DNA from: Eggerthellaceae bacterium
GTDB lineage: Bacteria; Actinomycetota; Coriobacteriia; Coriobacteriales; Eggerthellaceae
DNA: 64,000 nt
Assembly (NCBI GenBank): GCA_015062605.1
Contig: SUUI01000006.1
Location: 15,205 to 79,204 of the forward strand
Direction: 5' to 3'
Every line of letters begins with the position of its first letter. The first letter of the stretch is position 1. This document shows, in pieces, positions 1 through 64,000 of this stretch. A program made the translations under genes and the position numbers. The notes below the pieces were generated by a model. The model was not told the DNA's origin. It worked only from the letters and a program-made list of their open reading frames with translations, and did not search any database.

Positions 1-387
1 CGCCAAGCCTGCCGCAATGGACAGAGAATCCGACGCATGGCCTGAGGGATGCACATCATGGGGACTCTCATTCGGCTTCGGAAAACCAGAGATCCCGCCA
101 AGCTCGCGAAGATGGTCGAACCCGGCAAGGCGACCAGTGATCATCTTGTGGGCATACGCCTGATGCCCCACATCGAAGACGAATCTATCTTTCGGGGAAT
201 CGATCATGCTATGCACGGCAAGGATTATCTCAACCGCACCAAGCGATGATGCGACATGACCGCCGTGCTCGGATGTGGACGCGATGATCTGATCGCGAAT
301 CTCATCTGCGAGAATCGTGAGATCTTCGTCAGAAAGCACCTTCAAGTCAGCAGGGCTTTGTATGACGTCGAGAATACGCGGTTCCAT
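1..387 (-). CDS. dxs: 1-deoxy-D-xylulose-5-phosphate synthase, N-terminal fragment; the gene runs off the window start
   Basis: My own translation of the minus strand from the ATG at 385-387 gives MEPRILDVIQSPADLKVLSDEDLTILADEIRDQIIASTSEHGGHVASSLGAVEIILAVHSMIDSPKDRFVFDVGHQAYAHKMITGR..., a typical Dxs N-terminus. It is absent from the ORF track because it is open at the window edge. It starts 4 nt after the xseB stop. Confidence 0.85.
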   Translation of the reverse strand, partial: MEPRILDVIQSPADLKVLSDEDLTILADEIRDQIIASTSEHGGHVASSLGAVEIILAVHSMIDSPKDRFVFDVGHQAYAHKMITGRLAGFDHLRELGGISGFPKPNESPHDVHPSGHASDSLSIAAGLA

Positions 388-391
388 GTAT

Positions 392-634
392 TTACGCCTC
401 GGTGACCTCTCCACCGTCCGCTTGCTCGGCAGCCAAAGCAGCCGCGAGCTCCTCGGCGGTTTTCTCGCTGATATCCTGCTCGATGAGTGCACTGGCTTTC
501 GAGCCGAGTTTAACGGCTTCTTCGTACAATGACAATGCGTCATCGAGCGAGATACCCTCGTCGCTCACTGCCTCGACGATCTGGTCAAGGCGCTCTTTGA
601 GCTGAGAGTAATCCGTCACATCACTCATCTTCAT
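392..634 (-). CDS. xseB: exodeoxyribonuclease VII small subunit
   Basis: ORF 392..724 (-). The conserved core is SDVTDYSQLKERLDQIVEAVSDEGISLDDALSLYEEAVKLGSKASALIEQ. The likely start is the internal Met (MKMSDVT) at 634, which overlaps the nusB stop. The upstream part of the ORF lies inside nusB. Confidence 0.85.
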   Translation of the reverse strand: MKMSDVTDYSQLKERLDQIVEAVSDEGISLDDALSLYEEAVKLGSKASALIEQDISEKTAEELAAALAAEQADGGEVTEA

Positions 635-1070
635 CCGTCTCCTCATATTCTTCGCCCGAAAGCGTTGCAGCGATCTTGCCGAGCACGCCATTGACGAAGC
701 GATGCGACTCGTCTTCGCCACCAAACGCCTTCGCCAGCTCTACCGCCTCGTTGATGGAGACGCTCATCGGTACCGAATCGATATAGAGCATCTCGAAAGC
801 GGCGAGGCGCAAAACGCATCGATCGATTATCGGCATGCGCGAAACAGCCCAGTTCTCGGACGCATCGCTTAAGATCTCGTCAATCTCTTTGACGTGCTCT
901 TCAACACCCTCTATGAGCGTGAGCGCGTAATCATCGATGATGCCGCCTTCTTCAGGATACGTCCCCTGCGAGATAATCTCTTTTGGAGAGAGCTCGCAGA
1001 TCTCAGCAGAATAGAGTACCTTGACGGCAGCCTGCCGCGCTTTCGTATGTTCGTGGGTCCTAGCAGCCAT
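621..1070 (-). CDS. nusB: transcription antitermination factor NusB
   Basis: A 149-aa ORF with a NusB-like core (AAVKVLYSAE...SRMPIIDRCVLRLAAFEMLY...INEAVELAKAFGGEDESHRFVNGVLGKI). The asp23-nusB-xseB-dxs synteny resembles Firmicutes. Confidence 0.9.
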   Translation of the reverse strand: MAARTHEHTKARQAAVKVLYSAEICELSPKEIISQGTYPEEGGIIDDYALTLIEGVEEHVKEIDEILSDASENWAVSRMPIIDRCVLRLAAFEMLYIDSVPMSVSINEAVELAKAFGGEDESHRFVNGVLGKIAATLSGEEYEETDEDE

Positions 1071-1119
1071 TTAAAACGTTCCTCTAGGTCGCAGGATAGA
1101 ACCGATTTACTGTTCCGTA

Positions 1120-1467
1120 TTAGTTGAAGCGAACGGCATCAACATACACATCGATACGCTCGACCGGAGCGTTGATCTGCACCTCGATAGCATCAGCAAC
1201 CGCAGTGCGGACCTTGTCGGCCAACTCGGGCAGTACATAACCGTACTCGGCCTCGAGGCGCACAGAAATGATGAGCTTCTCATCTTCGCTGACATCGACG
1301 TCGACCGCTTCTTTGCTCGCGCTCGCGAACAGGCGCGCAATCGGACCGGCCGATTGGTCGGCACCGGAAAGCCCTACGACGCCTTCGACGTTCTTGACCG
1401 CTAGCGAGACGATCGTCTCGACAGCAGCCGAAGAGAGAACCATACCGCTGATCGTTATATCCTTCAT
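1120..1467 (-). CDS. Asp23/Gls24 family envelope stress protein
   Basis: A 115-aa ORF, MKDITISGMVLSSAAVETIVSLAVKNVEGVVGL..., which is a typical Asp23 family N-terminus. It overlaps the accC stop by 4 nt. Confidence 0.85.
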   Translation of the reverse strand: MKDITISGMVLSSAAVETIVSLAVKNVEGVVGLSGADQSAGPIARLFASASKEAVDVDVSEDEKLIISVRLEAEYGYVLPELADKVRTAVADAIEVQINAPVERIDVYVDAVRFN

Positions 1468-2816
1468 AACAAATCCCCCATCTGAGTCTCAATGAAATCC
1501 GTTGTTACATCGCCTGCGCAGAACAACTCGTTCTCGAGCACGCGCTTATGGAATGGTATCGTTGTCGCAATGCCCTCGATTTCGAATTCATCGAGTGCAC
1601 GGCGCGCACGCGCAATCGCTTCGTCGCGATCCTGGCCATGTACGATGAGCTTGGCAACTAAGGAGTCGTAGTACGGCGAGATGCGCGAGCCCTCGTGGAT
1701 GTAGGTCTCGAGGCGAACACCCGGCCCGCTTGGAACCTGGAAACGGGTGATCGTGCCAGGGCACGGGCGGAAGCCGTGCTCGGGGTCCTCTGCATTGATA
1801 CGCATCTCGATGGCATGGCCGGAAGGCGTGAATGGCGCACGGCGCGCACAGCTCATCGGCTCGCCTGACGCGATGCGCAGCTGCTCTTTGATGATATCGG
1901 TACCGGTAATCATCTCGGTCACGGGATGCTCGACCTGCACGCGCGTGTTCATCTCCATGAAGTAGAAATGACCATCGGGAGCCAAGAGGAACTCCACCGT
2001 TCCCGCATTGCGGTAATCGACCGCGCGCATGGCCTTGACGGCGGCAACGCCCATCTGACGGCGCAGCTGGTCATTTAAGGCCGGAGACGGAGCCTCTTCG
2101 ATGAGTTTCTGATGACGGCGCTGGACCGAGCAGTCGCGCTCGCATAGGGCGATGCGATTGCCGAAGTTATCCGCAAGCACCTGGATCTCGACGTGCCGCG
2201 GACGCAACACGAGCTTCTCCAAGTACACTTCGTCATTCCCGAAAGCAGCGCCTGCCTCCGCGCGCGCAGCGCGGTACGCGGACTCGAGGTCCTCTGGATC
2301 ATGCACTTCGCGCATGCCCTTGCCGCCGCCGCCAGCCGTTGCCTTGATAAGCACCGGATAGCCAACGCGCTCAGCAAAGCGCTGCGCCTCTTCGACAGTA
2401 TCGATGCAGCCATCAGAGCCAGGAACCGTGGGGACGCCCACCATGCGCATGGTCTCGCGAGCAGAGCTCTTATCGCCCATGCGGTCGATGCAATCCGCCG
2501 ACGGACCGATAAACACGAGGTCGTTTTCCGCGCACGTCCGTGCGAAATCGGCATTCTCGGCCAAGAAACCGTAACCGGGATGGATGGCCTCGGCCCCCGT
2601 GTTGAGCGCCGCCTGGATGATGTTGGCCATCACCAGATAGCTCTTGGTGGCCTGCGCTGGACCGATGCATACGCGCTCATCGGCGTATTGCACCGGATAG
2701 GTGTCCGCATCCTCCGTCGAGTACACCGCAACAGTGTGCACGCCCAGCTCCTTGCAGGCGCGCATGATGCGCAGTGCCACCTCACCGCGATTGGCAATGA
2801 GGATCTTATTGAACAT
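1464..2816 (-). CDS. accC: biotin carboxylase subunit (AccC/PycA type)
   Basis: ORF 1464..2882. The conserved start MFNKILIANRGEVALRIMRACKELG is the Met at 2816. ATP-grasp and biotin carboxylase motifs run throughout (GYPVLIKATAGGGGKGMR, EMNTRVQVEHPVTE). Confidence 0.9.
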   Translation of the reverse strand: MFNKILIANRGEVALRIMRACKELGVHTVAVYSTEDADTYPVQYADERVCIGPAQATKSYLVMANIIQAALNTGAEAIHPGYGFLAENADFARTCAENDLVFIGPSADCIDRMGDKSSARETMRMVGVPTVPGSDGCIDTVEEAQRFAERVGYPVLIKATAGGGGKGMREVHDPEDLESAYRAARAEAGAAFGNDEVYLEKLVLRPRHVEIQVLADNFGNRIALCERDCSVQRRHQKLIEEAPSPALNDQLRRQMGVAAVKAMRAVDYRNAGTVEFLLAPDGHFYFMEMNTRVQVEHPVTEMITGTDIIKEQLRIASGEPMSCARRAPFTPSGHAIEMRINAEDPEHGFRPCPGTITRFQVPSGPGVRLETYIHEGSRISPYYDSLVAKLIVHGQDRDEAIARARRALDEFEIEGIATTIPFHKRVLENELFCAGDVTTDFIETQMGDLL

Positions 2817-4689
2817 CGGAACCTCCCGACGTAATGGGCTCGATGTAGAACAGGACCGTGCCATACTCCACAGGCGTTGCATCCTCGAGGCATACCTCGC
2901 GAATCGTGCCCATCTCCTCGGACTCGATCTCGTTCATGAGTTTCATTGCCTCGACAATGCATAGGGTCTGACGAGCAGCGACCTCGTCGCCGACCTTCAC
3001 GAACGGCTCTTCTCCCGGTGCAGGCGCAGCATAGAAGGTGCCTACCATGGGAGCGCGCACGGCATGCCAGTTGGCGGGACGCGCGGAATCATCTTGCTTG
3101 GGAGCTTCCTTCTTCGGAGCGGGTTCTGCAACAGCTTGCGATGCGGCAGCAGTCGCTACGGGAGCGGCGACGGTTGCGGCAGCCGCGCTCGGCATGCGCA
3201 CGGCGATGCGCATTCCCTCTTCCTCGACGACGATTTCCCCTACACCGCTGTTCTTAACGAGCTCGGTGAGTTCACGAATCTGATTGATATCCACGTAATC
3301 GTCCTCCTTCGTACCGCTGGACTCTTGCTCCAGCAGAAAATCAACGCTTTCGGCTGTGCGATGCTTGCTTAAGTAGGTACGCGCCTCATTCGGGAACAGA
3401 GCGTACATGAGCACGTCCTCTTCCGTCTTGGCCAAGTCGCCGATCTCCTCGGCAACCTCATCATAAGTCGTGGTTACAAGCGAACCCGGTGCCACATCGG
3501 GCGGCAGGATTTGCGAATCGCCGACAACCTTCTTCACGACCTCCTCATCCATGCGGCCGGGTGCCTTGCCGTAGTAACCGCAGATGTAATCTTTCATCTC
3601 CTTCGAGACAACGCTCCAGCGCTTGCCTGTAAGCACGTTGAACACCGCCTGGGTGCCTACGATCTGGGACATCGGCGTGACCAGCGGTGGATAGCCGACT
3701 TCGGCTCTAACAAGCGGGATCTCGCGCATGACCTCGGGCAGACGGTCGCCAGCCTTCTGAATCTCGAGCTGGCTTACCAGATTGCTCATCATGCCGCCAG
3801 GAACCTGATGCGAGTACACCTGCATATGGATCAACGAGGAAACACCGCGCTTGTAATGGCCGCGCTTGCGGATTTCCTCCCAATACTCGGCGATCTCGAA
3901 GAGCAGATCCAAATCGAGGCCGGTGTCGTAACGGCTTTCCTGAAGGGCAGCCACAATCATCTCTACTGCGGGATGGCTGTTGCCGAACGCGAGCGGCGCA
4001 TGTGCGGTATCGGCGATAGCAGCGCCCGCCTCAGCGGCCTTGATGATGTTGGCAGGTGCCATGCCGCCAACATAATGGCAATGGATGTGCACTGGCAGAC
4101 CGATCTCAGCACTGAATGCCTTGACCATGCGTTCGGTGCGATACGGGGTGAGCATGCCAGCCATATCCTTGATGGCGATGGAATCCGCACCAAGCTCCTT
4201 GAGCGCTTGGCCGTACTCAAGATAGCTGTCGAGCGTGTGCACGGGCGATACCGTATACGAGATAGCGCCCTCGAAATGCCCTCCGCATTCCTTGATAGCC
4301 TCGGCGTTATCGACGATGTTACGGACATCGTTTAGGGCATCGAATACGCGGAAGACATCGATGCCGTTTCTCTTAGCAGCCTTGATGAAGCGATTGCAGA
4401 TCTCGCGGGAATAATGCTTATAACCCACGAGGTTCTGACCGCGGGAAAGCATGGCAAGCGGAGTGTTCGGTGTATTCGCCTTGATGGAGCGCAGACGCTC
4501 CCAGGGATTCTCGTCCAAGAAGCGCAGACATGTATCGAAGGTCGCACCGCCCCAGGCCTCGATCGCCCAATATCCGACGCGGTCCATGCGCGGAAGGATC
4601 GGCAGCATATCGCCGATCGACATACGGGTCGCCCACAGGCTTTGTTGACCGTCGCGAATCGTGGTGTCCATGATGTGAAGCTTCGCCAT
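2806..4689 (-). CDS. carboxyltransferase (5S/oxaloacetate decarboxylase alpha type) fused to a C-terminal biotin carboxyl carrier domain; pyruvate carboxylase subunit B-like
   Basis: ORF 2806..4815. The conserved start MAKLHIMDTTIRDGQQSLWATRM is the Met at 4689, preceded by GGGAGAG. The C-terminus carries the biotinyl-lysine motif CIVEAMKLMNEI. It overlaps the downstream accC start. Confidence 0.85.
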   Translation of the reverse strand: MAKLHIMDTTIRDGQQSLWATRMSIGDMLPILPRMDRVGYWAIEAWGGATFDTCLRFLDENPWERLRSIKANTPNTPLAMLSRGQNLVGYKHYSREICNRFIKAAKRNGIDVFRVFDALNDVRNIVDNAEAIKECGGHFEGAISYTVSPVHTLDSYLEYGQALKELGADSIAIKDMAGMLTPYRTERMVKAFSAEIGLPVHIHCHYVGGMAPANIIKAAEAGAAIADTAHAPLAFGNSHPAVEMIVAALQESRYDTGLDLDLLFEIAEYWEEIRKRGHYKRGVSSLIHMQVYSHQVPGGMMSNLVSQLEIQKAGDRLPEVMREIPLVRAEVGYPPLVTPMSQIVGTQAVFNVLTGKRWSVVSKEMKDYICGYYGKAPGRMDEEVVKKVVGDSQILPPDVAPGSLVTTTYDEVAEEIGDLAKTEEDVLMYALFPNEARTYLSKHRTAESVDFLLEQESSGTKEDDYVDINQIRELTELVKNSGVGEIVVEEEGMRIAVRMPSAAAATVAAPVATAAASQAVAEPAPKKEAPKQDDSARPANWHAVRAPMVGTFYAAPAPGEEPFVKVGDEVAARQTLCIVEAMKLMNEIESEEMGTIREVCLEDATPVEYGTVLFYIEPITSGGSDVQ

Positions 4690-4976
4690 GAACGCACTCT
4701 CCCTTCTGGCTGCAAACGTCAAAGAACCGATTGATCGCTCTCTGCGCGCACGTGAAACGGTTCTACCCATATGCCGTTTCAAGGTGCGCACGCACAGGTG
4801 CGAAAACGTTCTCAATCGAAATATTAAGTATAGAGTATTTGCCTCTTTTCATGCGGCGAGAAAGCCAAAACGTCTGCTAAAGCGAACCGTTTGTCCACAC
4901 ATCGGTCACAAAGCGCTATCATGATGCCAAGCGCGAAAACGACAGGCGCTGCACACAATCGTCGTAAGGAGACATC

Positions 4977-5264
4977 ATGGGTCGTGTTATGAAAACAGCT
5001 GGTGCAACTAAAGAAGAGCCAAAGCCCGTAGAAGCAACGCCCGAAGAGCCACTGCCCGTCGAAGAGGAAGCTTCCGAGAAGGAAGACGAGGAAGAGGAAA
5101 AGAAGCCCAAGAAGAAGAAAAAGGGCAAGAAAGACAAGGACAAGAAGAAGTCCAAGAAGAAGAAAAAGAAGAAGGATTCCGAGAAAACGGAATCTACGCT
5201 CATGACCTTCGAAGAGTGGCACGAGTTCGTCAAGAAAGCCACCAAGAAGGCCTTGAAAGACTAA
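4977..5264 (+). CDS. small, highly charged Lys/Glu-rich protein (95 aa), function unknown
   Basis: A strong RBS (AAGGAGA) lies 5 nt upstream of the ATG at 4977. It is the only plausible gene in the 570-bp gap between the carboxyltransferase start and the rnr stop. The low-complexity K/E core is followed by an ordered-looking tail, TLMTFEEWHEFVKKATKKALKD. Confidence 0.5.
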   Translation: MGRVMKTAGATKEEPKPVEATPEEPLPVEEEASEKEDEEEEKKPKKKKKGKKDKDKKKSKKKKKKKDSEKTESTLMTFEEWHEFVKKATKKALKD

Positions 5265-7216
5265 TCTACACTGAACACGAGGGTGCGCGTTCGGGGTTGC
5301 GCCTCTTCCAGGCGCACCTCGACGCGATCGCCCAATCGCCACACCTTCCCCGTTTCCTGCCCCGTTAGCAGATGACGAGCAGGATCGAGTGCGAAGTATT
5401 CGCTCCCTAGGAAACGTATGGGTACCAAGCCCTCCGCCGTATTCTCAAGGCGGACGTATATGCCATAGGTTGCAACCCCGCTGATAATTCCAGAGAACCG
5501 CATGCTTACCGACTGTTGCAGATACTCGATGATCTTGCATTCCTGAGATTCGCGCGCAGCCGAGTCGGCAACACGCTCCATAACAGACGAATGCTCTGAT
5601 AACCACGTAAGGTCCTTTGCCGGCTTATAGCGATCCGCCATCTCCCCCGCATAAAGCGCATGCAAGGCACGATGAACCATTAGGTCGGGATAACGTCTGA
5701 TAGGACTCGTGAAGTGCGCGTAATGCGTGCTCGCCAAGCCATAGTGGCCCGCGCAATCCGGTCGATACACCGCCCTCTGCATTGCACGGACGAGAAGCGA
5801 TGATACCAACTCCTCTTCGGGGCGACCCGAAGCACGATCGAGCACATCGCATAAAGCATGGGGGTTCCCTGCAACGAACAGAGCTTCCGGGATTTCTGAG
5901 AACCAAGAGAACTCCTGGAAAACGGGAATCAACCCGGAAAGGGCATCAGCAGCCGGCTGCTCATGCACGCGATAGATGCAAGGGAATTCACGCTCGCTGA
6001 TGTGATGCGCGACCACCTCGTTCGCGAAGATCATCGCCTCTTCGACCAAGGACGTCGCATCGGTCTTCCTGCGTACATCGATGCCGATCGTATGTCCCTC
6101 ATCATCAAGACGCGCCTTCGCCTCGACCGTCGCGAAATCCAAGCCTCCACGTGCCTTCCTCGCAGCGGCTCGCGCCTTAGCAAGTGTTGAAAGCGCCCGT
6201 AAGCGCCCACCTATCTCGTCTTTAGAATCAGTTAGGAGATCGAGCGCTTGCTCATACGTCAGCCTTGCATGCGAACAGATCAGCGCGGGATAGATATCAT
6301 ATGAGACAAGATGCGCCTTCTTATCGACATACAAATCGACCGTCATCGTGCGGCGCACGCATCCAGGCTTCAGCGAGCACATCTCCGCAGAGAGCTCTTC
6401 GGGAAGCATCGGGATGACGCGGTCGGCAAGATAGACGCTCGTCGCGCGGCGGCGCGCATCTAAATCAAGCGATGAATTCCATGGCACATAGTGGGCGACG
6501 TCGGCGATATGCACGCCAAGGCGCCAACCGTTATCAGTCTTCTCGATGGAAAGCGCATCATCGAAATCGCGTGCATCGGCCGGATCGATGGTCATCGTGA
6601 AGCGATCGCGCAAATCCCGATAGCCATCACGGAGCGCACCCTCCTCGTCAAGCGTTACGAGGGAGGCTTCTTTTCGTGCGGCTTCGGAGAATTCGGTTTC
6701 AAGGCCGTGGTGCGCGATGATCAATTCGATATCGACCGCAGACTCATCCGCAGGACCGAGCACTTCCTCAATAACCCCCGTTGCAGCGGCATTGCGCTCT
6801 GGAAAGGTCACGATTCTGACGCGGACGAGGGAGCCGTCTGGCACATCCGGATTGTCCGCACGCATCGTGAAGATGTCATGATTGATGCGCGGATCTTCAG
6901 GAACGACGATTCCGAACGGTTCGCATACTTCATACCGGCCAATAAGCGAGTCGTGCGCGCGTCCGAGCACACGTACCACGCGTGCGGCAGGGCAACCTGC
7001 AGCTGGTGCGTTTGCATACTTGCCCCGCTTGGGCAAAGGCGACACCTCTACCAAATCACCGGTGAATGCATAGCCCATCTTGCGCTCAGGAATGAAGTAC
7101 TCCCCCTCGGCCGTCTTAACGAAGCCGTATCCACCATATCTCACGTCGAGAACACCGCGCGGGTAGCTGCGCGGCTTCTTCCGTGTTGGGGATTTGGAAC
7201 GGGACATGAAGCGCAC
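5261..7216 (-). CDS. rnr: ribonuclease R (RNB family 3'-5' exoribonuclease with C-terminal S1 domain)
   Basis: A 651-aa ORF. RNB motifs are present (DPADARDFDDALS, GVHIADVAHYV, SVYLADRVIPMLPE, HYGLASTHYAHFTSPIRRYPD). The C-terminus is S1-like (FSGIISGVATYGIYVRL). Confidence 0.9.
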   Translation of the reverse strand: MRFMSRSKSPTRKKPRSYPRGVLDVRYGGYGFVKTAEGEYFIPERKMGYAFTGDLVEVSPLPKRGKYANAPAAGCPAARVVRVLGRAHDSLIGRYEVCEPFGIVVPEDPRINHDIFTMRADNPDVPDGSLVRVRIVTFPERNAAATGVIEEVLGPADESAVDIELIIAHHGLETEFSEAARKEASLVTLDEEGALRDGYRDLRDRFTMTIDPADARDFDDALSIEKTDNGWRLGVHIADVAHYVPWNSSLDLDARRRATSVYLADRVIPMLPEELSAEMCSLKPGCVRRTMTVDLYVDKKAHLVSYDIYPALICSHARLTYEQALDLLTDSKDEIGGRLRALSTLAKARAAARKARGGLDFATVEAKARLDDEGHTIGIDVRRKTDATSLVEEAMIFANEVVAHHISEREFPCIYRVHEQPAADALSGLIPVFQEFSWFSEIPEALFVAGNPHALCDVLDRASGRPEEELVSSLLVRAMQRAVYRPDCAGHYGLASTHYAHFTSPIRRYPDLMVHRALHALYAGEMADRYKPAKDLTWLSEHSSVMERVADSAARESQECKIIEYLQQSVSMRFSGIISGVATYGIYVRLENTAEGLVPIRFLGSEYFALDPARHLLTGQETGKVWRLGDRVEVRLEEAQPRTRTLVFSVD

Positions 7217-7219
7217 CCC

Positions 7220-8491
7220 CTACGACAGGGATAGCGCCGTTTCGAGAGCGATGCTTTTTTGCTGGTCGTCGCCGGTGTCGTTCACGTAGATGGTAGGTGA
7301 GATGCCCTCATTGCTGATTCCATGACCCAAGGGGCTTAAGTAGTATGCAGCCGTATACCTTACAGCACCGCCGAACGAGAGCTCGCGCACAACCTGCACG
7401 CTGCCCTTTCCCAGCGTGGTAGTGCCGATGATGGTCGCACGGTTGGAATCCTTGAGAGCTGCCGCCAACACCTCGGCAGCAGCAGCCGTATTGCCATTGA
7501 CGATGACGGCAAGGGGCTTTTCAGTAAGCACGTTGCCCGAAACGGACTTGTTGCTGGTAGCATTCTTCGTCTGGATCTGCACGACCATGCCGCTCGGCAT
7601 GAACAAGCTCGCGATATCAACCGCCTGCGTCAAATACCCGCCTGGGCAATCACGCAGATCGAGAACGTACGCGGCGGCATCCTGGGCATCCAGCTCCCGA
7701 ATCGCCGCTGCGACTAGATCGGCGGAGTCATACGTGAATTGCGAAACCCTGATATAGCCGACACGGTTTTCGAGCGAGTACGTCACATTTTGCTTGGATA
7801 CATTCGTGCAATACAAGGTCGTGGTGAACTCGTCACCTACATCGGAATCGAGGAACGGAACACGAAGCCATGTGATAACGACTTGGCTTCCCTCATCGCG
7901 GGCGAGCATGTTGGCGACTGAAGAGGCAGTCCATGTATCGGAACGCTCGCCATCGATGGCTACGACGATATCCCCTTCCACAACGCCGGAGACGTTTGCG
8001 GAAGAGCCCTCGAACACATCAGCCGCGTATACGCGACCATTATATTCCGCGAACAGAACGCCGATGCCCGCAGGCGAGCTCGTGGAGCTCTCCTGCTTGT
8101 ACAGTGCATATTGGGCTGGCGTGAAATAGCGTGCGTAGGAATCATCGACCACCTTCACGAAATCGGTGAGGAGATTCGTAGTCGCCGCTTCTAAGTTGTA
8201 CGTGTCGACGCTTTGCGTTTGCAGGATGCCTTCGACTTCGGCCACGCGTGCTGAGATGGAATCATAGGTATTGCCCGTGACCGTCGTGCCAGGATTCTTC
8301 GCATCGGCTTCCTCGGAAGAGATGAAGCCGAGCGAAGTCATGAGCTGTACGTTCCCGCGCACGGCGAAGCCGATGACGAATGCGGCGACAACGACGATGA
8401 CCATCGCGAGCGAGAACAGAATCTTCGAGCGGCGCTCGTGGCTACGTTTGCCCTGCCCTGAACGGCGGATTATGTCCTTGTCGAGAACCAT
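7220..8491 (-). CDS. S41 (C-terminal processing peptidase, CtpA/Prc) family homologue with N-terminal TM anchor and PDZ domain; the catalytic Ser motif appears degenerate
   Basis: A 423-aa ORF with a PDZ-like segment (GVVEGDIVVAIDG) and the S41 Lys box TTLGKGSVQ. The usual G-[ST]-A-S-A-[SA]-E nucleophile box reads N-T-A-A-A-A-E instead. Confidence 0.8.
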   Translation of the reverse strand: MVLDKDIIRRSGQGKRSHERRSKILFSLAMVIVVVAAFVIGFAVRGNVQLMTSLGFISSEEADAKNPGTTVTGNTYDSISARVAEVEGILQTQSVDTYNLEAATTNLLTDFVKVVDDSYARYFTPAQYALYKQESSTSSPAGIGVLFAEYNGRVYAADVFEGSSANVSGVVEGDIVVAIDGERSDTWTASSVANMLARDEGSQVVITWLRVPFLDSDVGDEFTTTLYCTNVSKQNVTYSLENRVGYIRVSQFTYDSADLVAAAIRELDAQDAAAYVLDLRDCPGGYLTQAVDIASLFMPSGMVVQIQTKNATSNKSVSGNVLTEKPLAVIVNGNTAAAAEVLAAALKDSNRATIIGTTTLGKGSVQVVRELSFGGAVRYTAAYYLSPLGHGISNEGISPTIYVNDTGDDQQKSIALETALSLS

Positions 8492-8523
8492 GACGTATCT
8501 CGCTGGGCCTTAAGCCTTTCCGA

Positions 8524-9438
8524 CTAGACCTTCAGATAGCGGCGCATCGCGACAGCGGAACCAATCAGTCCGATGAGCAAGCCGGCAACGAGCATGCTGC
8601 CATATACGATCAATACCGTCGACGTTGTCAAATCGATGGGCATCCACGCAAGCGAGCTCTTGATCTGCGGCAGCACGAACTGGCGCAGAATCTCCAGCAC
8701 GCCGATGGCAAATAGCGCACCGATGATGGCGTGCAGTGCACCTTCCATCAAGAACGGCCCGCGAATGAATCCGTTGGACGCTCCGACCAAACGCATGATA
8801 GAGATCTCACGGCGACGCGCGAGAATCGCGAGGCGGATGGTGTTGTTGATGAAGATGAACGAAACGACGATCAGCAGGATGATCAAAGCCAAGCCGATGT
8901 AACGGACATAGTTAATCAACTTGAAGAGACGATCGACTGTCTTCTGGCCGTACTTCAGCGAGTCGGACGGATCAGTCGGATTGTCGCAGATCTTCTTGAA
9001 CGTGCTGTTCGCGAGGATCATGTTGGCAACCTGCTCGACTTGCTGCGGATCCGAAAGCTCGACGTTGATGGATGCGGGAAGCGGATTCTGACCATCGAGC
9101 TGGTTGATGATCTCAGGATTCGAGGTCATGGAATTACGGAAATTCTCGAGGGCCTGGTCCTTGGTGGTAAACGTCACGTTCGCCACGTGATCCATGTTCT
9201 TGATGGCCTGCTCCACTGAAGCGATATCGGATTCGCTTGCATCGTCGGCGACATACGCCGTGATCGACACCTCATTCTCGACGGAAGAGACGATGTTCGC
9301 AACGACAGTGCCGCCGATCAAGAAGATGCCGATGATGAGCAACGACAAAAAGATCGTGATGATCGAACCGAACGCAGTTGAGAAATTGCGCTTGAAGCCG
9401 ATGAAGGCTTCCTTTAAGAAGTAACCGAGATTACGCAT
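8524..9438 (-). CDS. ftsX: cell division ABC transporter permease FtsX
   Basis: ORF 8524..9597. The likely start [19 protein letters not shown] is the Met at 9438, overlapping the ftsE stop by 8 nt. Topology is FtsX-like: one TM, a large extracellular loop, then three C-terminal TMs. Confidence 0.85.
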
Positions 9439-10399
9439 TGATGCCGTACACCCCCCTGCTTTGGTCGCGCGTGAGATGACCATGATCAAGCGCGATGACG
9501 CGGCGGCGCATGTTATCGACCATTTCGCGGTCGTGCGTGGCAACGAGGACCGTGGTGCCCGTGCGGTTGATGCGCTCGAGCAGATCCATGATGCCACGAG
9601 AAGTTTGCGGATCGAGATTGCCCGTGGGCTCGTCGCAGATGAGCAGCGGAGGACGGTTCACGATGGCGCGTGCAATGGACACGCGCTGTTGCTCGCCACC
9701 GGAGAGCTCATTGGGCATGTTGTAGAGCTTATCCTGCAGGCCGACCAGCCTGAGCACCTCGGGTACCTGCGTTTGGATGACCTGCTTGCTCTTGCCGATA
9801 ACCTCGAGGGCGAACGCGACGTTCTCGAACACGGTCTTATTCGGCAGGAGCTTGAAGTCCTGGAACACGCAGCCGATATTGCGGCGCAGATACGGGACGC
9901 GACGATTCGGCATCGCGCCAAGATCCTCACCCGCGATGAAAACTTTGCCCTTCGTGGGCTTCACGTTGCGGATCAGCAGGTTGATGAACGTCGACTTGCC
10001 CGATCCGGAATGACCGACCAAGAACACGAACTCGCCCGCATAGACCTGCAAGGACAGATCGTAGAGGGCGGCATAATTCGGTTGGGCCTCATAGACCTTG
10101 GTCACGTGGGACAGCACGATGACGGGCGTACCGCTTTGCTGCTCCATCAACGAGGGATCGACGGTCGGAAGCTCGGAAAGCTGACCGGTGAATTGAGGGT
10201 TCACGCCTTGGCGAGCGTGCGTGCGGCGCGCACGGCGCTGCGCTGCGGCGCTATCGGCTTTCGCGGGAGCTGGTTGTTCCTTTTCTACAGGCTCCTCGAC
10301 ATCGATAAGGATGTCCTCTTCGAGTTCGAGCGCATCTGTCGGCGGCTGCGTATGCCTGCCCAAGCGCTGCGCACCCTGAGCGTTCATTTCATCTGTCAC
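9431..10399 (-). CDS. ftsE: cell division ATP-binding protein FtsE with an N-terminal extension of about 95 aa
   Basis: Walker A (GHSGSGKST), ABC signature (LSGGEQQR) and Walker B ([12 protein letters not shown]) are present. It sits directly upstream of ftsX. Confidence 0.9.
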
Positions 10400-10464
10400 A
10401 GAATGCTCCGTTCATGTAGTGATGTACTGAGACAACTGATATTAGCGTTGTTATTCTAGCATGC

Positions 10465-11466
10465 TTACTTGCGCTGTATAACCTTCTCCACAGCAACCAC
10501 AATTGCGTGCGCATCGAGACCGAAGTACGTAAGCAGCTCTTCGAACTCGCCCGATTTGCCGAATACATCCTGCATGCCCACGAATTCGCAGGGAGCCGGA
10601 TGATGCGTGGCAAGTGCTGAGGCGACTGCGCTGCCCAAGCCACCGATGACCGAATGCTCTTCGGCGACCACGGCGCAACCGGTTTTCTCAATCGAGCCGA
10701 CTATCGTCTCGATATCGAGCGGCTTTACGCAGAATGCGTCGATAACCTCGGCAGAAATACCCGCTTCGGCCAATAGATCAGCGGCGATAAGCGCCTCCCT
10801 GATCTCCACACCGCATGCGACGATGGTCACATCGGTGCCTGGCCGCAGCACGTACGCGCGCCCGATCTCGAGTTCGACCTCGTCATCGTACACGCACGGA
10901 ACCGCCGCGCGACCCATGCGGACATACACGGGACCAGGAGTCTTCGCAGCCAAGCGGATGGCAGCTGCCGCCGCCGCATAATCAGCGGGGACGAGCACGC
11001 GCATGTTAGGCAGGCTCGTCATCAACGAGATGTCCTCGAGCATCTGATGGCTCCCGCCATCAGGACCGACGGAGATGCCCGCGTGCGTTGGGGCGATCTT
11101 GACGTTTAGATTGCTATACGCGACGGTATTACGGATTTGGTCGTACACGCGACCGGTTCCGAACACCGCGAATGAACCCGTGAATGCGATATGACCGGTC
11201 ACGGCAAGGCCGGCTGCCACATCGATCATGTTCTGCTCGGCAATGCCGCAGTTGAACAGGCGATCCGCGAATGCGGGATCAGCATCAGCGAACTTCTTGG
11301 TCGTCGTCGAACCGGCGAGGTCTGCATCGACCGCAACAATGGGCAGGCCTTCCTTCGCGAGCTCGGCGAGGGTAACGCCGTACGCCGCACGCGTCGCTTT
11401 CTTGACGAGCGATTGCTCGGCACTTGCGAATTTAACCACGGCATGCCTCCTTCCCTGCCTCGGCAA
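10465..11466 (-). CDS. transketolase, C-terminal (pyrimidine-binding) subunit
   Basis: A 333-aa ORF with typical split-transketolase subunit B sequence (RAAYGVTLAELAKE...DADLAGST...GIAEQNM). The start is uncertain: a GTG at 11439 overlaps the upstream stop and is an alternative. Confidence 0.85.
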   Translation of the reverse strand: MPRQGRRHAVVKFASAEQSLVKKATRAAYGVTLAELAKEGLPIVAVDADLAGSTTTKKFADADPAFADRLFNCGIAEQNMIDVAAGLAVTGHIAFTGSFAVFGTGRVYDQIRNTVAYSNLNVKIAPTHAGISVGPDGGSHQMLEDISLMTSLPNMRVLVPADYAAAAAAIRLAAKTPGPVYVRMGRAAVPCVYDDEVELEIGRAYVLRPGTDVTIVACGVEIREALIAADLLAEAGISAEVIDAFCVKPLDIETIVGSIEKTGCAVVAEEHSVIGGLGSAVASALATHHPAPCEFVGMQDVFGKSGEFEELLTYFGLDAHAIVVAVEKVIQRK

Positions 11467-12274
11467 GCTCTGCTAGAGCCTGCTCCAATTGCTCGGCATT
11501 CGGAGCCTTCCCGTGCCAGCCGACCTGATTCTCCATGAACGAGACGCCCTTGCCTTTGATGGTATGGGCGATGATTGCATGGGGCTTGCCTGTCCTGTCG
11601 GCCTTGCATGCGCCTAACAGCTCGATCAGCGCGGCGATGTCGTGACCGCAAACCTCATGCACATCGAAACCGAACGATGCGAACTTATCTGCAAGCAGCT
11701 CGGGGCTGCACACATCGGTGATGGCACCGTCGATCTGCAGTCCGTTGTTATCGATGATGGCCACAAGGTTATCGAGACCTTGATGGGCGGCGAACATGGC
11801 AGCCTCCCACACCTGGCCCTCCTCGCATTCGCCGTCGCCTAGAACGGCGAATACGGTAGCGGGATCTTCTTTTAGGCGAAGACCGCACGCGCAGCCGCAG
11901 GCGATGGATAGACCTTGGCCGAGCGAACCCGTGGAAACCTCCACACCGGGCACGAGGCTCGAATCCGGATGGCCCTGCAACTTGCTTCCGAGCTTTCGGA
12001 GCGTGATGAGCTCTTCCTTTGGAAAGAAACCGGCATGCGCCAACGTCGCATACAGCGCGGGCGCCGCATGGCCCTTCGCCAAGATGAAATAATCCCGACC
12101 GTCCATTTTCGGATCGGCGGGATCGTATGTTAGAACGTCTCCGAAATACAGAGCGGTAAGGATATCCGCGCACGAAAGCGATCCGCCAGGATGCCCGCTT
12201 CCGGCAGCCCCGATCATCCGCACGATGTCCGTGCGGATGTCAAGCGCAATGCGCTCGAGCTCAGCAAGTTCCAT
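11432..12274 (-). CDS. transketolase, N-terminal (TPP-binding) subunit
   Basis: A 280-aa ORF with GSGHPGGSLS, ILAKGHAAPALYA and GDGECEEGQVWEA motifs. Confidence 0.9.
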   Translation of the reverse strand: MELAELERIALDIRTDIVRMIGAAGSGHPGGSLSCADILTALYFGDVLTYDPADPKMDGRDYFILAKGHAAPALYATLAHAGFFPKEELITLRKLGSKLQGHPDSSLVPGVEVSTGSLGQGLSIACGCACGLRLKEDPATVFAVLGDGECEEGQVWEAAMFAAHQGLDNLVAIIDNNGLQIDGAITDVCSPELLADKFASFGFDVHEVCGHDIAALIELLGACKADRTGKPHAIIAHTIKGKGVSFMENQVGWHGKAPNAEQLEQALAELAEAGKEACRG

Positions 12275-12379
12275 GCTTTTGTTCCCCCTCGAGGAATAGA
12301 AAAACGCTACGGGGATATTCTACCGCCAAAGCATGCGCGCGCAATGCACAACCTGCGTATCGTTACGCTTTTGTCCGCT

Positions 12380-14854
12380 TTACGAAACGCCTCGGAACAG
12401 ATGACCCGATGTAGCAGCCGCTGGCTTGGAAACCGTGCCTGCATCGCGCTTCGCGAGATCAGCCGCATGCACCACGCGACCGACCGCCTGTGCGGTCTGC
12501 TCGGCATTGAGAAGCGTCGTATCGACCATCACCGAGGAGATTCCCGCGTGGATGAGCTCGGGCAACGCATGGGCCACATCGAGCTGCACGCTGTTGTACA
12601 GATGGCTTCTTCCCAGACAATCCGTCACAACGGGGAATTCGAAGTCCTTTCGATCCTTGAGGTAATGCGGGCTCTTGCGTCGAGGGCACGTATCGCAATC
12701 CTCATCGCACAATCCCTGGCTCATCAATAGGCAGTGCTCTGTGATCATGAGCTCCTGCGTGCCTAAGATGGTGAGCCCCAAAGGCACAGGAGAACCGTCA
12801 AGGCCCAAATCGCTGATCTGGGAGAGCGTGAGTTCGGGAGAAAGCCATACACGCTCCGCACCGAGACGTGCGGCATAATCAAGTGCCGCCTTGTTGGCAA
12901 TGGGAAGATGCGGGCCGATCTCGGCCTTTGCTCCAAGTTCGACTGCGCGGACAAGCGCGCCTAGGCTATCGACGAACAGGGGCTTACCTGGTTTCGCATA
13001 TTCCCATACATCGATATCGCGCTCGTATTCACGCGTGCCCTCGATGATATCGTGATCGATGGTCGGAAGCGCGATGACGCATTGTTTCGGATAACCCATC
13101 TGCTCGGCAGCATTGTTGCGCTGACCGGCAATAAGCGCCTCGCCCCGCTTGTAATTGAGAGCAGGGACATATATCACCTGCGCGCCTGCGCGACGCGCTG
13201 CACGCGCGCATGCGGGATTGGTCACCCATGCACATACCACACACCTATTCGGGCGGGAAACGGAAAGCTCTTCTCTTTCAACAAGCTTCTCGAGCTTGCG
13301 ATCTTTGTAAGGGGCGAGTATGGCGGTTTGGAGTTTTTCGAGCGCCTCAGCACGGACGCGGTGCACCTCCGAGAAACCTAAACCGACGCCTTCATCGAGC
13401 GAGGAAGAGAATGATGCGAGAGAAAACGGGGTCTGGCCCATGCGGTCAACATGCGAGCGAATCTCCTCGGAGGTTACCGCCTTGGTACGCGCAGCTTCGA
13501 CTACGCCACCAGTAGCCGATGCGGAATACGAAAGCTCCTCACCCACGTGCTCGATGGATGCATCGAATCGCACCTTGAATGGCTCTCCCTCGCGGACCGT
13601 CGCACACCCCGCAACAGGTACTTTGGGCTCATTCGAATCATCGATAAATGCCAGCGAGGCATCCTTCACGCGAAATACGCGGTCACCCGCATTTACTGCG
13701 CGCTGATCGCGCTTCTTGCGGTCGAGCGGGATGCGGACCATGCCCTGCGAAGCGATTTTTATCTCATCGAGCGTGACGGTCGCTCGACCCTTGCCTGTCC
13801 AAATCTCCAAGATGTCGCCAGGGTTCAGACGCTTCTCGGATTTGACATACGCCGCGTTCTCGCTCGTGCGACCGATACGGCCCAAGGAGACGCCGCGGTT
13901 GTTCGGGCGCTTGTATCCCATCATGTCATTACCGCGTTCGTGCTCGAGATATGCCGTCGTGAAACCTCGCGAGAACGCCTCGGCGAGCACGCGCCGCTCT
14001 TCTTCGGTCGCCCGCGAAAAACCTCCCGAAGCGATCCTGTCGAGCACGGCACGATAGGTTTTCACGACCGAATACACGTATTCGGGCGCCTTCATGCGGC
14101 CTTCGATCTTCAATGACGAGATGCCGCAATCAATAAGCGGTTCCAATATATCGATGGTGCACAGATCACGCGGAGATAGCAGATACTCGCCCGGTGACGG
14201 AAGGTCCTTTCTGACTGCACGATTATGCAGGGTATATGGGAGACGGCATGCCTGCGCGCACATCCCACGGTTCGCCGACCGCCCCCCGATGAGCGAGGAA
14301 AGCAAGCACTGCCCCGAATAGCAGACGCACAGCGCTCCGTGTGCGAACACTTCGACTTCCATGCCAAGCTCGCGCGCATAGCTCGCGCATTCCCTTATCT
14401 CCTCGAGCGCAAGCTCGCGGGCAAGCGTGATGCGCGCGGCCCCAAGCGAAGCCGCCGCAGCGATGCCCGCGAGGTTGTGCGTATTCATCTGCGTCGAGAT
14501 ATGCAGGCGCGCTTGCGGAAGCGTTCGGACGATCTCGCTTGCCACGCCGATATCCTGCACGATGAACGCATCGACCCCGGCACGCCATGCTTGGCGGGCG
14601 ACTTCGAGTGCCTGCTTGAACTCGGAGTCCATGATGACGGTATTGAGCGTCAGGTATATCTTCACGCCACGGAGATGGGCGTAGTCGCAACCCTCGCGAA
14701 GGGTCTTGTAGGTGAAATTGCCCGCGCCGCGTCGCGCGTTGAAGGATTCGAGCCCCAAATAAACCGCATCAGCACCTGCTTTGACCGCCGCATGGAGGCA
14801 TGTAGGGTTGCCTGCAGGAGCTAAAAGCTCGACGTGCGCGTTTTCTATGCTCAT
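12380..14854 (-). CDS. peptidase U32 family protein (long form, about 825 aa)
   Basis: ORF 12380..15079. The conserved start MSIENAHVELLAPAGNPTCLHAAVKAGADAVYLGLESFNARR is the Met at 14854. The U32 signature region is ELGMEVEVFAHGALCVCYSGQCLLSS. Confidence 0.85.
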   Translation of the reverse strand: MSIENAHVELLAPAGNPTCLHAAVKAGADAVYLGLESFNARRGAGNFTYKTLREGCDYAHLRGVKIYLTLNTVIMDSEFKQALEVARQAWRAGVDAFIVQDIGVASEIVRTLPQARLHISTQMNTHNLAGIAAAASLGAARITLARELALEEIRECASYARELGMEVEVFAHGALCVCYSGQCLLSSLIGGRSANRGMCAQACRLPYTLHNRAVRKDLPSPGEYLLSPRDLCTIDILEPLIDCGISSLKIEGRMKAPEYVYSVVKTYRAVLDRIASGGFSRATEEERRVLAEAFSRGFTTAYLEHERGNDMMGYKRPNNRGVSLGRIGRTSENAAYVKSEKRLNPGDILEIWTGKGRATVTLDEIKIASQGMVRIPLDRKKRDQRAVNAGDRVFRVKDASLAFIDDSNEPKVPVAGCATVREGEPFKVRFDASIEHVGEELSYSASATGGVVEAARTKAVTSEEIRSHVDRMGQTPFSLASFSSSLDEGVGLGFSEVHRVRAEALEKLQTAILAPYKDRKLEKLVEREELSVSRPNRCVVCAWVTNPACARAARRAGAQVIYVPALNYKRGEALIAGQRNNAAEQMGYPKQCVIALPTIDHDIIEGTREYERDIDVWEYAKPGKPLFVDSLGALVRAVELGAKAEIGPHLPIANKAALDYAARLGAERVWLSPELTLSQISDLGLDGSPVPLGLTILGTQELMITEHCLLMSQGLCDEDCDTCPRRKSPHYLKDRKDFEFPVVTDCLGRSHLYNSVQLDVAHALPELIHAGISSVMVDTTLLNAEQTAQAVGRVVHAADLAKRDAGTVSKPAAATSGHLFRGVS

Positions 14855-14906
14855 AAGATGTGTCCTTTTCGTATGCATGTCTAGTTCATGGTAGTATAGA
14901 CCAGTT

Positions 14907-17054
14907 ATGAAGATACGTAGAAAACAGCGCCAATCAAAAGTACGCACTGGACGGTGGACAGCCCTTTTCATCGTGGCAGCGCTCTTAGTCGTCGCCGTCG
15001 GAGGCCTCGGCGGCTTTCTCGTCCTCGCGAATATCTGGACCGAGGACCTTCCCGACATCACGCAAAAGGATGCGTTCAACTTAGCCCAGCGCTCGACCGT
15101 CTACGCGAATGATGGCGAAACGGTTCTCGCGGAATTCCAAATCGAGAACCGCGAGCCGCTCGATTCCTTGGATCAAATCAGCCCCAACCTCGTGCAGGCG
15201 ACCATCGCAACGGAGGATGCCCGCTTCTACGACCATAACGGCGTCGATCTGTTCGGCATCGCCCGCGCTGTCGTCTCCAATGTGCTTGGTGGCGAAGTCC
15301 AAGGTGCGTCAACCATCACGCAGCAGCTCGTACGCAATACCCTGCTTTCCGATGAAGCGCGCGATATCACGCTCAAGCGTAAGGTGCGCGAAGCCGCGCT
15401 CGCATTGGAAATGGAGAAGCTTTACACCAAGGAAGACATCCTTCTCATGTATCTCAACACCATCAACTATGGTGATGGTTGCTACGGCATCGAATCGGCT
15501 TCGCAGCATTACTTCTCGAAACATGCTTCGGAGCTGACCTTGCCCGAGGCGGCAACGCTCGCGGGCATCCCGCAGTCTCCTTCGTACTTGAACCCGGTCT
15601 ATTACCCGGATGCATGCCAGAATCGCCGTAATTCAGTGCTCTCGCGCATGACCTCCTATGGTGCCATCACAGAAGAGCAGCAGAACGAAGCCATGCAAGC
15701 ACCCCTTACGCTCGAGCTGAAGGAAGCGCAGGGCAATAACGGCATCTACCTCTATCCGTACTTCACGAGCTATGTGCGAGATGTGCTCCTCGAGCAATAC
15801 TCGACCGCCGAGATCTTCGCAGGCGGCTTAAAGATCTACACGACGCTTGACGTGAAGATGCAGGATGCCGCCGAAGCGGCATGCGAAGACCAATGCGACT
15901 CGATGGACGATGCCTACGAGTGCGCGCTTGTAGCGGTCGACCCCAACACCGGATTCATCAAGGCGCTCGTCGGCGGTAAGGACTTCGAGAAAGAGCAATT
16001 CAACATCGCTGTCCAGAAGGGTCGTCCCACCGGCTCGTCCTTCAAGGCGTTCACGCTGACCGCCGCGATCTCTTCGGGCATTTCCCCATCGACCAAGGTG
16101 AACTGCGCATCTCCCGCCACGATTACGGGTAAACGCATCGAGAACTTCGCCAACATCGATTACGGCGTCCGCTCCATCGCGAGCATGACCGCAGTATCCT
16201 CGAACACCGGATTCGCACGTCTCCAGCAAGAAGTCGGCACGCAAAACGTCATCGAGATGGCGCGTAGGCTTGGCATCAAGAACGCCGATCTGCCCGCAGT
16301 CACCTCGCTCACCTTAGGCGTTGCCGATATCACCCCGCTTGAGATGGCTCAGGCTTACGGCACCTTGGCATCAGGCGGCATCTATCATAAGGCCGTACCT
16401 ATCGAGCGCATCGTCGACAAGCACGGCAATGAGATCTACAAGGCAGAGACCGAAGGCGAACGCGTCATCGACCAAAGCATCGCAGGCGCTGTGACAGAAG
16501 TCTTACAGGGCGTCTTCTACGGTGAGGGCACCGCTTCTGGCTATGCGCTTGCCGATGGCCGTCCGGTCGCAGGAAAGACCGGCACGTCCGAGGACTTCCG
16601 TGACCACACGCTCATCGGCTACACACCGCAACTCGTGTGCGCGACATGGATCGGCGACCGCTACAACGTCTACTCCTCCGAATACGTTAACTGCAATTGG
16701 TTGTTCAAGGACTTCATGGACGAGGCCTTATGGGATTACCCCATCGAGTACTTCCCCGCCTACAACACTCCTTCGTATGGCCGTTCCGTCTCCTCTATCC
16801 TGATGGAAGGTGCAAAGGACGAAGATGAGGAAGAGGAAGAGGCGGAAGCGAAGAGAAAGGCCGAGGAAGAGGCTCAGAAGAAAGCCGAAGAGGAAGCCAG
16901 GCAGAAAGCACAAGAGCAGGAGCAGCAGGGCGGCACACCCGGTGGTGATACACCAGGTGGCGATACCCCGGGCGGAGATACGCCAGGAGGAGACACCCCG
17001 GGTGGTGACACTCCCGGTGGAGATACCCCGGGTGGCGATGGCGATTCGGGCTAA
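14907..17054 (+). CDS. class A penicillin-binding protein (GT51 transglycosylase plus transpeptidase) with a charged-helix plus (GGDTP)n C-terminal tail
   Basis: A 715-aa ORF with an N-terminal TM. The GT51 motif is ATEDARFYDHNGVD and the transpeptidase motifs are SSFK and KTGT. The tail is KDEDEEEEEAEAKRKAEEEAQKKAEEEARQKAQEQEQQ followed by GGTP(GGDTP)6GGDGDSG. Confidence 0.9.
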   Translation: MKIRRKQRQSKVRTGRWTALFIVAALLVVAVGGLGGFLVLANIWTEDLPDITQKDAFNLAQRSTVYANDGETVLAEFQIENREPLDSLDQISPNLVQATIATEDARFYDHNGVDLFGIARAVVSNVLGGEVQGASTITQQLVRNTLLSDEARDITLKRKVREAALALEMEKLYTKEDILLMYLNTINYGDGCYGIESASQHYFSKHASELTLPEAATLAGIPQSPSYLNPVYYPDACQNRRNSVLSRMTSYGAITEEQQNEAMQAPLTLELKEAQGNNGIYLYPYFTSYVRDVLLEQYSTAEIFAGGLKIYTTLDVKMQDAAEAACEDQCDSMDDAYECALVAVDPNTGFIKALVGGKDFEKEQFNIAVQKGRPTGSSFKAFTLTAAISSGISPSTKVNCASPATITGKRIENFANIDYGVRSIASMTAVSSNTGFARLQQEVGTQNVIEMARRLGIKNADLPAVTSLTLGVADITPLEMAQAYGTLASGGIYHKAVPIERIVDKHGNEIYKAETEGERVIDQSIAGAVTEVLQGVFYGEGTASGYALADGRPVAGKTGTSEDFRDHTLIGYTPQLVCATWIGDRYNVYSSEYVNCNWLFKDFMDEALWDYPIEYFPAYNTPSYGRSVSSILMEGAKDEDEEEEEAEAKRKAEEEAQKKAEEEARQKAQEQEQQGGTPGGDTPGGDTPGGDTPGGDTPGGDTPGGDTPGGDGDSG
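16929..17045 (+). repeat. in-frame 15-nt tandem repeat coding (GGDTP)n, about 7 units
   Basis: Read directly: ggcggcacaccc ggtggtgatacacca ggtggcgataccccg ggcggagatacgcca ggaggagacaccccg ggtggtgacactccc ggtggagataccccg. The units differ mostly at synonymous positions. Confidence 0.9.
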
Positions 17055-17062
17055 GCCCCTAC

Positions 17063-17689
17063 CTATTTCCCATCAGAGAAGCTTGTGAAAGCACCGCGTT
17101 CGACGGTCGGAAGGCCGTATGTCTCTTTCGCGGCACAGATGGCCTTCATCAGGAAGCTCATATTCCGTGCAAGGTTGCGCATGGTCTGCAAACCCTCGGC
17201 ATCCTTCTTCACATCCTCAGCCGAGAACCCATGCACTTGATTCCAATACGTGGAGGATGCTACCGGCATGCCACTGATGGTGAAGTACTTGTTCAAAGCA
17301 TCGAAAGTCGCACTGGTGCCACCGCGCCTTGCACTCACAACCGAAGCGCCGACCTTCATGTGCTTGGAGAAGGGCGTGCTGTAGAACAGACGGTCCAAAA
17401 ACGCAAGAATGGTGCCATTGGGTGACGCGTAATACACAGGGCTTCCGATGACGAGTCCGTCTGCCTCTTCCAATTTGGGAGCAACCTCATTGACAAGGTC
17501 ATCGATGACACAATGACCGGTTTTGGAACAGGACTGGCAAGCCAAACATCCCCTGATGTCCTTGTTCCCAACATGGATAAGCTCAGTCTCGATGCCTTCC
17601 TCGGCGAAGATGGTACGCATCTCCGCTAACGCCGTTGCCGTGCAGCCATTCGCCTTAGGGCTTCCGTTCAGCATGAGTACCTTTGTCAT
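17063..17689 (-). CDS. iron-sulfur flavoprotein / NADPH-dependent FMN reductase family protein
   Basis: A 208-aa ORF with a flavodoxin-like N-terminus (MTKVLMLNGSPKANGCT) and a compact Cys cluster, CLACQSCSKTGHC (CX2CX2CX5C), typical of Isf-type proteins. Confidence 0.75.
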   Translation of the reverse strand: MTKVLMLNGSPKANGCTATALAEMRTIFAEEGIETELIHVGNKDIRGCLACQSCSKTGHCVIDDLVNEVAPKLEEADGLVIGSPVYYASPNGTILAFLDRLFYSTPFSKHMKVGASVVSARRGGTSATFDALNKYFTISGMPVASSTYWNQVHGFSAEDVKKDAEGLQTMRNLARNMSFLMKAICAAKETYGLPTVERGAFTSFSDGK

Positions 17690-17745
17690 GTTCGATATAC
17701 CTCCTAAAGAGCGTTGAAGAGCTTATTCGATTGGCAAGTTGAAGA

Positions 17746-18393
17746 TCAGTCTTTTACGATCGAGGCGCCCGCTTTACGTGCGCATTCGAGACGCTGCGGG
17801 AACACCGTCTCGTGGCGCTCGATACGCGCTTCGGCGTCGAATCTCGTCCAATTGTAACGAGGATAATCGTTCACCTGCTTCGTGCCAGCAGCGATGATGA
17901 CCGTTGTAGGTCCTACGAACGAATTGAACATCTCCTCGTACTTCTTGATCAGAGCATGGTAATACCCATCAGGCTCATACGCCTCATCCGGAGCGTTGCT
18001 CGTCATGATGAACACCACGGGAATCGGATGCGTATTGTAGCTATCGATTTCAGATTTGTATGTGATGTACTGAAAAATGATACGTTCGATCAGCGCCCTG
18101 AAAGAAGCCGTGCCCTCGCTTAGGTAATTCGGCGTACCGATGATCAACCCATCAGCTGTGCGGATGGCCTCCAACACCTGCGTCAAGCCATCCTTGCAGA
18201 TGCAATGCCCGAGATTCTTCTCAAGCTTGCAGCCGAAGCATGAAATGCAGCCCGTGAACTTATCGAGATCGAACAAATCGAAATACTCGATTTGCGCACC
18301 AGCCTCCTTGGCTCCCTCGCAGGCGGCAGCGATCATCTGCGCCGTATTCCACTTCTTCCGAGGCCCCGCATTCACTGCAACGATACGTTTCAT
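17746..18393 (-). CDS. iron-sulfur flavoprotein / flavodoxin-like NAD(P)H oxidoreductase family protein
   Basis: A 215-aa ORF, MKRIVAVNAGPRKKWNTAQM..., with the Cys motif CISCFGCKLEKNLGHC (CX2CX2CX8C). Confidence 0.75.
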   Translation of the reverse strand: MKRIVAVNAGPRKKWNTAQMIAAACEGAKEAGAQIEYFDLFDLDKFTGCISCFGCKLEKNLGHCICKDGLTQVLEAIRTADGLIIGTPNYLSEGTASFRALIERIIFQYITYKSEIDSYNTHPIPVVFIMTSNAPDEAYEPDGYYHALIKKYEEMFNSFVGPTTVIIAAGTKQVNDYPRYNWTRFDAEARIERHETVFPQRLECARKAGASIVKD

Positions 18394-18466
18394 GGCTCAC
18401 CCTTTCGTCTCAATGCTTGCAAAACACGGGTACTGGCCGTGCTTGGGGTAACGCTCTAAAGAGAGA

Positions 18467-18955
18467 TTATTCCTTGCCTGCAGCCACTTGGTCGGCTTGC
18501 TTCAGCTCATCGATGCCTTTGTTGTACGCGTCTTGTATCTGAGACAATCTCGCAGAATAGCTTGCATCGGACATGCCCTTGGCATTCGCATATAGATCCA
18601 CGTACCCTGAAAGCGCCTCGCGCAGGCTCGTGCAGCCTGCCGCATAGTGCTCATGAACGTCCTTTAGCGCATCGGGTACTTCGAGCTTCTCTATCTTGTC
18701 GAGTACGGCAAGCGCATCGTTCGCCTTCGACACGATGGTGACCTTATCGCCCGAATTTATCGAAGCGGACAGACCCTCGAGCTCGGTTTGGAGCTCGGCC
18801 GCGATCTTGTTTATCTGCGACATATATGCGCGATTCGCTGCCTGTTGCTGCTGCTCGGGCGTCTGGGATTGGCTTGCGCAGCCTGCGAGCATGCATACGG
18901 CCAATGCGCCGATGCACGCAAAGGCGATCAGTTTCGCGAAACGTTTCTTAATCAT
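18467..18955 (-). CDS. putative lipoprotein, helical, function unknown
   Basis: A 162-aa ORF with a signal peptide and lipobox (ALAVCMLAGC|ASQ). Confidence 0.6.
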   Translation of the reverse strand: MIKKRFAKLIAFACIGALAVCMLAGCASQSQTPEQQQQAANRAYMSQINKIAAELQTELEGLSASINSGDKVTIVSKANDALAVLDKIEKLEVPDALKDVHEHYAAGCTSLREALSGYVDLYANAKGMSDASYSARLSQIQDAYNKGIDELKQADQVAAGKE

Positions 18956-19017
18956 GAACTGCCTTTCTATCGCACATGAGGTTCACGAAGCATCTTTGGG
19001 GAACGTGCTGTGCAATC

Positions 19018-21498
19018 TTATGGGTTACCGCCTGAGTTGTCTCCGGGCGTGTCCCCTCCTGGCGTGTCGCCGCCGGGCGTATCACCTCCAGGCGTGTCAC
19101 CGCCTGGTGTATCACCACCTGGTGTGTCGCCTCCGGGCGTATCACCGCCTCCAGGCGTGTCGCCGCCTTGTGCCTGCTCTTCAGCCTTCTTCTTGGCCTC
19201 TTCCTCGGCCTTCTTCTTGGCCTCTTCCTCGGCCTTCTTCTTCTCTTCCTCTTCCTTCTTCTTCTCTTCCTCTTCTTCCTTCGTGGAGGAGTTCAGGCCC
19301 TTGATGTCAAGGTCGGTATTAGAGAAGGTGCGCCAGTAGTTGGGATATCCGGCTTCAGGGAAGTCGCGCGATTCGGAATCGGCAAGGGCGGCACTCACGA
19401 AATCGGAGAACACATCGGCGACGGTGCCTGAACACGAGACGCGATTAGTACGGTCTCCCATCCAGACCGCTACGGAAAGCTGCGGAGTGATGCCGCAGAA
19501 CCACAGGTTAAGGTAATTCTCGGACGTGCCCGTCTTACCCGCCGCAATCTGATCGATATCCAAAGCAGCCGCGGAACCCGTTCCGTGATAGGAATAGATG
19601 ACGCCCTCCATGATCTCGGTCGCTGCATGGGCTATCTCGGGCTCTAAGGCCTTCTCGCCCTTGGGGCTCGTATTGTCGATGATGACATTGCCCTTGCGGT
19701 CGTACGCGATCTCGACAACCTCGGCTTTATAATGCGTACCGCCGTTGGCGATGGTCGCATAGGCATCGGCCATCTCGAGAGGCGTGACGCCGCTCGTGCC
19801 TAAGGTAAGGGACGGTACTTCGGCGAGGTCGGATTTGATACCCATGCGATGGGCGACCTCGGCTACCTTATCGGCACCGAGCACCCAGATAAGGCGTGAG
19901 AAGCCCGTGTTCGAGGACACTTCGAACGCACCCTGCATGGTTTGCGTGCCGTAGTTGATCTTGTCATAGTTGTAAATCTTGTTGTCGTAGCCGGGCAGCT
20001 GCACCATCGATCCGCAATCGATCGGCGTCTGAGGGCTGATACCGCCTTCGAGCGCCGCGATCAACGTGAAGGTCTTGAACGAAGAGCCTGCTTGGCGCTG
20101 CGCTTGGGCAGCAAGGTTCCATTGGTCTTCGTAATAGTCCTTGCCACCAACCATGGCCTTCACATAACCGTTGGAGGGATCGACTGCCACGATGGCAACC
20201 TCGAGTGAGTCGTTGACCCGATCCTCCTTGTTGGCAGCGGCTTCTTCGGCTTTTTCCTGCATGTCGACATCGAGCGTGGTGTAAACGGTCATGCCTCCTT
20301 GGAACACATCCGCCGTCGACAGGCCATAATCGCTCGTTAAGGTCTCGCGCACATAGCTTGCGAAATAAGGGTACTCGACGATGCCGTCGTTAGACTCCCA
20401 CGTGACATTCAGTTCGATGGGCTCCTGTTTGGCTGCTTCAGCTTCCTCTTGCGTGATGGCGCCATATGAGACCATGCGGTTGAGCACGATGTTTCGGCGA
20501 TCGAGCGCATGGTCGGGGAAATCGATGGGATTGTTATATGTCGGCGATTGCGGGATGCCTACCAAAAGCGCCGCCTCGGCTAAGGTAAGCTCTTTCGAGC
20601 TCTTCCCGAAATAGCGCCTCGAGGCAGCTTCGATGCCGTAAGCACCGTTGCCATAATTGATGGTATTGATGTAAAGGAGCAGAATCTCATCTTTAGAGAA
20701 CATGCGCTCCATCTGGATGGCGAGGAACGCCTCGCGTACCTTGCGCTTGAGCGTAACCTCCGACATCTCATCGGCAAGGATCGTATTGCGCACGAGCTGT
20801 TGCGTGATGGTCGATGCTCCCTCGAGCGTTCCGCCCGTCATGTTGTTTATCACCGCACGCGCAATGCCGATCGGATCGACGCCGATGTGCAAATAGAAGC
20901 GTTCGTCTTCTGTGGCGACCGTTCCCACGGTGGCATAATTGCCGACCTCTTCGAGCGAATTCAGCGGAATGCGGTACTCGAATTGGAATCGTGCGAGTAA
21001 GGTCTCATGATCGCTTGCATACACCATGGTCGGCTGAATCGTGTTGTATGCGGATGCGTCATCGTACTCGGGCAGGTCTTGGAGCCAATAGACGCATACC
21101 GCGCCAATGCCGACGCAAGCTACGATGAACACGCCTAAGATGCAGGTGAGGATCTTCTTTATGATGCTTGCGGACTTGAACCACTCCGGAAAGCTTCTGC
21201 GTTGGCGTTTTGCCTTCGGCTCGGCAGCATCCTCGGTGGCTTCGGGATCATCGGAATCGAGGGTTGCGAGGATATCATCCTGATCAAGCTCGGCTTCTGA
21301 GAACTCCTCCCCATCGAATTCGTCCTCTATGGGCACATCTTCGTCGGTTTGAAGCTCATCGGATGCAACAGCGCCATGACGAGGTTTTTTAACCGCGTCT
21401 TCAGGATCGCCGAACATCTCATCGAGCACATCTTCATTAAGATCAAGCTCGTCGTCGATCCAATCCTCTTCAGATCCGTGCTTTGCATGAAAAGCCAT
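19018..21498 (-). CDS. class A penicillin-binding protein, a paralogue of 14907..17054, with an acidic cytoplasmic N-terminal extension and the same charged-helix plus (GGDTP)n tail
   Basis: An 826-aa ORF. The GT51 motif is ATEDERFYLHIGVD and the transpeptidase motifs are SSFK and KTGT. The tail is KEEEEEKKKEEEEKKKAEEEAKKKAEEEAKKKAEEQAQ followed by (GGDTP)8. Confidence 0.9.
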   Translation of the reverse strand: MAFHAKHGSEEDWIDDELDLNEDVLDEMFGDPEDAVKKPRHGAVASDELQTDEDVPIEDEFDGEEFSEAELDQDDILATLDSDDPEATEDAAEPKAKRQRRSFPEWFKSASIIKKILTCILGVFIVACVGIGAVCVYWLQDLPEYDDASAYNTIQPTMVYASDHETLLARFQFEYRIPLNSLEEVGNYATVGTVATEDERFYLHIGVDPIGIARAVINNMTGGTLEGASTITQQLVRNTILADEMSEVTLKRKVREAFLAIQMERMFSKDEILLLYINTINYGNGAYGIEAASRRYFGKSSKELTLAEAALLVGIPQSPTYNNPIDFPDHALDRRNIVLNRMVSYGAITQEEAEAAKQEPIELNVTWESNDGIVEYPYFASYVRETLTSDYGLSTADVFQGGMTVYTTLDVDMQEKAEEAAANKEDRVNDSLEVAIVAVDPSNGYVKAMVGGKDYYEDQWNLAAQAQRQAGSSFKTFTLIAALEGGISPQTPIDCGSMVQLPGYDNKIYNYDKINYGTQTMQGAFEVSSNTGFSRLIWVLGADKVAEVAHRMGIKSDLAEVPSLTLGTSGVTPLEMADAYATIANGGTHYKAEVVEIAYDRKGNVIIDNTSPKGEKALEPEIAHAATEIMEGVIYSYHGTGSAAALDIDQIAAGKTGTSENYLNLWFCGITPQLSVAVWMGDRTNRVSCSGTVADVFSDFVSAALADSESRDFPEAGYPNYWRTFSNTDLDIKGLNSSTKEEEEEKKKEEEEKKKAEEEAKKKAEEEAKKKAEEQAQGGDTPGGGDTPGGDTPGGDTPGGDTPGGDTPGGDTPGGDTPGDNSGGNP
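19036..19166 (-). repeat. in-frame 15-nt tandem repeat coding (GGDTP)n, about 8 units; inverted relative to 16929..17045
   Basis: Read directly on the plus strand as (ggcgtgtcNccNcc)n. It shares runs such as ggtggtgatacaccagg with the other PBP tail on the opposite strand. Confidence 0.9.
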
Positions 21499-21560
21499 GC
21501 ATTGGCCCCCTTTTGACTTGCATGGAAACCATTATACGTCAAGCACCTTCAGTCCATAAT

Positions 21561-21585
21561 AAAACCGCACTGTGCATACGCGCAG
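21561..21585 (-). terminator. weak candidate intrinsic terminator downstream of argH
   Basis: The minus strand reads CUGCGC-(9 nt)-GUGCGG followed by UUUUAUUAU. The stem is 6 bp and includes two G-U pairs. Confidence 0.3.
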
Positions 21586-21607
21586 ATGAATGACGCTCCA
21601 CATAGCC

Positions 21608-23020
21608 TTACAGAACGCTTGCTGCAAGCTCGTCTAGCGCGGTTTCGTCGGCGGCAAGCGCCACGAGCGCGCTATCGAGTTGTTCGGCGACCGCAACGTG
21701 GCCCGTTCCTCCGAAGGTCGTCCGTGCCCGGACGATGCTTTCGATATCGAGCGCGCCGGCGATATCGTCCTCGAACAGCTCGCTTTCTGCCCTGAAATCC
21801 TCAAGCGAAAGGTCGGATAGGTCGCAGGCGCGCTGCTCGCACAGAAGCACGAGGTGACCAACCACCTCATGCGCCTGGCGGAACGGCATGCCCTTCTTGG
21901 CCAGGTAATCAGCCACGTCCGTCGCGGCAAGATAGCCCTTACACGCCGCTTCGAACATGGCTTCTTCATGGATCTCCATCGAAGCGATCATGCCGGCAGC
22001 GCAGACAAGGCAATCCTCAAGCGTCTTTGCGGCGTCGATCGCACCTTCCTTGTCCTCCTGCAAATCCTTGTTGTATGCAAGCGGCAGGGATTTCATGGTG
22101 ACGAGAAGCGCGACCAGATCCCCCACAACGCGACCGGTCTTGCCGCGGATGAGCTCCGCGAAATCAGGGTTCTTCTTCTGCGGCATGATCGATGAGCCCG
22201 TTGAGAAAGCATCCGATAAGGTGATGAAACCGAACTCGGTCGTCGACCACAGGATAAGCTCCTCGCACAGGCGCGATAAGTGCATGCACGACACGCTGCA
22301 CGCATACAGAAGATCGAGCAAGAAGTCGCGATCGGATACCGCATCGAGAGAATTCTGAATGACCGAGGCGAAGCCAAGGCTTTCGGCTGTGGCGAACCTA
22401 TCAAGCGGATACGTCGTCCCAGCGAGCGCAGCAGCGCCAAGCGGACAGGCGTCGGCAGCGAAGTACGCAGCGCTGATCCTCTCGAAATCGCGCGTCAGCA
22501 TCCATACGTATGCAAGCAGATGATGCGAGAAGAGCACGGGCTGGGCATGCTGCATATGCGTGTAACCTGGCAAGATCACGTCGAAATGCTCTTGCGCCTG
22601 CTCGATGAGCACACGCCTCAGCTCGATATTCGCATGCATCAGATCGACGCAACGCTTCTTCGCGAACAGCCGTGTGTCAGTGACGACTTGGTCGTTCCTG
22701 CTGCGGCCCGTATGGAGCCTGGCTCCCGCATCGCCGATCTCTTCCGTCAAGACCGACTCGACGGACATATGGATATCCTCATTGTTGATGTCGAACGGAA
22801 AATCCCCCGCCTCGATGCGCGCCTCGATGGAAGCGAGGCCTTTGTCGATGGCGGCTGCGTCATCCTTTGAGATGATGCCCTGCGCGGCGAGCATATGCGC
22901 ATGGGCGCGCGAGCCCGCGATATCCTGATGGTAAAGCGCCTTGTCCACAGGAAGCGATGCACCGAACTCTTGCGTGAACTCGCTTACATCCTCTTGGAAC
23001 CGGCCTGACCACAATGCCAT
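21608..23020 (-). CDS. argH: argininosuccinate lyase
   Basis: A 470-aa ORF, MALWSGRFQE...RLHTGRSRNDQV...GSSIMPQKKNPD, carrying fumarate-lyase family signatures. Confidence 0.95.
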   Translation of the reverse strand: MALWSGRFQEDVSEFTQEFGASLPVDKALYHQDIAGSRAHAHMLAAQGIISKDDAAAIDKGLASIEARIEAGDFPFDINNEDIHMSVESVLTEEIGDAGARLHTGRSRNDQVVTDTRLFAKKRCVDLMHANIELRRVLIEQAQEHFDVILPGYTHMQHAQPVLFSHHLLAYVWMLTRDFERISAAYFAADACPLGAAALAGTTYPLDRFATAESLGFASVIQNSLDAVSDRDFLLDLLYACSVSCMHLSRLCEELILWSTTEFGFITLSDAFSTGSSIMPQKKNPDFAELIRGKTGRVVGDLVALLVTMKSLPLAYNKDLQEDKEGAIDAAKTLEDCLVCAAGMIASMEIHEEAMFEAACKGYLAATDVADYLAKKGMPFRQAHEVVGHLVLLCEQRACDLSDLSLEDFRAESELFEDDIAGALDIESIVRARTTFGGTGHVAVAEQLDSALVALAADETALDELAASVL

Positions 23021-23035
23021 GTTTATCCTATCTCC

Positions 23036-23461
23036 TTATCCTTTGAACATCAGAATGGCCTGCTCGACCGAGCGTGCCGAATCGGGCGTATCCGCTACGA
23101 GCAGGATCGTATCGTCGCCTGCCACCGTCCCGAGCACGCCGGGAAGCTTCGCCTCATCGAGCGCGGCGCATACGCCGGCCGCACCGCCGACAGTCGCCTT
23201 GATGATGACGAGATTGCTCGCAGCATGCACCTCGACGACCAGATCGCTCACCAATCTGCGCAGGCGGATCTCCTCGGGAAGGGCATATCGGCCAGTACGT
23301 GACTTAACGAGGCCTAAATCGGCGATATCCCGAGAAATCGTAGCCTGTGTGCATTCGAAGCCCTGCTTCTTCAGCTGGTCGGCGAGCTCCTGCTGTGTGC
23401 GGATCACGTTCTCGCGGACGATTGTCCGAATTGCTTGATGACGCTCCTGACGCTTTGCCAT
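23036..23461 (-). CDS. argR: arginine repressor
   Basis: A 141-aa ORF with a winged-helix N-terminus (RHQAIRTIVRENVIRTQQELADQLKKQGFECTQATISRDIADLGLVK) and a C-terminal oligomerisation domain (GTVAGDDTILLV). Confidence 0.9.
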   Translation of the reverse strand: MAKRQERHQAIRTIVRENVIRTQQELADQLKKQGFECTQATISRDIADLGLVKSRTGRYALPEEIRLRRLVSDLVVEVHAASNLVIIKATVGGAAGVCAALDEAKLPGVLGTVAGDDTILLVADTPDSARSVEQAILMFKG

Positions 23462-23494
23462 ATCACGTCTCCTTATTCCATAAAATTAGTTAAA

Positions 23495-23512
23495 TATTCA
23501 CTTTTATGAATA
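23495..23512. promoter_or_regulatory. 18-bp AT-rich inverted repeat TATTCActtttaTGAATA upstream of argR; candidate ArgR operator (ARG-box half-sites)
   Basis: Seen directly 34-51 bp upstream of the argR start. It contains ATTCA and TGAAT, the conserved pentamers of ARG boxes, but in the junction arrangement. The flanking complementary half-sites are poor. Confidence 0.3.
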
Positions 23513-23587
23513 CTAACAGATAAAACATGCTTATAAATGGAAATAATTGCTTTTTAAAAGCAGAAATATGTACGCTGTTGCCCGTTA

Positions 23588-24571
23588 TCAGGTGAGCGGC
23601 GGCATCGGCTTCCATGTCGGGTCGTGCATGATCACTCGAGAATCCTTCCAGCCCTCGAACAGGCGCTCCGCTCCCGAACGAACGCACTTCTTATCGACGG
23701 CGAAGAGGCGGATGAATTCCTTGCAGAAGGTTAGGAAGGTGCCGAAGCCGAACGTGAAGCGGTTGAAATCGCCATGCTCCGCAAAATACCGCGCCATATA
23801 GCCGCGGTTGCGCATGATGTGGTAACGGTTCATGTCGGACGTGGAATTGAGCTGGCGAACACCGGCGATGTCCCAATTGTTGATGTTACGCGTACGACGC
23901 AGGATGAAGTCGGACACGACGACAGGCGTCGTGACCTTGCTCGCCAGATATCCGTAGATGGTATCGTCCCAATAGATGAAGAAGCGCGGATCAGGGATGC
24001 CGATCTTCTCCACGACCGAACGGGCGAAAAGCCCGCCTTCGAAGCACACGGTATTCATCACGCGATGGTCTGAAGTTTCGAAACCCTCGGGTGCAATCGG
24101 GTTCGGAATGCCCAAAGGAACGAGGAAATGGTACTGCCAGTAGAATGGCCCGCCATCGTAATCGTAGCGACGGCCTTGGATCACGTCGTAGCGATCCGTC
24201 CATTTGGAGAGCTTTTGGATGGCATCCGGCTCGACTGCGACATCATCGTCCATGAGCCAGAACCACTCGGCGCCCAAATCGAAGGCACGCTGAGTTCCTG
24301 CGGAGAAACCGCCTGCGCCGCCGCCGTTTACCGGTTGCGGGAAGTACACGAAGTAACGACGCTCGCCTTCCGCATCAAGTTCGGGTTCGCCCCAAATATC
24401 ACGAGCAATCTGCTCGTACTCATCGACTATGAAAGAAGTGAGCGGAGAATTTTCATTGTCAGCGATGATGATGCGCCACGGCGCGTCATCTAAGGAAACG
24501 AGGGAGTCGAACAAGGTCATAAGCAGCTCTTGGCGCTTAAAGGTCACTATGACGATCGCTAGCTTTTCCAT
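23588..24571 (-). CDS. family 2 glycosyltransferase
   Basis: A 327-aa ORF with MEKLAIVIVTFKRQELL...IIIADNENS...WLMDDDV motifs (GT-A fold, DxD). Confidence 0.8.
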   Translation of the reverse strand: MEKLAIVIVTFKRQELLMTLFDSLVSLDDAPWRIIIADNENSPLTSFIVDEYEQIARDIWGEPELDAEGERRYFVYFPQPVNGGGAGGFSAGTQRAFDLGAEWFWLMDDDVAVEPDAIQKLSKWTDRYDVIQGRRYDYDGGPFYWQYHFLVPLGIPNPIAPEGFETSDHRVMNTVCFEGGLFARSVVEKIGIPDPRFFIYWDDTIYGYLASKVTTPVVVSDFILRRTRNINNWDIAGVRQLNSTSDMNRYHIMRNRGYMARYFAEHGDFNRFTFGFGTFLTFCKEFIRLFAVDKKCVRSGAERLFEGWKDSRVIMHDPTWKPMPPLT

Positions 24572-24845
24572 GTGAATGCTTCCCCATCAAAAAACGCGCA
24601 CCCCACTGAGGTGCACCGAAAACCTCATTTGTAAGCTGCATCATTGTAGCACACGGAGCATATGCGCTATCCGTTCCCGCGAAACTTAACCACAATGCCA
24701 CGAATCTTCGTGATTCCTTGCGGCGAAAGATACGAATACTCATACGAATGACGCGACATATGCGATACAATGAATTGGTTTATGTGCTGAAGAGGTTTAC
24801 GTGCAAAACCAAAGCGTTACCGGAAGGGATGAAACATAACAAGCC

Positions 24846-26135
24846 GTGCATTGGCTCCAATACATTCTGCTGTTTATCATCGCGCTTGTCGTCACCGTGG
24901 CTACCATCCCCTTGGTGAAACGCCTCGCCGTACGCCTCGACGCCATCGATTACCCCGATAAGCGCCGCGTCAACACCAAGCCCATCCCCCGCTTAGGTGG
25001 TGTCTCCATCTACCTCGGCATACTCGCAAGCCTCATCGTATTCATGATCGGTGTCAAGTTCTTCGGGTGGAGCTCTCCACTCGAATTCAGGGACGCGCAA
25101 GGGCCCAATCTGCCGCTTGTCTTCTTGGGCATCACCACCATCTTCGGCGTAGGCGTCGTCGATGACATCTTCACTTTAAAGGCTATGCCCAAGTTCATCG
25201 CGCAAATCATTGCTGCGATCTTCGTAGTCGCAGGCGGGCTGCTCTTCGATGGGTTCACGAATCCCTTCTCCTATGGATACATCGATTTGGGAATCTTCGC
25301 CTACCCCATCACCGTGTTCTACCTTGTCGCATTCGCGAACATCATCAACTTAATCGATGGCCTTGATGGACTTGCCGCCGGCATCACGGCGATTACCGCG
25401 ATGACCATCTTCGTGTTCGCAATCGGGAAGAACGAAATCGAGGCGGCATTCATCTCGATCACGCTCATCGGCTCGTGCCTGGGATTCTTGCGGTACAACT
25501 TCAATCCCGCATCGATTTTCATGGGTGATTCCGGTGCTCTTCTTTTGGGATTCTTGCTTGGCGTCTCGTCTTTGTTCGCAGTCGCCAAATCCGCGCTCAT
25601 CGTCTCGCTTCTCGTACCGATCGTCACTGCGGGCGTTCCCATCATCGACACTGCGACCGCGATCATCCGACGCATGCGCGCTGGCGTCTCCATCGGCACG
25701 CCCGATAAGGGGCACATCCACCATCGCCTTTTGCAGTCGGGTTTCTCGCAGAGAACCACCGTGTTCATCATGTGGGGTTGGACGCTTGTTCTTGCCGTAT
25801 GCAGTATCTTCGTCACGCTGCTCGAACCTCCGGGAAACATCATCGCGATCGTCATCGCATTGGCGGTCACTGTGTTCGCGATATTCAAGCTGAAGCTTTT
25901 AGGTCCTGTGCTCACGCACCACTACAATCCGCGTACGCGTAAGGACGGCTCCAAAGAGCGCGAAGATGACGCGCACTCTTCCCGTGCAAAAAGCGGTGCC
26001 CGTAAAAGAAAGACTGCGAATCGAACGCCGAGAACGCGCTCTTCCGCATCCGCAAGAGACGCACGGTACACGCCATCGAACAGAAGCTCTTCAGCCAACA
26101 GAAGAAATGGCGGCACGCGCAACCGATCTGAGTAG
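24846..26135 (+). CDS. polyprenyl-phosphate N-acetylhexosamine-1-phosphate transferase (MraY/WecA/TagO family, GT4 superfamily) with an Arg/Ser-rich C-terminal tail
   Basis: A 429-aa ORF with a GTG start and multiple TMs. Motifs include IDYPDKRRVNTKPIPRLGG, NLIDGLDGLA and FMGDSG. The last 75 aa or so are a basic, low-complexity stretch. Confidence 0.85.
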   Translation: MHWLQYILLFIIALVVTVATIPLVKRLAVRLDAIDYPDKRRVNTKPIPRLGGVSIYLGILASLIVFMIGVKFFGWSSPLEFRDAQGPNLPLVFLGITTIFGVGVVDDIFTLKAMPKFIAQIIAAIFVVAGGLLFDGFTNPFSYGYIDLGIFAYPITVFYLVAFANIINLIDGLDGLAAGITAITAMTIFVFAIGKNEIEAAFISITLIGSCLGFLRYNFNPASIFMGDSGALLLGFLLGVSSLFAVAKSALIVSLLVPIVTAGVPIIDTATAIIRRMRAGVSIGTPDKGHIHHRLLQSGFSQRTTVFIMWGWTLVLAVCSIFVTLLEPPGNIIAIVIALAVTVFAIFKLKLLGPVLTHHYNPRTRKDGSKEREDDAHSSRAKSGARKRKTANRTPRTRSSASARDARYTPSNRSSSANRRNGGTRNRSE

Positions 26136-26173
26136 CGAACACGCATCCTAGATCTTCGAGAGGAACGTTAAAG

Positions 26174-27292
26174 ATGACCAAACGCAGCACTTCATCACTC
26201 TCCCATCGCTCGACCAAGGGTCTGAAGATCGCGATTCTTCTGCTCATCATCTTGTTCGTCGCAGAGGCGATAGGTGGATTTATCTACATCAACTCGAAAG
26301 CCGACAAGGTCGATGGCAACACATCGAGCCAAACGACCAACCCCGCCCCTGCCGATAAAACGAAGGGCGCTTCCTCAACCGATCGCATCGTCATGACCAT
26401 AAACGGCAGCCATGATACCTATGTCTTGCGTGGAGAGGAATATGTGGAGGGCTATTGCCATGCCGTCGACCTCGACGAAGGCGATATCACCTCAAGTATC
26501 GAGATTAAGGGAAGCGTGAACGCGGATAAGGCAGGCGACTACACGATCACCTACACCGCTACCAACTCGCAAAAGCAATCGGCGAGCTGCGAGCGAGTCG
26601 TGCATGTGGTGGATGATATGGCCACAAACACGGTCGGCGTGCCCGTGTTGATGTACCACTACGTATATACCGCGAACGACATGCCCGACGAGCTCGATGC
26701 GAACTTCATTGAGGATGTCGAGCTCGAGGAACAACTTTCGTATCTGACCTCTAACAATTACTACTATCCATCGTACCAGGAGCTCTCAGAATACATCGCA
26801 GGCCGCCATTCGCTTCCCGAGAAGAGCATCTTCCTCACATTCGATGACGGTGAAGGCGGATTTTTGGATTACGGCGTGCCCCTGCTTGAGAAATACAAGG
26901 TTTTCGCAACATCGTTCCTTGTAACATGGGATAACGCAGGTCCTTGCACCTCCCGCCCGAGCCCGTATATCACGTATCAGACGCACTCAGAAGATATGCA
27001 CCGCGGTGGCGGCAACATCGGGCATGGCGGTCGCATCAGCGCGATGAGCCAACAAGAGATCTACGACGACTTGAAGATGTCGACCGACAAGCTCGGAACC
27101 AAGGAAGCGTTCGCCTATCCGTTCGGCGATCATACCGATACGGCGAGCGCGGCCATCCGCGAGCTCGGGATTCTGTGCGCATTCACGACCGAATACGGAC
27201 TGGTCAACGTGGGCGATGACCCCACGGCCTTAACCCGCATCCGCGTGACCGGCGGCGCAGGCCTCGATCGTTATGTAGGCTCGCTTTCGTAA
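26174..27292 (+). CDS. membrane-anchored polysaccharide deacetylase (NodB/CE4-like) with an Ig-like domain
   Basis: A 372-aa ORF with an N-terminal TM, an Ig-like segment (DITSSIEIKGSVNADKAGDYTITYTATN), then VPVLMYHYV and the FLTFDDG motif. Confidence 0.75.
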   Translation: MTKRSTSSLSHRSTKGLKIAILLLIILFVAEAIGGFIYINSKADKVDGNTSSQTTNPAPADKTKGASSTDRIVMTINGSHDTYVLRGEEYVEGYCHAVDLDEGDITSSIEIKGSVNADKAGDYTITYTATNSQKQSASCERVVHVVDDMATNTVGVPVLMYHYVYTANDMPDELDANFIEDVELEEQLSYLTSNNYYYPSYQELSEYIAGRHSLPEKSIFLTFDDGEGGFLDYGVPLLEKYKVFATSFLVTWDNAGPCTSRPSPYITYQTHSEDMHRGGGNIGHGGRISAMSQQEIYDDLKMSTDKLGTKEAFAYPFGDHTDTASAAIRELGILCAFTTEYGLVNVGDDPTALTRIRVTGGAGLDRYVGSLS

Positions 27293-27327
27293 GACCGCCC
27301 AAGAGCGCAAAAACCATTATTCTAAAA

Positions 27328-27356
27328 AACGAGCGGCCCTTCTTGGACCGCTCGTT
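27328..27356. terminator. bidirectional intrinsic terminator between the deacetylase gene (+) and pheT (-)
   Basis: Stem aacgagcgg / ccgctcgtt with an 11-nt loop. It is followed by TTTTTT on the minus strand (strong for pheST) and by ttcgttcattt on the plus strand. Confidence 0.7.
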
Positions 27357-27400
27357 TCGTTCATTTCCCAACGCATCACGCTGGCTGATATGACACGCTT

Positions 27401-29899
27401 CTAGCCGCGGATCTCCGCTCCCGTCGCGCTCGATACCTTCTTGACCAATTTCTCGTGGGCCTTCTCGACCTCTTCGCTCGTGAGCGTGCGGTCGGCTGCA
27501 CGGTATGTTAAGGCATACGCCATGGACTTCTTGCCCGCGCCCACGCGGACATCATCGCGATACACATCGAAGAGGGAGACACTCTCGAGCAGCTTGCCGC
27601 CTGCGGAAGTCATGCACTGCAGCATCTTCTCGTTCGTGACCGATTCGTCAACTACAAATGCCACGTCCACAGAAACCGCTGGGAAGGTCGGCACATCCAC
27701 GTAATCGCGAGCGTGACGTGCAGCCTTGAGCAGCGCGGTGAGGTCGAGTTCGAATGCAACCACGGGAGCTTGCGCATCGAAAGCTGCAACGGCCAGAGGA
27801 TGGAGCTCGCCCACCCATCCGAGCGGCGTGCCGCCAGAAAGGACCTGCGCAGCACGACCAGGCTGCAGATGCGCCGCCTCATCGGATGTGAGCGCCTTGA
27901 AGCGGAGCTTGTCGATGCAAAGCTCGCGGCAGAGGTTCTCAACAACGCCCTTGCCATCGAAGAAATCGAACGGAGCGGGTGCGTTGTTCCACGTCGCCTC
28001 CCCGAAGGAGCCCGCGAGCACACCGGCGAGCTTCTCGCGCTCCTTAGGCTTCTTTCTGCCCTCGGCAGCGCTGAAGACGACGCCGATTTCGTAGAGCTGA
28101 ACGTTTTTCACGCCACGGCTCTGATTGTATGCAACGCTGCGCAAAAGGCCGGGGATGATGCTTTGGCGCATGACCGATTGGTCGGCGCTCATCGGATTGA
28201 TAAGCTCGACAGCCTCGCCTAATCCGAGCGCCTCCGCACTCATCCTAAGATCGTCAAGCTCGCTTGGATCGGCGAAGGAATAGGTCATCGTCTCGTTAAG
28301 GCCGCTTGCACGCAAGGATGCATGGATGATGTCCTTGCGCTGCTCTGCAAGCGTGCGCACCCCGAAACGACCTCGTCCACCCGGAAGCGTCGGCTCGATG
28401 CGATCCATCCCGAAAAGACGGAGCACTTCCTCGTACAAATCGATCTCGCGCTCAAGGTCGGGACGGAAGGTCGGAGCAATGACATTGAGGATGTCTTCAT
28501 CTTCACTCTCGGTCACTTCGCAACCAAGACGGGTAAGGATGTCTTTAATCTCCTCAGGTGCGATGTCGGCACCCATCATGGCGTTGAAGCGCGGAATGCG
28601 GAAGATAAGATGGATCGGCTCGGTACGCTCTTCCCAGACATCGACGATGCCATTTGAGCAATCGAGCTTGCTGCATGCTTTGCCGCCTGCAACCTCTATG
28701 ATGAGCGCGCATGCTGCATCGGAGATATCCGCAATGGGGTTATCATCAACACCGCGCTCGTAGCGCATGGAGGACTCGCTGATAAGGCCAAGGTTTCGGC
28801 TCGTGCGGCTCGTATGCGCGCGGCTGAAGGTCGCAGCCTCGAGCAAGATCTTGGTGGTCTCCTCGGTGACTTCGGTATCCATACCACCCATGACGCCTGC
28901 AAGCGCAACCGCTTTCTCGGGCGTCGCGATAACGGTCATATCGCTCGTAAGCGTACGATCCTCACCATCGAGGGTTGTTAGTTTCTCTCCATCATAGGCG
29001 GGACGCACGATGATGTGCGCGCCACCGTCGGCTGAGCACAGCTTGTCATAGTCGAATGCGTGCAGGGGCTGGCCGAACAGATACAGGATGTAATTGGTGA
29101 CATCGACGATGTTGTTGATGGAGCGGCCACCGAGAGCGGTGATGCGCTCGACGAGCCAGTCGGGGCTCGGACCGATCTTCACATGCTCGATGACATGGGC
29201 CGTATAGCGCTTGCAGCGCTCGGGGTCGGTGATGGTGACATCGACCGGCTTGCCCGGGCACGTCTCCTTCTTGCATAGCGTAAGCGATGCGGCCATCTCG
29301 GATAGCGGATTGTCATACGGCACACGGTACATGGCGCCGACCTCGCGAGCCATGCCGACCATGGACAGGCAATCGGGACGGTTCGGCGTGATCTCCAAAT
29401 CGAGCACGGTATCGCCGAGCTGGTAGTACTCCGCGAACGGCACGCCGATGGGAGCATGAGCCGGCAAGATCATGATGCCGTCATGGTTATCCGACAAGCC
29501 CAGCTCGCGCTCGGAGCAATTCATGCCGCAGCTTGTCACACCGCGCAGCTTCGACTTCTTTATCTCGAAATCGCCAGGCAAAACCGCACCGATCATCGCA
29601 ACGACGATATGGTCGCCTTCCTTGAAGTTCTGAGCACCGCACACAATCTGCAAGGGCTCGGGATTGCCATCCACGTCAACATTGCATGTTCCCACATCGA
29701 CCGTGGTCACCCACAAATGGTCGGAATCGGGATGCGGGGCCTTGGTGAGCACCTTGCCGGTCACGATATGGTCGAATTGCTCACCGAGCTTCTCGACGCC
29801 CTCAACGCCCGTACCGGTCAAATCGAGCCTATCGCAGAACGCTTTGAGGTCGTCAGGGACCTCGACGTATTCAGAGAGCCACTTCAACGATACCTTCAT
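27401..29899 (-). CDS. pheT: phenylalanine--tRNA ligase beta subunit
   Basis: An 832-aa ORF, MKVSLKWLSEYVEVPDDLKAFCDRLDLTGTGVEGVE..., a canonical PheT N-terminus. It lies 19 nt downstream of pheS. Confidence 0.95.
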   Translation of the reverse strand: MKVSLKWLSEYVEVPDDLKAFCDRLDLTGTGVEGVEKLGEQFDHIVTGKVLTKAPHPDSDHLWVTTVDVGTCNVDVDGNPEPLQIVCGAQNFKEGDHIVVAMIGAVLPGDFEIKKSKLRGVTSCGMNCSERELGLSDNHDGIMILPAHAPIGVPFAEYYQLGDTVLDLEITPNRPDCLSMVGMAREVGAMYRVPYDNPLSEMAASLTLCKKETCPGKPVDVTITDPERCKRYTAHVIEHVKIGPSPDWLVERITALGGRSINNIVDVTNYILYLFGQPLHAFDYDKLCSADGGAHIIVRPAYDGEKLTTLDGEDRTLTSDMTVIATPEKAVALAGVMGGMDTEVTEETTKILLEAATFSRAHTSRTSRNLGLISESSMRYERGVDDNPIADISDAACALIIEVAGGKACSKLDCSNGIVDVWEERTEPIHLIFRIPRFNAMMGADIAPEEIKDILTRLGCEVTESEDEDILNVIAPTFRPDLEREIDLYEEVLRLFGMDRIEPTLPGGRGRFGVRTLAEQRKDIIHASLRASGLNETMTYSFADPSELDDLRMSAEALGLGEAVELINPMSADQSVMRQSIIPGLLRSVAYNQSRGVKNVQLYEIGVVFSAAEGRKKPKEREKLAGVLAGSFGEATWNNAPAPFDFFDGKGVVENLCRELCIDKLRFKALTSDEAAHLQPGRAAQVLSGGTPLGWVGELHPLAVAAFDAQAPVVAFELDLTALLKAARHARDYVDVPTFPAVSVDVAFVVDESVTNEKMLQCMTSAGGKLLESVSLFDVYRDDVRVGAGKKSMAYALTYRAADRTLTSEEVEKAHEKLVKKVSSATGAEIRG

Positions 29900-29918
29900 G
29901 GTTTACCTCTCCTTATCT

Positions 29919-30980
29919 TTAGAACTGACGCAAGAAGCGCATGTCGCCTTCTAGGAGCATACGCAAGTCAGGGACGTTGTATTTTAGGCATGCGACGCGC
30001 TCAACGCCGACGCCGAATGCGAATCCTGAATACTCTTCCGGATCGATGCCAGACATCTCGAGCACGTTAGGATCGACCATGCCGCAGCCCAAGATCTCAA
30101 GCCAGCCGGTTCCCTTGCACATGCGGCAACCCTCGCCGTGGCAGATGCCGCAGCTCACGTCGACTTCGGCAGAGGGCTCGGTGAAGGGGAAGTAGTGGGC
30201 GCGGAAGCGCGTCTTGCGCTCCTCGCCGAACATCTGCTTGCAGAAGTAATCGAGCGTGCCTTTGAGGTCTCCGAAGGTAATGCCGCGATCAACGACGAGA
30301 CCCTCGATCTGGGTGAACTGGGGCAGATGGCTCGGGTCAGCAACATCGCGGCGATACACCTTGCCGGGTGCGACGATGTAAATGGGCGGTTTTTGCTGCT
30401 CCATCACATGCACCTGCACACCGGAGGTCTGCGTACGAAGAAGCACGTCCGACTCGCCTTTGACAGCCGAGGCGTCACCCGAACGGTCGAGTACATAAAA
30501 CGTATCCTGCATGCTGCGGGACGGATGGTCTTGAGGAGCATTGAGCGCGGTGAAGTTGTAGTAATCAGTCTCGACTTCGGGGCCGTACGCCACGCTGTAA
30601 CCGAGTCCTAAGAAGATCTCGCATACCTCGTCGGTGATGCGGTTGATAAGATGTCGCGTGCCCATCTGCTGGGAGCGCCCTGGCAAGGTCACGTCGACGG
30701 CCGCTGCATCGATGGCTGCCGCAAGCTCGGCTGCATCGAGCTCCGCCTTGCGGGAAGAAAGCGCTTCCTCGACGATCTTGCGCACGTCGTTCACGGTCTT
30801 GCCCACGCTCGCACGCTCTTCCTTTGGAAGCTGACCCATGCCGCGCAGATACGCCGTCAGCGTGCCGGATTTACCGAGCACCGCGACGCGCACCTGATCG
30901 AGGTCGACCGAAGAAGCGGCAGCGGAAATAGCCTCGAGCGTTTGGATTCGCAGCAATTCGAGTTCGTCTGTTATTGCCAT
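29919..30980 (-). CDS. pheS: phenylalanine--tRNA ligase alpha subunit
   Basis: ORF 29919..31016. The likely start MAITDELELLR is the Met at 30980. Class II motifs are present (HPSRSMQDTFY, FRAHYFPFTEPSAEVD, GFAFGVGVERV). Confidence 0.95.
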   Translation of the reverse strand: MAITDELELLRIQTLEAISAAASSVDLDQVRVAVLGKSGTLTAYLRGMGQLPKEERASVGKTVNDVRKIVEEALSSRKAELDAAELAAAIDAAAVDVTLPGRSQQMGTRHLINRITDEVCEIFLGLGYSVAYGPEVETDYYNFTALNAPQDHPSRSMQDTFYVLDRSGDASAVKGESDVLLRTQTSGVQVHVMEQQKPPIYIVAPGKVYRRDVADPSHLPQFTQIEGLVVDRGITFGDLKGTLDYFCKQMFGEERKTRFRAHYFPFTEPSAEVDVSCGICHGEGCRMCKGTGWLEILGCGMVDPNVLEMSGIDPEEYSGFAFGVGVERVACLKYNVPDLRMLLEGDMRFLRQF

Positions 30981-31082
30981 ACCCTTAACACCTTTCAGAA
31001 ACAGGATTTCGCACATATCATGTCAATCTTTTGTATTGTATGCTTTTTCAGGAGACCTACATGCATTTATCCTGCGGACTTA

Positions 31083-32141
31083 CTACAGGAAACGGTAACT
31101 TACCATACGAACGCCCCATGCGTAGCAATTATCGAAGCCGAACGCCTTCCACACGCCTGGCTGAAGATCGAGGCTTCTGCTTCCCGCGCCCATATACCCG
31201 CAATCGTTGACGGTGGCGATCACGGTCATGCCGTTGTAATTGATCTCGACCGTCCTCCCGAAATACTGACGGTAGTTCTTCCACGCCATCGGCACCGCTA
31301 CGCCCATGGACCAGTCGTCGCACACCGCACCTGTGGCAGTGATGCCAGGATTCGGTGTTGTCGGATCGCTCTCTCCGCCATATGCAGACGCATAGCCCGT
31401 GAACCAACCTGTACTGCCAGGCTCGGCAACATCGCCTGAGCCCTCATCGCCTGCACCGGGATTGGTATTCCAGCCATCGTAGATTCCAGGATCGGAGTAC
31501 GCGTTATACATCGAGGCGGCCGCAAGCGCAAGCGCTTCGAGCCTGGCCTCCTCGGCTTGCGCATCCGCAAGCGTGTTCTTAGCCTCATCGACGATCGCCT
31601 GGGCTTCCGCCTGTTTCGCTTCGAGTTCGACGAGCTTCTTATCTTGCTCATCGCGTTTCTCGTTGAGCAGCTTCAGAAGCGCTTGGTATTCGGCGACACG
31701 TGCCTTCTGCTCGGCTATGATGTCCGCTTGATACTGCTGGATGGATGCAAGGTATTCCAGATTGCGCAAAAGCTCCCTGAAATCCTCTGAGCTTAGAACC
31801 ATATCGAGAATGCCGAGCGAGCCGCCGCGGTATTCGTAATTCGCAAGCGTTCCCAAGTCATTGCGGCCGGCGATGACCTTCTTTTGCGCTTCCATGGCCT
31901 GAGCCACCGCTTTATCGATCTGGGCTTGGAGCGCATCGTATTCAGATTTTAGCTGCGCGTACTCAGCCGTGACGGCCTCCATGTGGGCCTCGGCCTCAGA
32001 GAGCGCCTCCTGCGCTTCATCGACGGATGGAACAGCATACGCACGCGGCATGCATACGCCGATGCACAACGCTAGAATCGCTCCGAAAACGGCAAAAATG
32101 AGGCCTCGATGAGCATTTTTATGTTGTCTTGCAATTTGCAT
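31083..32141 (-). CDS. secreted coiled-coil protein with a C-terminal RlpA/3D-like (double-psi beta-barrel) domain; putative cell-wall-active protein
   Basis: A 352-aa ORF with a signal peptide (...CMPRAYA|VPS) and about 200 aa of heptad-like E/A/Q/L-rich sequence. The C-terminus is GYASAYGGESDP...ITATGAV...GVAVP...GRTVEINYNGMTVIATVNDCGYMGAGSRSLDLQPGVWKAFG. Confidence 0.6.
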   Translation of the reverse strand: MQIARQHKNAHRGLIFAVFGAILALCIGVCMPRAYAVPSVDEAQEALSEAEAHMEAVTAEYAQLKSEYDALQAQIDKAVAQAMEAQKKVIAGRNDLGTLANYEYRGGSLGILDMVLSSEDFRELLRNLEYLASIQQYQADIIAEQKARVAEYQALLKLLNEKRDEQDKKLVELEAKQAEAQAIVDEAKNTLADAQAEEARLEALALAAASMYNAYSDPGIYDGWNTNPGAGDEGSGDVAEPGSTGWFTGYASAYGGESDPTTPNPGITATGAVCDDWSMGVAVPMAWKNYRQYFGRTVEINYNGMTVIATVNDCGYMGAGSRSLDLQPGVWKAFGFDNCYAWGVRMVSYRFL

Positions 32142-32239
32142 AACATTTAAATGTTAGCGGAAAATGGCCTATCCGCAAAGAGCAGGGCTCGTTTCCGACC
32201 ACTCGCAGCGATGATGTGAACCTGCTATACTGCCAAACC

Positions 32240-32983
32240 ATGAGCATCGATACTGAAACAGGCAAAGAAGCACCCGCGCAGATCTCCTCTGAGCGCGTGA
32301 AGGATATCTTCTCGTCCATCGCAAAGAAATATGAGCGCTTCAACGCGGTCTCGAGCTTCGGTGCATACAAGCTGTGGCTCAAGCACATGATGAAACTCGC
32401 CGATATCGGACATGATGATGACGTGCTCGATGTCGCTGGCGGCACGGGCGATGTCGCCTTCGCGGTCGCACGCGCCAAGCGTCCCCGTCATATCCAACTC
32501 ACCGACCTTGTCCCCGAGATGCTCGAGGTGGCGCGCTACCACGTGGAGCGCGAGAGCAAGAACTGCGGTGTACCGATAGACTTCCAGGTGGTGGACGCGC
32601 AGGACATGCCCTTCGACGATGAGAGCTATGAGGCGGTCACCATGGCGTACGGCATCCGTAACATGCCTGACCGCGAACGTGCGCTTTCCGAGATCTTCCG
32701 TGTCCTCAAACCAGGCGGGCAGCTTATCTGCCTCGAGTTCTCCACACCAACGAACGCCATATGGCGTGCGCTGTATAACTTCTACCTCGCCCACATGATC
32801 CCCTTCTGGGGTGGACTGATCACGGGTGATAAATCGGGGTTCGTGTACCTCTCGAGAAGCATCAAGGCCTTCCCCGATCAGAAAACGTTCGCAGCAATGC
32901 TTCAAGCTGCAGGGTTTAGCGATGTATCGTGGAAGAACCTGACGGGCGGCATCGCCGCCGTGCATACCGCACGCAAGAAATAG
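32240..32983 (+). CDS. menG: demethylmenaquinone/ubiquinone-type C-methyltransferase (UbiE/MenG family)
   Basis: Motifs VKDIFSSIAKKYERFNAVSSFG...WLKHMM, the SAM motif VLDVAGGTGDVA, and RVLKPGGQLICLEFS. The start may be the ATG at 32240 or the GTG at 32216. Confidence 0.85.
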   Translation: MSIDTETGKEAPAQISSERVKDIFSSIAKKYERFNAVSSFGAYKLWLKHMMKLADIGHDDDVLDVAGGTGDVAFAVARAKRPRHIQLTDLVPEMLEVARYHVERESKNCGVPIDFQVVDAQDMPFDDESYEAVTMAYGIRNMPDRERALSEIFRVLKPGGQLICLEFSTPTNAIWRALYNFYLAHMIPFWGGLITGDKSGFVYLSRSIKAFPDQKTFAAMLQAAGFSDVSWKNLTGGIAAVHTARKK

Positions 32984-33026
32984 CACTCAAGGGTGCCTGT
33001 TTAAGAAACCTTTTGCAATCAGATCT

Positions 33027-34679
33027 TTATGAAGCGTAAGAATGCGCCTGTGCCATAAGCTCTTCAGCGTGCGCACGTGACACATCCGTAAGCTCACCGG
33101 AGAGCATGCGCGCGATCTCGTCTACGCGCACATCCCCATAGATTTCCTCGATGAATGTGCGCGGATACGCCTCATCGGTCTTTTGCACCACATAATGCGC
33201 ATTGCCGTGCACGGCAACCTGCGCAAGATGCGTCACAGCGATGACCTGGTGCGTTTTTGCAAGATCGGCGAGCACTTCGCCAAGCGCACGCGCCGCAGAA
33301 CCGGCGACGCCTGCATCGATCTCATCGAAGATGAGCGTATCAACATCATCGGCCTCGCCGAGCACTGCCTTTATCGAGAGCATCACGCGGCTGATCTCAC
33401 CACCCGATGCGATCTTTACCAAAGGACGTGCTTGCAAGCCAGACCCCGGCTTGAACATGAATTCGACTGCCTGCGAACCTGCACGCGTCCACGATTCGAA
33501 CTCAAGATCGGCAACTGCACATTCAAGGCTCGCCGAACCCATCTCGAGCCGCTGCATGTAAGCATTCACCTCATCTGCGAAGCGAGGAGCAGCCTCTTTC
33601 CGCAACGTCGCAAGCGCATCTGCCGCTGCTTCGAGCTCAGCCTTCGCGACACGTACCGCTTTTTCCGCACGCTCGCGTGCGAAGTCCGTATCATCGACTG
33701 CTTCCACGAGCCTTGCCGCCGCCTCACGCGCAAAAAGCACATCCTGCATGCGCGGTCCATAGGCCTTGATGAGTCCTTGGATGGCGCTAACGCGCTCCTG
33801 CATGCGCTCGAGCTCGTCTGGATCGAACTCCACGGTTAAGCGATAGTCGCGAACCTCTCCTGCAGCATCTTCCAAAAGATAGCCCGCCTCGCGAAGCGAA
33901 GCCACATATGGCTCTAAGCTAGCATCGATGCGAGATGCCCCCAAAAGCGCGCCAATCGCTGCTTCAAGCGCATCGATGGCTCCTCCATCGCCGCTTAAAG
34001 ATTCATGCGCGGTTTGCGCAGCAAGAGCGAGCGCCTCCGCATGCTCAGCACGGGAAAGCTCAGATAAGAGCTGCTCGTACTCCCCTTCCTTCGGGTTAAC
34101 CGCATCGATACGACGAAGCACCAGCCGCGCATCATCAAGCTGTGCTAAATCGGCAGCGGACGCTGCGTTCACACGGTCGAGCTCGGCTTGCGCTTCCTTG
34201 AAGCTATCGAATGCTGCTTCATATTCCGCTTTCGCATCAAAGATGGCCTGACCGCACCACGCATCGAGCATGCGTAGATGCGCCTGGGGGCGCATCAGCT
34301 GCTGATGCTCGTGTTGGCTGCAAAGATCGATGGATGGAGCAACTCGCGAAGCGAGTTCGCTCACGCTTGCCATCATGCCGTCAATCGTCGCCTTCGAACG
34401 TCCATCGGATGTTACCGTGCGTGTGATGATGGTTTCTTCGGGAATATCTTCTGCATCTGCCTGGGGCAAGCGCAAAAACCGTCCCGCCACCGAAAGCTTA
34501 TCCTCGCCTTCCCGTACAGCCATCTTGTCACCGCGTGCTCCCATCAGAAGCCCCAGCGCCGATAGCAAGGCGGACTTGCCTGCACCGGTCTCGCCCGTGA
34601 TGACAGTAAGCCTCGGCGAGAATTCAATCGAAGCTTGCTCGATGAGCGCGAGATTCTTTACTTGGATCTCATCAATCAT
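33027..34679 (-). CDS. recN: DNA repair protein RecN
   Basis: ORF 33027..34832. The conserved start MIDEIQVKNLALIEQASIEFSPRLTVITGETGAGKSALL is the Met at 34679, overlapping the upstream stop by 8 nt. The SMC-like C-terminus is ASGGEISRVMLSIK...LIFDEIDAGV. Confidence 0.9.
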   Translation of the reverse strand: MIDEIQVKNLALIEQASIEFSPRLTVITGETGAGKSALLSALGLLMGARGDKMAVREGEDKLSVAGRFLRLPQADAEDIPEETIITRTVTSDGRSKATIDGMMASVSELASRVAPSIDLCSQHEHQQLMRPQAHLRMLDAWCGQAIFDAKAEYEAAFDSFKEAQAELDRVNAASAADLAQLDDARLVLRRIDAVNPKEGEYEQLLSELSRAEHAEALALAAQTAHESLSGDGGAIDALEAAIGALLGASRIDASLEPYVASLREAGYLLEDAAGEVRDYRLTVEFDPDELERMQERVSAIQGLIKAYGPRMQDVLFAREAAARLVEAVDDTDFARERAEKAVRVAKAELEAAADALATLRKEAAPRFADEVNAYMQRLEMGSASLECAVADLEFESWTRAGSQAVEFMFKPGSGLQARPLVKIASGGEISRVMLSIKAVLGEADDVDTLIFDEIDAGVAGSAARALGEVLADLAKTHQVIAVTHLAQVAVHGNAHYVVQKTDEAYPRTFIEEIYGDVRVDEIARMLSGELTDVSRAHAEELMAQAHSYAS

Positions 34680-36012
34680 GCGCTTCACCAGACCCGATAA
34701 GTTCAATCGCGGCACACTGGCCTGCAAGCAATCCGCTCGACCATGCCCAATGCAGGTTGTAGCCGCCGCAAGGGCCATCGACATCGAGCGCCTCGCCTGC
34801 TGCGAACAGGCCAGCTTGCCCATAAACGGCAAGCGTCCGCGCGCTCACGCACGTTACATCGATCCCGCCGCGACGGACTTGGCAGAGGTTGGAATCGCCG
34901 ATGCCTTCGATCTTGAGTGAAAAGAATGTCAAGCGGGTACCAAGATCGCCTATCATCTCCTCGTCATCGGGCGCGCACAAATCGTCAGGGCTGATGCCGA
35001 TCGGTTTGAGCACCGCATCGACAACACGGGGAAGAAGGAAACCACGCAGCACATCGGCACAAGTCGGCGTGCGGCCAAGAAGCTTTTCAGCGGTGCGTGC
35101 GCGATTGCGGATAACATCGGCAGCCCATTCATGATGGCCTAAATCGAAGAAATCGACGTTCAGCTCGTCACCAGGCTCGGCAATGCGCGACAGATTGAAT
35201 ACGCAGATGCCCGATACACCGTATTTGCGGAAGAGGATCTCACCGCTTTCACTCCCGATGCACCCCATCGTATTCTCGTCTTCTTGACGCATGAGGATGA
35301 CGTTGCATTTGACGCGGATGTTATCGAGTTCGCGTACTATGGGGATGTAGTCCTTGGTCACGCGCAAGGGACCGAGCATGGGTTTTAAATCAAGGATGCG
35401 AAGGCCATCGAAAGCCGAAAGGTCCACGCTTTCCAAGGCGCGGCCCCCACATGCGATGATGATGGCATCAGCTCTTTCGAAGCGACCGTCTGCCATACGT
35501 AAGGTATATGGTTTTCCCTCTTCGCGAGGAGCTTCGATGGATTTCACGGCACAGCCGCATGCCTCCTTAACCCCGAAAACTGAAGCGGCAGCACGCAACA
35601 CATCGACAACGACGCTCGCCTTGTTCGCAAGCGGGAAGCGGCGGCCGTCTTCTTCCTGCCACCAGTCCATGCCGAGCTCTTCGAAGAAATCGGTTACGGG
35701 AGAAAAGCCCTCTTCTTTCTTTGGGCCATCGGGAACATGCGGCGCGTACGTGCGCTCATCAAGCGCATCGTATACGTCCCTCACGAAATCGGAGTTGTGA
35801 TAGCGCCACAGATCAAGATGCTCGTTCGTGAAATTGCACCTGCCGTTGCCCGTCACCAAGATGGACTTGCCAACGCGATCGGCTGCCTCGTAAATGGTGA
35901 TGGCTGTATGCGTAAGCGCATCGCTTCCGAAGGATTCGCGGAACTGTTTGCCAGCGGCGATAGCCGCCGAAAGCCCTGCCGCGCCTCCACCTATGATAGC
36001 TAGTTTCTTCAT
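34672..36012 (-). CDS. HI0933/BaiN-like NAD(P)/FAD-dependent oxidoreductase
   Basis: ORF 34672..36108. The Rossmann start MKKLAIIGGGAAGLSAAIAAG is the Met at 36012. Other motifs include ILVTGNGRCNFTN and GGYNLHWAWSSG. Confidence 0.8.
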   Translation of the reverse strand: MKKLAIIGGGAAGLSAAIAAGKQFRESFGSDALTHTAITIYEAADRVGKSILVTGNGRCNFTNEHLDLWRYHNSDFVRDVYDALDERTYAPHVPDGPKKEEGFSPVTDFFEELGMDWWQEEDGRRFPLANKASVVVDVLRAAASVFGVKEACGCAVKSIEAPREEGKPYTLRMADGRFERADAIIIACGGRALESVDLSAFDGLRILDLKPMLGPLRVTKDYIPIVRELDNIRVKCNVILMRQEDENTMGCIGSESGEILFRKYGVSGICVFNLSRIAEPGDELNVDFFDLGHHEWAADVIRNRARTAEKLLGRTPTCADVLRGFLLPRVVDAVLKPIGISPDDLCAPDDEEMIGDLGTRLTFFSLKIEGIGDSNLCQVRRGGIDVTCVSARTLAVYGQAGLFAAGEALDVDGPCGGYNLHWAWSSGLLAGQCAAIELIGSGEAHD

Positions 36013-36129
36013 GCGTCTACCATAGCACATAATGCATGTCTCGCTCGGCATTTCGGGAGCGAAGAGGACGTACAAAGCGCGTATAATGAAGGGCACTACG
36101 TAGGTCAAATAACGACAAGGGGCTCACTC

Positions 36130-37641
36130 ATGCATGACGTTTTGATTATTGGCGCCGGCATCGCGGGCAGTGCGTGTGCGCACTTTCTAGCACGCTACGA
36201 CCTTGACGTACTCGTCATCGATGCCGAGTACGACATCGCAGTCGGTACGACGCGTGCTAATAGCGGCATCGTGCACTCCGGCTACGATCCAGAACCAGGC
36301 ACGCTCAAGGCGAAGTACAACATCGAGGGCGCGCATATGTATCCCAAGCTTGCTGAAGAGCTTGGCTTCGAATTCAGGAAGAACGGCTCGCTCATCGTCG
36401 CATTCAGCGAAGAAGAGCGTCCCGCCATCGAGAAGCTTCTGGCTCGCGGCATCGAAAATGGTGTCGAGGGTTTGCGCATCATGGAATCCGAGGAGCTCCA
36501 CCAAAAGGAGCCGAACCTCAATCCTGATGCCGTCGCAGCACTCTGGGCGCCCACGGGCGGCATCGTCGACCCGTATGGCGCATGCCTTGCATTCGCAGAG
36601 ACCGCCGCACGAAACGGCGTTGTGTTCCGCTTCGGCACGCGTGCGGAGGATGTCAAGCTTAAAGACGGCATCTGGAACGTCACCGTAAGCTACAACGGCG
36701 ATGCAACCGATGCTTCAAAAGGAACATCGGAGGTTTTGAAAGCCCGTATCGTCATCAATGCCGCAGGCCTTGACTCCGGACGCTTGAACGGATGCGCGAG
36801 CAAGGCTGATTCGTTTAAGATCACCCCGCGTGTAGGCGAATACCTCTTGCTCGACAAGGCGCATGGCACTGCGTTCGACTCCACGATTTTCCAAGTACCC
36901 ACCAAAAATGGCAAGGGCGTGTTAGTCTCCCCGACGATCGAGGGCAACCTCATCATCGGCCCGAACGCCGTCGTCCGCGAAAGTGCAGATGACACCTGGA
37001 CCACCAACGAAGGGCTCGCGCAGATCCTGCGCGAAGCGTCTAAAACCTGGACCAAGATCCCCTCGTGGGACGCCATCACAAACTTCGCGGGACTGCGTCC
37101 CACATGCGTTGAATCCCCTGATTTCCATTTAGGCGAACCTGAGGATGCGCCGGGCTTTTTCAATATCTGCGGTTTCGATTCACCGGGACTTACCGCTGCA
37201 CCCGCAGTCGGCAAGGACTTCGCAGAAAGGATAGCAGCGAAGCTCGAGGCAACCGAGAAGGCCGACTATATCGACCATCGCGATGCGCCGCGCCATATCT
37301 CCAAGATGACGGACGAGGAACTTGCAGCCGCCATCGCGGAAGACCCCGCATGGGGAGCGGTCGTATGCCGTTGCGAATGCGTGAGCGAAGCCGAGATCGT
37401 TGAAGCCCTTCGCTCCCCCGTTCCCGCTAAGACGGCGGATGCCATCAAGTGGCGCACCCGTGCCGGCATGGGTCGCTGCCAATCGGGCTTCTGCTTGCCC
37501 ATCACCATGCAGCTGATCGCTAAGGAGCATGGAGTCGACCTCACTGACGTGAACAAGGGCCGCGATGGTTCTAACTTAACCTTCGGGCACCGTGGATGCT
37601 TCGACCGATTACCCGAGGTGGAGATGGGAGGTGCGCAATGA
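36130..37641 (+). CDS. FAD-dependent oxidoreductase, glycerol-3-phosphate dehydrogenase (GlpA)-like, with a BFD-like [2Fe-2S] domain
   Basis: Sequence MHDVLIIGAGIAGSACAHFLA... The C-terminal motif is VVCRCECVSEAEIVEAL...RAGMGRCQSGFC. Confidence 0.8.
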   Translation: MHDVLIIGAGIAGSACAHFLARYDLDVLVIDAEYDIAVGTTRANSGIVHSGYDPEPGTLKAKYNIEGAHMYPKLAEELGFEFRKNGSLIVAFSEEERPAIEKLLARGIENGVEGLRIMESEELHQKEPNLNPDAVAALWAPTGGIVDPYGACLAFAETAARNGVVFRFGTRAEDVKLKDGIWNVTVSYNGDATDASKGTSEVLKARIVINAAGLDSGRLNGCASKADSFKITPRVGEYLLLDKAHGTAFDSTIFQVPTKNGKGVLVSPTIEGNLIIGPNAVVRESADDTWTTNEGLAQILREASKTWTKIPSWDAITNFAGLRPTCVESPDFHLGEPEDAPGFFNICGFDSPGLTAAPAVGKDFAERIAAKLEATEKADYIDHRDAPRHISKMTDEELAAAIAEDPAWGAVVCRCECVSEAEIVEALRSPVPAKTADAIKWRTRAGMGRCQSGFCLPITMQLIAKEHGVDLTDVNKGRDGSNLTFGHRGCFDRLPEVEMGGAQ

Positions 37642-38975
37642 CGACGAAACTTACAACAAACGCCGCCAAGGCGCAGGCGACCAAACTCACCGTTTTAGGC
37701 GAGATCAACCACATGGAAGTCGACATCGCCATCGTAGGCGGCGGTGCAGCAGGTCTAGCCGCTGCGAATGCAGCCTATGATGCAGGTATCACCAACGTTG
37801 CCATCTTCGAGCGTGAAACCGCCACGGGCGGCATCCTCAAGCAGTGCATCCACAACGGCTTCGGCCTGCACCGCTTCAAGGAAGAGCTCTCCGGTCCCGA
37901 GTACGCAGCCCGCGAGCATGAAGCCGCCGTTGAACGTGGCATCCAAATCAACTACCAGGCATTCGTCTTAAGCATCGAAGAGGGTCCTCTGCTTCGTGTC
38001 ATCAGCCCAACGCTCGGCATGACGCACGTGCACGCAGGTGCGATCATCCTCGCGATGGGTTCCCGTGAACGCACGCGCGGCATGTTGCAGATCCCAGGCA
38101 CGCGCCCCGCAGGCATCTATACCGCAGGCACCGCCCAGCATATGATCAACCTCGAGGGAATCATCCCCGGTCGCGAGGTCGTCATGTTGGGCTCAGGCGA
38201 CATCGGATTGATCGTCGCACGTCGTCTCGCCTATGAAGGTGCCAACGTGAAAATGGTTTTGAACCGTTCACATTTCTCTGGCGGCCTTCGCAGAAACATC
38301 GTGCAGTGCCTCGATGATTACGGCATCCCTTTGCGTCTTCTGCATACCATCACGAACGTCTATGGCAAAAACCGCGTAGAGGCAGCCGGCGTATCCCAAG
38401 TCGATAAGGCGACCAAGAAGGCGATTCCTGGCACCGAGGAGATCATCCCATGCGACACGGTGCTCTTAAGTGTCGGCCTCATTCCCGAAAACGAACTCGC
38501 CCGTGCCGCAGGCATCGTCATGGACCGTGGCTCAAAGGGCGCGCTTGTCGATCAGACCTATCAGACCTCGATCCCCGGCATCTTCTCCGCAGGTAACGTC
38601 CTTCATATTCACGATTTGGTGGACTTCGTGAGCGAGGAAGGCGAAGGTGCAGGTCGCGCAGCCGCCGAATACGTGAAAAACGGGGGCGCTGAGCGCGCCG
38701 AGCTCGTGGAAGTGGTCCCTGGCAGTGGCGTGAGCTACGTTGTTCCGCAACGCGTCACACCTGCCGCACAGGGCAAGGTGCTCATGCGCTTCCGCGTACG
38801 CAACATCTACAAGAAGCCAACAGTGCATGTCCTCGCCGATGGCGTGGAAGTGAAGAAATTCAAGCGCCAGATTCTGATTCCAGCTGAGATGGCCGAGATT
38901 AAGGTCGATGCCGAGCTGATTGCAGGCCATAAGACAATCGAAGTCACCGTGGAAGCAGGTGAGCCCAATGAGTGA
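37638..38975 (+). CDS. NAD(P)/FAD-dependent pyridine nucleotide-disulfide oxidoreductase family protein
   Basis: ORF 37596..38975. The likely start MTTKLTT is at 37638, giving an ATGA overlap with the upstream stop. There are two Rossmann motifs (DIAIVGGGAAGLAAA and VVMLGSGDIGLIVA). Confidence 0.75.
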   Translation: MTTKLTTNAAKAQATKLTVLGEINHMEVDIAIVGGGAAGLAAANAAYDAGITNVAIFERETATGGILKQCIHNGFGLHRFKEELSGPEYAAREHEAAVERGIQINYQAFVLSIEEGPLLRVISPTLGMTHVHAGAIILAMGSRERTRGMLQIPGTRPAGIYTAGTAQHMINLEGIIPGREVVMLGSGDIGLIVARRLAYEGANVKMVLNRSHFSGGLRRNIVQCLDDYGIPLRLLHTITNVYGKNRVEAAGVSQVDKATKKAIPGTEEIIPCDTVLLSVGLIPENELARAAGIVMDRGSKGALVDQTYQTSIPGIFSAGNVLHIHDLVDFVSEEGEGAGRAAAEYVKNGGAERAELVEVVPGSGVSYVVPQRVTPAAQGKVLMRFRVRNIYKKPTVHVLADGVEVKKFKRQILIPAEMAEIKVDAELIAGHKTIEVTVEAGEPNE

Positions 38976-39333
38976 GAAAACATTTAAGCACTTCATTTGC
39001 GTGAGCTGCCCTGTGGGCTGCGAGCTTGAGGTCACGATGGAAGATGGCGTGGCAACACAAGTCACGGGCTATACCTGCAAGCGCGGAATAGAGTACGGCA
39101 TCGACGAGGCCACCGACCCTAAACGCGTCGTTACGTCGCTCGTGAACGTTAAAGGTGAGCAGATGCCCTGTTCGGTACGCACGAACCAGGCGATCCCTAA
39201 ACGCCTCATCCCTGACTGCGTGGAAGCACTTCGAGGCATCGAGCTTAAGCCTCCTGTAAAGATAGGAGATGTGGTGCTCAAGGACGTTTGCGGTACAGGC
39301 GCGAACGTCATCGCGACGAAGAACTTCGACTAA
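38968..39333 (+). CDS. DUF1667 domain protein (third member of the GlpA-like trio)
   Basis: The start MSEKTFKHFICVSCPVGCELEV is at 38968 and overlaps the upstream stop. This small Cys-containing protein is typically found after the two flavoprotein genes. Confidence 0.75.
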   Translation: MSEKTFKHFICVSCPVGCELEVTMEDGVATQVTGYTCKRGIEYGIDEATDPKRVVTSLVNVKGEQMPCSVRTNQAIPKRLIPDCVEALRGIELKPPVKIGDVVLKDVCGTGANVIATKNFD

Positions 39334-39336
39334 ACA

Positions 39337-39359
39337 GATGGGCGGCATTGCCGCCCATC
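39337..39359. terminator. bidirectional intrinsic terminator between convergent operons
   Basis: A perfect 10-bp GC-rich stem, gatgggcggc-att-gccgcccatc, followed by tttcattt on the plus strand. It sits in the 32-nt gap between the stops at 39333 (+) and 39366 (-). Confidence 0.75.
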
Positions 39360-39365
39360 TTTCAT

Positions 39366-40085
39366 TTAATTTCGTGGTTCATCAGGTGCTAAATCGTATT
39401 TATGCTTGATGCGCTCAAGTTTTTTGCGCCATGGTGCATAGAGAACGAGTAAGAAGATGACCGTCGAGATGCCATTCGCCAAATCCAGAGGCAGACCAGC
39501 ACCGTATGCAAGCAATGCGGACTGCCACGTGATGGGATGAACATAGCCGATGATGTACCAGGAGTTCAAAAGGAAACCATACTCGAGAATCGGCGCGAGT
39601 AGACCATATCCATACAGAATCGGTTTGCGCTCGAAGGCGCCATGGTCTGCGAGCACGCCTGCAAGATAACCCATCAACCCGAACCCGTACATCTGCCATG
39701 GGGTCCACGGGCCCTGACCTAAGAAGAAGTTGGACAGAAGCATCGCAAGCGCCCCGACCATGAATCCAGAACGCCTACCGAAAATGATACCCGCCATGAT
39801 GGTGATGGCACCGACCGGCTGCACGTTCGGGATGACTGCGAAGACGATGCGCCCCGCAACGGCAAGCGCCGCGAGCACGACCGTGGGCATGATCTGCCGA
39901 AGCTGAGGACGCGATGCTTCAAAGCTCGCGAAGAACACGAGCACACTCAATAAAACCACGACCATCGTGAGCAACGCGGACTGATCCACCTGCATGAACG
40001 CAGCAGAGAGCAAGCTCATCGGAACGATGATGAGCGCTGGTATCTCCAGTTTCTGCCAGATATTTGCCATCGTGCCCTTCGTCAT
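39366..40085 (-). CDS. putative ECF transporter substrate-capture (S) component, specificity unknown (not CbiM-like)
   Basis: A 239-aa, very hydrophobic protein with about 6-7 TM segments. It starts 1 nt after the ECF ATPase stop. The assignment rests on context and topology only. Confidence 0.6.
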   Translation of the reverse strand: MTKGTMANIWQKLEIPALIIVPMSLLSAAFMQVDQSALLTMVVVLLSVLVFFASFEASRPQLRQIMPTVVLAALAVAGRIVFAVIPNVQPVGAITIMAGIIFGRRSGFMVGALAMLLSNFFLGQGPWTPWQMYGFGLMGYLAGVLADHGAFERKPILYGYGLLAPILEYGFLLNSWYIIGYVHPITWQSALLAYGAGLPLDLANGISTVIFLLVLYAPWRKKLERIKHKYDLAPDEPRN

Positions 40086-40086
40086 G

Positions 40087-41574
40087 TCAGATGCCAGACT
40101 CCATTTCTGGACGAGTCCATGTCACAAAGAACCGATCGATCACGGGACGATAGAACAGATTCTCTGCGAAGAACAGAGAAGTCGGCTCCGTACTCACGAT
40201 CTGCCCGTCGAAGATCATCGATGTGGTATCCGCGACACGCGATGCGAATGCCAGGTCGTGCGTGACAAGGAGAACCGTCGTTCCATGTGCTGCAGCACGG
40301 CAAATCGCATCGGCAACGATGTACTTGGAACGGACATCTAAACCTTTGGTAGGCTCATCGACCATAAGCAACGCTGGTTTCGTGAGCATGATCTTCGCGA
40401 ATGCCAAGAGCTGTTGCTGACCGCCTGACAAGTCGTAAGGGTGCTGCCCAAGCACATGGTCGATATGGAGGTTCTTCGCCAGAACCTGAATGTCCTCATC
40501 GGTATAGCCGCAACCTTTTTGCCATTCGGCAAGCTCTTCAGCTGCCGTATCGCACACGAACAGCGACTTGGGGTCTTGTGGCAAAAGCGCCTGATTATCT
40601 TTAAGCAGATTCTTCAAAGAGCCGCGGTCTATCTTCATGATGCCTGCCATCGTGGAAAGAAGCGTTGATTTGCCGCTTCCGTTGCCACCAACAAGCGTAT
40701 GAACCGAGCCCTTCTTCAATGTGAAATCCAACCCGCGCAAAACATAGGGCAATTCGCGCTTGTAACGCACATACACGTCTTTGAATGTGACGGCAACATC
40801 CTCTCCCGAAAACGCGGGGGCGCATACGCCCTCCGCTCGAAAATCCACCGAAGATGCGCGTTCGTGAACCTCACGTCGATACGCTTCCACATCCCTATCT
40901 TGAACTTTTCCGTCCTTCATGACAGCGAAGACTGTAGCGTAATCGACCACGGTCTCCGGCTCATGCGTGACCATGAGAATAGTCAAGCCCAACTCGCGGT
41001 TGATACGGAAGAGCGCATGCAGGAAGTTCTTGGAAGCCACAGGGTCGAGTTGCCCTGTGGGCTCATCTAAAAGCAGGATGCGCGGGCGGAGCGCGAGAAT
41101 ACTCGCAAGGGTCAGAAGCTGCTTCTGACCACCCGAGAGCTCGTTCGTGGCATTATCCAGCCATGGCTCGATGCCAAAGAAGTGCGCTACCTCAGCCACA
41201 CGACGGTGCATCTCGTCTTGCGGGATCGCAAGGTTCTCTAACCCGAATGCCATCTCATGCCACACAGTGTCGCATACGATCTGATTATCAGGGCTTTGCG
41301 ACACATACCCGATAGTCTGTGCCGATTCGGAAGCAGAGAGCTCTTCGATCGGTCTTCCGAACACGCGGATGGACCCCTCGCGCACACCCGTAGGAGCAAG
41401 CTCGGGCTTCATATTGCGAAGAAGCGTGGTCTTGCCGCAGCCCGTGGCGCCCACGAGCAACGTGAGCGAACCTTCCTTCACGGTCCAATCTACGGGGCCT
41501 AGGATGAGCCTATCGCCATATGCGAACGTGAATCCAGAAACCTCGATGGCGGGGACATTCCTTACAGGCTCCAT
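40087..41574 (-). CDS. ECF transporter ATPase, fused EcfA-EcfA' (two ABC domains)
   Basis: A 495-aa ORF with two Walker A motifs (GATGCGKTT, GGNGSGKST), two signatures (LSGGQKQ, LSGGQQQ) and two Walker B motifs (LLLDEPT, LMVDEPT). Confidence 0.9.
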   Translation of the reverse strand: MEPVRNVPAIEVSGFTFAYGDRLILGPVDWTVKEGSLTLLVGATGCGKTTLLRNMKPELAPTGVREGSIRVFGRPIEELSASESAQTIGYVSQSPDNQIVCDTVWHEMAFGLENLAIPQDEMHRRVAEVAHFFGIEPWLDNATNELSGGQKQLLTLASILALRPRILLLDEPTGQLDPVASKNFLHALFRINRELGLTILMVTHEPETVVDYATVFAVMKDGKVQDRDVEAYRREVHERASSVDFRAEGVCAPAFSGEDVAVTFKDVYVRYKRELPYVLRGLDFTLKKGSVHTLVGGNGSGKSTLLSTMAGIMKIDRGSLKNLLKDNQALLPQDPKSLFVCDTAAEELAEWQKGCGYTDEDIQVLAKNLHIDHVLGQHPYDLSGGQQQLLAFAKIMLTKPALLMVDEPTKGLDVRSKYIVADAICRAAAHGTTVLLVTHDLAFASRVADTTSMIFDGQIVSTEPTSLFFAENLFYRPVIDRFFVTWTRPEMESGI

Positions 41575-42488
41575 ACGATGCGCTCCTTAATCTCCAAAAT
41601 GAAGGGAATAATCAAGAACAGAAGGTAAGGCAGGTAACCCCACCACACAATAAGCTCGCTGAGCTTTGGATAGTAGGTGAACTGCGTGCATGCCGCAATG
41701 GCGCAAACCGTGCTTATCACGATGAGAACGCCCATGATAGCCGCCATAACGCCATCGCGAGCGCGAAAGTCGCTTCTTTGATAGGTGGTGCGCTTCGGGG
41801 CAGCACCCCAACCGCGAGCCCTCATGGCCTCGGAAGTGTCAAGTGAGTCTTCCATTCCCCACCCCATGAGCACCGTGAGATCGCGCAAATACGTGCGGAC
41901 AGAATCCGCCCGCTTCGCGAAGAAACCCTTACTTGCGATAGCATCAGAAGTACCTTGCGAACCGAAGCCTACCTGATTATCAAGGTTGGCAGAGGTGCAG
42001 AATTCCTGCGTTGAACGTATCGACTTGGAACGTCGCATGAATTGCGGGACCAAGCGCAGAATCATCGTCACCATGAGTCCTATCGTGGGCATAACCCTAC
42101 CCGTAAGCTGCATCATCTTATCGCTCGTGAGTATATGCGAGAGGTTAGAGAACCACTGCATGATAGATACGAGCATGATTCCCATGCATAGGCCGTATAC
42201 AAGGCTTTCCAAATAGAAAGCGCTGTATCCGAACATGAACAGGACCGTCGATCCGCTTTGCGAGAATATCGGGTTCAGAAGCGTGATGATCAAAAGCAAT
42301 GGCAGCTGCCATGTAAGCGTTTTGAGCGCGGGACGCCATCCACGCAAGAAGATGTTATAGGCGATCGCCACGATGAAATTCATGGCCAGAAAGACCGGCT
42401 GGAACGCGGCCATTGTGAATACAAGCGCCGCAACCAGATAGATTGCGGCGATCGCAGGATGATATGTGTCAAAGGCTGTTCTGGTCAT
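41562..42488 (-). CDS. ECF transporter transmembrane (T) component, CbiQ/EcfT family
   Basis: A 308-aa polytopic ORF with the characteristic coupling-helix Ala-Arg-Gly motif (SEAMRARGWG). It overlaps the ATPase start by 13 nt. Confidence 0.85.
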   Translation of the reverse strand: MTRTAFDTYHPAIAAIYLVAALVFTMAAFQPVFLAMNFIVAIAYNIFLRGWRPALKTLTWQLPLLLIITLLNPIFSQSGSTVLFMFGYSAFYLESLVYGLCMGIMLVSIMQWFSNLSHILTSDKMMQLTGRVMPTIGLMVTMILRLVPQFMRRSKSIRSTQEFCTSANLDNQVGFGSQGTSDAIASKGFFAKRADSVRTYLRDLTVLMGWGMEDSLDTSEAMRARGWGAAPKRTTYQRSDFRARDGVMAAIMGVLIVISTVCAIAACTQFTYYPKLSELIVWWGYLPYLLFLIIPFILEIKERIVWSL

Positions 42489-42510
42489 CTAGGGCAAGAC
42501 ATGCCTTCCT

Positions 42511-43128
42511 TTACATGTCATCGTATTTCGTGACATAGTACCAACGAACCCTATCGCCATCGCTGAGCACATACGATCCGCAAGACATCATCGGTGTGTA
42601 ATCATTGACTGAATACATCCACCCGCTCGTTTTGCCGTAATCGTATTCCGAAAGACCGTTGATGGAGCGTACATATTCGCTGCTGCCACCGAAAGGCAGT
42701 CCCGTCGCCACTAAGGCATCGAAGACCGTTGCTCCCTCGTCAAGCTCGACCGTCATGTCCGCGAAGTATCCGCGATCGGCATTGGTCGCATCAACGTAAA
42801 TGTAAATCGAGATTGTTGCAGCTTCAGGCTCGGGTTCAGGCTCTGGCACGGGCTCCGGTTCGGAGCTCGATTCGCCAGATGGCGAAGATGCGGACGAGGA
42901 GCTCGACTCTCCCGACGATGGCTTCGCGGCCTCGTCGGAAGCAGCCTTCCCTCCCTCGCTTTCTGTTGCAGATTCGCCGGATTTCTTTTCAACTTGCTCA
43001 GTCTGTGCGGTTGGTTTGTCCTTGGTTGTCTTGAACAGATCACAACCGCACATACATGTGGAGCACAGGAGCACCAATAGACATGCGATAAATGTCCGCG
43101 TCAGTCTTTTCGGTGCTCCTGTTATCAT
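42511..43128 (-). CDS. DUF4430 (transcobalamin/intrinsic-factor C-terminal-domain-like) lipoprotein
   Basis: A 205-aa ORF with an AAGGAG RBS and a lipobox (STCMCGC|D). A Ser/Glu/Pro-rich linker is followed by ISIYIYVDATNADRGYFADMTVELDEGATVFDALVATGLPFGGSSEYVRSINGLSEYDYGKTSGWMYSVNDYTPMMSCGSYVLSDGDRVRWYY, the DUF4430 pattern as I recall it. Confidence 0.75.
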   Translation of the reverse strand: MITGAPKRLTRTFIACLLVLLCSTCMCGCDLFKTTKDKPTAQTEQVEKKSGESATESEGGKAASDEAAKPSSGESSSSSASSPSGESSSEPEPVPEPEPEPEAATISIYIYVDATNADRGYFADMTVELDEGATVFDALVATGLPFGGSSEYVRSINGLSEYDYGKTSGWMYSVNDYTPMMSCGSYVLSDGDRVRWYYVTKYDDM

Positions 43129-43169
43129 AAATATGCTCCTTTACACTTCTTGTTTAGGCGAATTATACC

Positions 43170-46100
43170 TTATGCGGTTTTTTCGCCAAGCTGGCCAAGT
43201 GAGAGCCACAAATCATTGGTAGCACGATACCAGCCAGGAATCTTGTCTGACGAAGAGCCAGTATTATTCCAAACTGTGATGTCAAGAACCGTACCATTAT
43301 TCAGCATAGCCTCAACTTCTGCCTTAGGCAAAGTGATTTCGAAGTGCCACATCGTGACACCTTCGTTCGTACCAGCTGAGGTGCCCTCAATAACTTGAGT
43401 TCCTGCAGGCAGATATGAATCCGCGACATAGTTCTCGCCATCAGGAATGAAATCGTGAGACTTGGCAAGGGCAAGGCGCGAATACTTGCCTACAGAAGAA
43501 GTCGAACCATCTTCTGTAAAGATAATCGTGGCGGTATCGCCCTCAACCTTCAAGAAGCGGCTATCGGCCACCATGTGGTTGAACATTGCGCCTGGACCAG
43601 ACTTAAGCTCTGGAAGCGAATACGTTCCATCTTCGAGCACGACGGGCTCCTTGATGGTGAACTCGGCTGTCACAATGCCAGTGTAGCCCGCAGACTCCAC
43701 GCCGGTAATCGTGTACACGACCTTTCCGACAGACGTGCCATCAGAGGTCGATGCAACCGACCCATTGCTGACCGTGTAATCCTGATCGGCAACGAGGGTC
43801 TTGTCACCAATTGCGACCGTGATGGCCGGCTGATGCGGCTGGCCATCATAGAGCACGCTCTCGGGCTCAAGCGTCACCGTAGCCGTGCTAAGGTTGATAA
43901 GCTGTGGCTGGTCACCCTCAATCGCAGCCTTGGTGTGCATGACGTAGAGCTGCTGGACGGACTCGATCTCGCCGAGGCCGGCGATCTGGCAGCTGACGTT
44001 CGCGGGAGCGAAGTTGCCCTCAGCCGTGAACTGGCTGTACCAGGACTCCTCGTCCTCGGGGTCGGCCATGTCATTGTTGGCATGGTCACCTGCGACGACC
44101 ATCAGCGGACGAAGGATGACCTTCGTATAGCCAGCGGCCTTCACCTTGGCGATGACCGCAGAGCACTCGGTGCTTGCGGGCTCGCCCTCGACGGTGCCGA
44201 TGAAGACGTTATCGTAATGGAGCATGTTCATCATGGTCTGCATCTGCTCATAAGTGATGCTCGCATTATGAGCGGTGCCATGGCCCATGAACACGATGGC
44301 GGTGCCACTGGCAGCGGCATCGTTTACGCTATCGAAGCCGGCAGCTTTGCTTGCAGTGCCAGCCGCCGCCATGGCGACGGACTCCTTGTCGCCGTTGACG
44401 ACGGAAGCATCGGCACCGACCTCGCCGAGCAGCGGCTCGGCGACCTTGACGGACTCGAACTTAGACTCGTAGGGCGCGAGTGCCGCGACGAGCTCGTCGT
44501 ACTCGGCGCCATGCATCAGGTGCGTGGGCTGAACAACGAGATTCTTCACACCGTTGGCGACCGCGCGGTCGAGGGCCTGCTGCATGTTGTCGATCTTGAC
44601 GCCGTCACGCGCGTAGATGTGGTTGATGATGATCTGAGCGGTGAACGCGCGGCGCACGGACCAATCCGGGTACGCGGCCTGGATTGCCTTCTCGACGCCA
44701 CCGATGTCCGCAGCACGGCTATTGTTGAACGACGTGCCGAAGCTCACGACCAGAATCTCGTTCTCGCCGATGCCGTCCTGGTTCAAGGGATTATCGGCAG
44801 AAGCATCACCCGTGTCGCGACCGAAGTAGTCGTACTCCTCCACGAGGAGCTTCTCCTCGTCGCTCAGGGCATCCCAAGCGGCCTTGGCGGCCTCGCAGTC
44901 GGCCCAGGTCGTGTCGGTGAAGTACTGGACCTGGATCTTGGCGATCAGGTCGTCGACGCTATCGCCGGAGACCGGCTCGGTCCAGCTGGCGAGGTAAAGC
45001 GTGCCAGCAGCCTCGTTGAGGGTGATCTCGCGCGGATACCACTCCTCGTTCTTCACGGACCAGAACGACATGACGAACGGCTCGCCGTTGGCGAGGTTGA
45101 CGACGGACGTCGGATCGCCGTAGGTGGCGACCCACTTCACCGGGATGGTGAAGGACCGGTCGTCGGCGATGGCGATGGTCTCGGTCGCCGCGGCGGCCTC
45201 ATCGGGCGTGCCGACGAATGCCTTCGAGTACGACGCGGATCCCATGGTCATGACCAGGTCGGCCTTGTAGTTGTTGGAGTTCGGGCCGCCGACCATCTCG
45301 AGCGTCGCGGAGGAGACGCTCATCATGAGGCCGGTCTCCTTGCTCACCTCGAGGACCTTGGAAGCCTCGAAGTCGCCCACCACGAGCGTCTTAGCGTCGA
45401 GATCGAGTGCGAACTGGCGCGGATAGAAGGAGCGCTCGATTGCATTCTGGCCCTGCAGATACTTCTGATAGTAGGTATCGGAGATCGACACGACGGGAAC
45501 GTCCTTGCCCAGCTCATCGGCGGCGATGTTTGTCTGGAACTCCCATTTTCCATCGGAGTTCTGCACGCCCTTGATGAGCTTGTCGGAGCCGGTATCAGCG
45601 GCAATGCCGGAGGCGATGTCCTCCTTAGCGGCGACTGCCTGCTCGTAAGTGCCCTTGTACAGCCAATGATAGCTCGAACCGGACAGCGTGAAGGTCAGCG
45701 TCGCGGAGCCGTCAGCGTTAGCGACAGCGGAAGCGGTCGCAGCCTTGAACATGCCAGTATTGTTGGTGATGACAAGCTCGATCGGCTCAGCCGGAGTCAG
45801 CTTATCTTCAGATGGAATCGCCAAGTAATACTGGTCTGCCGTGGTCGCGGAGGGGTCCTTCACCTTATTCGGAACAACCGGCCACGCATAACCGCAGTAG
45901 CTCTTCGGAAGGGTAATCGAGAAGGTCTCGCTATCGAAATCAAAAGCGAAGTAAGAGTCGTCCTTCCATGTCGACTGAACACTGATATCAGCATTCAGGA
46001 AGAAGCCTTTGTAAATCGTCTTGTTCTTGGGAACGTAGTTGATAACGACATTATCGCCTTCGATGGCGATCGTGGTGCCCTCTTGCGGACCGAACATGCC

Positions 46101-49100
46101 GAAATCGCCACCTGCAGCATTAATGAATTTGACGTTATCGCCGTCATAGGGGAACTCGGTGGCAACGCCTGCGCCAACCTTCCACAGCTGGTTCGGACCG
46201 TCGTTTAAGGTCCAGACACCCACGTTGGCGCCAGCCTGCGGCGCAGAGCCGGCAGCATCAAGCACGACCGCAGGGTTCGCTACGGACTGGATCATGAAGA
46301 AACCAGGGGTTTTCTCGCTCGGGACGAGCACCCATTGCTGGTTCAGAGCTTCATGGTATTGCCACGTGGAGACATTGCCGCCAGCCTGGGGCTCCTCGCC
46401 CTCTGCATCGAGCACCAAGTCGGGATTGGCGAAGTTACGCAGGACGTAGTAGCCGCTATCCTGCAGCTCGATCGTGAACATTTGGTTCGCTCCGCCATTG
46501 CTCGTCCAGATGGAGACATTGGCACCGCTCACAGGCTGGGCGCCGGCGACGTCAAGCACAAAATCATCGCTGAACGCACTCACCAAGTGATTCGGGGTCG
46601 TAGAACCCTTGGGCACAGGAGCCGGATAAATCGTGAACTCGCCAAGTTCCACAGAACCGGAGCAGGTGATACCTTCGATAGTCACCATGTAGGTGCCGTG
46701 CCCAGAAGGAGCCTCGGAGGACTCGCCGAACTTGAGAGCGTAATCGGTGCCCGCAGAAAGTTCCTTACCGTTCAGTGTCACGGTAACATCAGGCGAAAGC
46801 GGACCTCCAGTGACGTTCTTCGCCATGCCGGTAGCCTTCACATCGGCGTAAGCAAGATTATCAGCGGAAACGATCTTCCAAGCTTGGTTCGGACCATCGT
46901 TTGCAGTCCAAACGCCCACGTTCGCACCAATCTCGGGCGCAGAGCCTGCGGCATCCAGCACAACCTCGGGGTTCGCCACGGATTGAATCATGAAGTAACC
47001 GGGGTTCTTCTCACTCGGAACGAACACCCATTCTTGGTTCAGCGCCGCATGATAGGCCCACGTGGAGATATTGCCGCCAGCCTGGGGCACCTCGCCCTCG
47101 GCATCCAACACGAGATCTGTGTTCGCGACGTTGCGAAGCACATAGTTACCGTTATCGGAAGCCTCGACGGTGAACAACTGGTTAGAGCCGCCGTTGGAAG
47201 TCCAAATAGATACGTTTGCGCCACTTACGGGCTCAGCTCCCGCGACATCGAGGATGAAATTGTCATCGAAAGCCGACACGATGCGGTAGGCCTTACCGGC
47301 CTCGATGCCCTCAGGGGCATTGGAAAGATCGAAGGTGCCGATCTTCTTCTCGCCGAAGTACTTGCCGCCATCAACCGCCTTCGCAGTCACGACATACTTG
47401 CCAGCTACGGTCGGGACATCAGTGGTCACATTCGTCCCGTCATCATAGTACAGCTTGTAATCGGTACCCTCAACAAGAGCGTCAGACCCCATGGTGAGGG
47501 TGACCTCAGGAGCAACAGCCTTGCCGTTGATGATGTTTTTGGTCATACCAGTTGCCTCAGCGGTGGCGCAACGGAGATCATTCTCCTCAACGAACCACCA
47601 CAGTTGGTTCGGCTGACCGTTGCCGGTCCACAGACCGACATTGGCGCCAGCTTGGGGCTCGGAACCCGCAGCATCAAGATACAGCGCATCGGAGATGATG
47701 TTGACCATATAGCCCATATCATCACCTGCGCCAGCACCGAGGAGGGTAATGTTCCATTCCTGGTTGGTTCCGCCATTAGCAGTCCAGGTGGAAACGTTCG
47801 AGCCTGCTTGGGGCACAGCGCCCGCAGCATCGAGCACGAGCTCGGGATTGGCAACGTTACGGATGACATAGCCGCCACGATCGCCGATATCGAAGGTGAA
47901 GAGCTGATTGTCGCCACCGTTATTCGTCCAAATGGAGACGTTGGAACCAGCCTCGGGCATCGCCGCAGCGACATCGAGCACAAATGCGTCATCGAAGGCG
48001 GAGACGATATGGTACTTCGTGCCGTCGATCTTCACGGGCAATGCCTTCGGGTAGACATCGGTCATGTCGTAGAGAGATGTCTCGCGTTCCACGAAGCGGT
48101 TATATGCGACTAGAGCATAGAAACCCTGCTGCGTAGCAGCCAGGTTGTAGTTCGTATCAACCCAACCGAAACCGCCACCAGCGCACGCATAGGTGCACAG
48201 CGCATCAAGCACGGACTTACCGTTCTTGATGAAGCGGGAATCGGTATCCGGATCGATGCCGAGCTCGGTCAAGGCAACGATGACCTGGGAAGCGGACATG
48301 GAGTTCTCAGAACCCCAGCTCGCAAAACCACCGGTATCGAGCTGCATATCGGAAAGCTTGGCGACTGCCTTGTCGACAGCGGCTTTCACATTAGCATCCG
48401 TATCAACGTACTTGGCCAACGCCTGGATAGCCATGGCCGTCAGGTCGGGATCGGCATTGGTTCCCATGTAATCCCAACCGCCATCGGCGAGTTGAGCGCT
48501 CAAGATGTTCTCGATAAGCTTCTCGCGCGTAGTCTGGGTTGCACCAGCGTCAGCTTCGGGAATCACATAATCATGGGAGTCAAACGCCAGAAGCGCATAG
48601 ATGGCGGCATTCACGCCCTGCTTGTCGATGGCGTCATAGTCAGCCAAACCCTTGGTCAAATCATAACCGCCGAGATCGCTCGCATCGTAGTGCGCGGCGG
48701 TCAGTGCGAGGATGGTGCGAGAGTAATCCGTGCTAGCAGCGCTCGGACCGAGCTTCCCGTCATTGTCTTGCAGGGTTTTCGCGATGTTCGCAAAATACGG
48801 GCCAAAGCCCATATGGGACCAGCCGCGAGCCATGCCCATGACGAACCAATCGGTACCGGAACCCATGCCGTCATCAAGGATATCCCACACGAGATCACGC
48901 GTACGCATGTAGATGTCGATGACATCATCCGGCATGACGCGCTCATATTCGAAGGTGATGACATAGTACAAAGTGGAATTCCACGATGTGTCATATGGGC
49001 TTTGAATCTGAATGCAATCGAACTCACCATCAGCATTGAAGTCCGTAGCAACAGTTGCGCTCGACTTGCCAGCATAAACATCTGGATAGTTCTGCGCACC

Positions 49101-50240
49101 ATCAAGATAGGTTTCCCCATCCGCTTTGTAGTTATAGGCTTGGACATCATCGGAGAAATAGAGATCAACAGATTCCGTGCCCTGGGGGATTTCGACCGTA
49201 TATGCGCCAACAGTCGTCGCGGGACCATAAGTCGACCCCGTATAGCCATCAGGTGTGAAGGAGAGAACCGTGCATGCCTGGCCATCCACTACAACAGTGA
49301 AGGAGGCAGTGTAGTTGATCTCGATGGCATAGAGCATGGTCGAAGACCAGTTCTCGTCATAGGGCGTCTGAACCCAGATGTAAGCAGGGAGCTCACCTTT
49401 GCTGTCAGCATTGAAGGATGCAGTAACCTCGCCGATCTGGCCGTTGTTACCGTATCCGTTAATCTTGTCGGCAGCACCGGTGTCGATATACGAGGCCCAC
49501 TCGTCATAACCGTATGCGATTAGCGGAACACCCTTGAAATCGAGCTCCAGCGCCGAGGTGCCATACGGCACGGTCAGAACATAAAGATCGGAGGTGTTCT
49601 CAACCTGAACCCAATTACCGCTTTCATCCTGAACCCATTGAGAATAGGTGTAGCCATCTTCGATCAGGTCGGAGGAAGTGCCAACCGAAGGAACGAACGG
49701 ACCGTCCCATGCGGGAGCTGCAGGAAGTTGGACGATGAAGCAATGGGCGTTCTCGTAATCTTCTGTGCACAGGATGAAGATGTAAGCGTTGCTGAAGTCA
49801 AGAGAATCCGCCGAGCTGTCAAGCTCGATGTTATCATCTTCCTCAAGGAACTCCGTCAAATTAAACTGTGCATCAAGGCGGATAGGCGCCTCGTAGACGC
49901 TATCCCTTTCGGCGCCGGTCATATCCTCAAGTCCCATGAAATAATACGTGTTAGATCTGGGATTGAAGAGCTGGGCGCCTTCGTCCATCAGGTCCGCGAG
50001 ATCAGTGAAAACGATGACATCGGCAGCTTCATCGAGGGCGATGTAATTGATGTCCATCTCCTCCATGAACGTATACGTACCGATGACATCGCAATCCTCG
50101 ATCGCAACGTCCTTTTTAACTGTGTCTGCCTTGGCTGTCGCCGGAGCGAACGCCATGCAGAGCGCGAAAGCCAGGAACAGCGATGATATGAGCGCTATCC
50201 CCTTCTTCGCGAGTTGAGAGCATCTGAATGGTCTATCCAT
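43170..50240 (-). CDS. giant secreted multidomain protein (2356 aa). Domain order: signal peptide; acidic N-domain; 2 x beta-repeat; alpha/alpha-toroid; 3 x (ricin beta-trefoil + Ig-like); 3 x unknown module; CbiK-like chelatase domain; Ig-like; 4th unknown module
   Basis: ORF 43170..50324. The realistic start is the Met at 50240 (MDRPFRCSQLAKKGIALISSLFLAFALCMAFAPATAKA|DT), preceded by GGAAGGGGG. The annotated upstream 28 codons run through the riboswitch terminator. There is no LPXTG or lipobox. Domain evidence is given in the separate entries. Confidence 0.85.
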   Translation of the reverse strand: MDRPFRCSQLAKKGIALISSLFLAFALCMAFAPATAKADTVKKDVAIEDCDVIGTYTFMEEMDINYIALDEAADVIVFTDLADLMDEGAQLFNPRSNTYYFMGLEDMTGAERDSVYEAPIRLDAQFNLTEFLEEDDNIELDSSADSLDFSNAYIFILCTEDYENAHCFIVQLPAAPAWDGPFVPSVGTSSDLIEDGYTYSQWVQDESGNWVQVENTSDLYVLTVPYGTSALELDFKGVPLIAYGYDEWASYIDTGAADKINGYGNNGQIGEVTASFNADSKGELPAYIWVQTPYDENWSSTMLYAIEINYTASFTVVVDGQACTVLSFTPDGYTGSTYGPATTVGAYTVEIPQGTESVDLYFSDDVQAYNYKADGETYLDGAQNYPDVYAGKSSATVATDFNADGEFDCIQIQSPYDTSWNSTLYYVITFEYERVMPDDVIDIYMRTRDLVWDILDDGMGSGTDWFVMGMARGWSHMGFGPYFANIAKTLQDNDGKLGPSAASTDYSRTILALTAAHYDASDLGGYDLTKGLADYDAIDKQGVNAAIYALLAFDSHDYVIPEADAGATQTTREKLIENILSAQLADGGWDYMGTNADPDLTAMAIQALAKYVDTDANVKAAVDKAVAKLSDMQLDTGGFASWGSENSMSASQVIVALTELGIDPDTDSRFIKNGKSVLDALCTYACAGGGFGWVDTNYNLAATQQGFYALVAYNRFVERETSLYDMTDVYPKALPVKIDGTKYHIVSAFDDAFVLDVAAAMPEAGSNVSIWTNNGGDNQLFTFDIGDRGGYVIRNVANPELVLDAAGAVPQAGSNVSTWTANGGTNQEWNITLLGAGAGDDMGYMVNIISDALYLDAAGSEPQAGANVGLWTGNGQPNQLWWFVEENDLRCATAEATGMTKNIINGKAVAPEVTLTMGSDALVEGTDYKLYYDDGTNVTTDVPTVAGKYVVTAKAVDGGKYFGEKKIGTFDLSNAPEGIEAGKAYRIVSAFDDNFILDVAGAEPVSGANVSIWTSNGGSNQLFTVEASDNGNYVLRNVANTDLVLDAEGEVPQAGGNISTWAYHAALNQEWVFVPSEKNPGYFMIQSVANPEVVLDAAGSAPEIGANVGVWTANDGPNQAWKIVSADNLAYADVKATGMAKNVTGGPLSPDVTVTLNGKELSAGTDYALKFGESSEAPSGHGTYMVTIEGITCSGSVELGEFTIYPAPVPKGSTTPNHLVSAFSDDFVLDVAGAQPVSGANVSIWTSNGGANQMFTIELQDSGYYVLRNFANPDLVLDAEGEEPQAGGNVSTWQYHEALNQQWVLVPSEKTPGFFMIQSVANPAVVLDAAGSAPQAGANVGVWTLNDGPNQLWKVGAGVATEFPYDGDNVKFINAAGGDFGMFGPQEGTTIAIEGDNVVINYVPKNKTIYKGFFLNADISVQSTWKDDSYFAFDFDSETFSITLPKSYCGYAWPVVPNKVKDPSATTADQYYLAIPSEDKLTPAEPIELVITNNTGMFKAATASAVANADGSATLTFTLSGSSYHWLYKGTYEQAVAAKEDIASGIAADTGSDKLIKGVQNSDGKWEFQTNIAADELGKDVPVVSISDTYYQKYLQGQNAIERSFYPRQFALDLDAKTLVVGDFEASKVLEVSKETGLMMSVSSATLEMVGGPNSNNYKADLVMTMGSASYSKAFVGTPDEAAAATETIAIADDRSFTIPVKWVATYGDPTSVVNLANGEPFVMSFWSVKNEEWYPREITLNEAAGTLYLASWTEPVSGDSVDDLIAKIQVQYFTDTTWADCEAAKAAWDALSDEEKLLVEEYDYFGRDTGDASADNPLNQDGIGENEILVVSFGTSFNNSRAADIGGVEKAIQAAYPDWSVRRAFTAQIIINHIYARDGVKIDNMQQALDRAVANGVKNLVVQPTHLMHGAEYDELVAALAPYESKFESVKVAEPLLGEVGADASVVNGDKESVAMAAAGTASKAAGFDSVNDAAASGTAIVFMGHGTAHNASITYEQMQTMMNMLHYDNVFIGTVEGEPASTECSAVIAKVKAAGYTKVILRPLMVVAGDHANNDMADPEDEESWYSQFTAEGNFAPANVSCQIAGLGEIESVQQLYVMHTKAAIEGDQPQLINLSTATVTLEPESVLYDGQPHQPAITVAIGDKTLVADQDYTVSNGSVASTSDGTSVGKVVYTITGVESAGYTGIVTAEFTIKEPVVLEDGTYSLPELKSGPGAMFNHMVADSRFLKVEGDTATIIFTEDGSTSSVGKYSRLALAKSHDFIPDGENYVADSYLPAGTQVIEGTSAGTNEGVTMWHFEITLPKAEVEAMLNNGTVLDITVWNNTGSSSDKIPGWYRATNDLWLSLGQLGEKTA
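43925..44765 (-). other. CbiK-type (class II anaerobic) chelatase-fold domain within the secreted giant protein
   Basis: Sequence ILVVSFGTSFNNSRAADIGGVEKAI...VRRAFTAQIII...NLVVQPTHLMHGAEYDEL...AIVFMGHGTAHNA...KVILRPLMVVAGDHANNDMA. Both His-containing boxes that ligate metal in CbiK (QP.H...G.EY and GHGT.H) are retained. Confidence 0.7.
46175..48020 (-). repeat. three tandem cassettes of ricin-type beta-trefoil lectin (about 140 aa) plus an Ig-like domain, period about 710-720 bp
   Basis: Each trefoil has three Q-x-[WF] subrepeats: NQLFTF/NQEWNI/NQLWWF; NQLFTV/NQEWVF/NQAWKI; NQMFTI/NQQWVL/NQLWKV. Approximate trefoil positions are 47585-48020, 46870-47295 and 46175-46595. Trefoils 2 and 3 are very similar along their full length. 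Confidence 0.8.
48090..48900 (-). other. prenyltransferase/terpene-cyclase-like alpha/alpha-toroid domain (transcobalamin alpha-domain-like) within the giant protein
   Basis: Periodic helical-hairpin repeats carry small or aromatic residues: GTDWFVMGMARGW, TDYSRTILALTAA, VNAAIYALLAF, LADGGWDY...DPDLTAMAIQALA, LDTGGFASWG...SMSASQVIVALTELG, CAGGGFGW...NLAATQQGFYALVAY. Confidence 0.6.
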
Positions 50241-50316
50241 ATGTCCCCCTTCCTCTATACGTGCCACGCTTGCCAGAGCCGAGTTGTGCAAGCACCTTAT
50301 TACAGAAGAAGGGCCG

Positions 50317-50353
50317 CAAAACAAAAAACTGCGCGCACATAGAGTGCACGCAG
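50317..50353 (-). terminator. intrinsic terminator forming the expression platform of the riboswitch leader
   Basis: The minus strand reads CTGCGTGCAC-tcta-GTGCGCGCAG (one mismatch) followed by TTTTTTGTTTTG. It lies about 75 nt upstream of the 50240 start codon. Confidence 0.55.
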
Positions 50354-50424
50354 CCCGTATTCGCTACGTAAAAGCCAGGCTGACGCCCAGGTTGGACACA
50401 CGGTGATTCGCCGCAGTTTCCAGC

Positions 50425-50552
50425 ACGTCTCCTAGTGGGCGATCTGGCTTTCGGCGAGGGTGTGTTTTTATGCTACGACGACCGATTCACAGTGGCGGGA
50501 CCGCGTGGGAATCTCACCCACTTCTCCCATCCTAGAAGGTCTTTCTTCTGTA
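50425..50552 (-). promoter_or_regulatory. cobalamin (B12) riboswitch aptamer, compact form
   Basis: The minus strand reads ...CUAGGAUGGGAGAAGUGGGUGAGAUUCCCACGCGGUCCCGCCACUGUGAAUCGG...CGAAAGCCAGAUCGCCCACUAGG. The conserved core elements are recognisable: GGGA(G/A)A, GGUGnnAnUCC, GCGGuCCCGCCACUGU and a B12-box-like AGCCAGAUCGCC. A P1-like closing pair joins CUAGGAUGGG with CCCACUAGG. Downstream, CCUGGCUUU can alternatively pair with the B12-box AAAGCCAG. Confidence 0.75.
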
Positions 50553-50558
50553 CGCTCC

Positions 50559-50587
50559 ATAGTATCGAAAACACCCTTGAATGAAAA
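50559..50587 (-). promoter_or_regulatory. candidate sigma-70-type promoter for the riboswitch operon
   Basis: The minus strand reads TTTTCA-17 nt-TACTAT, which would place the transcription start just upstream of the aptamer. This is sequence pattern only. Confidence 0.3.
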
Positions 50588-50744
50588 GGGAGAATACGTT
50601 TCAAGTTGGATTTTCTTGTCGCTTTTTGACTGGTTTTCTCGGAATCGAAACCATGTTGTTCGATATCTCTAACTCGGGGTCAAGCGGGTTCGTCCATAGA
50701 GACGATTGCCTTAGCGAAACATCATGGTTTTCCGCATCAAGCAA

Positions 50745-50770
50745 AGGGCGGTGCATCATCGCACCGCCCT
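50745..50770 (-). terminator. intrinsic terminator downstream of the phosphonate/glycopolymer gene cluster
   Basis: A perfect 10-bp stem, agggcggtgc-atcatc-gcaccgccct, followed on the minus strand by TTTGCTTGAT. It lies 33 nt after the stop at 50803. Confidence 0.6.
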
Positions 50771-50802
50771 CCAAATAGAAATCCAATCGCTTGGATATGC
50801 TG

Positions 50803-52677
50803 TTAGGAAAGCACGATTATCTTTTGGTAAATCGATTCAATGACGTCTCGGGAAAGGGCCACAGGGAAGTTTGAAAGGCGCTGGGCATTGACAGAGGATA
50901 CAAGAGCCCCGATGTCAGCTAGCTTGCCAGAAATAGTTGTGGTAATGCCTAAATGGCCAACAAAACCCTCGAAAGCCTTAAGACCGTCAATGGGCATTAC
51001 GCTCTCGTTTCCAATCATCAATGCCGCGATTTCGGAAAGCTTTTCTTGCAGGACTTCGTCTCCACAATCAATCAACATCTGCCAGCAATGTGGCATGCAC
51101 ATAGCAACAGCGTGACCATGGGGAATTCCGTATAGACCTGTTAATTTGTAGCTCATGGCGTGAGGCGCAGTGGTGGTTGTGAGATTGATGGCCTTTCCTG
51201 CTTGATTGGCTGCACGCATGATTTCGGCGGCAGCACCAACATCGCCAGTAAGATAAGCCTCTGCATTTGCCATAATTGCGGGAATCGCAATCTTGGAATG
51301 CATCCTGCTCTCCGCACATGACTTCCGAGACCAATATGATTCAATTGCCTGGCAAAGCGCATCAAGCATCGTACACTTCTTTTGGTATGCCGGCAGGCCA
51401 AAAAGAACCGACACGTCAAGTAGCACGACGTTTGGAAGCAGACACTCATTGGTTATCGATGCCTTCGCGCCATCAATATAGCAAACAGCAAAATGAGTCG
51501 ATTCGCTACCAGTCCCGGCCGTCGTAGGAACAGCAACATGGAGAACACCAGAATATGGCAGATGCCCATTTTTTAAAGCAGCGCCATCCGAACTCTCGGG
51601 CATTACGACGAGCTGTTTAACGCATTTCGCAACATCAATGGCACTACCCCCACCAATGCTTATCAATGAGTCGCATTCGCCTATGTAGAAAGCCGTACGA
51701 GCTTGAGCAACATCATCGAAGCTCGGATTCGGTGAATAATCCGTGAATAGCTCATATGCAATGTTTGAATCATCAAGCCATTGTTTCGCAGCAAAGCTCG
51801 CGAAATGCTTGGATGCGATCACGAGCGGCTTTCGCATCCCCAATGCTGCAAACAAATCCGCTGGTCGGACAGCATCACGCAAAGCACCTACGGCGCACCC
51901 ATCTACCAGCCCGATTGAGTCGCCAGAAACCTCATATACAGGCTGCTGCGCAAAATCGAATGTTCGTATTCCAGCCGAAACGCGCTCTAGATCATCGGGC
52001 GTATCAACTTCCTCAACGTAATGGCCTTCATAGCTGAAAGCAGCAACGTGCATGTCCGCGAAAACTGCGTTAGCGGCATTCTCCGCATATACTCCAGTGT
52101 CGCCCGTATCAACGAAACGCTCGACCGCATCAAACCACGTCTGCGTAGCTTCCTTGGACAGCTTGTAGAACGGCTGAAACGCGAAGCAATCCTTATCGAA
52201 AATCCTTACCGATACTTCGCGGACTTCACCATCAATCACACGAGCCTTGAAATCCTTCTCCGGCTGTGGCAGAGATGCGTTCACGGATCCCAACGTTGGC
52301 AAATCCGAGTCGATGACCATCTGGGCATAGGCAGCATCGAACACCAAATCGCCATGCAACATGAGGATGTCACTCCCCTGCAACAAATCGCGAGCAAGCC
52401 ACATCGAGTAGATGTAATTGGTCTTGTCGTATACAGGGTTACTTACAAACGAAATCGAACAGCCAGCTTGCACAAATGGTTCCGCTTCAACAGCAAGCAA
52501 CTCCGCAAAGGGGCCGGTCGTAACAACGAACTCATTTATCCCGCATGCATGTAAGATCCTCAGTTGACGATGGAAGATAGTCTCGCCATTGCCAAGACGT
52601 ACCATCGACTTGGGTTTATCCTTCGTCAATTCGCCCAATCGACTTCCAAGGCCCGAATTGAAAATGAGCGCCTTCAC
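50803..52677 (-). CDS. bifunctional LicC-like sugar/phospho-alcohol nucleotidyltransferase (N-terminal) and iron-containing alcohol dehydrogenase (C-terminal, phosphonoacetaldehyde reductase-like)
   Basis: A 624-aa ORF. The N-terminus MKALIFNSGLGSRLGELTKDKPKSMVRL carries the GxGxRL nucleotidyltransferase signature. The C-terminal half has Fe-ADH motifs (ISIGGGSAIDVAKC, PTTAGTGSE, HGHAVA). Confidence 0.8.
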   Translation of the reverse strand: MKALIFNSGLGSRLGELTKDKPKSMVRLGNGETIFHRQLRILHACGINEFVVTTGPFAELLAVEAEPFVQAGCSISFVSNPVYDKTNYIYSMWLARDLLQGSDILMLHGDLVFDAAYAQMVIDSDLPTLGSVNASLPQPEKDFKARVIDGEVREVSVRIFDKDCFAFQPFYKLSKEATQTWFDAVERFVDTGDTGVYAENAANAVFADMHVAAFSYEGHYVEEVDTPDDLERVSAGIRTFDFAQQPVYEVSGDSIGLVDGCAVGALRDAVRPADLFAALGMRKPLVIASKHFASFAAKQWLDDSNIAYELFTDYSPNPSFDDVAQARTAFYIGECDSLISIGGGSAIDVAKCVKQLVVMPESSDGAALKNGHLPYSGVLHVAVPTTAGTGSESTHFAVCYIDGAKASITNECLLPNVVLLDVSVLFGLPAYQKKCTMLDALCQAIESYWSRKSCAESRMHSKIAIPAIMANAEAYLTGDVGAAAEIMRAANQAGKAINLTTTTAPHAMSYKLTGLYGIPHGHAVAMCMPHCWQMLIDCGDEVLQEKLSEIAALMIGNESVMPIDGLKAFEGFVGHLGITTTISGKLADIGALVSSVNAQRLSNFPVALSRDVIESIYQKIIVLS

Positions 52678-52680
52678 GAC

Positions 52681-53811
52681 CTAGCTCTCCTGCCTCATTG
52701 CTGAGATCTTAGCCATCATCGCATACTTGTTTTCCTGCGGAGTTGAAGTCGGCCGCCCAAGATTGGCACGAGAACCCTGATGTGTAGTGATGACAAGCGC
52801 AGACTTCGCGGATCCCCTCAGTTCTTTCATTCCCGCTTTTATCTCCTCTACGGTCTTTGCCTCGTGAACATCATCAAAACCAGAAGCGCGCAGTATTCCT
52901 GGCACATCAACCTGTTGGGCAACGTTCGGTTGCCCGCCCACTGACTCATGCGCGCCATTTACGTTGAGTACATACTTAAAGTTCGCTGGCATCTTCTGCG
53001 CCATAACGGGAAACGCACCCATATGCATGAGGAAGGAACCGTCACCGTCAATGCACCACACGTTCGCATTGCACCCAAGCGCCATGCCGAAAGCAATCGA
53101 GGAAGTATGGCCCATGCCTCCAACAGTTAGAAAATCGTTGGCATGACCCTGGCCACGGCGCTCCCGGATTTCGAATACCTCACGCGATGTTTTCCCAGTA
53201 GTCGACACAATCAAATCGTCCTCGCCTAAACAATCGAGAACGACCTCAAGCGCCTCTTCGCGGCTCAACAATGCTCCATTGTTTTCTGCTTTAAACGGAT
53301 AGCCTCCAAAGAGGCCTTTGCGAACAACAACGGCAACGGGACGCGACTCAGCTCGCATGGTTCCTAGTAGCGAGGCAAGCTGATTACGCCAATCATCGGC
53401 ATCAAGCACCTCGTGCGGCACGCCCATGGTCTCAAGCAATGTGCAAGTCACTTTGCCCTGCTTCACGTGCTGCGGTTCGTCGTGGACACCTGGCTCTCCA
53501 CGCCATCCAATAACCAGCAACATCGGAATCGAATACACGTCAGGATCCGCAATCGAAAGCAGCGGATTCACGATATTGCCCTCACCGGAATTCTGCATAT
53601 ACACGACGGCGGACTTTCCAGTTGCCACATGGTAACCGCATGCAATGCCAACCGCGTTACCCTCATTCGCGGTAATGATATTTCGCTCAGATGGAGCATT
53701 ACCAAAAACACACGCGCAAAGATTCTTCAGTAGACTATCAGGTACACCTGCGAATAGATCGAGTCCCTCACCTACTAGCGCATCATAGAATTCCTTTGGA
53801 TCAATAGCCAT
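52681..53811 (-). CDS. ppd: phosphonopyruvate decarboxylase
   Basis: A 376-aa ORF, MAIDPKEFYDALVGEGLDLFAGVPDSLLKNL..., with the TPP motif IDGDGSFLMHMG...LNVNGAHESVGGQP. It sits directly after the PEP mutase gene. Confidence 0.85.
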   Translation of the reverse strand: MAIDPKEFYDALVGEGLDLFAGVPDSLLKNLCACVFGNAPSERNIITANEGNAVGIACGYHVATGKSAVVYMQNSGEGNIVNPLLSIADPDVYSIPMLLVIGWRGEPGVHDEPQHVKQGKVTCTLLETMGVPHEVLDADDWRNQLASLLGTMRAESRPVAVVVRKGLFGGYPFKAENNGALLSREEALEVVLDCLGEDDLIVSTTGKTSREVFEIRERRGQGHANDFLTVGGMGHTSSIAFGMALGCNANVWCIDGDGSFLMHMGAFPVMAQKMPANFKYVLNVNGAHESVGGQPNVAQQVDVPGILRASGFDDVHEAKTVEEIKAGMKELRGSAKSALVITTHQGSRANLGRPTSTPQENKYAMMAKISAMRQES

Positions 53812-53814
53812 CGC

Positions 53815-55119
53815 TTACTCCTTGGGAATCAAGGTAAGGACTTCTTTAATGGGAAGAATCATGTCATCTGCTTCGAGCGAACGATGACATTCGAGAATCT
53901 TCTGGGCGACATCTCTCATCGCCACATAGGCCGCACGGGTTAGATGATTCGCATGGATGATGATATTTGCGCCGGCATCAGCGAGTTCTTCCTCGGTAAA
54001 CTGGTTGTATGATGTGGGCACAAGGATAATAGGCACCTCTGGCCATTTCTCACGAAACAGCCGCATGAACTCAAGGATTTCGGAACCATCCTTCTCCTTG
54101 GAGTGAATCATAATGCCGTCAGCCCCACCCTCTTCAAGATAGATATCAGCACGGGAAAGAGCATCTTCCATCGATTGTCCGGCAATAAGCGACTCAATAC
54201 GCGCAAATATCATGAAATCGCGTGTTCTCTGAGCCCTTTTCCCTGCCGCTATTTTTGCAGCAAAAGCATGGGGGTCATCCTGCGTCTGCTTCACCTCGGT
54301 ACCAAACAATGAATTCTGTTTGAGCCCGGTTTTGTCCTCAATAATAACAGCCGAGACACCTAAACGCTCGAGTGTCCGCACATTATGAGAGAACCATTCG
54401 GTCTTTCCACCCGTATCGCCATCAAGGATGATGGGCTTGGTAGTAACTTCCATGATTTCTTCGATGGTGCGAACACGACTCGTGAAGTCAACAAGCTCGA
54501 TATCGGGTTTGCCTTTAAAGGTTGAATCGCAAAGACTCGAAACCCACATACCATCATAGGTCCGTACTTGTCCAGTTTCGGGATCGGTAAAAGAGGCATT
54601 TTCAACAATCAATCCAGATAAGCCATTCGATGCCTCGATAATCCGAATCGGCTTTTTTAGCGTGAGCAGGCGACGTAGCGAACCACGCCTTTGCTCTGGG
54701 GAACCCAAAAAAACAAGTAGGTCCTTTTCAAGTTGCGTTGCAGAAATCCCTCTTGTATAGGGAATCTCAACAAGCTCTCCGCCCCATTCAGAAAGAATCT
54801 CGATGACTTCTTCACGTACGCGACTCTGCACGCCCTCACGCCAATCATCGCCGTGTACAACATAATCAGGCTTTAGCTCCCGTAATACCTTTGCGTAAGA
54901 AAGGGTATCCTGCTCGACAACTTTAACGACGTTTTTAAGATTTGCATAAACTGCTTTGCGTGTTGAAGTGTCAAGCAATGGAGTACGCTTGTAGCTCGCG
55001 ACCACCTCATCTGTAAGCACTCCCACAAAAACGTCGCCGAGCTTTGACGCTTCTTCGATAATATTCAAAATGCCTTCATGCACAATATCCGATGAGATTG
55101 AGACATAAACAGTTGCCAT
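53815..55119 (-). CDS. pepM: phosphoenolpyruvate mutase with an N-terminal cytidylyltransferase-like domain
   Basis: A 434-aa ORF. The PepM-diagnostic EDKX5NS motif is present (IIEDKTGLKQNSLFG), together with DGDTGG. The N-terminal 130 aa or so are TagD/HxGH-fold-like (VYVSISSDIVHEGIL). Confidence 0.85.
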   Translation of the reverse strand: MATVYVSISSDIVHEGILNIIEEASKLGDVFVGVLTDEVVASYKRTPLLDTSTRKAVYANLKNVVKVVEQDTLSYAKVLRELKPDYVVHGDDWREGVQSRVREEVIEILSEWGGELVEIPYTRGISATQLEKDLLVFLGSPEQRRGSLRRLLTLKKPIRIIEASNGLSGLIVENASFTDPETGQVRTYDGMWVSSLCDSTFKGKPDIELVDFTSRVRTIEEIMEVTTKPIILDGDTGGKTEWFSHNVRTLERLGVSAVIIEDKTGLKQNSLFGTEVKQTQDDPHAFAAKIAAGKRAQRTRDFMIFARIESLIAGQSMEDALSRADIYLEEGGADGIMIHSKEKDGSEILEFMRLFREKWPEVPIILVPTSYNQFTEEELADAGANIIIHANHLTRAAYVAMRDVAQKILECHRSLEADDMILPIKEVLTLIPKE

Positions 55120-55297
55120 TGCTTAACGCCTTTCTGTCCTATATGAAACAGATGATAATCATTGTGTATGTATTCCGCAGCTTCCGCCATTGTAATAATT
55201 ATTGATTCCCACAATACAATGGGGGAACGATATCGTATTGCTGAAGAACATTTCCAATTATTCAACCAATATACGCAGAAGACACTCGCTGTTCTTG

Positions 55298-56128
55298 TTA
55301 GATGCTTTCAACATCGTTTTTCCATGCCATTATTCCGTGATCGGACCTTTGATCAACTGGTGGCAACTGCATATAATTGCCGTAAACCTGCGTCAGTATT
55401 TCATCCCAATTTTTTGACGCAAGAAATCTCCTGCCCTCGAAATCAACTTCAACCAATTCATCGAAATAGCTTCTTGGAAACAATTCTTTCTCGCCATATA
55501 CGTTCCAAGCCATCTGTGCAACATACTCCGACTTATCGTAGGATAATTTTTTTGCGTTATTATCAATATTCTTAATAATCGAATGGGTTTTGACAAACGG
55601 ACTTAGTACTGATTTTATCGATGCCCTAATTGCTTGCTTTACCTTATTTTCGCTCTTCATCGTAAAACAATATGCTATTTGAAGCTTAAAATCACGTCGC
55701 CTAAGATAGCTTTTAAAAACCTTTACGTCAGAAGGAGCACCATCGAGAGGAAAGATGTCAATCCATAGATATTCAGTTGCAAGATCCGCGTATTGGTAGG
55801 TTCTTGCAAGAAATGTACTATCGCATAGTTTTGTAAAAGGGAATGGAAACGGGCTATTACTCCAGTTTACAAGCCGATATCGAGTACCCCTACTATGCAG
55901 CGGATAGTCCTTCAACAGCTTCTCGTAATCAGGTCGTGGCATGACTACGTCAATATCATCATCCCAGGGAATAAAACCTTTGTGTCTAACTGACCCAAGC
56001 AGGGTCCCCGCCGCAAGACTATACCGTAACCCTTTTAACCTACAAAACGAATCGACCTCTTCCAGCAAACCCAAAATCGCTGCTTGGATTTCTTCCTTGG
56101 TCATTGGGTTTGGATTCTGCATTTTCAC
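55298..56128 (-). CDS. licD: LicD family phospho-head-group transferase
   Basis: A 276-aa ORF with LRYSLAAGTLLGSVRHKGFIPWDDDIDVVMPRPDYEKL, the LicD signature including the DxD. Confidence 0.85.
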   Translation of the reverse strand: MKMQNPNPMTKEEIQAAILGLLEEVDSFCRLKGLRYSLAAGTLLGSVRHKGFIPWDDDIDVVMPRPDYEKLLKDYPLHSRGTRYRLVNWSNSPFPFPFTKLCDSTFLARTYQYADLATEYLWIDIFPLDGAPSDVKVFKSYLRRRDFKLQIAYCFTMKSENKVKQAIRASIKSVLSPFVKTHSIIKNIDNNAKKLSYDKSEYVAQMAWNVYGEKELFPRSYFDELVEVDFEGRRFLASKNWDEILTQVYGNYMQLPPVDQRSDHGIMAWKNDVESI

Positions 56129-56252
56129 ACTCCGTCTGCGTTCGGTGATGAGATCGATTTTAAGTCTGCCTGTTAATTATGAGCGTTAATCAATAAATTG
56201 GCACTATCTTGCCTGATAAATGGTTTTTCTTCCCCGTTTGCTTTTTTCCCGC

Positions 56253-57668
56253 TCACTTCGTCGCGATTCTTTCTTTAATCCAAGCAAATACTTCTGCAAG
56301 TGATTTCCGATTCACCACATAATAGAAAGCCAGCAATACCAACACGAGAGGTATTCCAGTAATCGTACCGAATACAAGCGCAATTGCTATAAACAAATAC
56401 GAAATCACAAGAAGCGATATCGTCTGCAAACTCCGATTGCATTTACACTTCGTCGCAAAATGTGTTTCAAGGAACACTGCCCTAAACTGAACAGCTAAAA
56501 GCATTGATATGACGACTGCTTCGATACTCCGCAGAAACACCGCAGCTATTATGCCGAGAAGGATTGCCGATACAACCGAAATAATATTGGTTCTAAGCAG
56601 CAGCTTCTCTTCCCTTAACACCTTGCTATAAGTCGTTCCCTGAATATCCATTTTCGTATTGTAAATGCAGAGCGGAAGCAGGATGGCAAGATATATAAAG
56701 CTTTGAGTGTACTGAGGGAGCCATATTGACAACAAATAGCAGATTGGATAGTAAGCAATGAAAGAAATCGGAAGGAGCACGTTCAGTAGATTAGCAAGTA
56801 TTCCAAAGGCCTTCTCTAATTCTTCTTTTGAGCTCTGTCGCAATGCCGGGAAAAGCACCATGGATAGCTGCGACATAAACACTATAAAAAAATTGACAAT
56901 TGACAGAGCAAATGACACTTCGCCAAAAGAGTCAATTCCCCAAGTACCTTCAATAAGAAAACGTCCAAAACCTATTATTAGCATTGAAGCAACATTTGAT
57001 AGCGTCAGCTTGATTCCAACCTTAATGCTTGTGAAGAGCTCAGTAAGCGCTAGCCGGATGCCGATGAAATCACCACTTAGTATCGTCCGAGCCTTGAATA
57101 AGCAATATCCCAGTGCGACAAAACGGGAAAGAACATACCCCAATATATACAGCTGAAAAACATCTACTTGCAAGACGACCAAAAAAACAAGTTCAACCAA
57201 AAAGCTGCATTTTTCGAGCATAAGCGAATGCGAAAAGACCTTTGTCTCGTTTATTGCCTGAAAAACAAAACCTAAGAAACCAGCCGCGTTATTAATAATC
57301 AAAAAGATACAGCAGGCAATAAGAACAAATACCCTGTCCAGATCAGGAACTACTAACAGGCAATAAGCTGCTATAAGAACAGCAATTGTCGACTGCCCGG
57401 CAATCCCAAGTACAAATTGGGATTTGATACTACCGTTATCAAGCTCTTCTCGTGTTTCGCCGCCATGAATCAAATAGACACCGTCATTTATTCCGAAATG
57501 AAAGAAGCCTACGTAAGAAGAATACAGCAAGAATAATTGCCAGTACCCAAACTCCGTAATGCCAAGAAGCTTTGGAACAATAAACGATGTCATCAAGCTG
57601 AGCGCAAAAGCAATGCCTTGCGCAATTAATGCAGTTTTCAGATTGCTCGTTAGCTTAGCAACGTCCAT
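56253..57668 (-). CDS. Wzx-type oligosaccharide flippase (polysaccharide biosynthesis protein, MOP superfamily)
   Basis: A 471-aa ORF with about 12-14 TM segments and a typical N-terminus (TALIAQGIAFALSLMTSFIVPKLLGITEFGYWQLF). Confidence 0.8.
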   Translation of the reverse strand: MDVAKLTSNLKTALIAQGIAFALSLMTSFIVPKLLGITEFGYWQLFLLYSSYVGFFHFGINDGVYLIHGGETREELDNGSIKSQFVLGIAGQSTIAVLIAAYCLLVVPDLDRVFVLIACCIFLIINNAAGFLGFVFQAINETKVFSHSLMLEKCSFLVELVFLVVLQVDVFQLYILGYVLSRFVALGYCLFKARTILSGDFIGIRLALTELFTSIKVGIKLTLSNVASMLIIGFGRFLIEGTWGIDSFGEVSFALSIVNFFIVFMSQLSMVLFPALRQSSKEELEKAFGILANLLNVLLPISFIAYYPICYLLSIWLPQYTQSFIYLAILLPLCIYNTKMDIQGTTYSKVLREEKLLLRTNIISVVSAILLGIIAAVFLRSIEAVVISMLLAVQFRAVFLETHFATKCKCNRSLQTISLLVISYLFIAIALVFGTITGIPLVLVLLAFYYVVNRKSLAEVFAWIKERIATK

Positions 57669-57691
57669 TGACCTAATCCAAACACTGTCAA

Positions 57692-58960
57692 TTAAGCCGT
57701 GGTTATTGTTGAGTTGTCCTCAACCGAAGGTCCGGATCTTTTGACCTCGTCCTTAAAAGCAAAACAAAACAAAAGAACGAAAGGTATTAAAATTGTCTTG
57801 TTGTAATCGAGAAACGATAAATTCATGCTTGAGATAACAAGATATACAAGCATTACGATTCCAAGCATATTATTCTTTTTTAGGGCATTTCTTCCCGCTT
57901 TCAGATAAAAATAGAGAACCCAGGCCATACCTAGTAGCCCAAAAAGATTAAGAATACCGACATAGCCAACGTCGCTTTGATAATACGTACCTGAAGTACC
58001 CGAAACAAGCGCGGCATATGGTCCGGAGGCGCTAAGAAACCCCATTCCTAATACAGGCGTTTGCATAAATTCGCTCATATAGAACTCTATCTCATAAAGC
58101 CTATTAATAACGCCGGCATCGGAGGTAGTCAAATTATTGAGATACGGTAAACCGATGTTTATAATTAATACACCAAGCAAGCACATTGCCACTATAGCAA
58201 ACAACAAATTCATGCCCGCATGTCTGTTTCGATACAAAAGAAGTGGTGTAACCGCAATCATTAGTATGAGATACGCAGCTGCTGTTCTTGTTTTCGTTAC
58301 TACTATTACCTCTGCAAGTATCAGACAAATTGCAATAAAATGCACTATCTTGCGTTCACCGGAAAAAACTTTGTAAATCGATATCAGGAATCCCAGCGTA
58401 ACCACTATTCCGCCTATTGAGAATCGGGGCGATCCGTTCCTTAAAGTGTACGATAGTCCCAAAATGTTATTCCCATTTTCGATTGCATAATATGCAATCA
58501 AGGAGATGGCCGAAATTGCTATTGCTGAAACTACAACAATTTTTGCAATGGCCTCGAATTCTTCTTCCCTCTCGATTAGGCACGAATATGTTAAGCAAAC
58601 GAGAACGGGCGCAATATAATAACTTGCCTGTTTAAGAGTGCTAAACGTACTTTGATCGTAGGAAATTAATGTGTAGCATAGCTCTACAAATACTACAATT
58701 GCGAGCAGCATACAGCATCCGGCAAATCTTATCTTTGGCCTAATTCCCTTTGAGAAAAACAGTAATAGCAACATTGCTACACTGCAAACGAAAACCGCCG
58801 CATACACTACATCGTTAATATACAGATTCGGGAAAAGCCTATTCGATAGTCCCCAAAGTCCTGTTAATGACGTCATCAGAAGAATCGTATACAAGCCTGA
58901 CGATGTAAGGCGAATCGCATGGCCCGTAGTTCTTTTGCTCTTGCGCGGTTGAGTTACCAT
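57692..58960 (-). CDS. O-antigen ligase/polymerase (Wzy)-like polytopic membrane protein
   Basis: ORF 57692..59026. The likely start is the Met at 58960 (MVTQPRKSK), just after the upstream stop at 58971. It has about 10-12 TMs with one larger loop. The assignment rests on topology and context. Confidence 0.55.
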   Translation of the reverse strand: MVTQPRKSKRTTGHAIRLTSSGLYTILLMTSLTGLWGLSNRLFPNLYINDVVYAAVFVCSVAMLLLLFFSKGIRPKIRFAGCCMLLAIVVFVELCYTLISYDQSTFSTLKQASYYIAPVLVCLTYSCLIEREEEFEAIAKIVVVSAIAISAISLIAYYAIENGNNILGLSYTLRNGSPRFSIGGIVVTLGFLISIYKVFSGERKIVHFIAICLILAEVIVVTKTRTAAAYLILMIAVTPLLLYRNRHAGMNLLFAIVAMCLLGVLIINIGLPYLNNLTTSDAGVINRLYEIEFYMSEFMQTPVLGMGFLSASGPYAALVSGTSGTYYQSDVGYVGILNLFGLLGMAWVLYFYLKAGRNALKKNNMLGIVMLVYLVISSMNLSFLDYNKTILIPFVLLFCFAFKDEVKRSGPSVEDNSTITTA

Positions 58961-58970
58961 AAATACTGCC

Positions 58971-59864
58971 TTATCGTTTACCGATTCTTGCTGCCAGCTT
59001 TTTCGCATAATAACGATAGAGCACAAGGTATTTCACACGCAACTCTCTCCCTGCCGCAAGAAAAAAATGGTTATTGCGTATCTTACGCATAATTCTTCCG
59101 CGAATTCCGGCCGTGTAATCAACAAAGGAATCCGTTTCGCTATTGCGCACCTCAAGACGAACAATTCGGTTATGGTTAATATTCTTGTCAACCCACACAA
59201 GCAAGAGAGGTTCGGCTAAAAAACCATCGACTCTCGGAATTCTCTCCTCTCCTCTTTCTTGTAGAGTTTGATCATATTCTTTTAAAACTTCAAACAGCCA
59301 TCTTGAGTAAGAAAAAAACACTTTCGAGCTGGCAATGAACATGTTACCCCATACCGTATATTTATCCGCCATAATCGCATCGAACGAATCCCTGTACTCA
59401 GGAAATTTTCTGTAAATGATATTTCGTATGGTCACCCAATGAGAATCCTGTTTTTCATCGGAAATGCCCGTATGCAATTCGCTAAGCCCAGGATACTTCA
59501 CAGAACGAAATGGAAGTATGATGTCATTATTTCGAAGAAAGCCTTCGGCATCCTTCATCCGCAACACATCATCATGCCAAGTTTTTGAGTCCTTCTTATA
59601 ATTAAAAAAGAACCTTCTATAGTGAGACAGACCCATTGCGCCTCCTTCCTTCTCAAATAGAGACAAAGCGCTATATTGTGCGGTCAACTCACAATACCAA
59701 GGGTTCTGGTTCGAAATGTTATCGTTAGGCTGATTGTCGCAGTACCAACCTAGTTCCATCGCCCTATCGTTAGAAACAAGTTCTCCGACTTTTATGACAA
59801 CGTAATCCTCGGGCAACCAATTATTGTTAAATTCTTTATGGGTAGCAACTATCATCTTCGACAT
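58971..59864 (-). CDS. DUF4422-type putative glycosyltransferase
   Basis: A 297-aa ORF, MSKMIVATHKEF...YCELTAQY...HYRRFF, the pattern typical of DUF4422 proteins in polysaccharide loci as I recall it. Confidence 0.6.
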   Translation of the reverse strand: MSKMIVATHKEFNNNWLPEDYVVIKVGELVSNDRAMELGWYCDNQPNDNISNQNPWYCELTAQYSALSLFEKEGGAMGLSHYRRFFFNYKKDSKTWHDDVLRMKDAEGFLRNNDIILPFRSVKYPGLSELHTGISDEKQDSHWVTIRNIIYRKFPEYRDSFDAIMADKYTVWGNMFIASSKVFFSYSRWLFEVLKEYDQTLQERGEERIPRVDGFLAEPLLLVWVDKNINHNRIVRLEVRNSETDSFVDYTAGIRGRIMRKIRNNHFFLAAGRELRVKYLVLYRYYAKKLAARIGKR

Positions 59865-60765
59865 TTATGGCTCCTGCTTTGTCTTTATGCATGTTCTTTA
59901 GCTTTGCTAGCAATCGATACTCAATCATCGAATAAGAAGAACACAGCCTGAAAAGAAATCTTTTTACTTTTCCACATCCTCGTATTGCGTAATTGAAATA
60001 TTCCCTCGACTCCAGCATCAATCTATGCTTTTTAACCGAAGAAATATACTTTTGTGTGGTTGCTCCATGGACGTGTCTATATGTTGCTGATGTAATCAAG
60101 CATTCCTCCATCTTGGCATTTTTCACATGCCATGCAAGAATCCTCTCCTCACAATACAAAAACGTGTGTTCATCCAAATCGTTGATAGTTTTTAAAAAGG
60201 AGTCTCGCGCTGCAAAAAAGGAGCCTGGGAGTACTTCCACCGGCAGATAGCTATCAGCACTTGGAATGATGCTTTTCCTCTCTCGTTGTAATTTCCTAAA
60301 GAGCCAAAAGCACATGAGGCAATCAGCATAGAATGTTGGAATATCCCAACACGGATTATCCGCAACTGAGTAATCGATGTTTAGCATAACTGGCCCAAAT
60401 ACTGGATAGTCAGTATTTGCGTAGCACTTTTTTATTGCCAAAAGAGTATCGTTGGAAAACTCAACATCAGGATTTGCGATGCACACAATATCGACAGGGA
60501 AATTGTCCCGCAAATAACGAATTCCAATATTGTTGCCAGATGAATAACCGCCGTTATTGCCAGCAGAAATCACGTGAATATTCTGGCTCTGAAACTTGGA
60601 CAAAACACCGAGAGACTCGTTACTCGAACCATTATCGACTACCACAATCTCGTCGGCGTCATCATAGTATCTAACGTTTTTTAAGAGCTCTTGGGTCATT
60701 GTATAGTCGTTATAATTCAGGATAACAATTCCTAAACGTACTGATACATTTGATCCCATGTTCAC
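59836..60765 (-). CDS. family 2 glycosyltransferase
   Basis: A 309-aa ORF with LGIVILNYNDYTMT...IVVVDNGSSNES...GYSSGNNIG...ANPDVEF motifs. Confidence 0.8.
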   Translation of the reverse strand: MNMGSNVSVRLGIVILNYNDYTMTQELLKNVRYYDDADEIVVVDNGSSNESLGVLSKFQSQNIHVISAGNNGGYSSGNNIGIRYLRDNFPVDIVCIANPDVEFSNDTLLAIKKCYANTDYPVFGPVMLNIDYSVADNPCWDIPTFYADCLMCFWLFRKLQRERKSIIPSADSYLPVEVLPGSFFAARDSFLKTINDLDEHTFLYCEERILAWHVKNAKMEECLITSATYRHVHGATTQKYISSVKKHRLMLESREYFNYAIRGCGKVKRFLFRLCSSYSMIEYRLLAKLKNMHKDKAGAINVEDDSCYP

Positions 60766-61868
60766 ACAATCTTCTCGTTAAGTAATAAATCGGCAATGCG
60801 CATGCTTGCACGTCCATCGCCATACGGATTATTTGCACGGCTCATTCGAATGTATTCTTCATTATCCTCCAGAAGCATTGTAAATGCTTCGTAAATAGTT
60901 TTCGTGTCTGTACCAACAAGTTTTAATGTTCCCGCCGCTAACCCCTCTGGTCTTTCCGTAGTATCCCTCATGACAAGAACAGGTTTTCCTAAACTTGGAG
61001 CCTCTTCTTGAATGCCTCCCGAGTCGGTTAATATGAGATAGCTTGCATTCATGTAGTTATGAAAATCAATTACTTCTAAAGGTTCAATTATGCGAATTCT
61101 GTCGCTTCCCTTCAGCTCTTCATCGGCTATTTCTCTAACAATTGGATTCAGATGTATCGGATATATCACCTTTATGTCTAAATGCTCTTCAACAACTCGT
61201 TTTATTGCCCTGAACATATGTCTCATGGGTTCCCCAAGATTTTCACGACGATGCGCAGTAACCAAAATAAGCTTATCATCGCCGACCCAATCAAGGTTTT
61301 CGGCTCTATAAGAATCTGACACTGTAGTCTGCAAAGCATCAATTCCCGTATTGCCTGTAACAAATACCCTCTCCTCGCATTTACCCTCTCGAATGAGGTT
61401 GTCGGCGGCTATCTGTGTTGGAGCAAAGTGATATCGGCAAATAGAGTCAACTGCTTGTCGATTGAACTCTTCCGGCCACGGAGAATCAATATCATACGTT
61501 CTCAGCCCAGCTTCAACATGACCTACCGGAATGTGCATATAAAAGCAAGCTAATGCGGCGGCGAATGACGTTGTTGTATCGCCGTGTACGAGAACAATAT
61601 CAGGTTTGCAATCAGCAAGCACACTCTTAACCCCAGACAAAACCATGTTAGTAATGTCAAATAAGGTTTGTCTGTCGCGCATTATTGCCAAATCATAATC
61701 AGGGACAACGTCAAAAACATCAAGCACTTGCTTCAACATCTCTTTGTGTTGACCAGAGACACAGACGGCTACCTCAAAATCCTGCACGCGCCTCTTGAGT
61801 TCATTTACAAGAGGACACATTTTTATAGCTTCTGGCCTAGTTCCAAAAATTAGCAGGATTCGCTTCAT
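60762..61868 (-). CDS. wecB: UDP-N-acetylglucosamine 2-epimerase (non-hydrolysing)
   Basis: ORF 60762..61886. The conserved start MKRILLIFGTRPEAIKMCPL is the Met at 61868, giving an ATGA overlap with the upstream stop. Other motifs are VHGDTTT, DSGGIQEEAPSLGKPVLVMRDTTERPE and NPYGDG. Confidence 0.9.
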   Translation of the reverse strand: MKRILLIFGTRPEAIKMCPLVNELKRRVQDFEVAVCVSGQHKEMLKQVLDVFDVVPDYDLAIMRDRQTLFDITNMVLSGVKSVLADCKPDIVLVHGDTTTSFAAALACFYMHIPVGHVEAGLRTYDIDSPWPEEFNRQAVDSICRYHFAPTQIAADNLIREGKCEERVFVTGNTGIDALQTTVSDSYRAENLDWVGDDKLILVTAHRRENLGEPMRHMFRAIKRVVEEHLDIKVIYPIHLNPIVREIADEELKGSDRIRIIEPLEVIDFHNYMNASYLILTDSGGIQEEAPSLGKPVLVMRDTTERPEGLAAGTLKLVGTDTKTIYEAFTMLLEDNEEYIRMSRANNPYGDGRASMRIADLLLNEKIV

Positions 61869-63064
61869 TTCATTTCCCCAACACATTTATATGCAGCTAA
61901 AAGTCGTTTTTCCATAGTCGGCCAAGAGTATCGTTCCTCAAATAGATTCCGCTCCTTCGTGCTGATAGCTTCCCAATCGCTTTTCCGCGACTGAAGATTA
62001 GCAATCGCGTCGGCAATCGCCGCGGAACCAGGATTGCAAGTTACGCCTATACCGTGTTCATCAATTACGCAATCCATTCCCGTTCCGTGAAACATTATTA
62101 GAGGCTTGCCTAATGACAAGGCTTCATAAAACTTATTTGGAGCAGCATATTTATGATTTCGGATTGCAGGATCGTACAAAGCAACCATTATGTCGCACGA
62201 ACGTTCCAGCGCTATAGCTTCAGCATAAGTCATTTTCCCATAGAAAAAAACATTCTCGTGATATTCCGAAAACTCCTTCACGTAATCCTCTAAGGTCCCG
62301 AAGCCCCCTATATGCAATTCAGCATCATCGGCAATTGCTACCGCGTCGAGCAACTGCTTTATACATCTGTCTTCCACCAAGTTGCCAACATATGCAACTT
62401 TTGTTTTTCCACTAGATGATTTCAGAATGAAGGATTCTGGAACCGTAGGTTCCCGCAGCTGTTCCGCACTTGGAGAGTTGTGAACTACATACAAGTTGGC
62501 CGGTTTTGCGTCCTTTATTTGTTCCTTTCTTTGCTCGCTGCAAATAATAGTAGCATCTGCTTTGCTGATTATTCGATCTTCTAATCTCTTGAAGCAACGC
62601 CTCATTATCGAAGGAACATCAACAGTGTCTGAATAATAGTCGTAAATGTCGTAGATGATTCGTTTACCATGTAGTTTCTTAGCAATTGCCGCAGGTATTC
62701 CCGTCTGCAAGTCACATGCATGAATAACGTCGAAGCTTCCACGATTACCAATAAGCCATGATAAAACTCGAATCTCAAACTTTAGTAATGGAAAGAAATT
62801 CCTTTTTATCCCACCGCCCCAAAGCGCAGGTATTCCAAGTCGAATAATTGGTACCTTTCCGTCAGGCAGGCAGAGAGAGCTCTCCTCGTATTTCTTTTTT
62901 GGAAATCTTTCCCATGCCAAAATCTTCAAATCATAGCCGCCCCGAAATGCAATTGTATTGGCTTCTTTCTCGACTCTCGGATCAGGGTTGACCCCATTCG
63001 TTCTTATGAGCAAGACTCTCAATTTGCAATCCTCCAACCTCGAATCAAAAACCGAATACTGCAA
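61865..63064 (-). CDS. GT4 (group 1) glycosyltransferase
   Basis: A 399-aa ORF with a GT-B C-terminal half carrying the E-x7-E-like region (NKFYEALSLGKPLIM). Confidence 0.8.
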   Translation of the reverse strand: MQYSVFDSRLEDCKLRVLLIRTNGVNPDPRVEKEANTIAFRGGYDLKILAWERFPKKKYEESSLCLPDGKVPIIRLGIPALWGGGIKRNFFPLLKFEIRVLSWLIGNRGSFDVIHACDLQTGIPAAIAKKLHGKRIIYDIYDYYSDTVDVPSIMRRCFKRLEDRIISKADATIICSEQRKEQIKDAKPANLYVVHNSPSAEQLREPTVPESFILKSSSGKTKVAYVGNLVEDRCIKQLLDAVAIADDAELHIGGFGTLEDYVKEFSEYHENVFFYGKMTYAEAIALERSCDIMVALYDPAIRNHKYAAPNKFYEALSLGKPLIMFHGTGMDCVIDEHGIGVTCNPGSAAIADAIANLQSRKSDWEAISTKERNLFEERYSWPTMEKRLLAAYKCVGEMK

Positions 63065-63182
63065 GACAATTCTTGAAGTGAAATACCATCATCATATATC
63101 GGGAGAAGTTGTCAACTCGCGCCTGATAATAAAGAAAATGACTGTTTCATACTTTCTAGAAACAACAATTTCATTTATTGAT

Positions 63183-64000
63183 CTATTTCTTTTTCAGGAA
63201 AAGATTCTCATATTCTGCAACGATAAAGCGCCATGAATAGCGCTCCGAAATTACAAGCGTCGATTTTTCATCAAAGCGCCGAATGGATATCTCGTCAAGA
63301 CGTTCAGCAATTCCAATTGTTTTTCTTAAGCTTCCATTGTCCTTGGTCCAATAGAGGGCGGAATCTTCAGCAACTTCCCTATTGAATCCAATATTGAGAA
63401 GAAGGTTTAGCCGAGTTGATGCGAGCGCCTCCAACAAACTCGGGTTCGTGCCTCCCACTTCATGGCCATGAAGGTACGCAAAGGCGCACTCACGAATCTT
63501 TTTCAAGAGCTCTTGGTCGTACACGGTCCCAACAAATTTAATTCTCGGATCACTCAGAAAACCTGTTTTCCCCTGAAGACGTTCCAAGAAAGATTCTTCG
63601 GTATCGGTAATAAGAGCAAAAGAGCGGCTAGTCTCAGAAGACATGAACTCGCGTATCATGGTCTCATAGTTGTTCTCTGGAACAAAGCGCCCAACCACAA
63701 GATAGTATCCATTAGGCGCAAGACCTTTTTCCGCAAGCCAGCTCACGAAACATGGGTCATCATCGCGCAATCTTGACTTGTGAATATCTGCGCCATAGGC
63801 AATATATTTCGTCTTGGGAGAAAAAACCGAGTATTCGCTACGTATGTATCTTTCTATATTTTTGCTATCACATATCAGCAAATCGGAATGCTTGACCATA
63901 CCTCGCTCTGAGAGCTTCCAATACTTACGTATGGGTAGACTCCATTTAGCTCTAAGCCACTCATGTCCATCAGGATTAACATATAGCAATCCTCCGAGCT
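63183..64000 (-). CDS. glycosyltransferase (DUF1972 N-domain plus GT1 C-domain type); the 5' end lies beyond the window
   Basis: ORF 63183..63989. The frame stays open to nt 64000 (..LGGLLYVNPDG..). The C-terminal half reads HGHEVGGTNPSLLEALA, typical of rhamnosyl/glycosyl transferases of this type. Confidence 0.7.
   Translation of the reverse strand, partial: LGGLLYVNPDGHEWLRAKWSLPIRKYWKLSERGMVKHSDLLICDSKNIERYIRSEYSVFSPKTKYIAYGADIHKSRLRDDDPCFVSWLAEKGLAPNGYYLVVGRFVPENNYETMIREFMSSETSRSFALITDTEESFLERLQGKTGFLSDPRIKFVGTVYDQELLKKIRECAFAYLHGHEVGGTNPSLLEALASTRLNLLLNIGFNREVAEDSALYWTKDNGSLRKTIGIAERLDEISIRRFDEKSTLVISERYSWRFIVAEYENLFLKKK

Follow-up and report, generated by a model that had tools for sequence, protein, structure and literature searches.

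Two-part C-terminal tails of a charged segment and GGDTP repeats on the two convergent class A PBPs of an Eggerthellaceae bacterium

Introduction

PBP1 homologues of many Gram-positive bacteria carry disordered regions at their C-termini (Brunet et al. 2022, PMC9732909). In B. subtilis PBP1, heterologous and scrambled disordered regions substitute for the native one, and the proposed model has the region slip into gaps of the peptidoglycan mesh and keep the synthase at these sites for repair (PMC9732909). B. subtilis can do without this tail when PBP1 is expressed at normal levels (PMC9732909). The Ser/Thr-rich tails of streptococcal PBP1a and PBP1b, which feature poly-Ser/Thr tracts, are O-glycosylated by GtrB and the YfhO-family PgtC2 or by the Pgf system, and this modification protects them from proteolysis (PMC12041528).

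The window described here is a 64,000-nucleotide stretch of DNA from an uncultured Eggerthellaceae bacterium that encodes two class A PBPs, PBP-A and PBP-B, each ending in a charged segment and an array of GGDTP pentapeptides. An earlier note on this DNA did not recognise the tail from characterised PBPs, however, such regions have been described and tested (PMC9732909, PMC12041528), and the GGDTP tails belong to the known kind of C-terminal disordered regions found on Gram-positive class A PBPs. They are probably lineage-specific versions of such regions, carried by both of the class A PBPs that the genome encodes, and the DNA repeat that they form would be passive and not a switch.

The PBP-A and PBP-B locus

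The genes for PBP-A (715 aa, 14907..17054, plus strand) and PBP-B (826 aa, 19018..21498, minus strand) are convergent and enclose two flavoprotein genes and a lipoprotein gene. This confirms the layout proposed in the earlier note, which described two convergent class A PBP genes at 14907-21498 around three unrelated genes, two for Isf-like flavoproteins and one for a lipoprotein. Pfam searches found Transgly and Transpeptidase domains in both PBP-A (2.6e-62 and 9.6e-29) and PBP-B (8.1e-58 and 1.2e-30). The GT51 motif EDxxF(Y/W)xHxG is present in both proteins (ATEDARFYDHNGVD and ATEDERFYLHIGVD), and the transpeptidase motifs SxxK, SxN, and KTG(T/S) are read in both as GSSFK, SSNTG, and GKTGTS. 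Both proteins feature a single N-terminal membrane anchor, assigned by eye from the hydrophobic stretches WTALFIVAALLVVAVGGLGGFLVLA and ILTCILGVFIVACVGIGAVCVYW, and the N-terminal cytoplasmic extension of PBP-B is acidic and about 110 aa long.

The cores of PBP-A and PBP-B are 49% identical, and a genome-wide search determined that these two proteins are the only class A PBPs of the genome. The phylogenetic tree places PBP-A in an A clade and PBP-B in a B clade, which reflects an ancient paralogue split with a support of 100/100. The gene order U32 peptidase, PBP-A, lipoprotein, PBP-B, and argH is retained in nine other genera, and the convergent arrangement of the two PBP genes is ancestral in the family. 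Exact look-up in a protein collection found no entry for the PBP-B sequence, and the PBP-A cluster consisted of the query and one fragment.

The gene for flavoprotein 1 (17063..17689, minus strand) encodes an FMN_red protein with an Isf-like Cys motif (PF03358, 2.8e-27), and its stop codon is 8 nt away from that of PBP-A. Flavoprotein 2 (17746..18393, minus strand) has Pfam matches to FMN_red and Flavodoxin_2, and both of these FMN_red family proteins carry a C-x2-C-x2-C-x5-8-C motif. The lipoprotein (162 aa, 18467..18955, minus strand) features the lipobox LAGC and is encoded immediately downstream of PBP-B on the same strand. It is conserved and has no match in Pfam or NCBIfam; homologues with 30-44% identity are found at the equivalent position in eight other genera, and the protein from the sister species is 78% identical. 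In the other genera no gene besides that of the lipoprotein is found between the two PBP genes, and the flavoproteins are absent from that position. Flavoprotein 1 is truncated in the sister species, and flavoprotein 2 is restricted to this genus among the genera compared. The neighbouring genes within ~8 kb on each side encode RNase R, an S41 peptidase, FtsEX, transketolase, the U32 peptidase, argH, argR, a GT2, and a GT4.

Architecture of the C-terminal tails

The tails of PBP-A and PBP-B begin ~60 residues past the point where the Pfam Transpeptidase match ends, and they extend to the stop codon. The earlier note described a charged E/K/A tail followed by GGDTP repeats on both proteins, and the sequences bear this out, with ~39 charged residues on each protein followed by 6 perfect units in PBP-A and 8 in PBP-B. 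In PBP-A, the E/K/A/Q-rich segment of 39 aa (AKDEDEEEEEAEAKRKAEEEAQKKAEEEARQKAQEQEQQ, 16812..16928, plus strand) precedes an array of GGTP, (GGDTP)6, and GGDGDSG (16929..17051, plus strand). In PBP-B, the charged segment of 39 aa (TKEEEEEKKKEEEEKKKAEEEAKKKAEEEAKKKAEEQAQ, 19168..19284, minus strand) precedes (GGDTP)8, in which one unit is GGGDTP, and a terminal GDNSGGNP (19021..19167, minus strand). Both arrays were delimited by reading the sequence and by a repeat search. The last 88 residues of PBP-B include Ala as the sole aliphatic residue and no aromatic residues.

For the last 147 residues of PBP-B, AlphaFold2 run on the single sequence gave a model of moderate confidence (mean pLDDT 57.8) that predicts one continuous helix of 39 residues (model residues 59-97, block-mean pLDDT 69-83), and the GGDTP part of the same model has no secondary structure (pLDDT about 50). 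On this model, disorder in the PBP-B tail is confined to the distal half and the E/K half is predicted to be helical. The corresponding E/K/A/Q segment of PBP-A is presumed to form a single helix of the ER/K type by analogy with the modelled PBP-B segment. Within the helix-coding part of the PBP-B gene, tandem repeat analysis (TRF) identified a 24-nt unit, encoding AEEEAKKK, that forms a perfect tandem pair at 19186..19233 (minus strand) in a region with a period of 24 and 91% matches. The internal direct repeat of this region is 35 nt long versus 13.7 nt expected from a codon simulation (p about 0.002).

ER/K single alpha-helices serve as spacers in proteins such as myosin VI and X and caldesmon. 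The charged segments resemble these spacers in having runs of E followed by K/R (EEEEKKK, AEEEAKKK) that alternate at i to i+4 spacing, and in the single-sequence prediction of one long helix that lacks a hydrophobic core. They differ in that the predicted helix in the window is bacterial, extracytoplasmic, and short (~39 residues).

Comparison with the B. subtilis PBP1 region reveals several common features: both are found at the extreme C-terminus of a class A PBP on the extracytoplasmic side, both are rich in charged and polar residues with few hydrophobic ones, and in both cases the presence of the region is conserved among relatives while its sequence is poorly conserved. The tails in the window differ from it in having two parts, a predicted rigid ER/K helix and then a perfect pentapeptide array, in lacking an FN3 domain ahead of the tail, and in being carried by both class A PBPs of the cell. 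In addition, scrambled tails are functional in B. subtilis, whereas the pentapeptide is strictly conserved within the arrays described here. The streptococcal PBP1a and PBP1b also feature C-terminal disordered tails on more than one class A paralogue per cell, however, the repeat unit in the window has a single Thr and the genome lacks a YfhO or PMT homologue.

Distribution of the tails and loss of the PASTA domain

A genome-wide search found no GGDTP arrays in the 1.70 Mb genome besides those of the two PBPs; the earlier note had proposed this search. Among the tails of PBP-B-type orthologues from other genera of the order, 27 of the 27 that are readable are low-complexity. Their composition varies widely (G/S/T/N/D/P) and their motifs are very different, and in several of them a charged segment comes first. 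The contigs of same-genus MAGs break inside the E/K-coding region (that of G002 continues into unrelated sequence) and are uninformative on the tails.

GGDTP arrays are found in many unrelated secreted and sortase-anchored proteins, where they adjoin sortase signals or lie between domains. One such protein (P0016) features 11 GGDTP/GGNTP units that end 13 residues upstream of an MPGTG motif and a TM anchor, and another (P0004) combines a GGDTP/GGNTP array with an LPKTG signal. Judged by these sequence contexts, GGDTP is a general spacer. The arrays upstream of sorting signals are like the wall-spanning Pro/Gly/Thr-rich regions of sortase-anchored proteins, however, the PBP array is a free C-terminal end of a protein that is membrane-anchored at its N-terminus, and it would enter the wall from below and not be fixed in it. 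Other class A PBPs, with core identities to PBP-B of 42% and about 30%, also end in a tail of helix plus pentapeptides, and the recurrence of the two-part tail in such distant class A PBPs is new here. Literature searches on GGDTP repeats and on single alpha-helices in PBPs returned nothing relevant.

The PBP-A orthologues of other genera feature a PASTA domain in 7 of 7 cases, whereas Pfam searches found no match to PASTA (PF03793) in the PBP-A of the window or in that of the sister species. The absence of the PASTA domain from the PBP-A of this genus, unlike in the seven other genera, is also new here. The PASTA-bearing proteins are orthologous to the PBP-A of the window by tree and gene order, and they differ from it in that the disordered tail of this genus is found where PASTA would be. 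PonA2 of M. tuberculosis is another example of a PASTA-bearing class A PBP.

Codon usage, DNA similarity, and gene conversion

The 14 perfect GGDTP units of PBP-A and PBP-B are all identical in amino acid sequence, and their codon identity is 0.25-0.39 versus 0.36 expected from the codon usage of the genome. On this codon evidence the GGDTP peptide sequence is under purifying selection, because the synonymous sites of the 14 units are fully randomised. The tails also resemble each other as inverted DNA sequences, with arms of 89-128 nt that are 73-81% complementary. The earlier note had reported identical runs of ~17 nt between the two loci, inverted and made of units that differ at synonymous sites, and the longest exact runs common to both tail loci are indeed 17 nt, with three such runs. 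When synonymous codons were re-drawn from genome usage with the tail proteins held fixed, the longest common run was 16.7 ± 3.2 nt and reached at least 17 nt in 56% of simulations. The inverted DNA repeat is thus no more than chance, because the observed 17 nt matches the synonymous-codon expectation. The similarity claimed in the earlier note is real, but it has no excess over chance, and the protein sequences alone account for it. The idea that codons are scrambled so as to avoid DNA repeats was also considered and rejected, the internal repeats of the GGDTP arrays being neither shorter nor longer than simulated.

It is possible, though on the whole doubtful, that the PBP-B tail was moved onto PBP-A by a past non-reciprocal gene conversion that replaced PASTA and whose trace in the DNA has since been erased. 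The presence of a PBP-B-like tail in this genus, where PBP-A of seven other genera ends in PASTA, would fit such an event, as would an E/K segment ending in EEEANKP on both PBP paralogues of genome G023. The convergent gene arrangement sets the two tails 2 kb apart, and the heavy synonymous substitution between species of the genus, the cores of which are 84-87% identical in nucleotides and 91-93% in amino acids, could erase an old trace. However, neither the unit codons nor the simulated runs reveal a signal of conversion at the DNA level, and the tails of the sister species are unlike each other, with GGEGGES repeats on PBP-A and GGDTP repeats on PBP-B. The same architecture in class A PBPs with cores of 30-42% identity makes convergence under common selection equally possible.

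Modification and neutral expansion

The array may instead serve mainly for O-glycosylation, at the Thr that precedes Pro, or for cation binding through Asp, and not as a plain disordered probe. This is unlikely. The O-glycosylation that protects the streptococcal tails (PMC12041528) offers a precedent, strict conservation of the peptide would suit a recognition motif, and a GT2 gene (327 aa) is located three genes beyond PBP-B. However, profiles for the GT-C glycosyltransferase families YfhO (PF09586) and PMT (PF02366) had no match in the 98%-complete genome, and the arrays feature one Thr per unit and no poly-Ser/Thr tracts.

Still less probable is that the tails are neutral low-complexity expansions that serve no function. 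Sequence turnover is complete between genera, and for PBP-A even between sister species, and dispensability of the B. subtilis tail at normal expression (PMC9732909) points the same way. Against this stand the 14 units with identical amino acids and random synonymous sites, the presence of a tail in all 27 readable orthologues of other genera, and the recurrence of the two-part design in distant class A PBPs.

Length variation and orientation

Within the population, the 24-nt AEEEAKKK unit of PBP-B is the sole site that varies in length. A metagenome contig (L049) matches the window exactly over 8 kb, apart from the loss of 24 nt that correspond to one of these units. The PBP-B of the sister species features 9 perfect GGDTP units and 2 further units versus 8 perfect units in the window, and its DNA includes exact 30-nt repeats; the GGEGGES array of the sister species PBP-A includes long exact repeats as well. 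Length changes were observed only where the DNA is repetitive, at the 24-nt indel and in these two arrays. Variation in repeat number between strains, which the earlier note had suggested, is thus found in the helix-coding unit, whereas the GGDTP count differs only between species.

The locus has the same orientation in nine contigs of the same strain, in a strain of 96% identity, in the sister species, and in the L055 lineage, with each assembly giving the majority orientation only, and the orientation is also the same in nine other genera. One contig of the 96% strain (L054) matches the window as far as the PBP-B stop codon, beyond which it runs into a piece of ftsY that is unmatched in the genome, and it was treated as a chimeric assembly. 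None of the genes called in the ~8 kb flanking the locus on each side encodes a recombinase. An identity of 17 nt within 73-81% similarity is short and diverged for homologous recombination.

Recombination between the inverted tails that turns the 2-kb segment around, swapping the distal PBP tails or switching the genes between them, is very improbable. The geometry permits it, and an exchange within the tails leaves both reading frames open, as the earlier note had argued, and breaks or chimeric joins in or beside the tails are present in the contigs of two same-genus MAGs and in one metagenome contig, but the longest identity is that expected of random codon choice, recombinase genes are absent from the flanks, a single orientation is found in all assemblies, strains, species, and genera, and the broken MAG contig ends share no long k-mer and lie in low-complexity, purine-rich DNA of low coverage.

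Proposed role and significance

The preferred reading is that of lineage-specific disordered C-terminal regions with two parts. The charged ER/K-type helix of ~39 residues, which would measure ~6 nm if fully helical, would serve as a stiff stalk, and the acidic Gly/Pro/Thr pentapeptide array of ~40 residues would be the intrinsically disordered part. The helix would hold the flexible array, which would thread the wall, at a distance from the transpeptidase domain. By analogy with B. subtilis PBP1, we infer that the tails of PBP-A and PBP-B enter gaps in the wall and hold the synthase there for repair. The earlier suggestion that the tail is a selected functional module, such as a spacer or sensor, is supported in kind by the random synonymous sites, the 27 of 27 low-complexity orthologue tails, and the arrays upstream of sortase signals. 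The strict conservation of GGDTP fits poorly with the functional scrambled tails of B. subtilis, and it may reflect an extra constraint, for instance resistance to proteases, modification, or an extended conformation of a defined kind. The exact motif is inessential, because the PBP-A of the sister species has GGEGGES instead.

The tails would evolve by slippage or duplication of DNA-identical stretches, after which synonymous sites would drift while selection acts on the peptide, and in this genus PBP-A would have lost PASTA and gained a PBP-B-like tail in its place. The inverted DNA repeat would be a passive outcome, because the gene pair is ancestrally convergent and the peptide repeat is common to the two proteins. 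A more speculative extension, to which we give rather little credence, is a "ruler plus probe", in which the ER/K helix would set the distance of the array from the membrane in 8-residue steps through 24-nt slippage. Gram-positive anaerobes would have evolved such a design repeatedly on their class A PBPs, and it could replace PASTA as the module that senses where wall is needed.

The locus is a useful negative example, in which a striking inverted repeat between convergent genes is fully explained by common peptide repeats. How Gram-positive class A PBPs locate the wall that needs synthesis is an open question, and the disordered-tail model for it comes from B. subtilis alone. This locus provides a natural tail with a defined two-part design and a case in which an orthologous enzyme has exchanged its peptidoglycan-binding PASTA domain for a disordered tail. 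Close strains and species differ in helix length and repeat number, which provides concrete variants for testing the length of the stalk, the length of the array, and the motif.

The convergent PBP genes and their surroundings

PBP-A (14907-17054, plus strand, 715 aa) and PBP-B (19018-21498, minus strand, 826 aa) are convergent class A PBP genes whose products both feature the Pfam Transgly and Transpeptidase domains and score slightly below the cut-off of NCBIfam PBP_1a_fam. Their cores share 49% identity, and no other gene of the 1.70 Mb, 98%-complete genome has a Transgly domain. Unlike PBP-A, PBP-B carries ~110 strongly acidic, Asp/Glu-rich residues at its N-terminus, ahead of the membrane anchor (21169-21498, minus strand); this extension is presumably a cytoplasmic disordered region.

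Three genes separate the two stop codons. Two encode Isf-like flavoproteins (17063-18393, minus strand) that match FMN_red and each contain a compact four-cysteine motif. Only 8 nt lie between the convergent stop codons of PBP-A and flavoprotein 1 (17052-17065), which leaves no space for an intergenic terminator, so transcripts of the two sides must overlap or terminate within the opposite gene. The third gene encodes a 162-aa lipoprotein (18467-18955, minus strand), directly downstream of PBP-B and co-oriented with it. This lipoprotein matches no Pfam or NCBIfam family; its homologues in the same position are 30–44% identical in eight other genera and 78% identical in the sister species. It may act as a partner of PBP-B or regulate it. 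A GT2 glycosyltransferase gene (327 aa, 23588-24571, minus strand) is located three genes past PBP-B, after argH and argR; it and a WecA/MraY-type GT4 gene are divergent, and the sister species has the same arrangement.

In a search across 40 related genomes, the order of a divergent U32 peptidase gene, PBP-A, the convergent lipoprotein and PBP-B, and argH is found again in nine other genera. In a maximum-likelihood tree the PBP cores split into an A clade and a B clade with support of 100/100, which together with the gene order indicates that the paralogues and their convergent arrangement are older than the radiation of the family. The lipoprotein is the only gene between the PBP genes in other genera; both flavoprotein genes were added in this genus. 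In the sister species a deletion of ~340 nt leaves a 98-aa remnant of flavoprotein 1 (L053:11801-12097).

Tail design and spread of the GGDTP motif

Both PBPs end in an E/K/A-rich segment followed by a GGDTP array. The C-terminus of PBP-A reads AKDEDEEEEEAEAKRKAEEEAQKKAEEEARQKAQEQEQQ, then GGTP, (GGDTP)6 and GGDGDSG, and that of PBP-B reads TKEEEEEKKKEEEEKKKAEEEAKKKAEEEAKKKAEEQAQ, then (GGDTP)8, of which one unit is GGGDTP, and GDNSGGNP. Single-sequence AlphaFold2 modeling of the last 147 residues of PBP-B predicts that the E/K segment is one unbroken 39-residue helix (block-mean pLDDT 69–83) and that the array has no secondary structure (pLDDT ~50). At 1.5 Å per residue the modeled helix would form a stalk of ~6 nm. 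The E4K3 and AEEEAKKK patterns are characteristic of ER/K single alpha-helices.

A search with the tail alone matched 94 proteins, about twenty of them class A PBPs. The very distant class A PBP P0024, with a core ~30% identical to PBP-B, has an E/K/A-rich segment followed by (GGDTP)8, and P0036, also very distant, has a K/T-rich segment followed by (GGDTP)6. The remaining matches, all unrelated, are secreted or surface proteins that contain Cna_B-like, Big_2, VanW, GH25, LRR or fn3 domains, in which the array is located after the signal peptide, between domains, or ahead of a sortase signal. The 11 units of P0016, from an Eggerthellaceae MAG, end 13 residues ahead of MPGTG and a transmembrane anchor. 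A secreted protein from another family of the same order (L045:1902-3909, G034:C135) carries (GGDTP)9 and then (GNGTEP)8 right after the signal peptide, so GGDTP serves as an N-terminal linker in unrelated proteins. The occurrence of these arrays in many unrelated secreted proteins indicates that GGDTP is a general extracellular linker and wall-spanning element. In this genome GGDTP arrays are confined to PBP-A and PBP-B.

Peptide repeat and DNA repeat

The description in the earlier note of two PBPs with tails that form an inverted repeat around intervening genes is accurate on re-examination. The inverted arms are 89–128 nt long and 73–81% complementary, both tails also score as 15-nt tandem arrays, and the longest exact runs common to the two are three of 17 nt. 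Among the 14 perfect GGDTP units, the chance per position of the same codon is 0.32 within PBP-A, 0.39 within PBP-B, and 0.25 between them, compared to 0.36 expected from independent draws at genome codon usage. In 1000 redraws of both tails, with synonymous codons sampled at genome frequencies, the longest common run averaged 16.7 nt (SD 3.2) and reached at least the observed 17 nt in 56% of draws; the internal repeats within both arrays also match expectation. These results indicate that the inverted DNA repeat adds no information past the common peptide, and the codon statistics and simulation reveal no sign that the pentapeptide arrays recently underwent duplication, slippage or gene conversion. 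The GGDTP peptide is under purifying selection, because synonymous sites are saturated while the 14 units have zero amino-acid differences. Repetition at the DNA level is limited to the helix-coding part of PBP-B, which contains a perfect 2 × 24-nt tandem with an internal repeat of 35 nt vs 13.7 nt expected (p ~0.002).

Variation between strains and species

Ten metagenome contigs carry an identical PBP-A sequence; five of them are shown and four more are reported to be similar. On one of these, L049 from the same strain, a 24-nt deletion shortens the PBP-B helix by one AEEEAKKK unit (818 vs 826 aa), exactly at the tandem site predicted to slip; the contigs shown agree in gene order and orientation, with 100% identity otherwise over up to 8 kb. 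In the 96%-identical strain L054 the PBP-A array retains six units and shows two substitutions (T to I, D to E). In the sister species (L053), order and orientation are kept and the PBP cores have 90–93% amino-acid identity. Its PBP-B array runs through 9 perfect GGDTP units and GGDAS to a final GGDTP and contains 30-nt repeats that are exact at the DNA level; its PBP-A tail features an E/K segment and then (GGEGGES)-type repeats, whose DNA contains long exact repeats. The tail of a fourth lineage (L055) has six GGDTP/GGETP units and then GGGDDSGGEGESG. These comparisons show that repeat number, and even repeat type, shifts between close species by expansion of DNA-identical stretches. The suggestion that repeat number may vary between strains therefore holds for the 24-nt helix unit, and the GGDTP count varies between species.

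One related family of class A PBPs, 42% identical to PBP-B in the core, has a tail of an E/K helix and (GGSTS)n. Its members (P0022, P0025, P0028 and ~15 related proteins) range from 739 to 769 aa and differ almost only in pentapeptide-unit count and helix length. Judged from these sequences, such length variation looks usual for the helix-plus-pentapeptide design.

Origin of the common tail

The orthologue tails from other genera are low-complexity in 27 of 27 readable cases and very varied in composition (GGNT, PTPDPT, GGGDS, TGTGTT, poly-S/N), several with an E/K-rich segment first. PBP-A orthologues feature a C-terminal PASTA domain in 7 of 7 other genera, whereas a domain search found none in PBP-A of the window or of the sister species, which indicates that PBP-A of this genus swapped PASTA for a PBP-B-like tail. 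Independent convergence of both tails under the same selective pressure is a possible route to this likeness; the PBP-A and PBP-B tails differ in the sister species, and very distant PBPs show the same design. A transfer of the PBP-B tail to PBP-A long ago, its trace since lost at saturated synonymous sites, is a possible but rather unlikely explanation that is consistent with the replaced PASTA domain and with the similar E/K segments of both paralogues in the related genome G023. Recombination between the tails that inverts the intervening segment, as the earlier note proposed, is highly improbable: such an exchange would leave both frames open and swap the distal tails, but identity between them reaches 17 nt at most in 73–81% similar DNA, no recombinase gene is called within ~8 kb on either side, the opposite orientation is absent from assemblies at every phylogenetic depth examined (strain to other genera), the contig breaks in two same-genus MAGs fall in purine-rich E/K-coding DNA with broken ends that have no common long k-mer, and the L054 metagenome contig shows a chimeric join at the PBP-B stop.

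Assemblies are fragile at the tails of both PBPs. An ftsY fragment is joined at the PBP-B stop codon in L054:12135-12623, a same-genus MAG runs on into unrelated low-GC sequence inside the E/K region (L046:1-124), and contigs of another MAG (L043 and L047) end inside both E/K regions.

Relation to known PBP tails

The C-terminal disordered region of B. subtilis PBP1 is required for full function in sensitised backgrounds, heterologous and scrambled versions of it are functional, and it was proposed to guide the synthase to peptidoglycan gaps (PMC9732909). In streptococcal PBP1a and PBP1b the C-terminal disordered regions are rich in Ser/Thr, and GtrB and a YfhO-family enzyme O-glycosylate them (PMC12041528); no YfhO or PMT homologues were found in this 98%-complete genome. 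The tails described here match the PBP1 region in their position, their composition, and a sequence that varies while the tail itself is conserved. Unlike that region, they have a two-part helix-plus-array design and a strictly conserved pentapeptide, and they occur on both paralogues. Literature searches for GGDTP repeats and for single helices in PBPs yielded no paper on either subject.

The tails are a lineage-specific variant of a known feature and not a genetic switch; the initial observation stands, and its interpretation is supported in part. What is worth keeping is the recurrent helix-plus-pentapeptide design in class A PBPs, the replacement of PASTA by a disordered tail in PBP-A, the helix-length polymorphism of 8 residues, and the unannotated lipoprotein, which is conserved and always located after PBP-B.

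Follow-up and report, generated by a model that had tools for sequence, protein, structure and literature searches.

What does the membrane importer of a gut Eggerthellaceae bacterium transport when its operon also encodes two exported proteins, one of them 2356 residues long, and how would those proteins serve it? Within the window, the whole 64,000-nucleotide stretch of DNA that was analysed, five tightly packed minus-strand genes (39366-50240) lie downstream of a leader, with open reading frames called at 43170-50324, 42511-43128, 41562-42488, 40087-41574 and 39366-40085. Recomputed spacings in gene order were 41 nt, 22 nt, a 13-nt overlap and 1 nt, which agrees to the nucleotide with what the original prediction had claimed for five co-directional, packed genes. 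The first frame is TTG-extended; its real start, an ATG at 50240, gives a protein of 2356 aa. A 134-aa open reading frame past the closing hairpin was rejected as a sixth gene, being the antisense shadow of a plus-strand gene. The features are as follows:

50388 to 50552, minus strand: probable AdoCbl-class cobalamin riboswitch aptamer (RF01482 match)
50316 to 50356, minus strand: intrinsic terminator (expression platform), between aptamer and start codon
50127 to 50240, minus strand: start (ATG behind AGGAAGGGGG) and Sec signal peptide, aa 1-38
48942 to 50126, minus strand: N1 (aa 39-175) and repeated beta-rich N2/N3 (aa 176-433), no Pfam match
48036 to 48941, minus strand: alpha/alpha toroid, aa 434-735, transcobalamin alpha-domain-like (weak Pfam, AlphaFold, Foldseek)
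46176 to 48035, minus strand: three ricin-type beta-trefoil lectin domains and two Ig-like spacers, aa 736-1355 (Pfam)
44937 to 46175, minus strand: beta-sandwiches X1 (aa 1356-1482), X2 (1483-1630) and X3 (1631-1768) (hhalign, structure model)
43917 to 44936, minus strand: helical linker (aa 1769-1826) and CbiK-fold class II chelatase domain (aa 1827-2108) (Pfam CbiK)
43173 to 43916, minus strand: Ig-like spacer (aa 2109-2200) and C-terminal beta-rich CT (aa 2201-2356), no Pfam match
42511 to 43128, minus strand: membrane-tethered DUF4430 (SLBB, transcobalamin beta-domain family) protein, 205 aa (PF14478, E 1.5e-17)
41562 to 42488, minus strand: EcfT (T component), dedicated subfamily (19-sequence profile)
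40087 to 41574, minus strand: fused EcfA-EcfA' ATPase (two ABC_tran domains)
39366 to 40085, minus strand: S component, CbrT family (vitamin B12 ECF S-component; PDB 6FNP chain A)
39337 to 39359, minus strand: operon-ending hairpin, GATGGGCGGCAATGCCGCCCATC then TGTTT, beginning 7 nt past the S stop codon (sequence reading)

The original prediction had described a signal-peptide protein of 2356 aa with a toroid, three ricin cassettes and a CbiK-like domain, and Pfam and AlphaFold bear this out. The three N-terminal beta-rich domains, the Ig-like spacers, the helical linker before CbiK, X1, X2, X3 and CT are parts that it did not contain.

The leader, previously described as containing the cobalamin-riboswitch core sequence, matched the AdoCbl model RF01482 over its full length (model positions 1-149 of 149) with the B12 box GCCACUG inside the match, but its 44.5 bits (E 7.7e-7, E-value mode, 751-nt search) fall under the Rfam cut-off of 50 bits for that family, and at Rfam gathering thresholds the leader matched no family. 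The terminator, a strong one, consists of a 13-bp stem (seven GC pairs), a 5-nt loop and then TTTTTTGTTTTG; it was recovered in the minimum-free-energy fold, and the whole leader had a z of -3.45. The leader of L008, the only close orthologue, is 98% identical with few differences, all in loops, and is too similar to show covariation in support of the aptamer. Judged from its leader sequence, the operon is probably under vitamin-B12 riboswitch control.

The last three genes encode a dedicated ECF importer composed of a CbrT-family S component, EcfT and a fused EcfAA'. The S component, at first only a polytopic candidate, is a homologue of Lactobacillus delbrueckii CbrT (6FNP chain A, E 7.5e-12; next S-component E 0.099), matches ECF-ribofla_trS, DUF6580 and ECF_trnsprt in Pfam, and is 37% identical to the S portion of a fusion in L002. 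CbrT, characterised in 2018, transports cobalamin and cobinamide (PMC5997447). The ATPase is fused as proposed, with ECF_ATPase_1/2 as the best NCBIfam models (E 1e-80 and 3e-77), and cbiO models also score. As a single sequence the T component matched nothing in Pfam, and its earlier assignment was confirmed solely through the 19-sequence profile (E 3.3e-15 against EcfT chains 5D3M_D/6FNP); with an invariant R-G coupling motif (MRARGW), it is a divergent EcfT whose family numbers 1968 clusters at E<=1e-10. The rule that ECF importers lack extracytoplasmic binding proteins, on which the original prediction drew, stands as a generalisation, but published exceptions exist.

The two exported proteins are jointly predicted, from sequence and structure models, to be the halves of a transcobalamin-like binder, with the toroid on the giant protein and DUF4430/SLBB on the membrane-tethered one. 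The toroid matched SQHop_cyclase_C/Prenyltrans only below threshold, and its AlphaFold model is an alpha/alpha toroid (pLDDT 87, pTM 0.90). Foldseek placed transcobalamin/intrinsic factor, the suspected relatives, among the top structural matches (E 2e-4 to 2e-3) with the highest query TM-scores (0.56-0.60), and also returned terpene cyclases (E 8e-5), from which it did not separate the toroid. The closest toroid homologues (48-50% identity) carry DUF4430 fused on the same chain, and the N2-N3 and toroid portion is 35% identical to P0004, which opens an orthologous operon. Transcobalamins have DUF4430 as their C-terminal domain (PMC4350170; PMC1796856). The DUF4430 protein has a long Ser/Glu/Pro linker and 38% identity to the same-position DUF4430 gene in L002; the domain had been correctly recognised, but its description as a lipoprotein finds no canonical lipobox, only MCGC, at an N-terminus with one hydrophobic segment. 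A DUF4430 profile search of the PDB did not reach transcobalamin.

The sole hydrophobic segment of the giant protein is aa 10-36, and a scan for surface anchors found no LPXTG and no C-terminal transmembrane segment. Its three beta-trefoils (RicinB_lectin_2 PF14200, E 8e-66; Ricin_B_lectin PF00652, E 8e-35) have three QxW/F motifs each and nine NQx[WF] motifs in total, and, with the Ig-like spacers, account for roughly one quarter of its length. Homologues bear SLH, choline-binding, CW_binding_2 or ChW anchors where the ricin domains stand here, and by this analogy the lectins may tether the giant protein at the wall. Its complete architecture forms a singleton cluster, and the domain order already differs in the 97%-related L008, which indicates rapid shuffling.

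The CbiK domain (Pfam E 5e-68, aa 1829-2108) matched FetB 9B86 (E 2e-35), CbiK 1QGO (E 4e-35) and CbiKP 2XVX (E 1e-27) in the PDB and keeps the metal-site motifs His (MGHG), Glu (VEGEP) and His (AGDHA). Linker and CbiK are common to more than 800 secreted homologues at about 70% identity, and five of the six such genes sampled (L005, L006, L053, L054, L055) lie directly behind RF00174 riboswitches. By hhalign, X2 and X3 match each other at 98.9% and the C-terminal domain of secreted CbiK proteins at 92-94.5%; that C-terminal family has Pfam NEAT matches in 9/12 members (best E 5.6e-8) and hits NEAT PDB chains at E 3e-4. X2 and X3 are distantly related to NEAT domains, which bind haem. The X domains themselves never reached the Pfam NEAT threshold, and the X2-X3 model (pLDDT 91) forms two beta-sandwiches that drew generic Ig-like matches only in Foldseek. 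P0002 carries the X2-X3 module twice behind a 109-bit cobalamin riboswitch, and in L004 an RF00174 riboswitch stands directly ahead of an X2-X3-module protein. CT also occurs in P0136, P0139 and P0054, and matches X2 with an hhalign probability of 65%. Two features are new: the CbiK/NEAT-like module as a widespread secreted, riboswitch-controlled family that is apparently uncharacterised, and its fusion to the toroid protein, found only in this Eggerthellaceae clade.

Many of the 44 related loci that a co-occurrence survey yielded from Coriobacteriia and Clostridia carry canonical cobalamin riboswitches, and dozens of genomes contain the core arrangement. Among the 34 loci with enough upstream sequence, a DUF4430 gene stands immediately before T in 22 and a toroid gene in 18. 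Each of the four core genes has its orthologue in L002, and the N2-N3-toroid part holds first position in orthologous operons, distant lineages included. RF00174 scored at or above gathering directly upstream of 9 of the 13 Clostridia orthologous operons tested (L030, L033, L035, L040, L044, L031, L037, L042, L043), and no riboswitch was found at the operon heads of L002, L036, L046, L047 and L051. No Coriobacteriia locus had a riboswitch match at gathering score; in Adlercreutzia, AdoCbl-II matches slightly under the cut-off lie directly ahead of the toroid gene. The original view that no characterised system had such a composition does not hold, as this operon type was described in 2007 and studied in L. 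sakei in 2019. The core operon is common and was already predicted in 2007; its one unusual element here is the giant fused capture protein.

The operon is likely devoted to scavenging and importing corrinoids (the vitamin B12 family), which would be captured at the surface and handed to ECF-CbrT. This scheme, put forward in the original prediction, is the best-supported reading, given the CbrT-homologous S component and the orthologous operons with canonical cobalamin riboswitches, and because the CbiK and X2-X3 modules are riboswitch-controlled as separate proteins too. Under plentiful AdoCbl, the bound aptamer would let the terminator form and turn the operon off, and scarce corrinoids would allow transcription of all five genes. 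The giant protein would then be secreted and kept at the wall through its lectin domains, where its CbiK-like, NEAT-like and toroid modules may take corrinoids outside the wall. At the membrane, the toroid and the DUF4430 protein with its flexible linker could sandwich the ligand or pass it from one to the other, and CbrT would receive it and topple it across the membrane as EcfAA'T hydrolyses ATP.

Were the ligand haem or another porphyrin instead, the transcobalamin-like pair and the CbiK-like and NEAT-like domains would capture it for ECF import, as proposed for L. sakei Lsa1836-1840. The L. sakei study, the sole one to delete an operon of the same gene order, reports lowered intracellular haem and 57Fe-haemin uptake, which counts against the corrinoid reading. 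So do FetB, a haem-binding protein and the top PDB match of the CbiK domain, and CbiKP, the studied extracytoplasmic CbiK folds, which bind or metallate porphyrins rather than corrinoids, as well as the NEAT matches of domains related to X2/X3, the toroid's likeness to terpene cyclases and the riboswitch score under the Rfam cut-off; the secreted CbiK protein of L006 also adjoins DtxR/feoAB iron genes. We nonetheless consider haem import unlikely, since the operon is headed by a B12-class riboswitch rather than an iron or haem regulator, such riboswitches recur at 9 of the 13 Clostridia orthologues and five of the six secreted CbiK genes, L006 included, and S is specifically closest to CbrT. 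The L. sakei evidence consists of a whole-operon deletion and docking, with no cobalamin competitor in the part available.

It is very doubtful that the exported CbiK acts as an enzyme, (de)metallating extracellular tetrapyrroles or delivering cobalt, for ECF import of the product or Co2+. The metal-site residues are kept, exported FetB can load a porphyrin with Co and Mn in vitro, a cbi biosynthesis cluster that includes a BtuFCD-like ABC system begins with P0060, a signal-peptide protein with two CbiK domains, and the ATPase scores with cbiO models. However, S belongs to the CbrT family and not to the cobalt S-components CbiM/CbiN, the same residues are kept in FetB and CbiKP and do not discriminate binder from enzyme, and most orthologous operons have no CbiK gene, which excludes chelation as the core function. 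A giant protein serving chiefly as a lectin adhesin, co-transcribed through domain shuffling and handing nothing to the ECF importer, is scarcely credible: the lectin content, singleton architecture and altered order in L008 would suit it, but N2-N3-toroid comes first even in distant lineages, each non-lectin module is independently riboswitch-linked, and the wall anchors that replace ricin fit tethering rather than a primary adhesin role.

The proposed corrinoid relay resembles the Bacteroidetes BtuG/BtuH/BtuJ-BtuB systems (PMC8941943; bioRxiv 10.1101/2025.07.01.662609; PMC13616437), whose riboswitch-linked loci encode several surface-exposed corrinoid binders that hand ligand to a membrane transporter. 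Those systems differ in their unrelated folds (beta-propeller, DUF4465 and others), outer-membrane lipoprotein anchoring and TonB-dependent transport, and none of their Pfam families was detected in the operon proteins. A 2026 review cited with these works calls Gram-positive extracellular capture 'entirely uncharacterized'. The staphylococcal Isd/NEAT relay and LhaSTA (PMC7299338) likewise use wall-associated beta-sandwich binders to relay a tetrapyrrole to a membrane importer, LhaSTA being an ECF haem importer supplied by extracellular proteins, but with haem as ligand, iron regulation and sortase anchoring, whereas the domains here fall below the Pfam NEAT threshold and have no LPXTG. P. 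gingivalis FetB (9B86) and D. vulgaris CbiKP (2XVX) share the exported CbiK fold, its metal-site residues and extracytoplasmic tetrapyrrole binding; they are single-domain, Gram-negative and linked to haem and porphyrin, in contrast to the family of the domain described here, which is Gram-positive and has a conserved helical linker, NEAT-like partners and B12-riboswitch control.

The operons described by Burroughs, Balaji, Iyer and Aravind 2007 (PMC1796856) encode secreted bacterial transcobalamin-like SLBB (=DUF4430) proteins fused or paired with alpha/alpha toroids and surface-tethering domains, alongside a second SLBB paralogue as extracellular partner and CbiO-like and CbiQ-like genes. 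That purely computational work predicted scavenging of B12 or its precursors before the S component was recognised, and riboswitches are not mentioned in the part available; the toroid protein here differs in having no DUF4430 of its own and in being fused to CbiK-like, NEAT-like and ricin modules. L. sakei lsa1836-1840, orthologous as far as its architecture indicates, was deleted by Verplaetse et al. 2019 (bioRxiv 10.1101/864751), with reduced haem uptake. It has the same order (toroid-like alpha, DUF4430-like beta, T, fused ATPases, S), toroid and beta domain on separate polypeptides and a surface-capture-then-ECF model, but it is a Firmicute system with haem as claimed substrate and a small alpha protein without CbiK, NEAT-like or lectin domains. 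The L. delbrueckii ECF-CbrT (Santos et al. 2018, PMC5997447; 6FNP), an ATP-driven ECF importer of cobalamin and cobinamide, has a homologous S, and its EcfT is matched by the T component. It is a group II system with a shared general ECF module and no extracytoplasmic partners, whereas the operon described here has a dedicated module (group I, CbrTUV-like) with fused ATPases, an S component with about 55 extra N-terminal residues and two exported proteins co-transcribed with it.

The transcription unit is made up of five genes, because a hairpin follows the gene for the S component and the 134-aa ORF beyond it is an antisense shadow. The intergenic distances of the original prediction (41 nt, 22 nt, a 13-nt overlap and 1 nt) were reproduced by the ORF calls, and the features of the unit, in the order of transcription, are as follows:

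43170-50324 as called, with the ATG at 50240 credible, minus strand: large gene, 2356 aa from the ATG
42511-43128, minus strand: DUF4430 gene, 205 aa, ORF call
41562-42488, minus strand: gene for T (EcfT), 308 aa, ORF call
40087-41574, minus strand: ATPase gene (fused EcfAA'), 495 aa, ORF call
39366-40085, minus strand: gene for S, 239 aa, ORF call
39337-39359, minus strand: hairpin GATGGGCGGCAATGCCGCCCATC, 3' of the S stop codon

A start of the large gene at the TTG at 50324 was rejected, as this codon sits within a terminator and the ATG at 50240 has the Shine-Dalgarno sequence AGGAAGGGGG just upstream. A sixth operon gene, the minus-strand 134-aa ORF at 38944-39348, was also ruled out: it is antisense to the Cys-rich plus-strand ORF at 38920-39333 and lies past the hairpin. 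An identical large protein is deposited in the databases as hypothetical, from a metagenome-assembled Eggerthellaceae bacterium, and forms a singleton cluster.

Convergent with the operon, the plus strand at 36130-39333 encodes a DAO/BFD flavoprotein, a Pyr_redox_2 protein and the small Cys-rich ORF, a trio that resembles anaerobic glycerol-3-phosphate dehydrogenase. Directly upstream of the B12 operon, GC content drops from ~0.57 to 0.41-0.44 past ~54 kb, and the region 50803-64000 has the appearance of a gene cluster, gained by horizontal transfer, that puts phosphonate of the 2-AEP type on a surface glycan and could supply the ligand of the ricin domains. Genes in this region include:

50803-52677: NTP-transferase/Fe-ADH fusion
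52681-53811: phosphonopyruvate-decarboxylase-like TPP enzyme
53815-55119: PEP mutase/cytidylyltransferase fusion
55298-56128: LicD

The last three genes of the operon encode the transporter. S matched S-component families in Pfam and, in the PDB, chain A of 6FNP (E 7.5e-12, residues 59-229), with the runner-up S component, 4HZU_S, at E 0.099. We take this chain to be CbrT because its sequence is unique to 6FNP, the other chains being the shared ECF module; 6FNP is the Lactobacillus delbrueckii vitamin B12 ECF transporter with its CbrT subunit (PMC5997447). The 308-aa T alone found no match in Pfam (including CbiQ) or the PDB; a 19-sequence profile of its orthologues matched EcfT chains at E 3.3e-15, R225 and G226 of the coupling motif were invariant in the 19-sequence alignment, and the orthologue in L002, a metagenomic locus, gave a weak CbiQ match. 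The T subfamily is sizeable: of 1.84 billion representatives, 1968 clusters fell within it at E≤1e-10, and 410 still did so at E≤1e-30. The 495-aa ATPase has two ABC_tran domains, for which the top NCBIfam models were TIGR04520 and TIGR04521 (ECF_ATPase_1/2), both under their equivalog cut-offs, with cbiO matching as well; both domains are encoded in one operon with S and T, at spacings of -13 and 1 nt. By homology, T, AA' and S are a dedicated (group I) ECF importer that is CbrTUV-like, transport itself being predicted. The name CbrTUV reportedly goes back to Rodionov et al. 2009. As an annotation it is in use in PMC6722938.

The original prediction had placed a cobalamin riboswitch in the leader. 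At Rfam gathering thresholds nothing matched in the entire window, including RF00174, RF01482 and RF01689 (clan CL00101), so the claim fails as curated family membership and stands as a significant, full-length match to RF01482, the AdoCbl riboswitch, at 50388-50552 on the minus strand (44.5 bits against a cut-off of 50, E 7.7e-7 in E-value mode for a 751-nt search). This alignment runs end to end, over model positions 1-149 of 149, and includes the leader's B12 box GGUCCCGCCACUGUGA at high posterior probability. Between the aptamer and the large gene, 76 nt 5' of the ATG, lies a terminator at 50356-50316 with a 13-bp stem and a T tract, and the leader folds better than 200 of 200 shuffles (z = -3.45). 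With the leader as query, nhmmer against all loci matched only L008, from a goat-gut Eggerthellaceae MAG; this sole alignable leader orthologue is 98% identical, with its changes in loops, and is too alike for covariation. The case for a putatively functional riboswitch rests on significance, anatomy and comparative context rather than on curated-threshold membership.

The 2356-aa protein has no LPXTG motif and no hydrophobic segment beyond its single signal peptide, and is divided into the following domains:

aa 1-38: signal peptide
aa 39-175: N1
aa 176-433: N2 and N3, repeated
aa 434-735: toroid
aa 736-1355: three ricin trefoils and two Ig-like spacers
aa 1356-1482: X1
aa 1483-1630: X2
aa 1631-1768: X3
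aa 1769-1826: helical linker
aa 1827-2108: CbiK
aa 2109-2200: Ig-like
aa 2201-2356: CT

N2 and N3 (window 48942-49715) are copies of a beta-rich domain of ~125 aa with no Pfam match, which also occurs in the homologous proteins P0003, P0004 and P0044; in orthologous first genes it is always N-terminal to the toroid, with up to four copies in P0003. The ricin domains are three (QxW)3 trefoils (PF14200 219 bits, PF00652 120 bits) with nine NQx[WF] motifs.

The alpha/alpha toroid fold of aa 434-735 was confirmed in a predicted structure of 13 helices (pLDDT 87, pTM 0.90), for which all top Foldseek matches were alpha/alpha toroids. By E-value, terpene cyclases ranked first (8e-5) and transcobalamin 2V3N seventh (2.4e-4), and the highest query TM-scores went to transcobalamin/intrinsic factor (0.56-0.60; 0.59-0.60 for 2V3N) at 11-14% identity. 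The expected structural likeness to these proteins holds at the level of the fold, a specific affinity to transcobalamin being possible. At 48-50% identity, the closest sequences to the toroid come from large surface proteins in which DUF4430 is part of the same polypeptide.

DUF4430, the SLBB domain, was confirmed in the 205-aa protein (PF14478, 64.2 bits against a cut-off of 23.8, E 1.5e-17), where it follows one N-terminal hydrophobic segment and a Ser/Glu/Pro-rich linker of ~75 residues. This protein had been called a lipoprotein, a description that is only plausible, as it has no canonical lipobox, just MCGC. Against the PDB, the DUF4430 profiles A7 and A8 had no transcobalamin match; the low-complexity linker dominated the search with the full-length profile, and a domain-only profile gave weak ubiquitin (beta-grasp) matches. 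The link between DUF4430 and transcobalamin comes from Pfam membership and the literature (PMC1796856, PMC4350170). Toroid and DUF4430 lie on separate proteins in the window, as in many surveyed loci and in Lactobacillus sakei, where the second domain is DUF4430-like (bioRxiv 10.1101/864751). The two may form a complex.

Scanning species-representative genomes with the T alignment yielded 44 loci, which were then scored by custom HMMs. Among them, Coriobacteriia are represented by Eggerthellaceae, Raoultibacter, Adlercreutzia, Collinsella and Olsenella, and Clostridia by Monoglobus, Oscillospiraceae and others. Where 3 kb or more of upstream sequence was available (34 loci), a DUF4430 gene was detected directly 5' of T in at least 22 and a toroid gene in at least 18, both counts being lower bounds, with some HMMs built from single sequences. 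Neither gene was found 5' of T in any of seven Collinsella loci. The Collinsella loci L016-L025 carry T-AA'-S with no toroid or DUF4430 gene detected upstream, and in L019, L021, L022 and L025 the gene for S is not adjacent to the ATPase gene but 5-7 kb 3' of it. L002 has the gene order of the window, with a first gene encoding N2-N3-toroid-DUF4430-SLH-toroid followed by DUF4430, T and a fused A-A-S; its four core components are homologous to those of the window, and a riboswitch search at E≤0.01 found none in it. L013, a contig assigned to 'Bacteroidaceae bacterium', contains a Coriobacteriia-like T-AA'-S locus whose T is 42% identical to that of the window; misbinning probably accounts for this, not an ECF system of Bacteroidetes.

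Riboswitches recur in front of these operons. RF00174 scored at or above its gathering threshold directly 5' of the first operon gene in 9 of the 13 Clostridia loci tested. No riboswitch matched at Rfam gathering thresholds in seven Coriobacteriia loci; in E-value mode, two Adlercreutzia loci had AdoCbl-II matches of 33.1 and 31.1 bits (cut-off 36.5) immediately 5' of the toroid gene. Coriobacteriia seem to carry a divergent aptamer that Rfam cut-offs miss, and the sub-threshold score in the window fits this pattern.

The CbiK domain of the large protein clears its Pfam threshold (229.6 bits against a cut-off of 26.2), and in the PDB it is equally close to the haem-binding FetB (9B86, E 2e-35), to Salmonella enterica CbiK (1QGO, E 4e-35) and to the periplasmic CbiK of Desulfovibrio vulgaris (2XVX). 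It keeps the His-Glu-His site, its MGHG, VEGEP and AGDHA motifs lining up with those structures. At the equivalog level expected of the cytoplasmic biosynthetic enzyme it falls far short (NF047852, 175.7 bits against a cut-off of 400), and the protein that carries it is Sec-exported. In hhalign, X2 and X3 proved to be homologues of one another (98.9%) and relatives of the domain at the C-terminus of secreted CbiK proteins (92-94.5%). Of 12 members of that C-terminal family, nine matched Pfam NEAT, the best at E 5.6e-8, with NEAT structures matching at E ~3e-4; in X1, X2, X3 and CT of the window, Pfam NEAT (PF05031) had no match even at E≤10. A two-domain model of X2-X3 (pLDDT 91) found only generic tandem Ig-like matches in Foldseek (TM ~0.15). 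With moderate confidence, X2 and X3 can be regarded as NEAT-related beta-sandwiches.

Among the T-anchored loci, a CbiK domain within the operon was found only in L008 and the partial locus L009, which suggests that the fusion is specific to this Eggerthellaceae clade. The T of L008 is 97% identical to that of the window, and its large protein has 2437 aa and another domain order. Compared with window 43170-50240, L008 2015-9325 has four ricin domains and X1 after CbiK. The difference indicates that domains were shuffled recently inside this gene.

Outside the operon, the C-terminal 1000 aa as query retrieved more than 822 proteins, typically of 550-1700 aa, with ~70% identity over linker and CbiK. 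These secreted linker-CbiK proteins have signal peptides or lipoprotein-like N-termini, carry SLH, choline-binding repeats or CW_binding_2 as wall anchors, have an annotated NEAT domain in one case, and are named 'sirohydrochlorin cobaltochelatase' where the source names them. RF00174 (38-115 bits) was detected directly 5' of five of the six distinct secreted CbiK genes with DNA (L005, L006, L053, L054 and L055); the sixth, in the Coriobacteriia-like L052, has no RF00174 directly upstream. In L005 (9619-22676), a riboswitch-controlled cluster is headed by P0060, a protein with a signal peptide, two CbiK domains and a NEAT-like C-terminus, and continues with Peripla_BP_2/FecCD/ABC (BtuFCD-like) genes and then cobD, cbiD, cbiG and methylase biosynthesis genes, which places an exported CbiK paralogue in a producer of B12. 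The secreted CbiK gene of L006 adjoins feoAB. In L054 (1190-8209, Lachnospiraceae GCA_017511185.1), riboswitch-controlled P0138, with CbiK and choline-binding repeats, is divergent from a 511-aa unannotated gene and a 235-aa DUF4430 gene; the CbiK and DUF4430 modules are therefore neighbours, unfused, in another lineage. P0002 combines two X2-X3 modules with ChW repeats in an operon behind a 109-bit riboswitch and beside a Peripla_BP_2 gene. A second cobalamin riboswitch in L004 (12248-18377; 60 bits) precedes NifH-like, Oxidored_nitro (NifD-like), Peripla_BP_2, FecCD and ABC genes, a B12-regulated nitrogenase-like pair beside a BtuFCD-type importer.

The analysis establishes the parts list, the export signals, the homologies and the linkage to riboswitches; the substrates of the operon are probably corrinoids or their precursors. 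AdoCbl bound to the leader would favour the terminator and silence the operon. With corrinoids in short supply, the secreted large protein would be kept at the wall by its ricin lectins, where homologues have bona fide wall anchors, and may catch corrinoids via its tetrapyrrole-type modules. The toroid and the linker-tethered DUF4430 domain would then enclose the ligand in the style of transcobalamin, which holds cobalamin between its two domains (PMC1796856), before it is handed to CbrT for ATP-driven import.

The main rival is uptake of haem or porphyrin, for which the deletion phenotype described in the L. sakei study (bioRxiv 10.1101/864751), the action of FetB and CbiKP on porphyrins and the NEAT relationship all speak. 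Against it, B12-riboswitch control recurs and S is homologous to CbrT, and we regard it as improbable. That the exported CbiK domain is enzymatic, as a chelatase, is less likely. A merely adhesive role for the large protein is less likely as well.

Returning to corrinoid uptake, a more tentative proposal is that the linker-CbiK-fold and NEAT-related modules are previously unrecognised Gram-positive surface corrinoid binders. In this 'corrinoid Isd-like relay', possible but rather doubtful at present, successive domains would convey cobamides across the wall until they reach the toroid/DUF4430 pair and finally CbrT. If true, the fusion would be a Rosetta-stone link assigning a function to the CbiK/NEAT-related module. 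The locus physically couples two B12-regulon surface modules (toroid and CbiK/NEAT-like) to a CbrT-type importer, offers a concrete domain set for binding and hand-off experiments, and argues that the many signal-peptide proteins annotated as 'sirohydrochlorin cobaltochelatase' are uptake factors, not biosynthetic enzymes.

The suggestion that no such system was known is wrong for the core. It was described, and its function predicted, in 2007 (Burroughs et al., PMC1796856), as secreted proteins with toroid and SLBB/DUF4430 domains, frequently a pair of them, that occur along with tethering domains and genes for CbiQ and CbiO; CbrT was characterised in 2018 (PMC5997447). An L. sakei operon with the same gene order (Lsa1836-1840) was the subject of experiments in 2019 that concluded haem (Verplaetse et al., bioRxiv 10.1101/864751), the one experimental study of an operon type that is widespread (~2,000 T clusters at E≤1e-10). 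The novel element is the clade-specific fusion that joins the transcobalamin-like operon to the secreted CbiK/NEAT-like family, which is widespread, riboswitch-controlled and apparently unstudied; our literature search found no paper mentioning CbiK and NEAT domains together. Surface capture of cobamides has been characterised in Bacteroidetes only, and the Gram-positive side is, in the words of a 2026 review, 'entirely uncharacterized'; for the competition of Gram-positive gut bacteria for scarce cobamides, this operon type is the obvious candidate system.

Follow-up and report, generated by a model that had tools for sequence, protein, structure and literature searches.

The sirohydrochlorin cobaltochelatase CbiK of Salmonella enterica (1qgo/2xwp) serves the cbi pathway as a single-domain enzyme in the cytoplasm, and exported members of the family are known as the stand-alone periplasmic protein CbiK(P) of the diderm Desulfovibrio vulgaris (2xvx/2xvz) and as the lipoprotein IhtB/FetB of Porphyromonas gingivalis (9b86). 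CbiK(P) is said to bind haem between its subunits. Going by the title of Lobo et al. 2008, both D. vulgaris CbiKs are reportedly functional cobaltochelatases. The catalytic pair of CbiK consists of His145 and His207 of the C-terminal half (PMC7689651) and Phe10 adjoins the metal (PMC4063343), FetB metallates a porphyrin analogue with Co and Mn in vitro (PMC13065792), and in Desulfovibrio one B12-element governs both cbiK-cbiL and btuCDF (PMC545781).

Riboswitch-controlled extracellular accessories feeding a B12 importer have been described in Bacteroides as the BtuG/BtuH/BtuJ/BtuK relay, and a 2026 review calls the Gram-positive counterpart of such cobamide capture 'entirely uncharacterized' (PMC13616437). 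The B12 transporter ECF-CbrT of Lactobacillus delbrueckii has a solved structure (6FNP; PMC5997447), and transcobalamin-type B12 binders have DUF4430 as their C-terminal domain (PMC4350170). Here we analyse an Eggerthellaceae locus in a window, meaning the whole stretch of DNA of 64,000 nucleotides, in which a CbiK-fold domain is part of a giant protein and adds an exported CbiK variant to the kind known from CbiK(P) and FetB.

The giant protein and its operon

The giant protein is identical to MBE6464481.1 (a 'hypothetical protein' of an Eggerthellaceae MAG), found as an exact match on two contigs in the protein collection. Its gene starts with ATG, is preceded by the Shine-Dalgarno sequence GGAAGGGGG and heads an operon in which, by the list of open reading frames, four genes follow tightly packed on the same strand (Table 1).

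Table 1. Features of the locus, with positions in the window
Feature	Position	Strand	Basis
Putative AdoCbl-type cobalamin riboswitch aptamer, leader of the giant gene	50388..50552	-	RF01482 match
Terminator hairpin, 13 pairs and T-run	50326..50356	-	terminator scan
Giant multi-domain protein, predicted secreted, 2,356 aa	43170..50240	-	ORF list
Sec-type signal peptide, aa 1-38, ...APATAKA|DTV	50127..50240	-	no second hydrophobic 19-mer peak
N-terminal domain and two related beta-rich repeats, aa 39-432	48945..50126	-	43% identical relatives of the repeat region
Alpha/alpha-toroid domain, aa 433-732	48045..48944	-	weak SQHop_cyclase_C and Prenyltrans matches
Three ricin-B beta-trefoil lectin modules with two Ig-like domains interleaved, aa 733-1355	46176..48044	-	Pfam
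Three beta-sandwich 'MF' domains, aa 1356-1752	44985..46175	-	AlphaFold2 and hhalign
Helical pre-domain, aa 1753-1827, ...DYFGRDTGDAS...	44760..44984	-	alignments and AlphaFold2 model
CbiK-fold domain, aa 1828-2108, F1834/H1987/E2018/H2053	43917..44759	-	Pfam, PDB search, model
Ig-like linker domain, aa 2109-2199	43644..43916	-	relatives at 36-38% identity in the surface proteins L113 and L114
C-terminal domain, no family assigned, aa 2200-2356	43173..43643	-	copies in other proteins
DUF4430 protein, signal peptide/probable lipobox, Ser/Pro/Glu-rich linker	42511..43128	-	PF14478
308-aa membrane protein, putative ECF T component by position only	41562..42488	-	end overlaps ATPase gene start
Fused double ECF-type ATPase (EcfA-A')	40087..41574	-	ABC_tran x2 at 3.4e-52
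ECF S component, CbrT-like	39366..40085	-	ECF-ribofla_trS 1e-13
Strong hairpin between convergent genes, 11-pair stem, 8 G-C	39336..39360	.	terminator scan

A preliminary description of the locus, made from the DNA letters, had proposed a CbiK-type fold displayed outside the cell as part of a B12-regulated surface protein. The giant protein has a single hydrophobic stretch, aa 10-38, which belongs to the signal peptide ending in ATAKA, and its export is therefore supported, as far as the sequence can tell. Display at the surface is another matter, since inspection of the whole 2,356-aa sequence revealed neither a sortase motif (LPXTG) nor a cell-wall anchor, and if the protein is retained there this may possibly be by way of the ricin-type lectin modules, which match RicinB_lectin_2 at 8e-66 and Ricin_B_lectin at 8.2e-35 in Pfam. 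Control by B12 is suggested by a full-model match (1-149) to RF01482 of 44.5 bits (E 1.2e-6), which is below the Rfam gathering score of 50 and was accordingly unreported in the scan at that threshold, and by the terminator hairpin that follows, which is probably the expression platform of the riboswitch.

Several of the remaining parts of the giant protein are met again in surface proteins behind riboswitches. The region of aa 39-432 gave no match in a Pfam scan, and its repeats have relatives with 43% identity in two such proteins (L121 and L126). The Ig-like linker is likewise without a Pfam match, while copies of the C-terminal domain, 50-59% identical, occur in riboswitch-preceded multi-domain proteins (L106, L116, L121 and L153), and other domains of the C-terminal half recur in surface proteins that have their own riboswitches and lie beside BtuFCD-like genes. 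The toroid domain retrieves terpene-cyclase toroids at 3.8e-13 when its profile is compared with the PDB. A link to the transcobalamin alpha-domain (Cobalamin_bind) was not found by Pfam or PDB profile search, and the tie to transcobalamin is here that toroid and DUF4430 occur together in homologues, three of which (P0242, P0244 and P0245) have DUF4430, accompanied by SLH or not.

Downstream of the giant gene, PF14478 (DUF4430) is matched at 1.5e-17 and 64.2 bits (cut-off 23.8). The fused ATPase matches the ECF ATPase families TIGR04520 (1e-80) and TIGR04521 (3e-77), in both cases under the families' own cut-offs, and the S component has 6FNP chain A as its best PDB match (7.5e-12), with the next match at 0.099. 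No EcfT (CbiQ) signature turned up in the 308-aa membrane protein, which gave no Pfam, NCBIfam or PDB sequence match. The strong hairpin beyond the S component gene probably marks the end of the operon.

Fold and conserved residues of the CbiK domain

The segment previously picked out as CbiK-like, 43925-44765 on the minus strand, does translate into the motifs quoted for it, and with its limits reset to 43917-44759 it matches Pfam CbiK (PF06180) with an E-value of 5.5e-68 and 229.6 bits (cut-off 26.2) over profile positions 3-262 of 262. A PDB sequence search has P. gingivalis FetB (9b86) on top with 6.8e-35, followed by Salmonella CbiK (1qgo, 1.3e-34) and the periplasmic CbiK of D. vulgaris (2xvx, 2.1e-27). 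In an AlphaFold2 model of pre-domain and CbiK domain (pLDDT 85.5, pTM 0.85), the latter is formed by two alpha/beta halves enclosing a cleft, as in class II chelatases of the CbiK family. Comparison of the model with CbiK structures, which had been suggested as a check, gave target-normalised Foldseek TM scores of 0.89 (1qgo), 0.87 (9b86) and 0.87 (2xvz), or 0.86-0.89 overall, and one of 0.69 for SirB. The pre-domain is conserved in two homologue alignments, and its helices are modelled with a pLDDT of about 90.

According to the PDB-search alignment, Phe10, His145, Glu175 and His207 of the Salmonella enzyme correspond to F1834, H1987, E2018 and H2053, the equivalents of which are invariant in 56 homologues, and a family-specific H1910 is counted into the conserved His/Glu cluster with H1987, E2018 and H2053. 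The catalytic pair, H1987 in FMGHGT and H2053 in VAGDHANND, is thus intact, as had been noted from the letters, but the motif VVQPTHLMHGAEYDEL quoted there lies in the N-terminal half, which in CbiK is the source of no catalytic His. The residue aligned with His96 of CbiK(P) (chain numbering), which we take to be the axial haem ligand, is an Asp (GAEYD vs GEEFH).

The domain scores 175.7 bits with the sirohydrochlorin cobaltochelatase equivalog NF047852 and hence fails its cut-off of 400. Because of this score and the signal peptide a cytoplasmic, biosynthetic cobaltochelatase role was rejected, in line with the general idea of the preliminary description. That description had furthermore used the retained catalytic histidines as an argument for function, and this turned out to be weak, since they do not tell the possible roles apart and are also found in those exported homologues that have been characterised, which still have chelatase activity in vitro. 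Two further observations count against capture of corrinoids, the role we favour below: strictly conserved catalytic residues suit catalysis as well as binding, and the exported CbiK homologues that have been studied bind haem or porphyrins and are chelatases in vitro, not binders of corrinoids.

A family of exported CbiK modules

The pre-domain and the CbiK domain together make up a module with at least 597 confirmed matches at 66-76% identity in species-representative genomes, and the related protein clusters number more than 8,000, so that the earlier view of exported CbiK-like proteins as rare has to be abandoned. The carriers among the matches listed are Lachnospiraceae, Faecalibacterium/Gemmiger, Oscillospiraceae, Treponema, Bulleidia and Mogibacterium, and the abundant gut taxa with the family are Faecalibacterium, Roseburia, Blautia, Butyrivibrio and Treponema. 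Nearly all module proteins have a signal peptide, mostly with a lipobox, and the pre-domain precedes the exported CbiK in 83 of 84 loci. Exported CbiK lipoproteins of Gram-positive bacteria did not turn up in the literature, in a search that covered subscription journals thinly and may have passed over an earlier mention, and the family thus apparently is undescribed so far.

The embedding of the window domain among many repeated structural beta-domains might suggest that it is a structural spacer or a decayed relic devoid of ligand function. This is most improbable, considering that the module is kept at 66-76% identity across phyla, that about 150 positions are invariant, every catalytic residue included, and that hundreds of genomes keep the domain as a lipoprotein of its own.

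The candidate modules are almost all found under cobalamin riboswitches and beside B12-type importers. By Rfam, all eight loci tested have such a riboswitch directly upstream of the module gene, and an nhmmer profile built from the Rfam-found ones brings the count to 73 of 76 module loci; RF00174 is matched at orthologous modules elsewhere with 65-121 bits. These methods replaced a simple search for the GCCACTG B12-box, which missed most riboswitches, including one of 97.7 bits in L001. The partners in 84 loci are a NEAT-like lipoprotein of 281 aa (80 loci), a Peripla_BP_2 binding protein (68), a FecCD permease (65) and an ATPase (70).

The NEAT-like lipoprotein is related to the giant protein itself, since by profile-profile comparison (hhalign) MF2 aligns with its domain d1 at Prob 96.5 and E 7e-10, and MF3 with d1 at 88.9, and on this profile evidence both are homologues of the partner lipoprotein's domains. 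HMMs of the lipoprotein domains gave a marginal 8.8 bits with the giant protein, and the AlphaFold2 model of the MF region, three beta-sandwiches with a pLDDT of 88.4, brought up generic Ig-like matches of low TM only in Foldseek. Stand-alone MF homologues carry SLH, LysM or LPXTG anchors, and fusions of MF, pre-domain and CbiK with cell-wall anchors exist in P0252 (CWB2) and P0256 (choline-binding repeats). The C-terminal domain (DGTYS...MF) was also considered as akin to the NEAT-like domains from a likeness by eye, which no search backed, and its relatives form a separate domain type.

Domains of the NEAT type are the classic building blocks of haem relays, and Pfam NEAT (PF05031) is matched by the partner lipoprotein at 2.6e-5 with 25.1 bits, under the cut-off of 32.8. 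Together with FetB being the top sequence match among solved structures, and with FecCD/Peripla_BP_2 importers also carrying haem, this could be taken to mean that the modules bind haem or porphyrins in order to acquire iron or porphyrins, in the way proposed for IhtB/FetB and CbiK(P), and that the NEAT-like partners form a Gram-positive haem relay. Such a function is however quite improbable, as cobalamin riboswitches are present at essentially every locus examined with no recognisable iron regulation, as the importer of the window is CbrT-like, and as an Asp takes the place of what is presumably the haem ligand of CbiK(P).

Genes for corrin-ring biosynthesis (cbiD, cbiG or cbiB) are found within 10 kb at about 33 of 81 homologous loci, a transporter ATPase is fused to CbiD in L001, and in L088 exported CbiK copies lie directly 5' of cbi genes. 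These neighbours and the L001 fusion would also suit a supply of cobalt or precursors, and count against corrinoid capture in that respect. Indeed the His/Glu/His site may handle cobalt outside the cell, either by capturing Co2+ or by placing the metal in a tetrapyrrole or corrin precursor, and so provide cobalt or a cobalt-tetrapyrrole for B12 synthesis or precursor salvage. The complete invariance of the metal-site residues in the 56 homologues and the activity of the exported relative FetB as a Co and Mn chelatase in vitro agree with this, as does the fact that cobalt uptake is commonly controlled by B12 riboswitches. We nonetheless consider it rather unlikely, since the importer of the window has a CbrT-like S component and not a CbiMN cobalt module, since the Peripla_BP_2/FecCD importers found elsewhere are of a class that transports chelates and B12, not free ions, since the co-fused or neighbouring DUF4430 and NEAT-related domains are binders of large cofactors, and since we know of no extracellular tetrapyrrole substrate.

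Corrinoid capture as the probable role

The exported CbiK family is encoded by gut anaerobes beside B12 importers and therefore most likely helps to capture B12-like molecules outside the cell, and we give extracellular corrinoid capture and hand-off a probability of about one half, as the most likely role of the module. The genomic context favours corrinoid acquisition but does not separate binding from catalysis. Against capture also count the window's riboswitch score, which is under that of Rfam's gathering, the putative T component with no family match, the toroid domain, for which the Pfam and PDB profile searches gave no link to the transcobalamin alpha-domain, and the lack of a cell-wall anchor.

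Starting from the observed fold, residues, export signal, operon layout and family context, we infer a ligand and an order of relay as follows. Under B12 shortage, the riboswitch of the leader would permit transcription to read through, as the combination of aptamer and terminator suggests, and the giant protein would be made together with the DUF4430 lipoprotein and the ECF importer with its CbrT-like S component. The CbiK-fold domain would then be one ligand-handling module of a secreted corrinoid-scavenging protein, in which the cleft that holds the metallated tetrapyrrole in cytoplasmic CbiK may bind a corrinoid or incomplete corrinoid, with the cluster of H1987, E2018, H2053 and H1910 presumably facing its central cobalt. 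The NEAT-related beta-sandwiches, the toroid and the DUF4430 parts might join in capture and in the hand-off to the membrane transporter.

Alternatively the exported module could be an extracellular enzyme that inserts, removes or swaps the central metal of scavenged corrinoids or of corrin or porphyrin precursors. It might strip cobalt from unusable analogues or metallate a salvaged precursor, and the product would pass by way of the NEAT-related domains to the importer. We hold this to be improbable, but if true, B12 salvage would for the first time be seen to include a tetrapyrrole (de)chelatase step outside the cell, situated in a corrinoid relay that Gram-positive bacteria assemble from a common toolkit of domains, and metal-exchange catalysis would represent new extracellular tetrapyrrole chemistry. 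Corrinoid binding, if confirmed, would on the other hand mean that the fold of an enzyme has been taken into service as a receptor for a vitamin.

The locus and the family provide concrete candidates for extracellular cobamide capture in Gram-positive gut bacteria, namely the exported CbiK-fold module with its conserved pre-domain, the NEAT-related beta-sandwich family and partner domains in shuffled combinations. Since the module is small, confidently modelled and simple to express, the question is directly testable. It furthermore suggests that the long-puzzling FetB and CbiK(P) be re-examined in a B12 context.

Comparison with known systems

The window domain shares the fold (TM 0.89) and the Phe10/His145/Glu175/His207 set with Salmonella CbiK, but unlike this enzyme it is exported and falls short of the equivalog score. 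CbiK(P) is closer in that it combines the CbiK fold (TM 0.87) with an export signal, keeps the catalytic residues and is encoded in a B12-element-controlled cluster with btuCDF (PMC545781), just as the window domain is found beside a B12-type importer. The two are however about 32% identical, with the Asp at the aligned haem-ligand position in the window domain, which moreover is part of a 2,356-aa secreted protein and not a protein of its own, and has a conserved helical pre-domain, an insertion between the halves and an ECF importer as partner.

IhtB/FetB is likewise an exported CbiK fold (6.8e-35, TM 0.87), and its gene set of binding protein, permease and ATPase resembles the importer neighbours of the window family. 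It differs in being anchored in the outer membrane, in having a TonB-dependent receptor as partner and in being studied as a haem or Mn-porphyrin protein; it has neither pre-domain nor fusion partners, and a riboswitch link was not found in the literature consulted. ECF-CbrT is the closest solved relative of the S component, and an ECF ATPase is present in both systems, whereas the putative T component of the window has no Pfam or PDB match. Furthermore, we did not find extracellular accessory proteins described for ECF-CbrT in the literature consulted, while the window operon has the giant protein and the DUF4430 protein. The BtuG/BtuH/BtuJ/BtuK proteins have folds unrelated to the window modules and function in the outer-membrane setting of a diderm, but by analogy with this riboswitch-controlled relay the window system probably works like the cobamide-capture lipoproteins of Bacteroides.

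The CbiK domain

The claim of a preliminary description that the segment is CbiK-like holds, since the minus-strand translation of 43925-44765 contains the motifs quoted there and a Pfam profile recovers CbiK over nearly the entire model length (E 5.5e-68). The nearest solved structures by sequence are those of FetB (IhtB/FetB) from P. gingivalis (6.8e-35), Salmonella CbiK (1.3e-34) and CbiK(P), the periplasmic CbiK of D. vulgaris (2.1e-27). Furthermore, an AlphaFold2 model of the domain with the preceding 75 residues (pLDDT 85.5, pTM 0.85) fits all three with target-normalised TM values of 0.86-0.89, SirB being a lower structural match (TM ~0.69).

Salmonella Phe10, His145, Glu175 and His207 correspond in a sequence alignment (Salmonella numbering) to F1834, H1987, E2018 and H2053 of the window domain. 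His145 and His207 form the catalytic pair, both being located in the C-terminal half (PMC7689651), and Phe10 adjoins the metal in the CbiK product complex (PMC4063343). Equivalents of the catalytic histidines are kept, but one of the four motifs in the preliminary description, VVQPTHLMHGAEYDEL, lies in the N-terminal half, which has no catalytic histidines. This region includes H1910 in 'HLMHG', which is invariant across the exported family and aligned by sequence with Pro or Asn in FetB, CbiK(P) and Salmonella CbiK, and which is a candidate additional ligand in the cleft. Tested for membership of the biosynthetic enzyme family, the window domain failed.

A family of exported CbiK proteins

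Exported CbiK proteins were regarded as rare in the preliminary description, a notion contradicted by at least 8,000 protein matches and at least 597 confirmed genome matches. The best among the protein matches listed are 350-480 aa long, are 72-75% identical to the window domain and share a conserved helical pre-domain (...AAKAAWDALTD.QKELVE..DYFGRDTGDAS...) N-terminal to CbiK. When species-representative genomes were scanned for two peptides specific to the family, at least 600 stretches were found, at least 597 of them confirmed (66-72% identity), with Lachnospiraceae, Faecalibacterium, Gemmiger, Oscillospiraceae, Treponema, Bulleidia and Mogibacterium as hosts among the matches listed. Nearly all confirmed matches listed start with a signal peptide, and most have a lipobox. 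That the CbiK domain is a structural relic is very unlikely, since identity across phyla is 66-76%.

A cobalamin riboswitch is found directly upstream in all eight loci tested with Rfam (66-112 bits), and an nhmmer profile built from these eight detects one in 73 of the 76 loci with enough upstream sequence. The genes usually found downstream encode a lipoprotein of 281 aa containing two NEAT-like domains (80 of 84 loci), a Peripla_BP_2 binding protein (68), a FecCD permease (65) and an ABC ATPase (70). The lipoprotein matches Pfam NEAT at 2.6e-5, which is below threshold, and by analogy with the Isd/Shp haem relay its position beside exported CbiK suggests a corrinoid relay; in 21 of 79 cases the CbiK lipoprotein itself includes a fused NEAT-like domain. 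Corrin-ring biosynthesis genes occur within 10 kb in approximately 33 of 81 loci.

In L001, a locus on a Faecalibacterium contig, the 281-aa lipoprotein, whose first domain has the motif DGxYTA...SSMFH here and in its relatives, is encoded at 9381-10226. The BtuFCD-like importer of this locus has its ABC ATPase fused to CbiD, a methyltransferase of the corrin ring (12399-14312), which is an unusual physical link between importer and ring biosynthesis; cbiL/G/H/J-type genes follow. Tandem double CbiK modules, with a pre-domain on each, are found in loci L021, L030 and L088 (9152-11443), in ORFs of up to 889-1,012 aa, and likewise in the 1,520-aa exported homologue P0258. Firmicutes-like lipoprotein CbiK operons assigned to unrelated phyla (L023, Thermoguttaceae; L028, Bacteroides uniformis) are probably due to mis-binning or assembly contamination. 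No description of the Gram-positive exported CbiK family was found in the literature, coverage of which was incomplete.

The giant protein and its operon

The host ORF product has the same sequence as MBE6464481.1, which is annotated as a 'hypothetical protein' in a metagenome-assembled genome from Eggerthellaceae. Its predicted export is supported by the N-terminal signal peptide being the sole hydrophobic stretch, and neither a sortase motif nor a surface anchor was found in the sequence.

Features of the giant protein gene and its surroundings (window positions)
Feature	Position	Residues	Remarks
Upstream cluster	50803-56128 (-)		PEP mutase-cytidylyltransferase fusion, TPP-dependent decarboxylase, nucleotidyltransferase-Fe-alcohol dehydrogenase fusion, LicD
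AdoCbl-type riboswitch match	50388-50552		upstream of giant gene; 44.5 bits, E 1.2e-6
Terminator hairpin	50326-50356		13 pairs and T-run, after aptamer match
Host ORF	50240 to 43170	1-2356	ATG at 50240; GGAAGGGGG Shine-Dalgarno upstream
Domain 1 (N-terminal)			two domain types without family assignment
Domain 2	48045-48944		alpha/alpha toroid
Domain 3	46176-48044		three ricin-type lectin trefoils alternating with Ig-like domains
Domain 4	44985-46175	1356-1752	three beta-sandwich domains, MF1-3, named for invariant Met-Phe
Domain 5		1753-1827	helical pre-domain, directly before CbiK
Domain 6	43917-44759 (-)	1828-2108	CbiK domain
HLMH	44514-44525	1907-1910	N-terminal half of CbiK fold; Met precedes family-specific H1910
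Domain 7		2109-2199	Ig-like linker
Domain 8			C-terminal domain
Downstream gene 1	42511-43128		DUF4430 protein, separate lipoprotein gene
Downstream gene 2	41562-42488		308-aa polytopic membrane protein, ECF T component position
Downstream gene 3			fused double ECF-type ATPase
Downstream gene 4			ECF S component

The three ricin-B modules are near-identical, each followed by an Ig-like domain, and occupy the site where relatives have cell-wall anchors (SLH, CWB2 or choline-binding repeats); they may bind glycans of the own cell or of the host. At 43800-45600 (MF3, pre-domain and CbiK) the G+C content is 60-63%, compared with 51-58% for the remainder of the gene and operon. Combined with the 66-76% identity that the protein sequence shows to modules from Firmicutes and Treponema, this hints at horizontal acquisition of this module.

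The riboswitch match scores under the Rfam gathering score of 50 and is for that reason absent at the default threshold. Four same-strand genes follow the giant gene tightly. The only significant solved relative of the S component is 6FNP chain A (7.5e-12), 6FNP being the ECF-CbrT vitamin B12 transporter (PMC5997447), and the 308-aa membrane protein, for which sequence searches of Pfam, NCBIfam and the PDB gave no match, may be a highly divergent EcfT or another coupling subunit. Transcobalamin-type B12 binders have DUF4430 as their C-terminal domain (PMC4350170), and homologues of the toroid region mostly have DUF4430 in the same polypeptide (e.g. the proteins P0242, P0244 and P0245), whereas the two are encoded by separate genes in the window and could be a split transcobalamin-like binder; a sequence link between the toroid and the transcobalamin alpha-domain was sought and none was found. 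Since the S component, the 308-aa protein, the DUF4430 gene, the toroid and the ricin parts have no relatives in 80 family loci, the window architecture is unusual in the family. The upstream cluster looks like one for phosphonate biosynthesis and transfer, pointing to a surface glycan that is decorated with phosphonate.

The MF domains and a shared toolkit

Each MF domain has its Met-Phe near the start (GMFG, GMFK, and LMM where the consensus is KMFK). In profile-profile comparison with d1, a domain of the NEAT-like lipoprotein, MF2 scores Prob 96.5 (E 7e-10) and MF3 Prob 88.9, and by these profiles both are predicted remote homologues of the NEAT-like lipoprotein domains. Stand-alone homologues of MF1-3 (~50% identity), which lack Pfam annotation, have SLH, LysM, LPXTG or choline-binding anchors, and a cobalamin riboswitch precedes individual surface proteins of this kind (examples in loci L085, 8001-9707, L099, L110 and L116). 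One Oscillospiraceae homologue, with its own cobalamin riboswitch (121 bits), directly follows an operon of NEAT-like, binding-protein, FecCD and ABC genes. Used as query in an exhaustive search, the C-terminal 1,001 residues furthermore recovered proteins of 970-1,623 aa with contiguous MF, pre-domain and CbiK, some of which have CWB2 or choline-binding cell-wall anchors.

Of 80 metagenome loci that contain MF relatives, 61 had riboswitch-like matches, about 50 had importer genes and 32 had CbiK, with MF and CbiK in one ORF in four; the C-terminal domain, the Ig-like linker and the N-terminal repeat of the window protein also recur there. A cobalamin riboswitch was directly upstream of the multi-domain gene in all six MF loci scanned with Rfam.

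Function of the CbiK module

The module would capture corrinoids outside the cell and then hand them off, a role to which we assign a probability of roughly 0.5, the ligand being what we infer. This role is favored because B12-riboswitch control is the one constant across the two importer types found with exported CbiK, CbrT-type ECF in the window and BtuFCD-like elsewhere, because CbiK is fused to, or encoded next to, modules that bind cofactors, and because Peripla_BP_2/FecCD importers transport chelates rather than free ions. Capture of cobalt or extracellular chelation, the main alternative, would agree with the strict conservation of the metal site, the chelatase activity of FetB in vitro and the frequent adjacency of cbi genes, and seems rather unlikely. 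A role in haem binding draws on the NEAT-like partners and the similarity to FetB, but the regulation does not fit, and we regard it as distinctly improbable. What the analysis shows is the CbiK fold with its conserved residues, an export signal, the layout of the operon and the context across the family; the earlier interpretation is supported in part. The open question of how Gram-positive bacteria capture cobamides is thereby broken down into individual modules that can be expressed and tested.

Relation to characterised systems

Among the systems described so far, those of D. vulgaris CbiK(P) and P. gingivalis IhtB/FetB come nearest. It has already been noted that Desulfovibrio cbiK lies beside btuCDF, with one B12-element common to cbiK and the transporter (PMC545781). 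In the case of IhtB/FetB, the CbiK-like lipoprotein is exported, its gene accompanies those of an ABC importer, and the operon is unresponsive to iron and to haem (PMC12094164). The window domain appears to function as these exported proteins do, but it differs from CbiK(P) and FetB in having the pre-domain, an insertion separating the two fold halves and the family-specific H1910, in being fused within a giant secreted protein and in being paired with an ECF importer.
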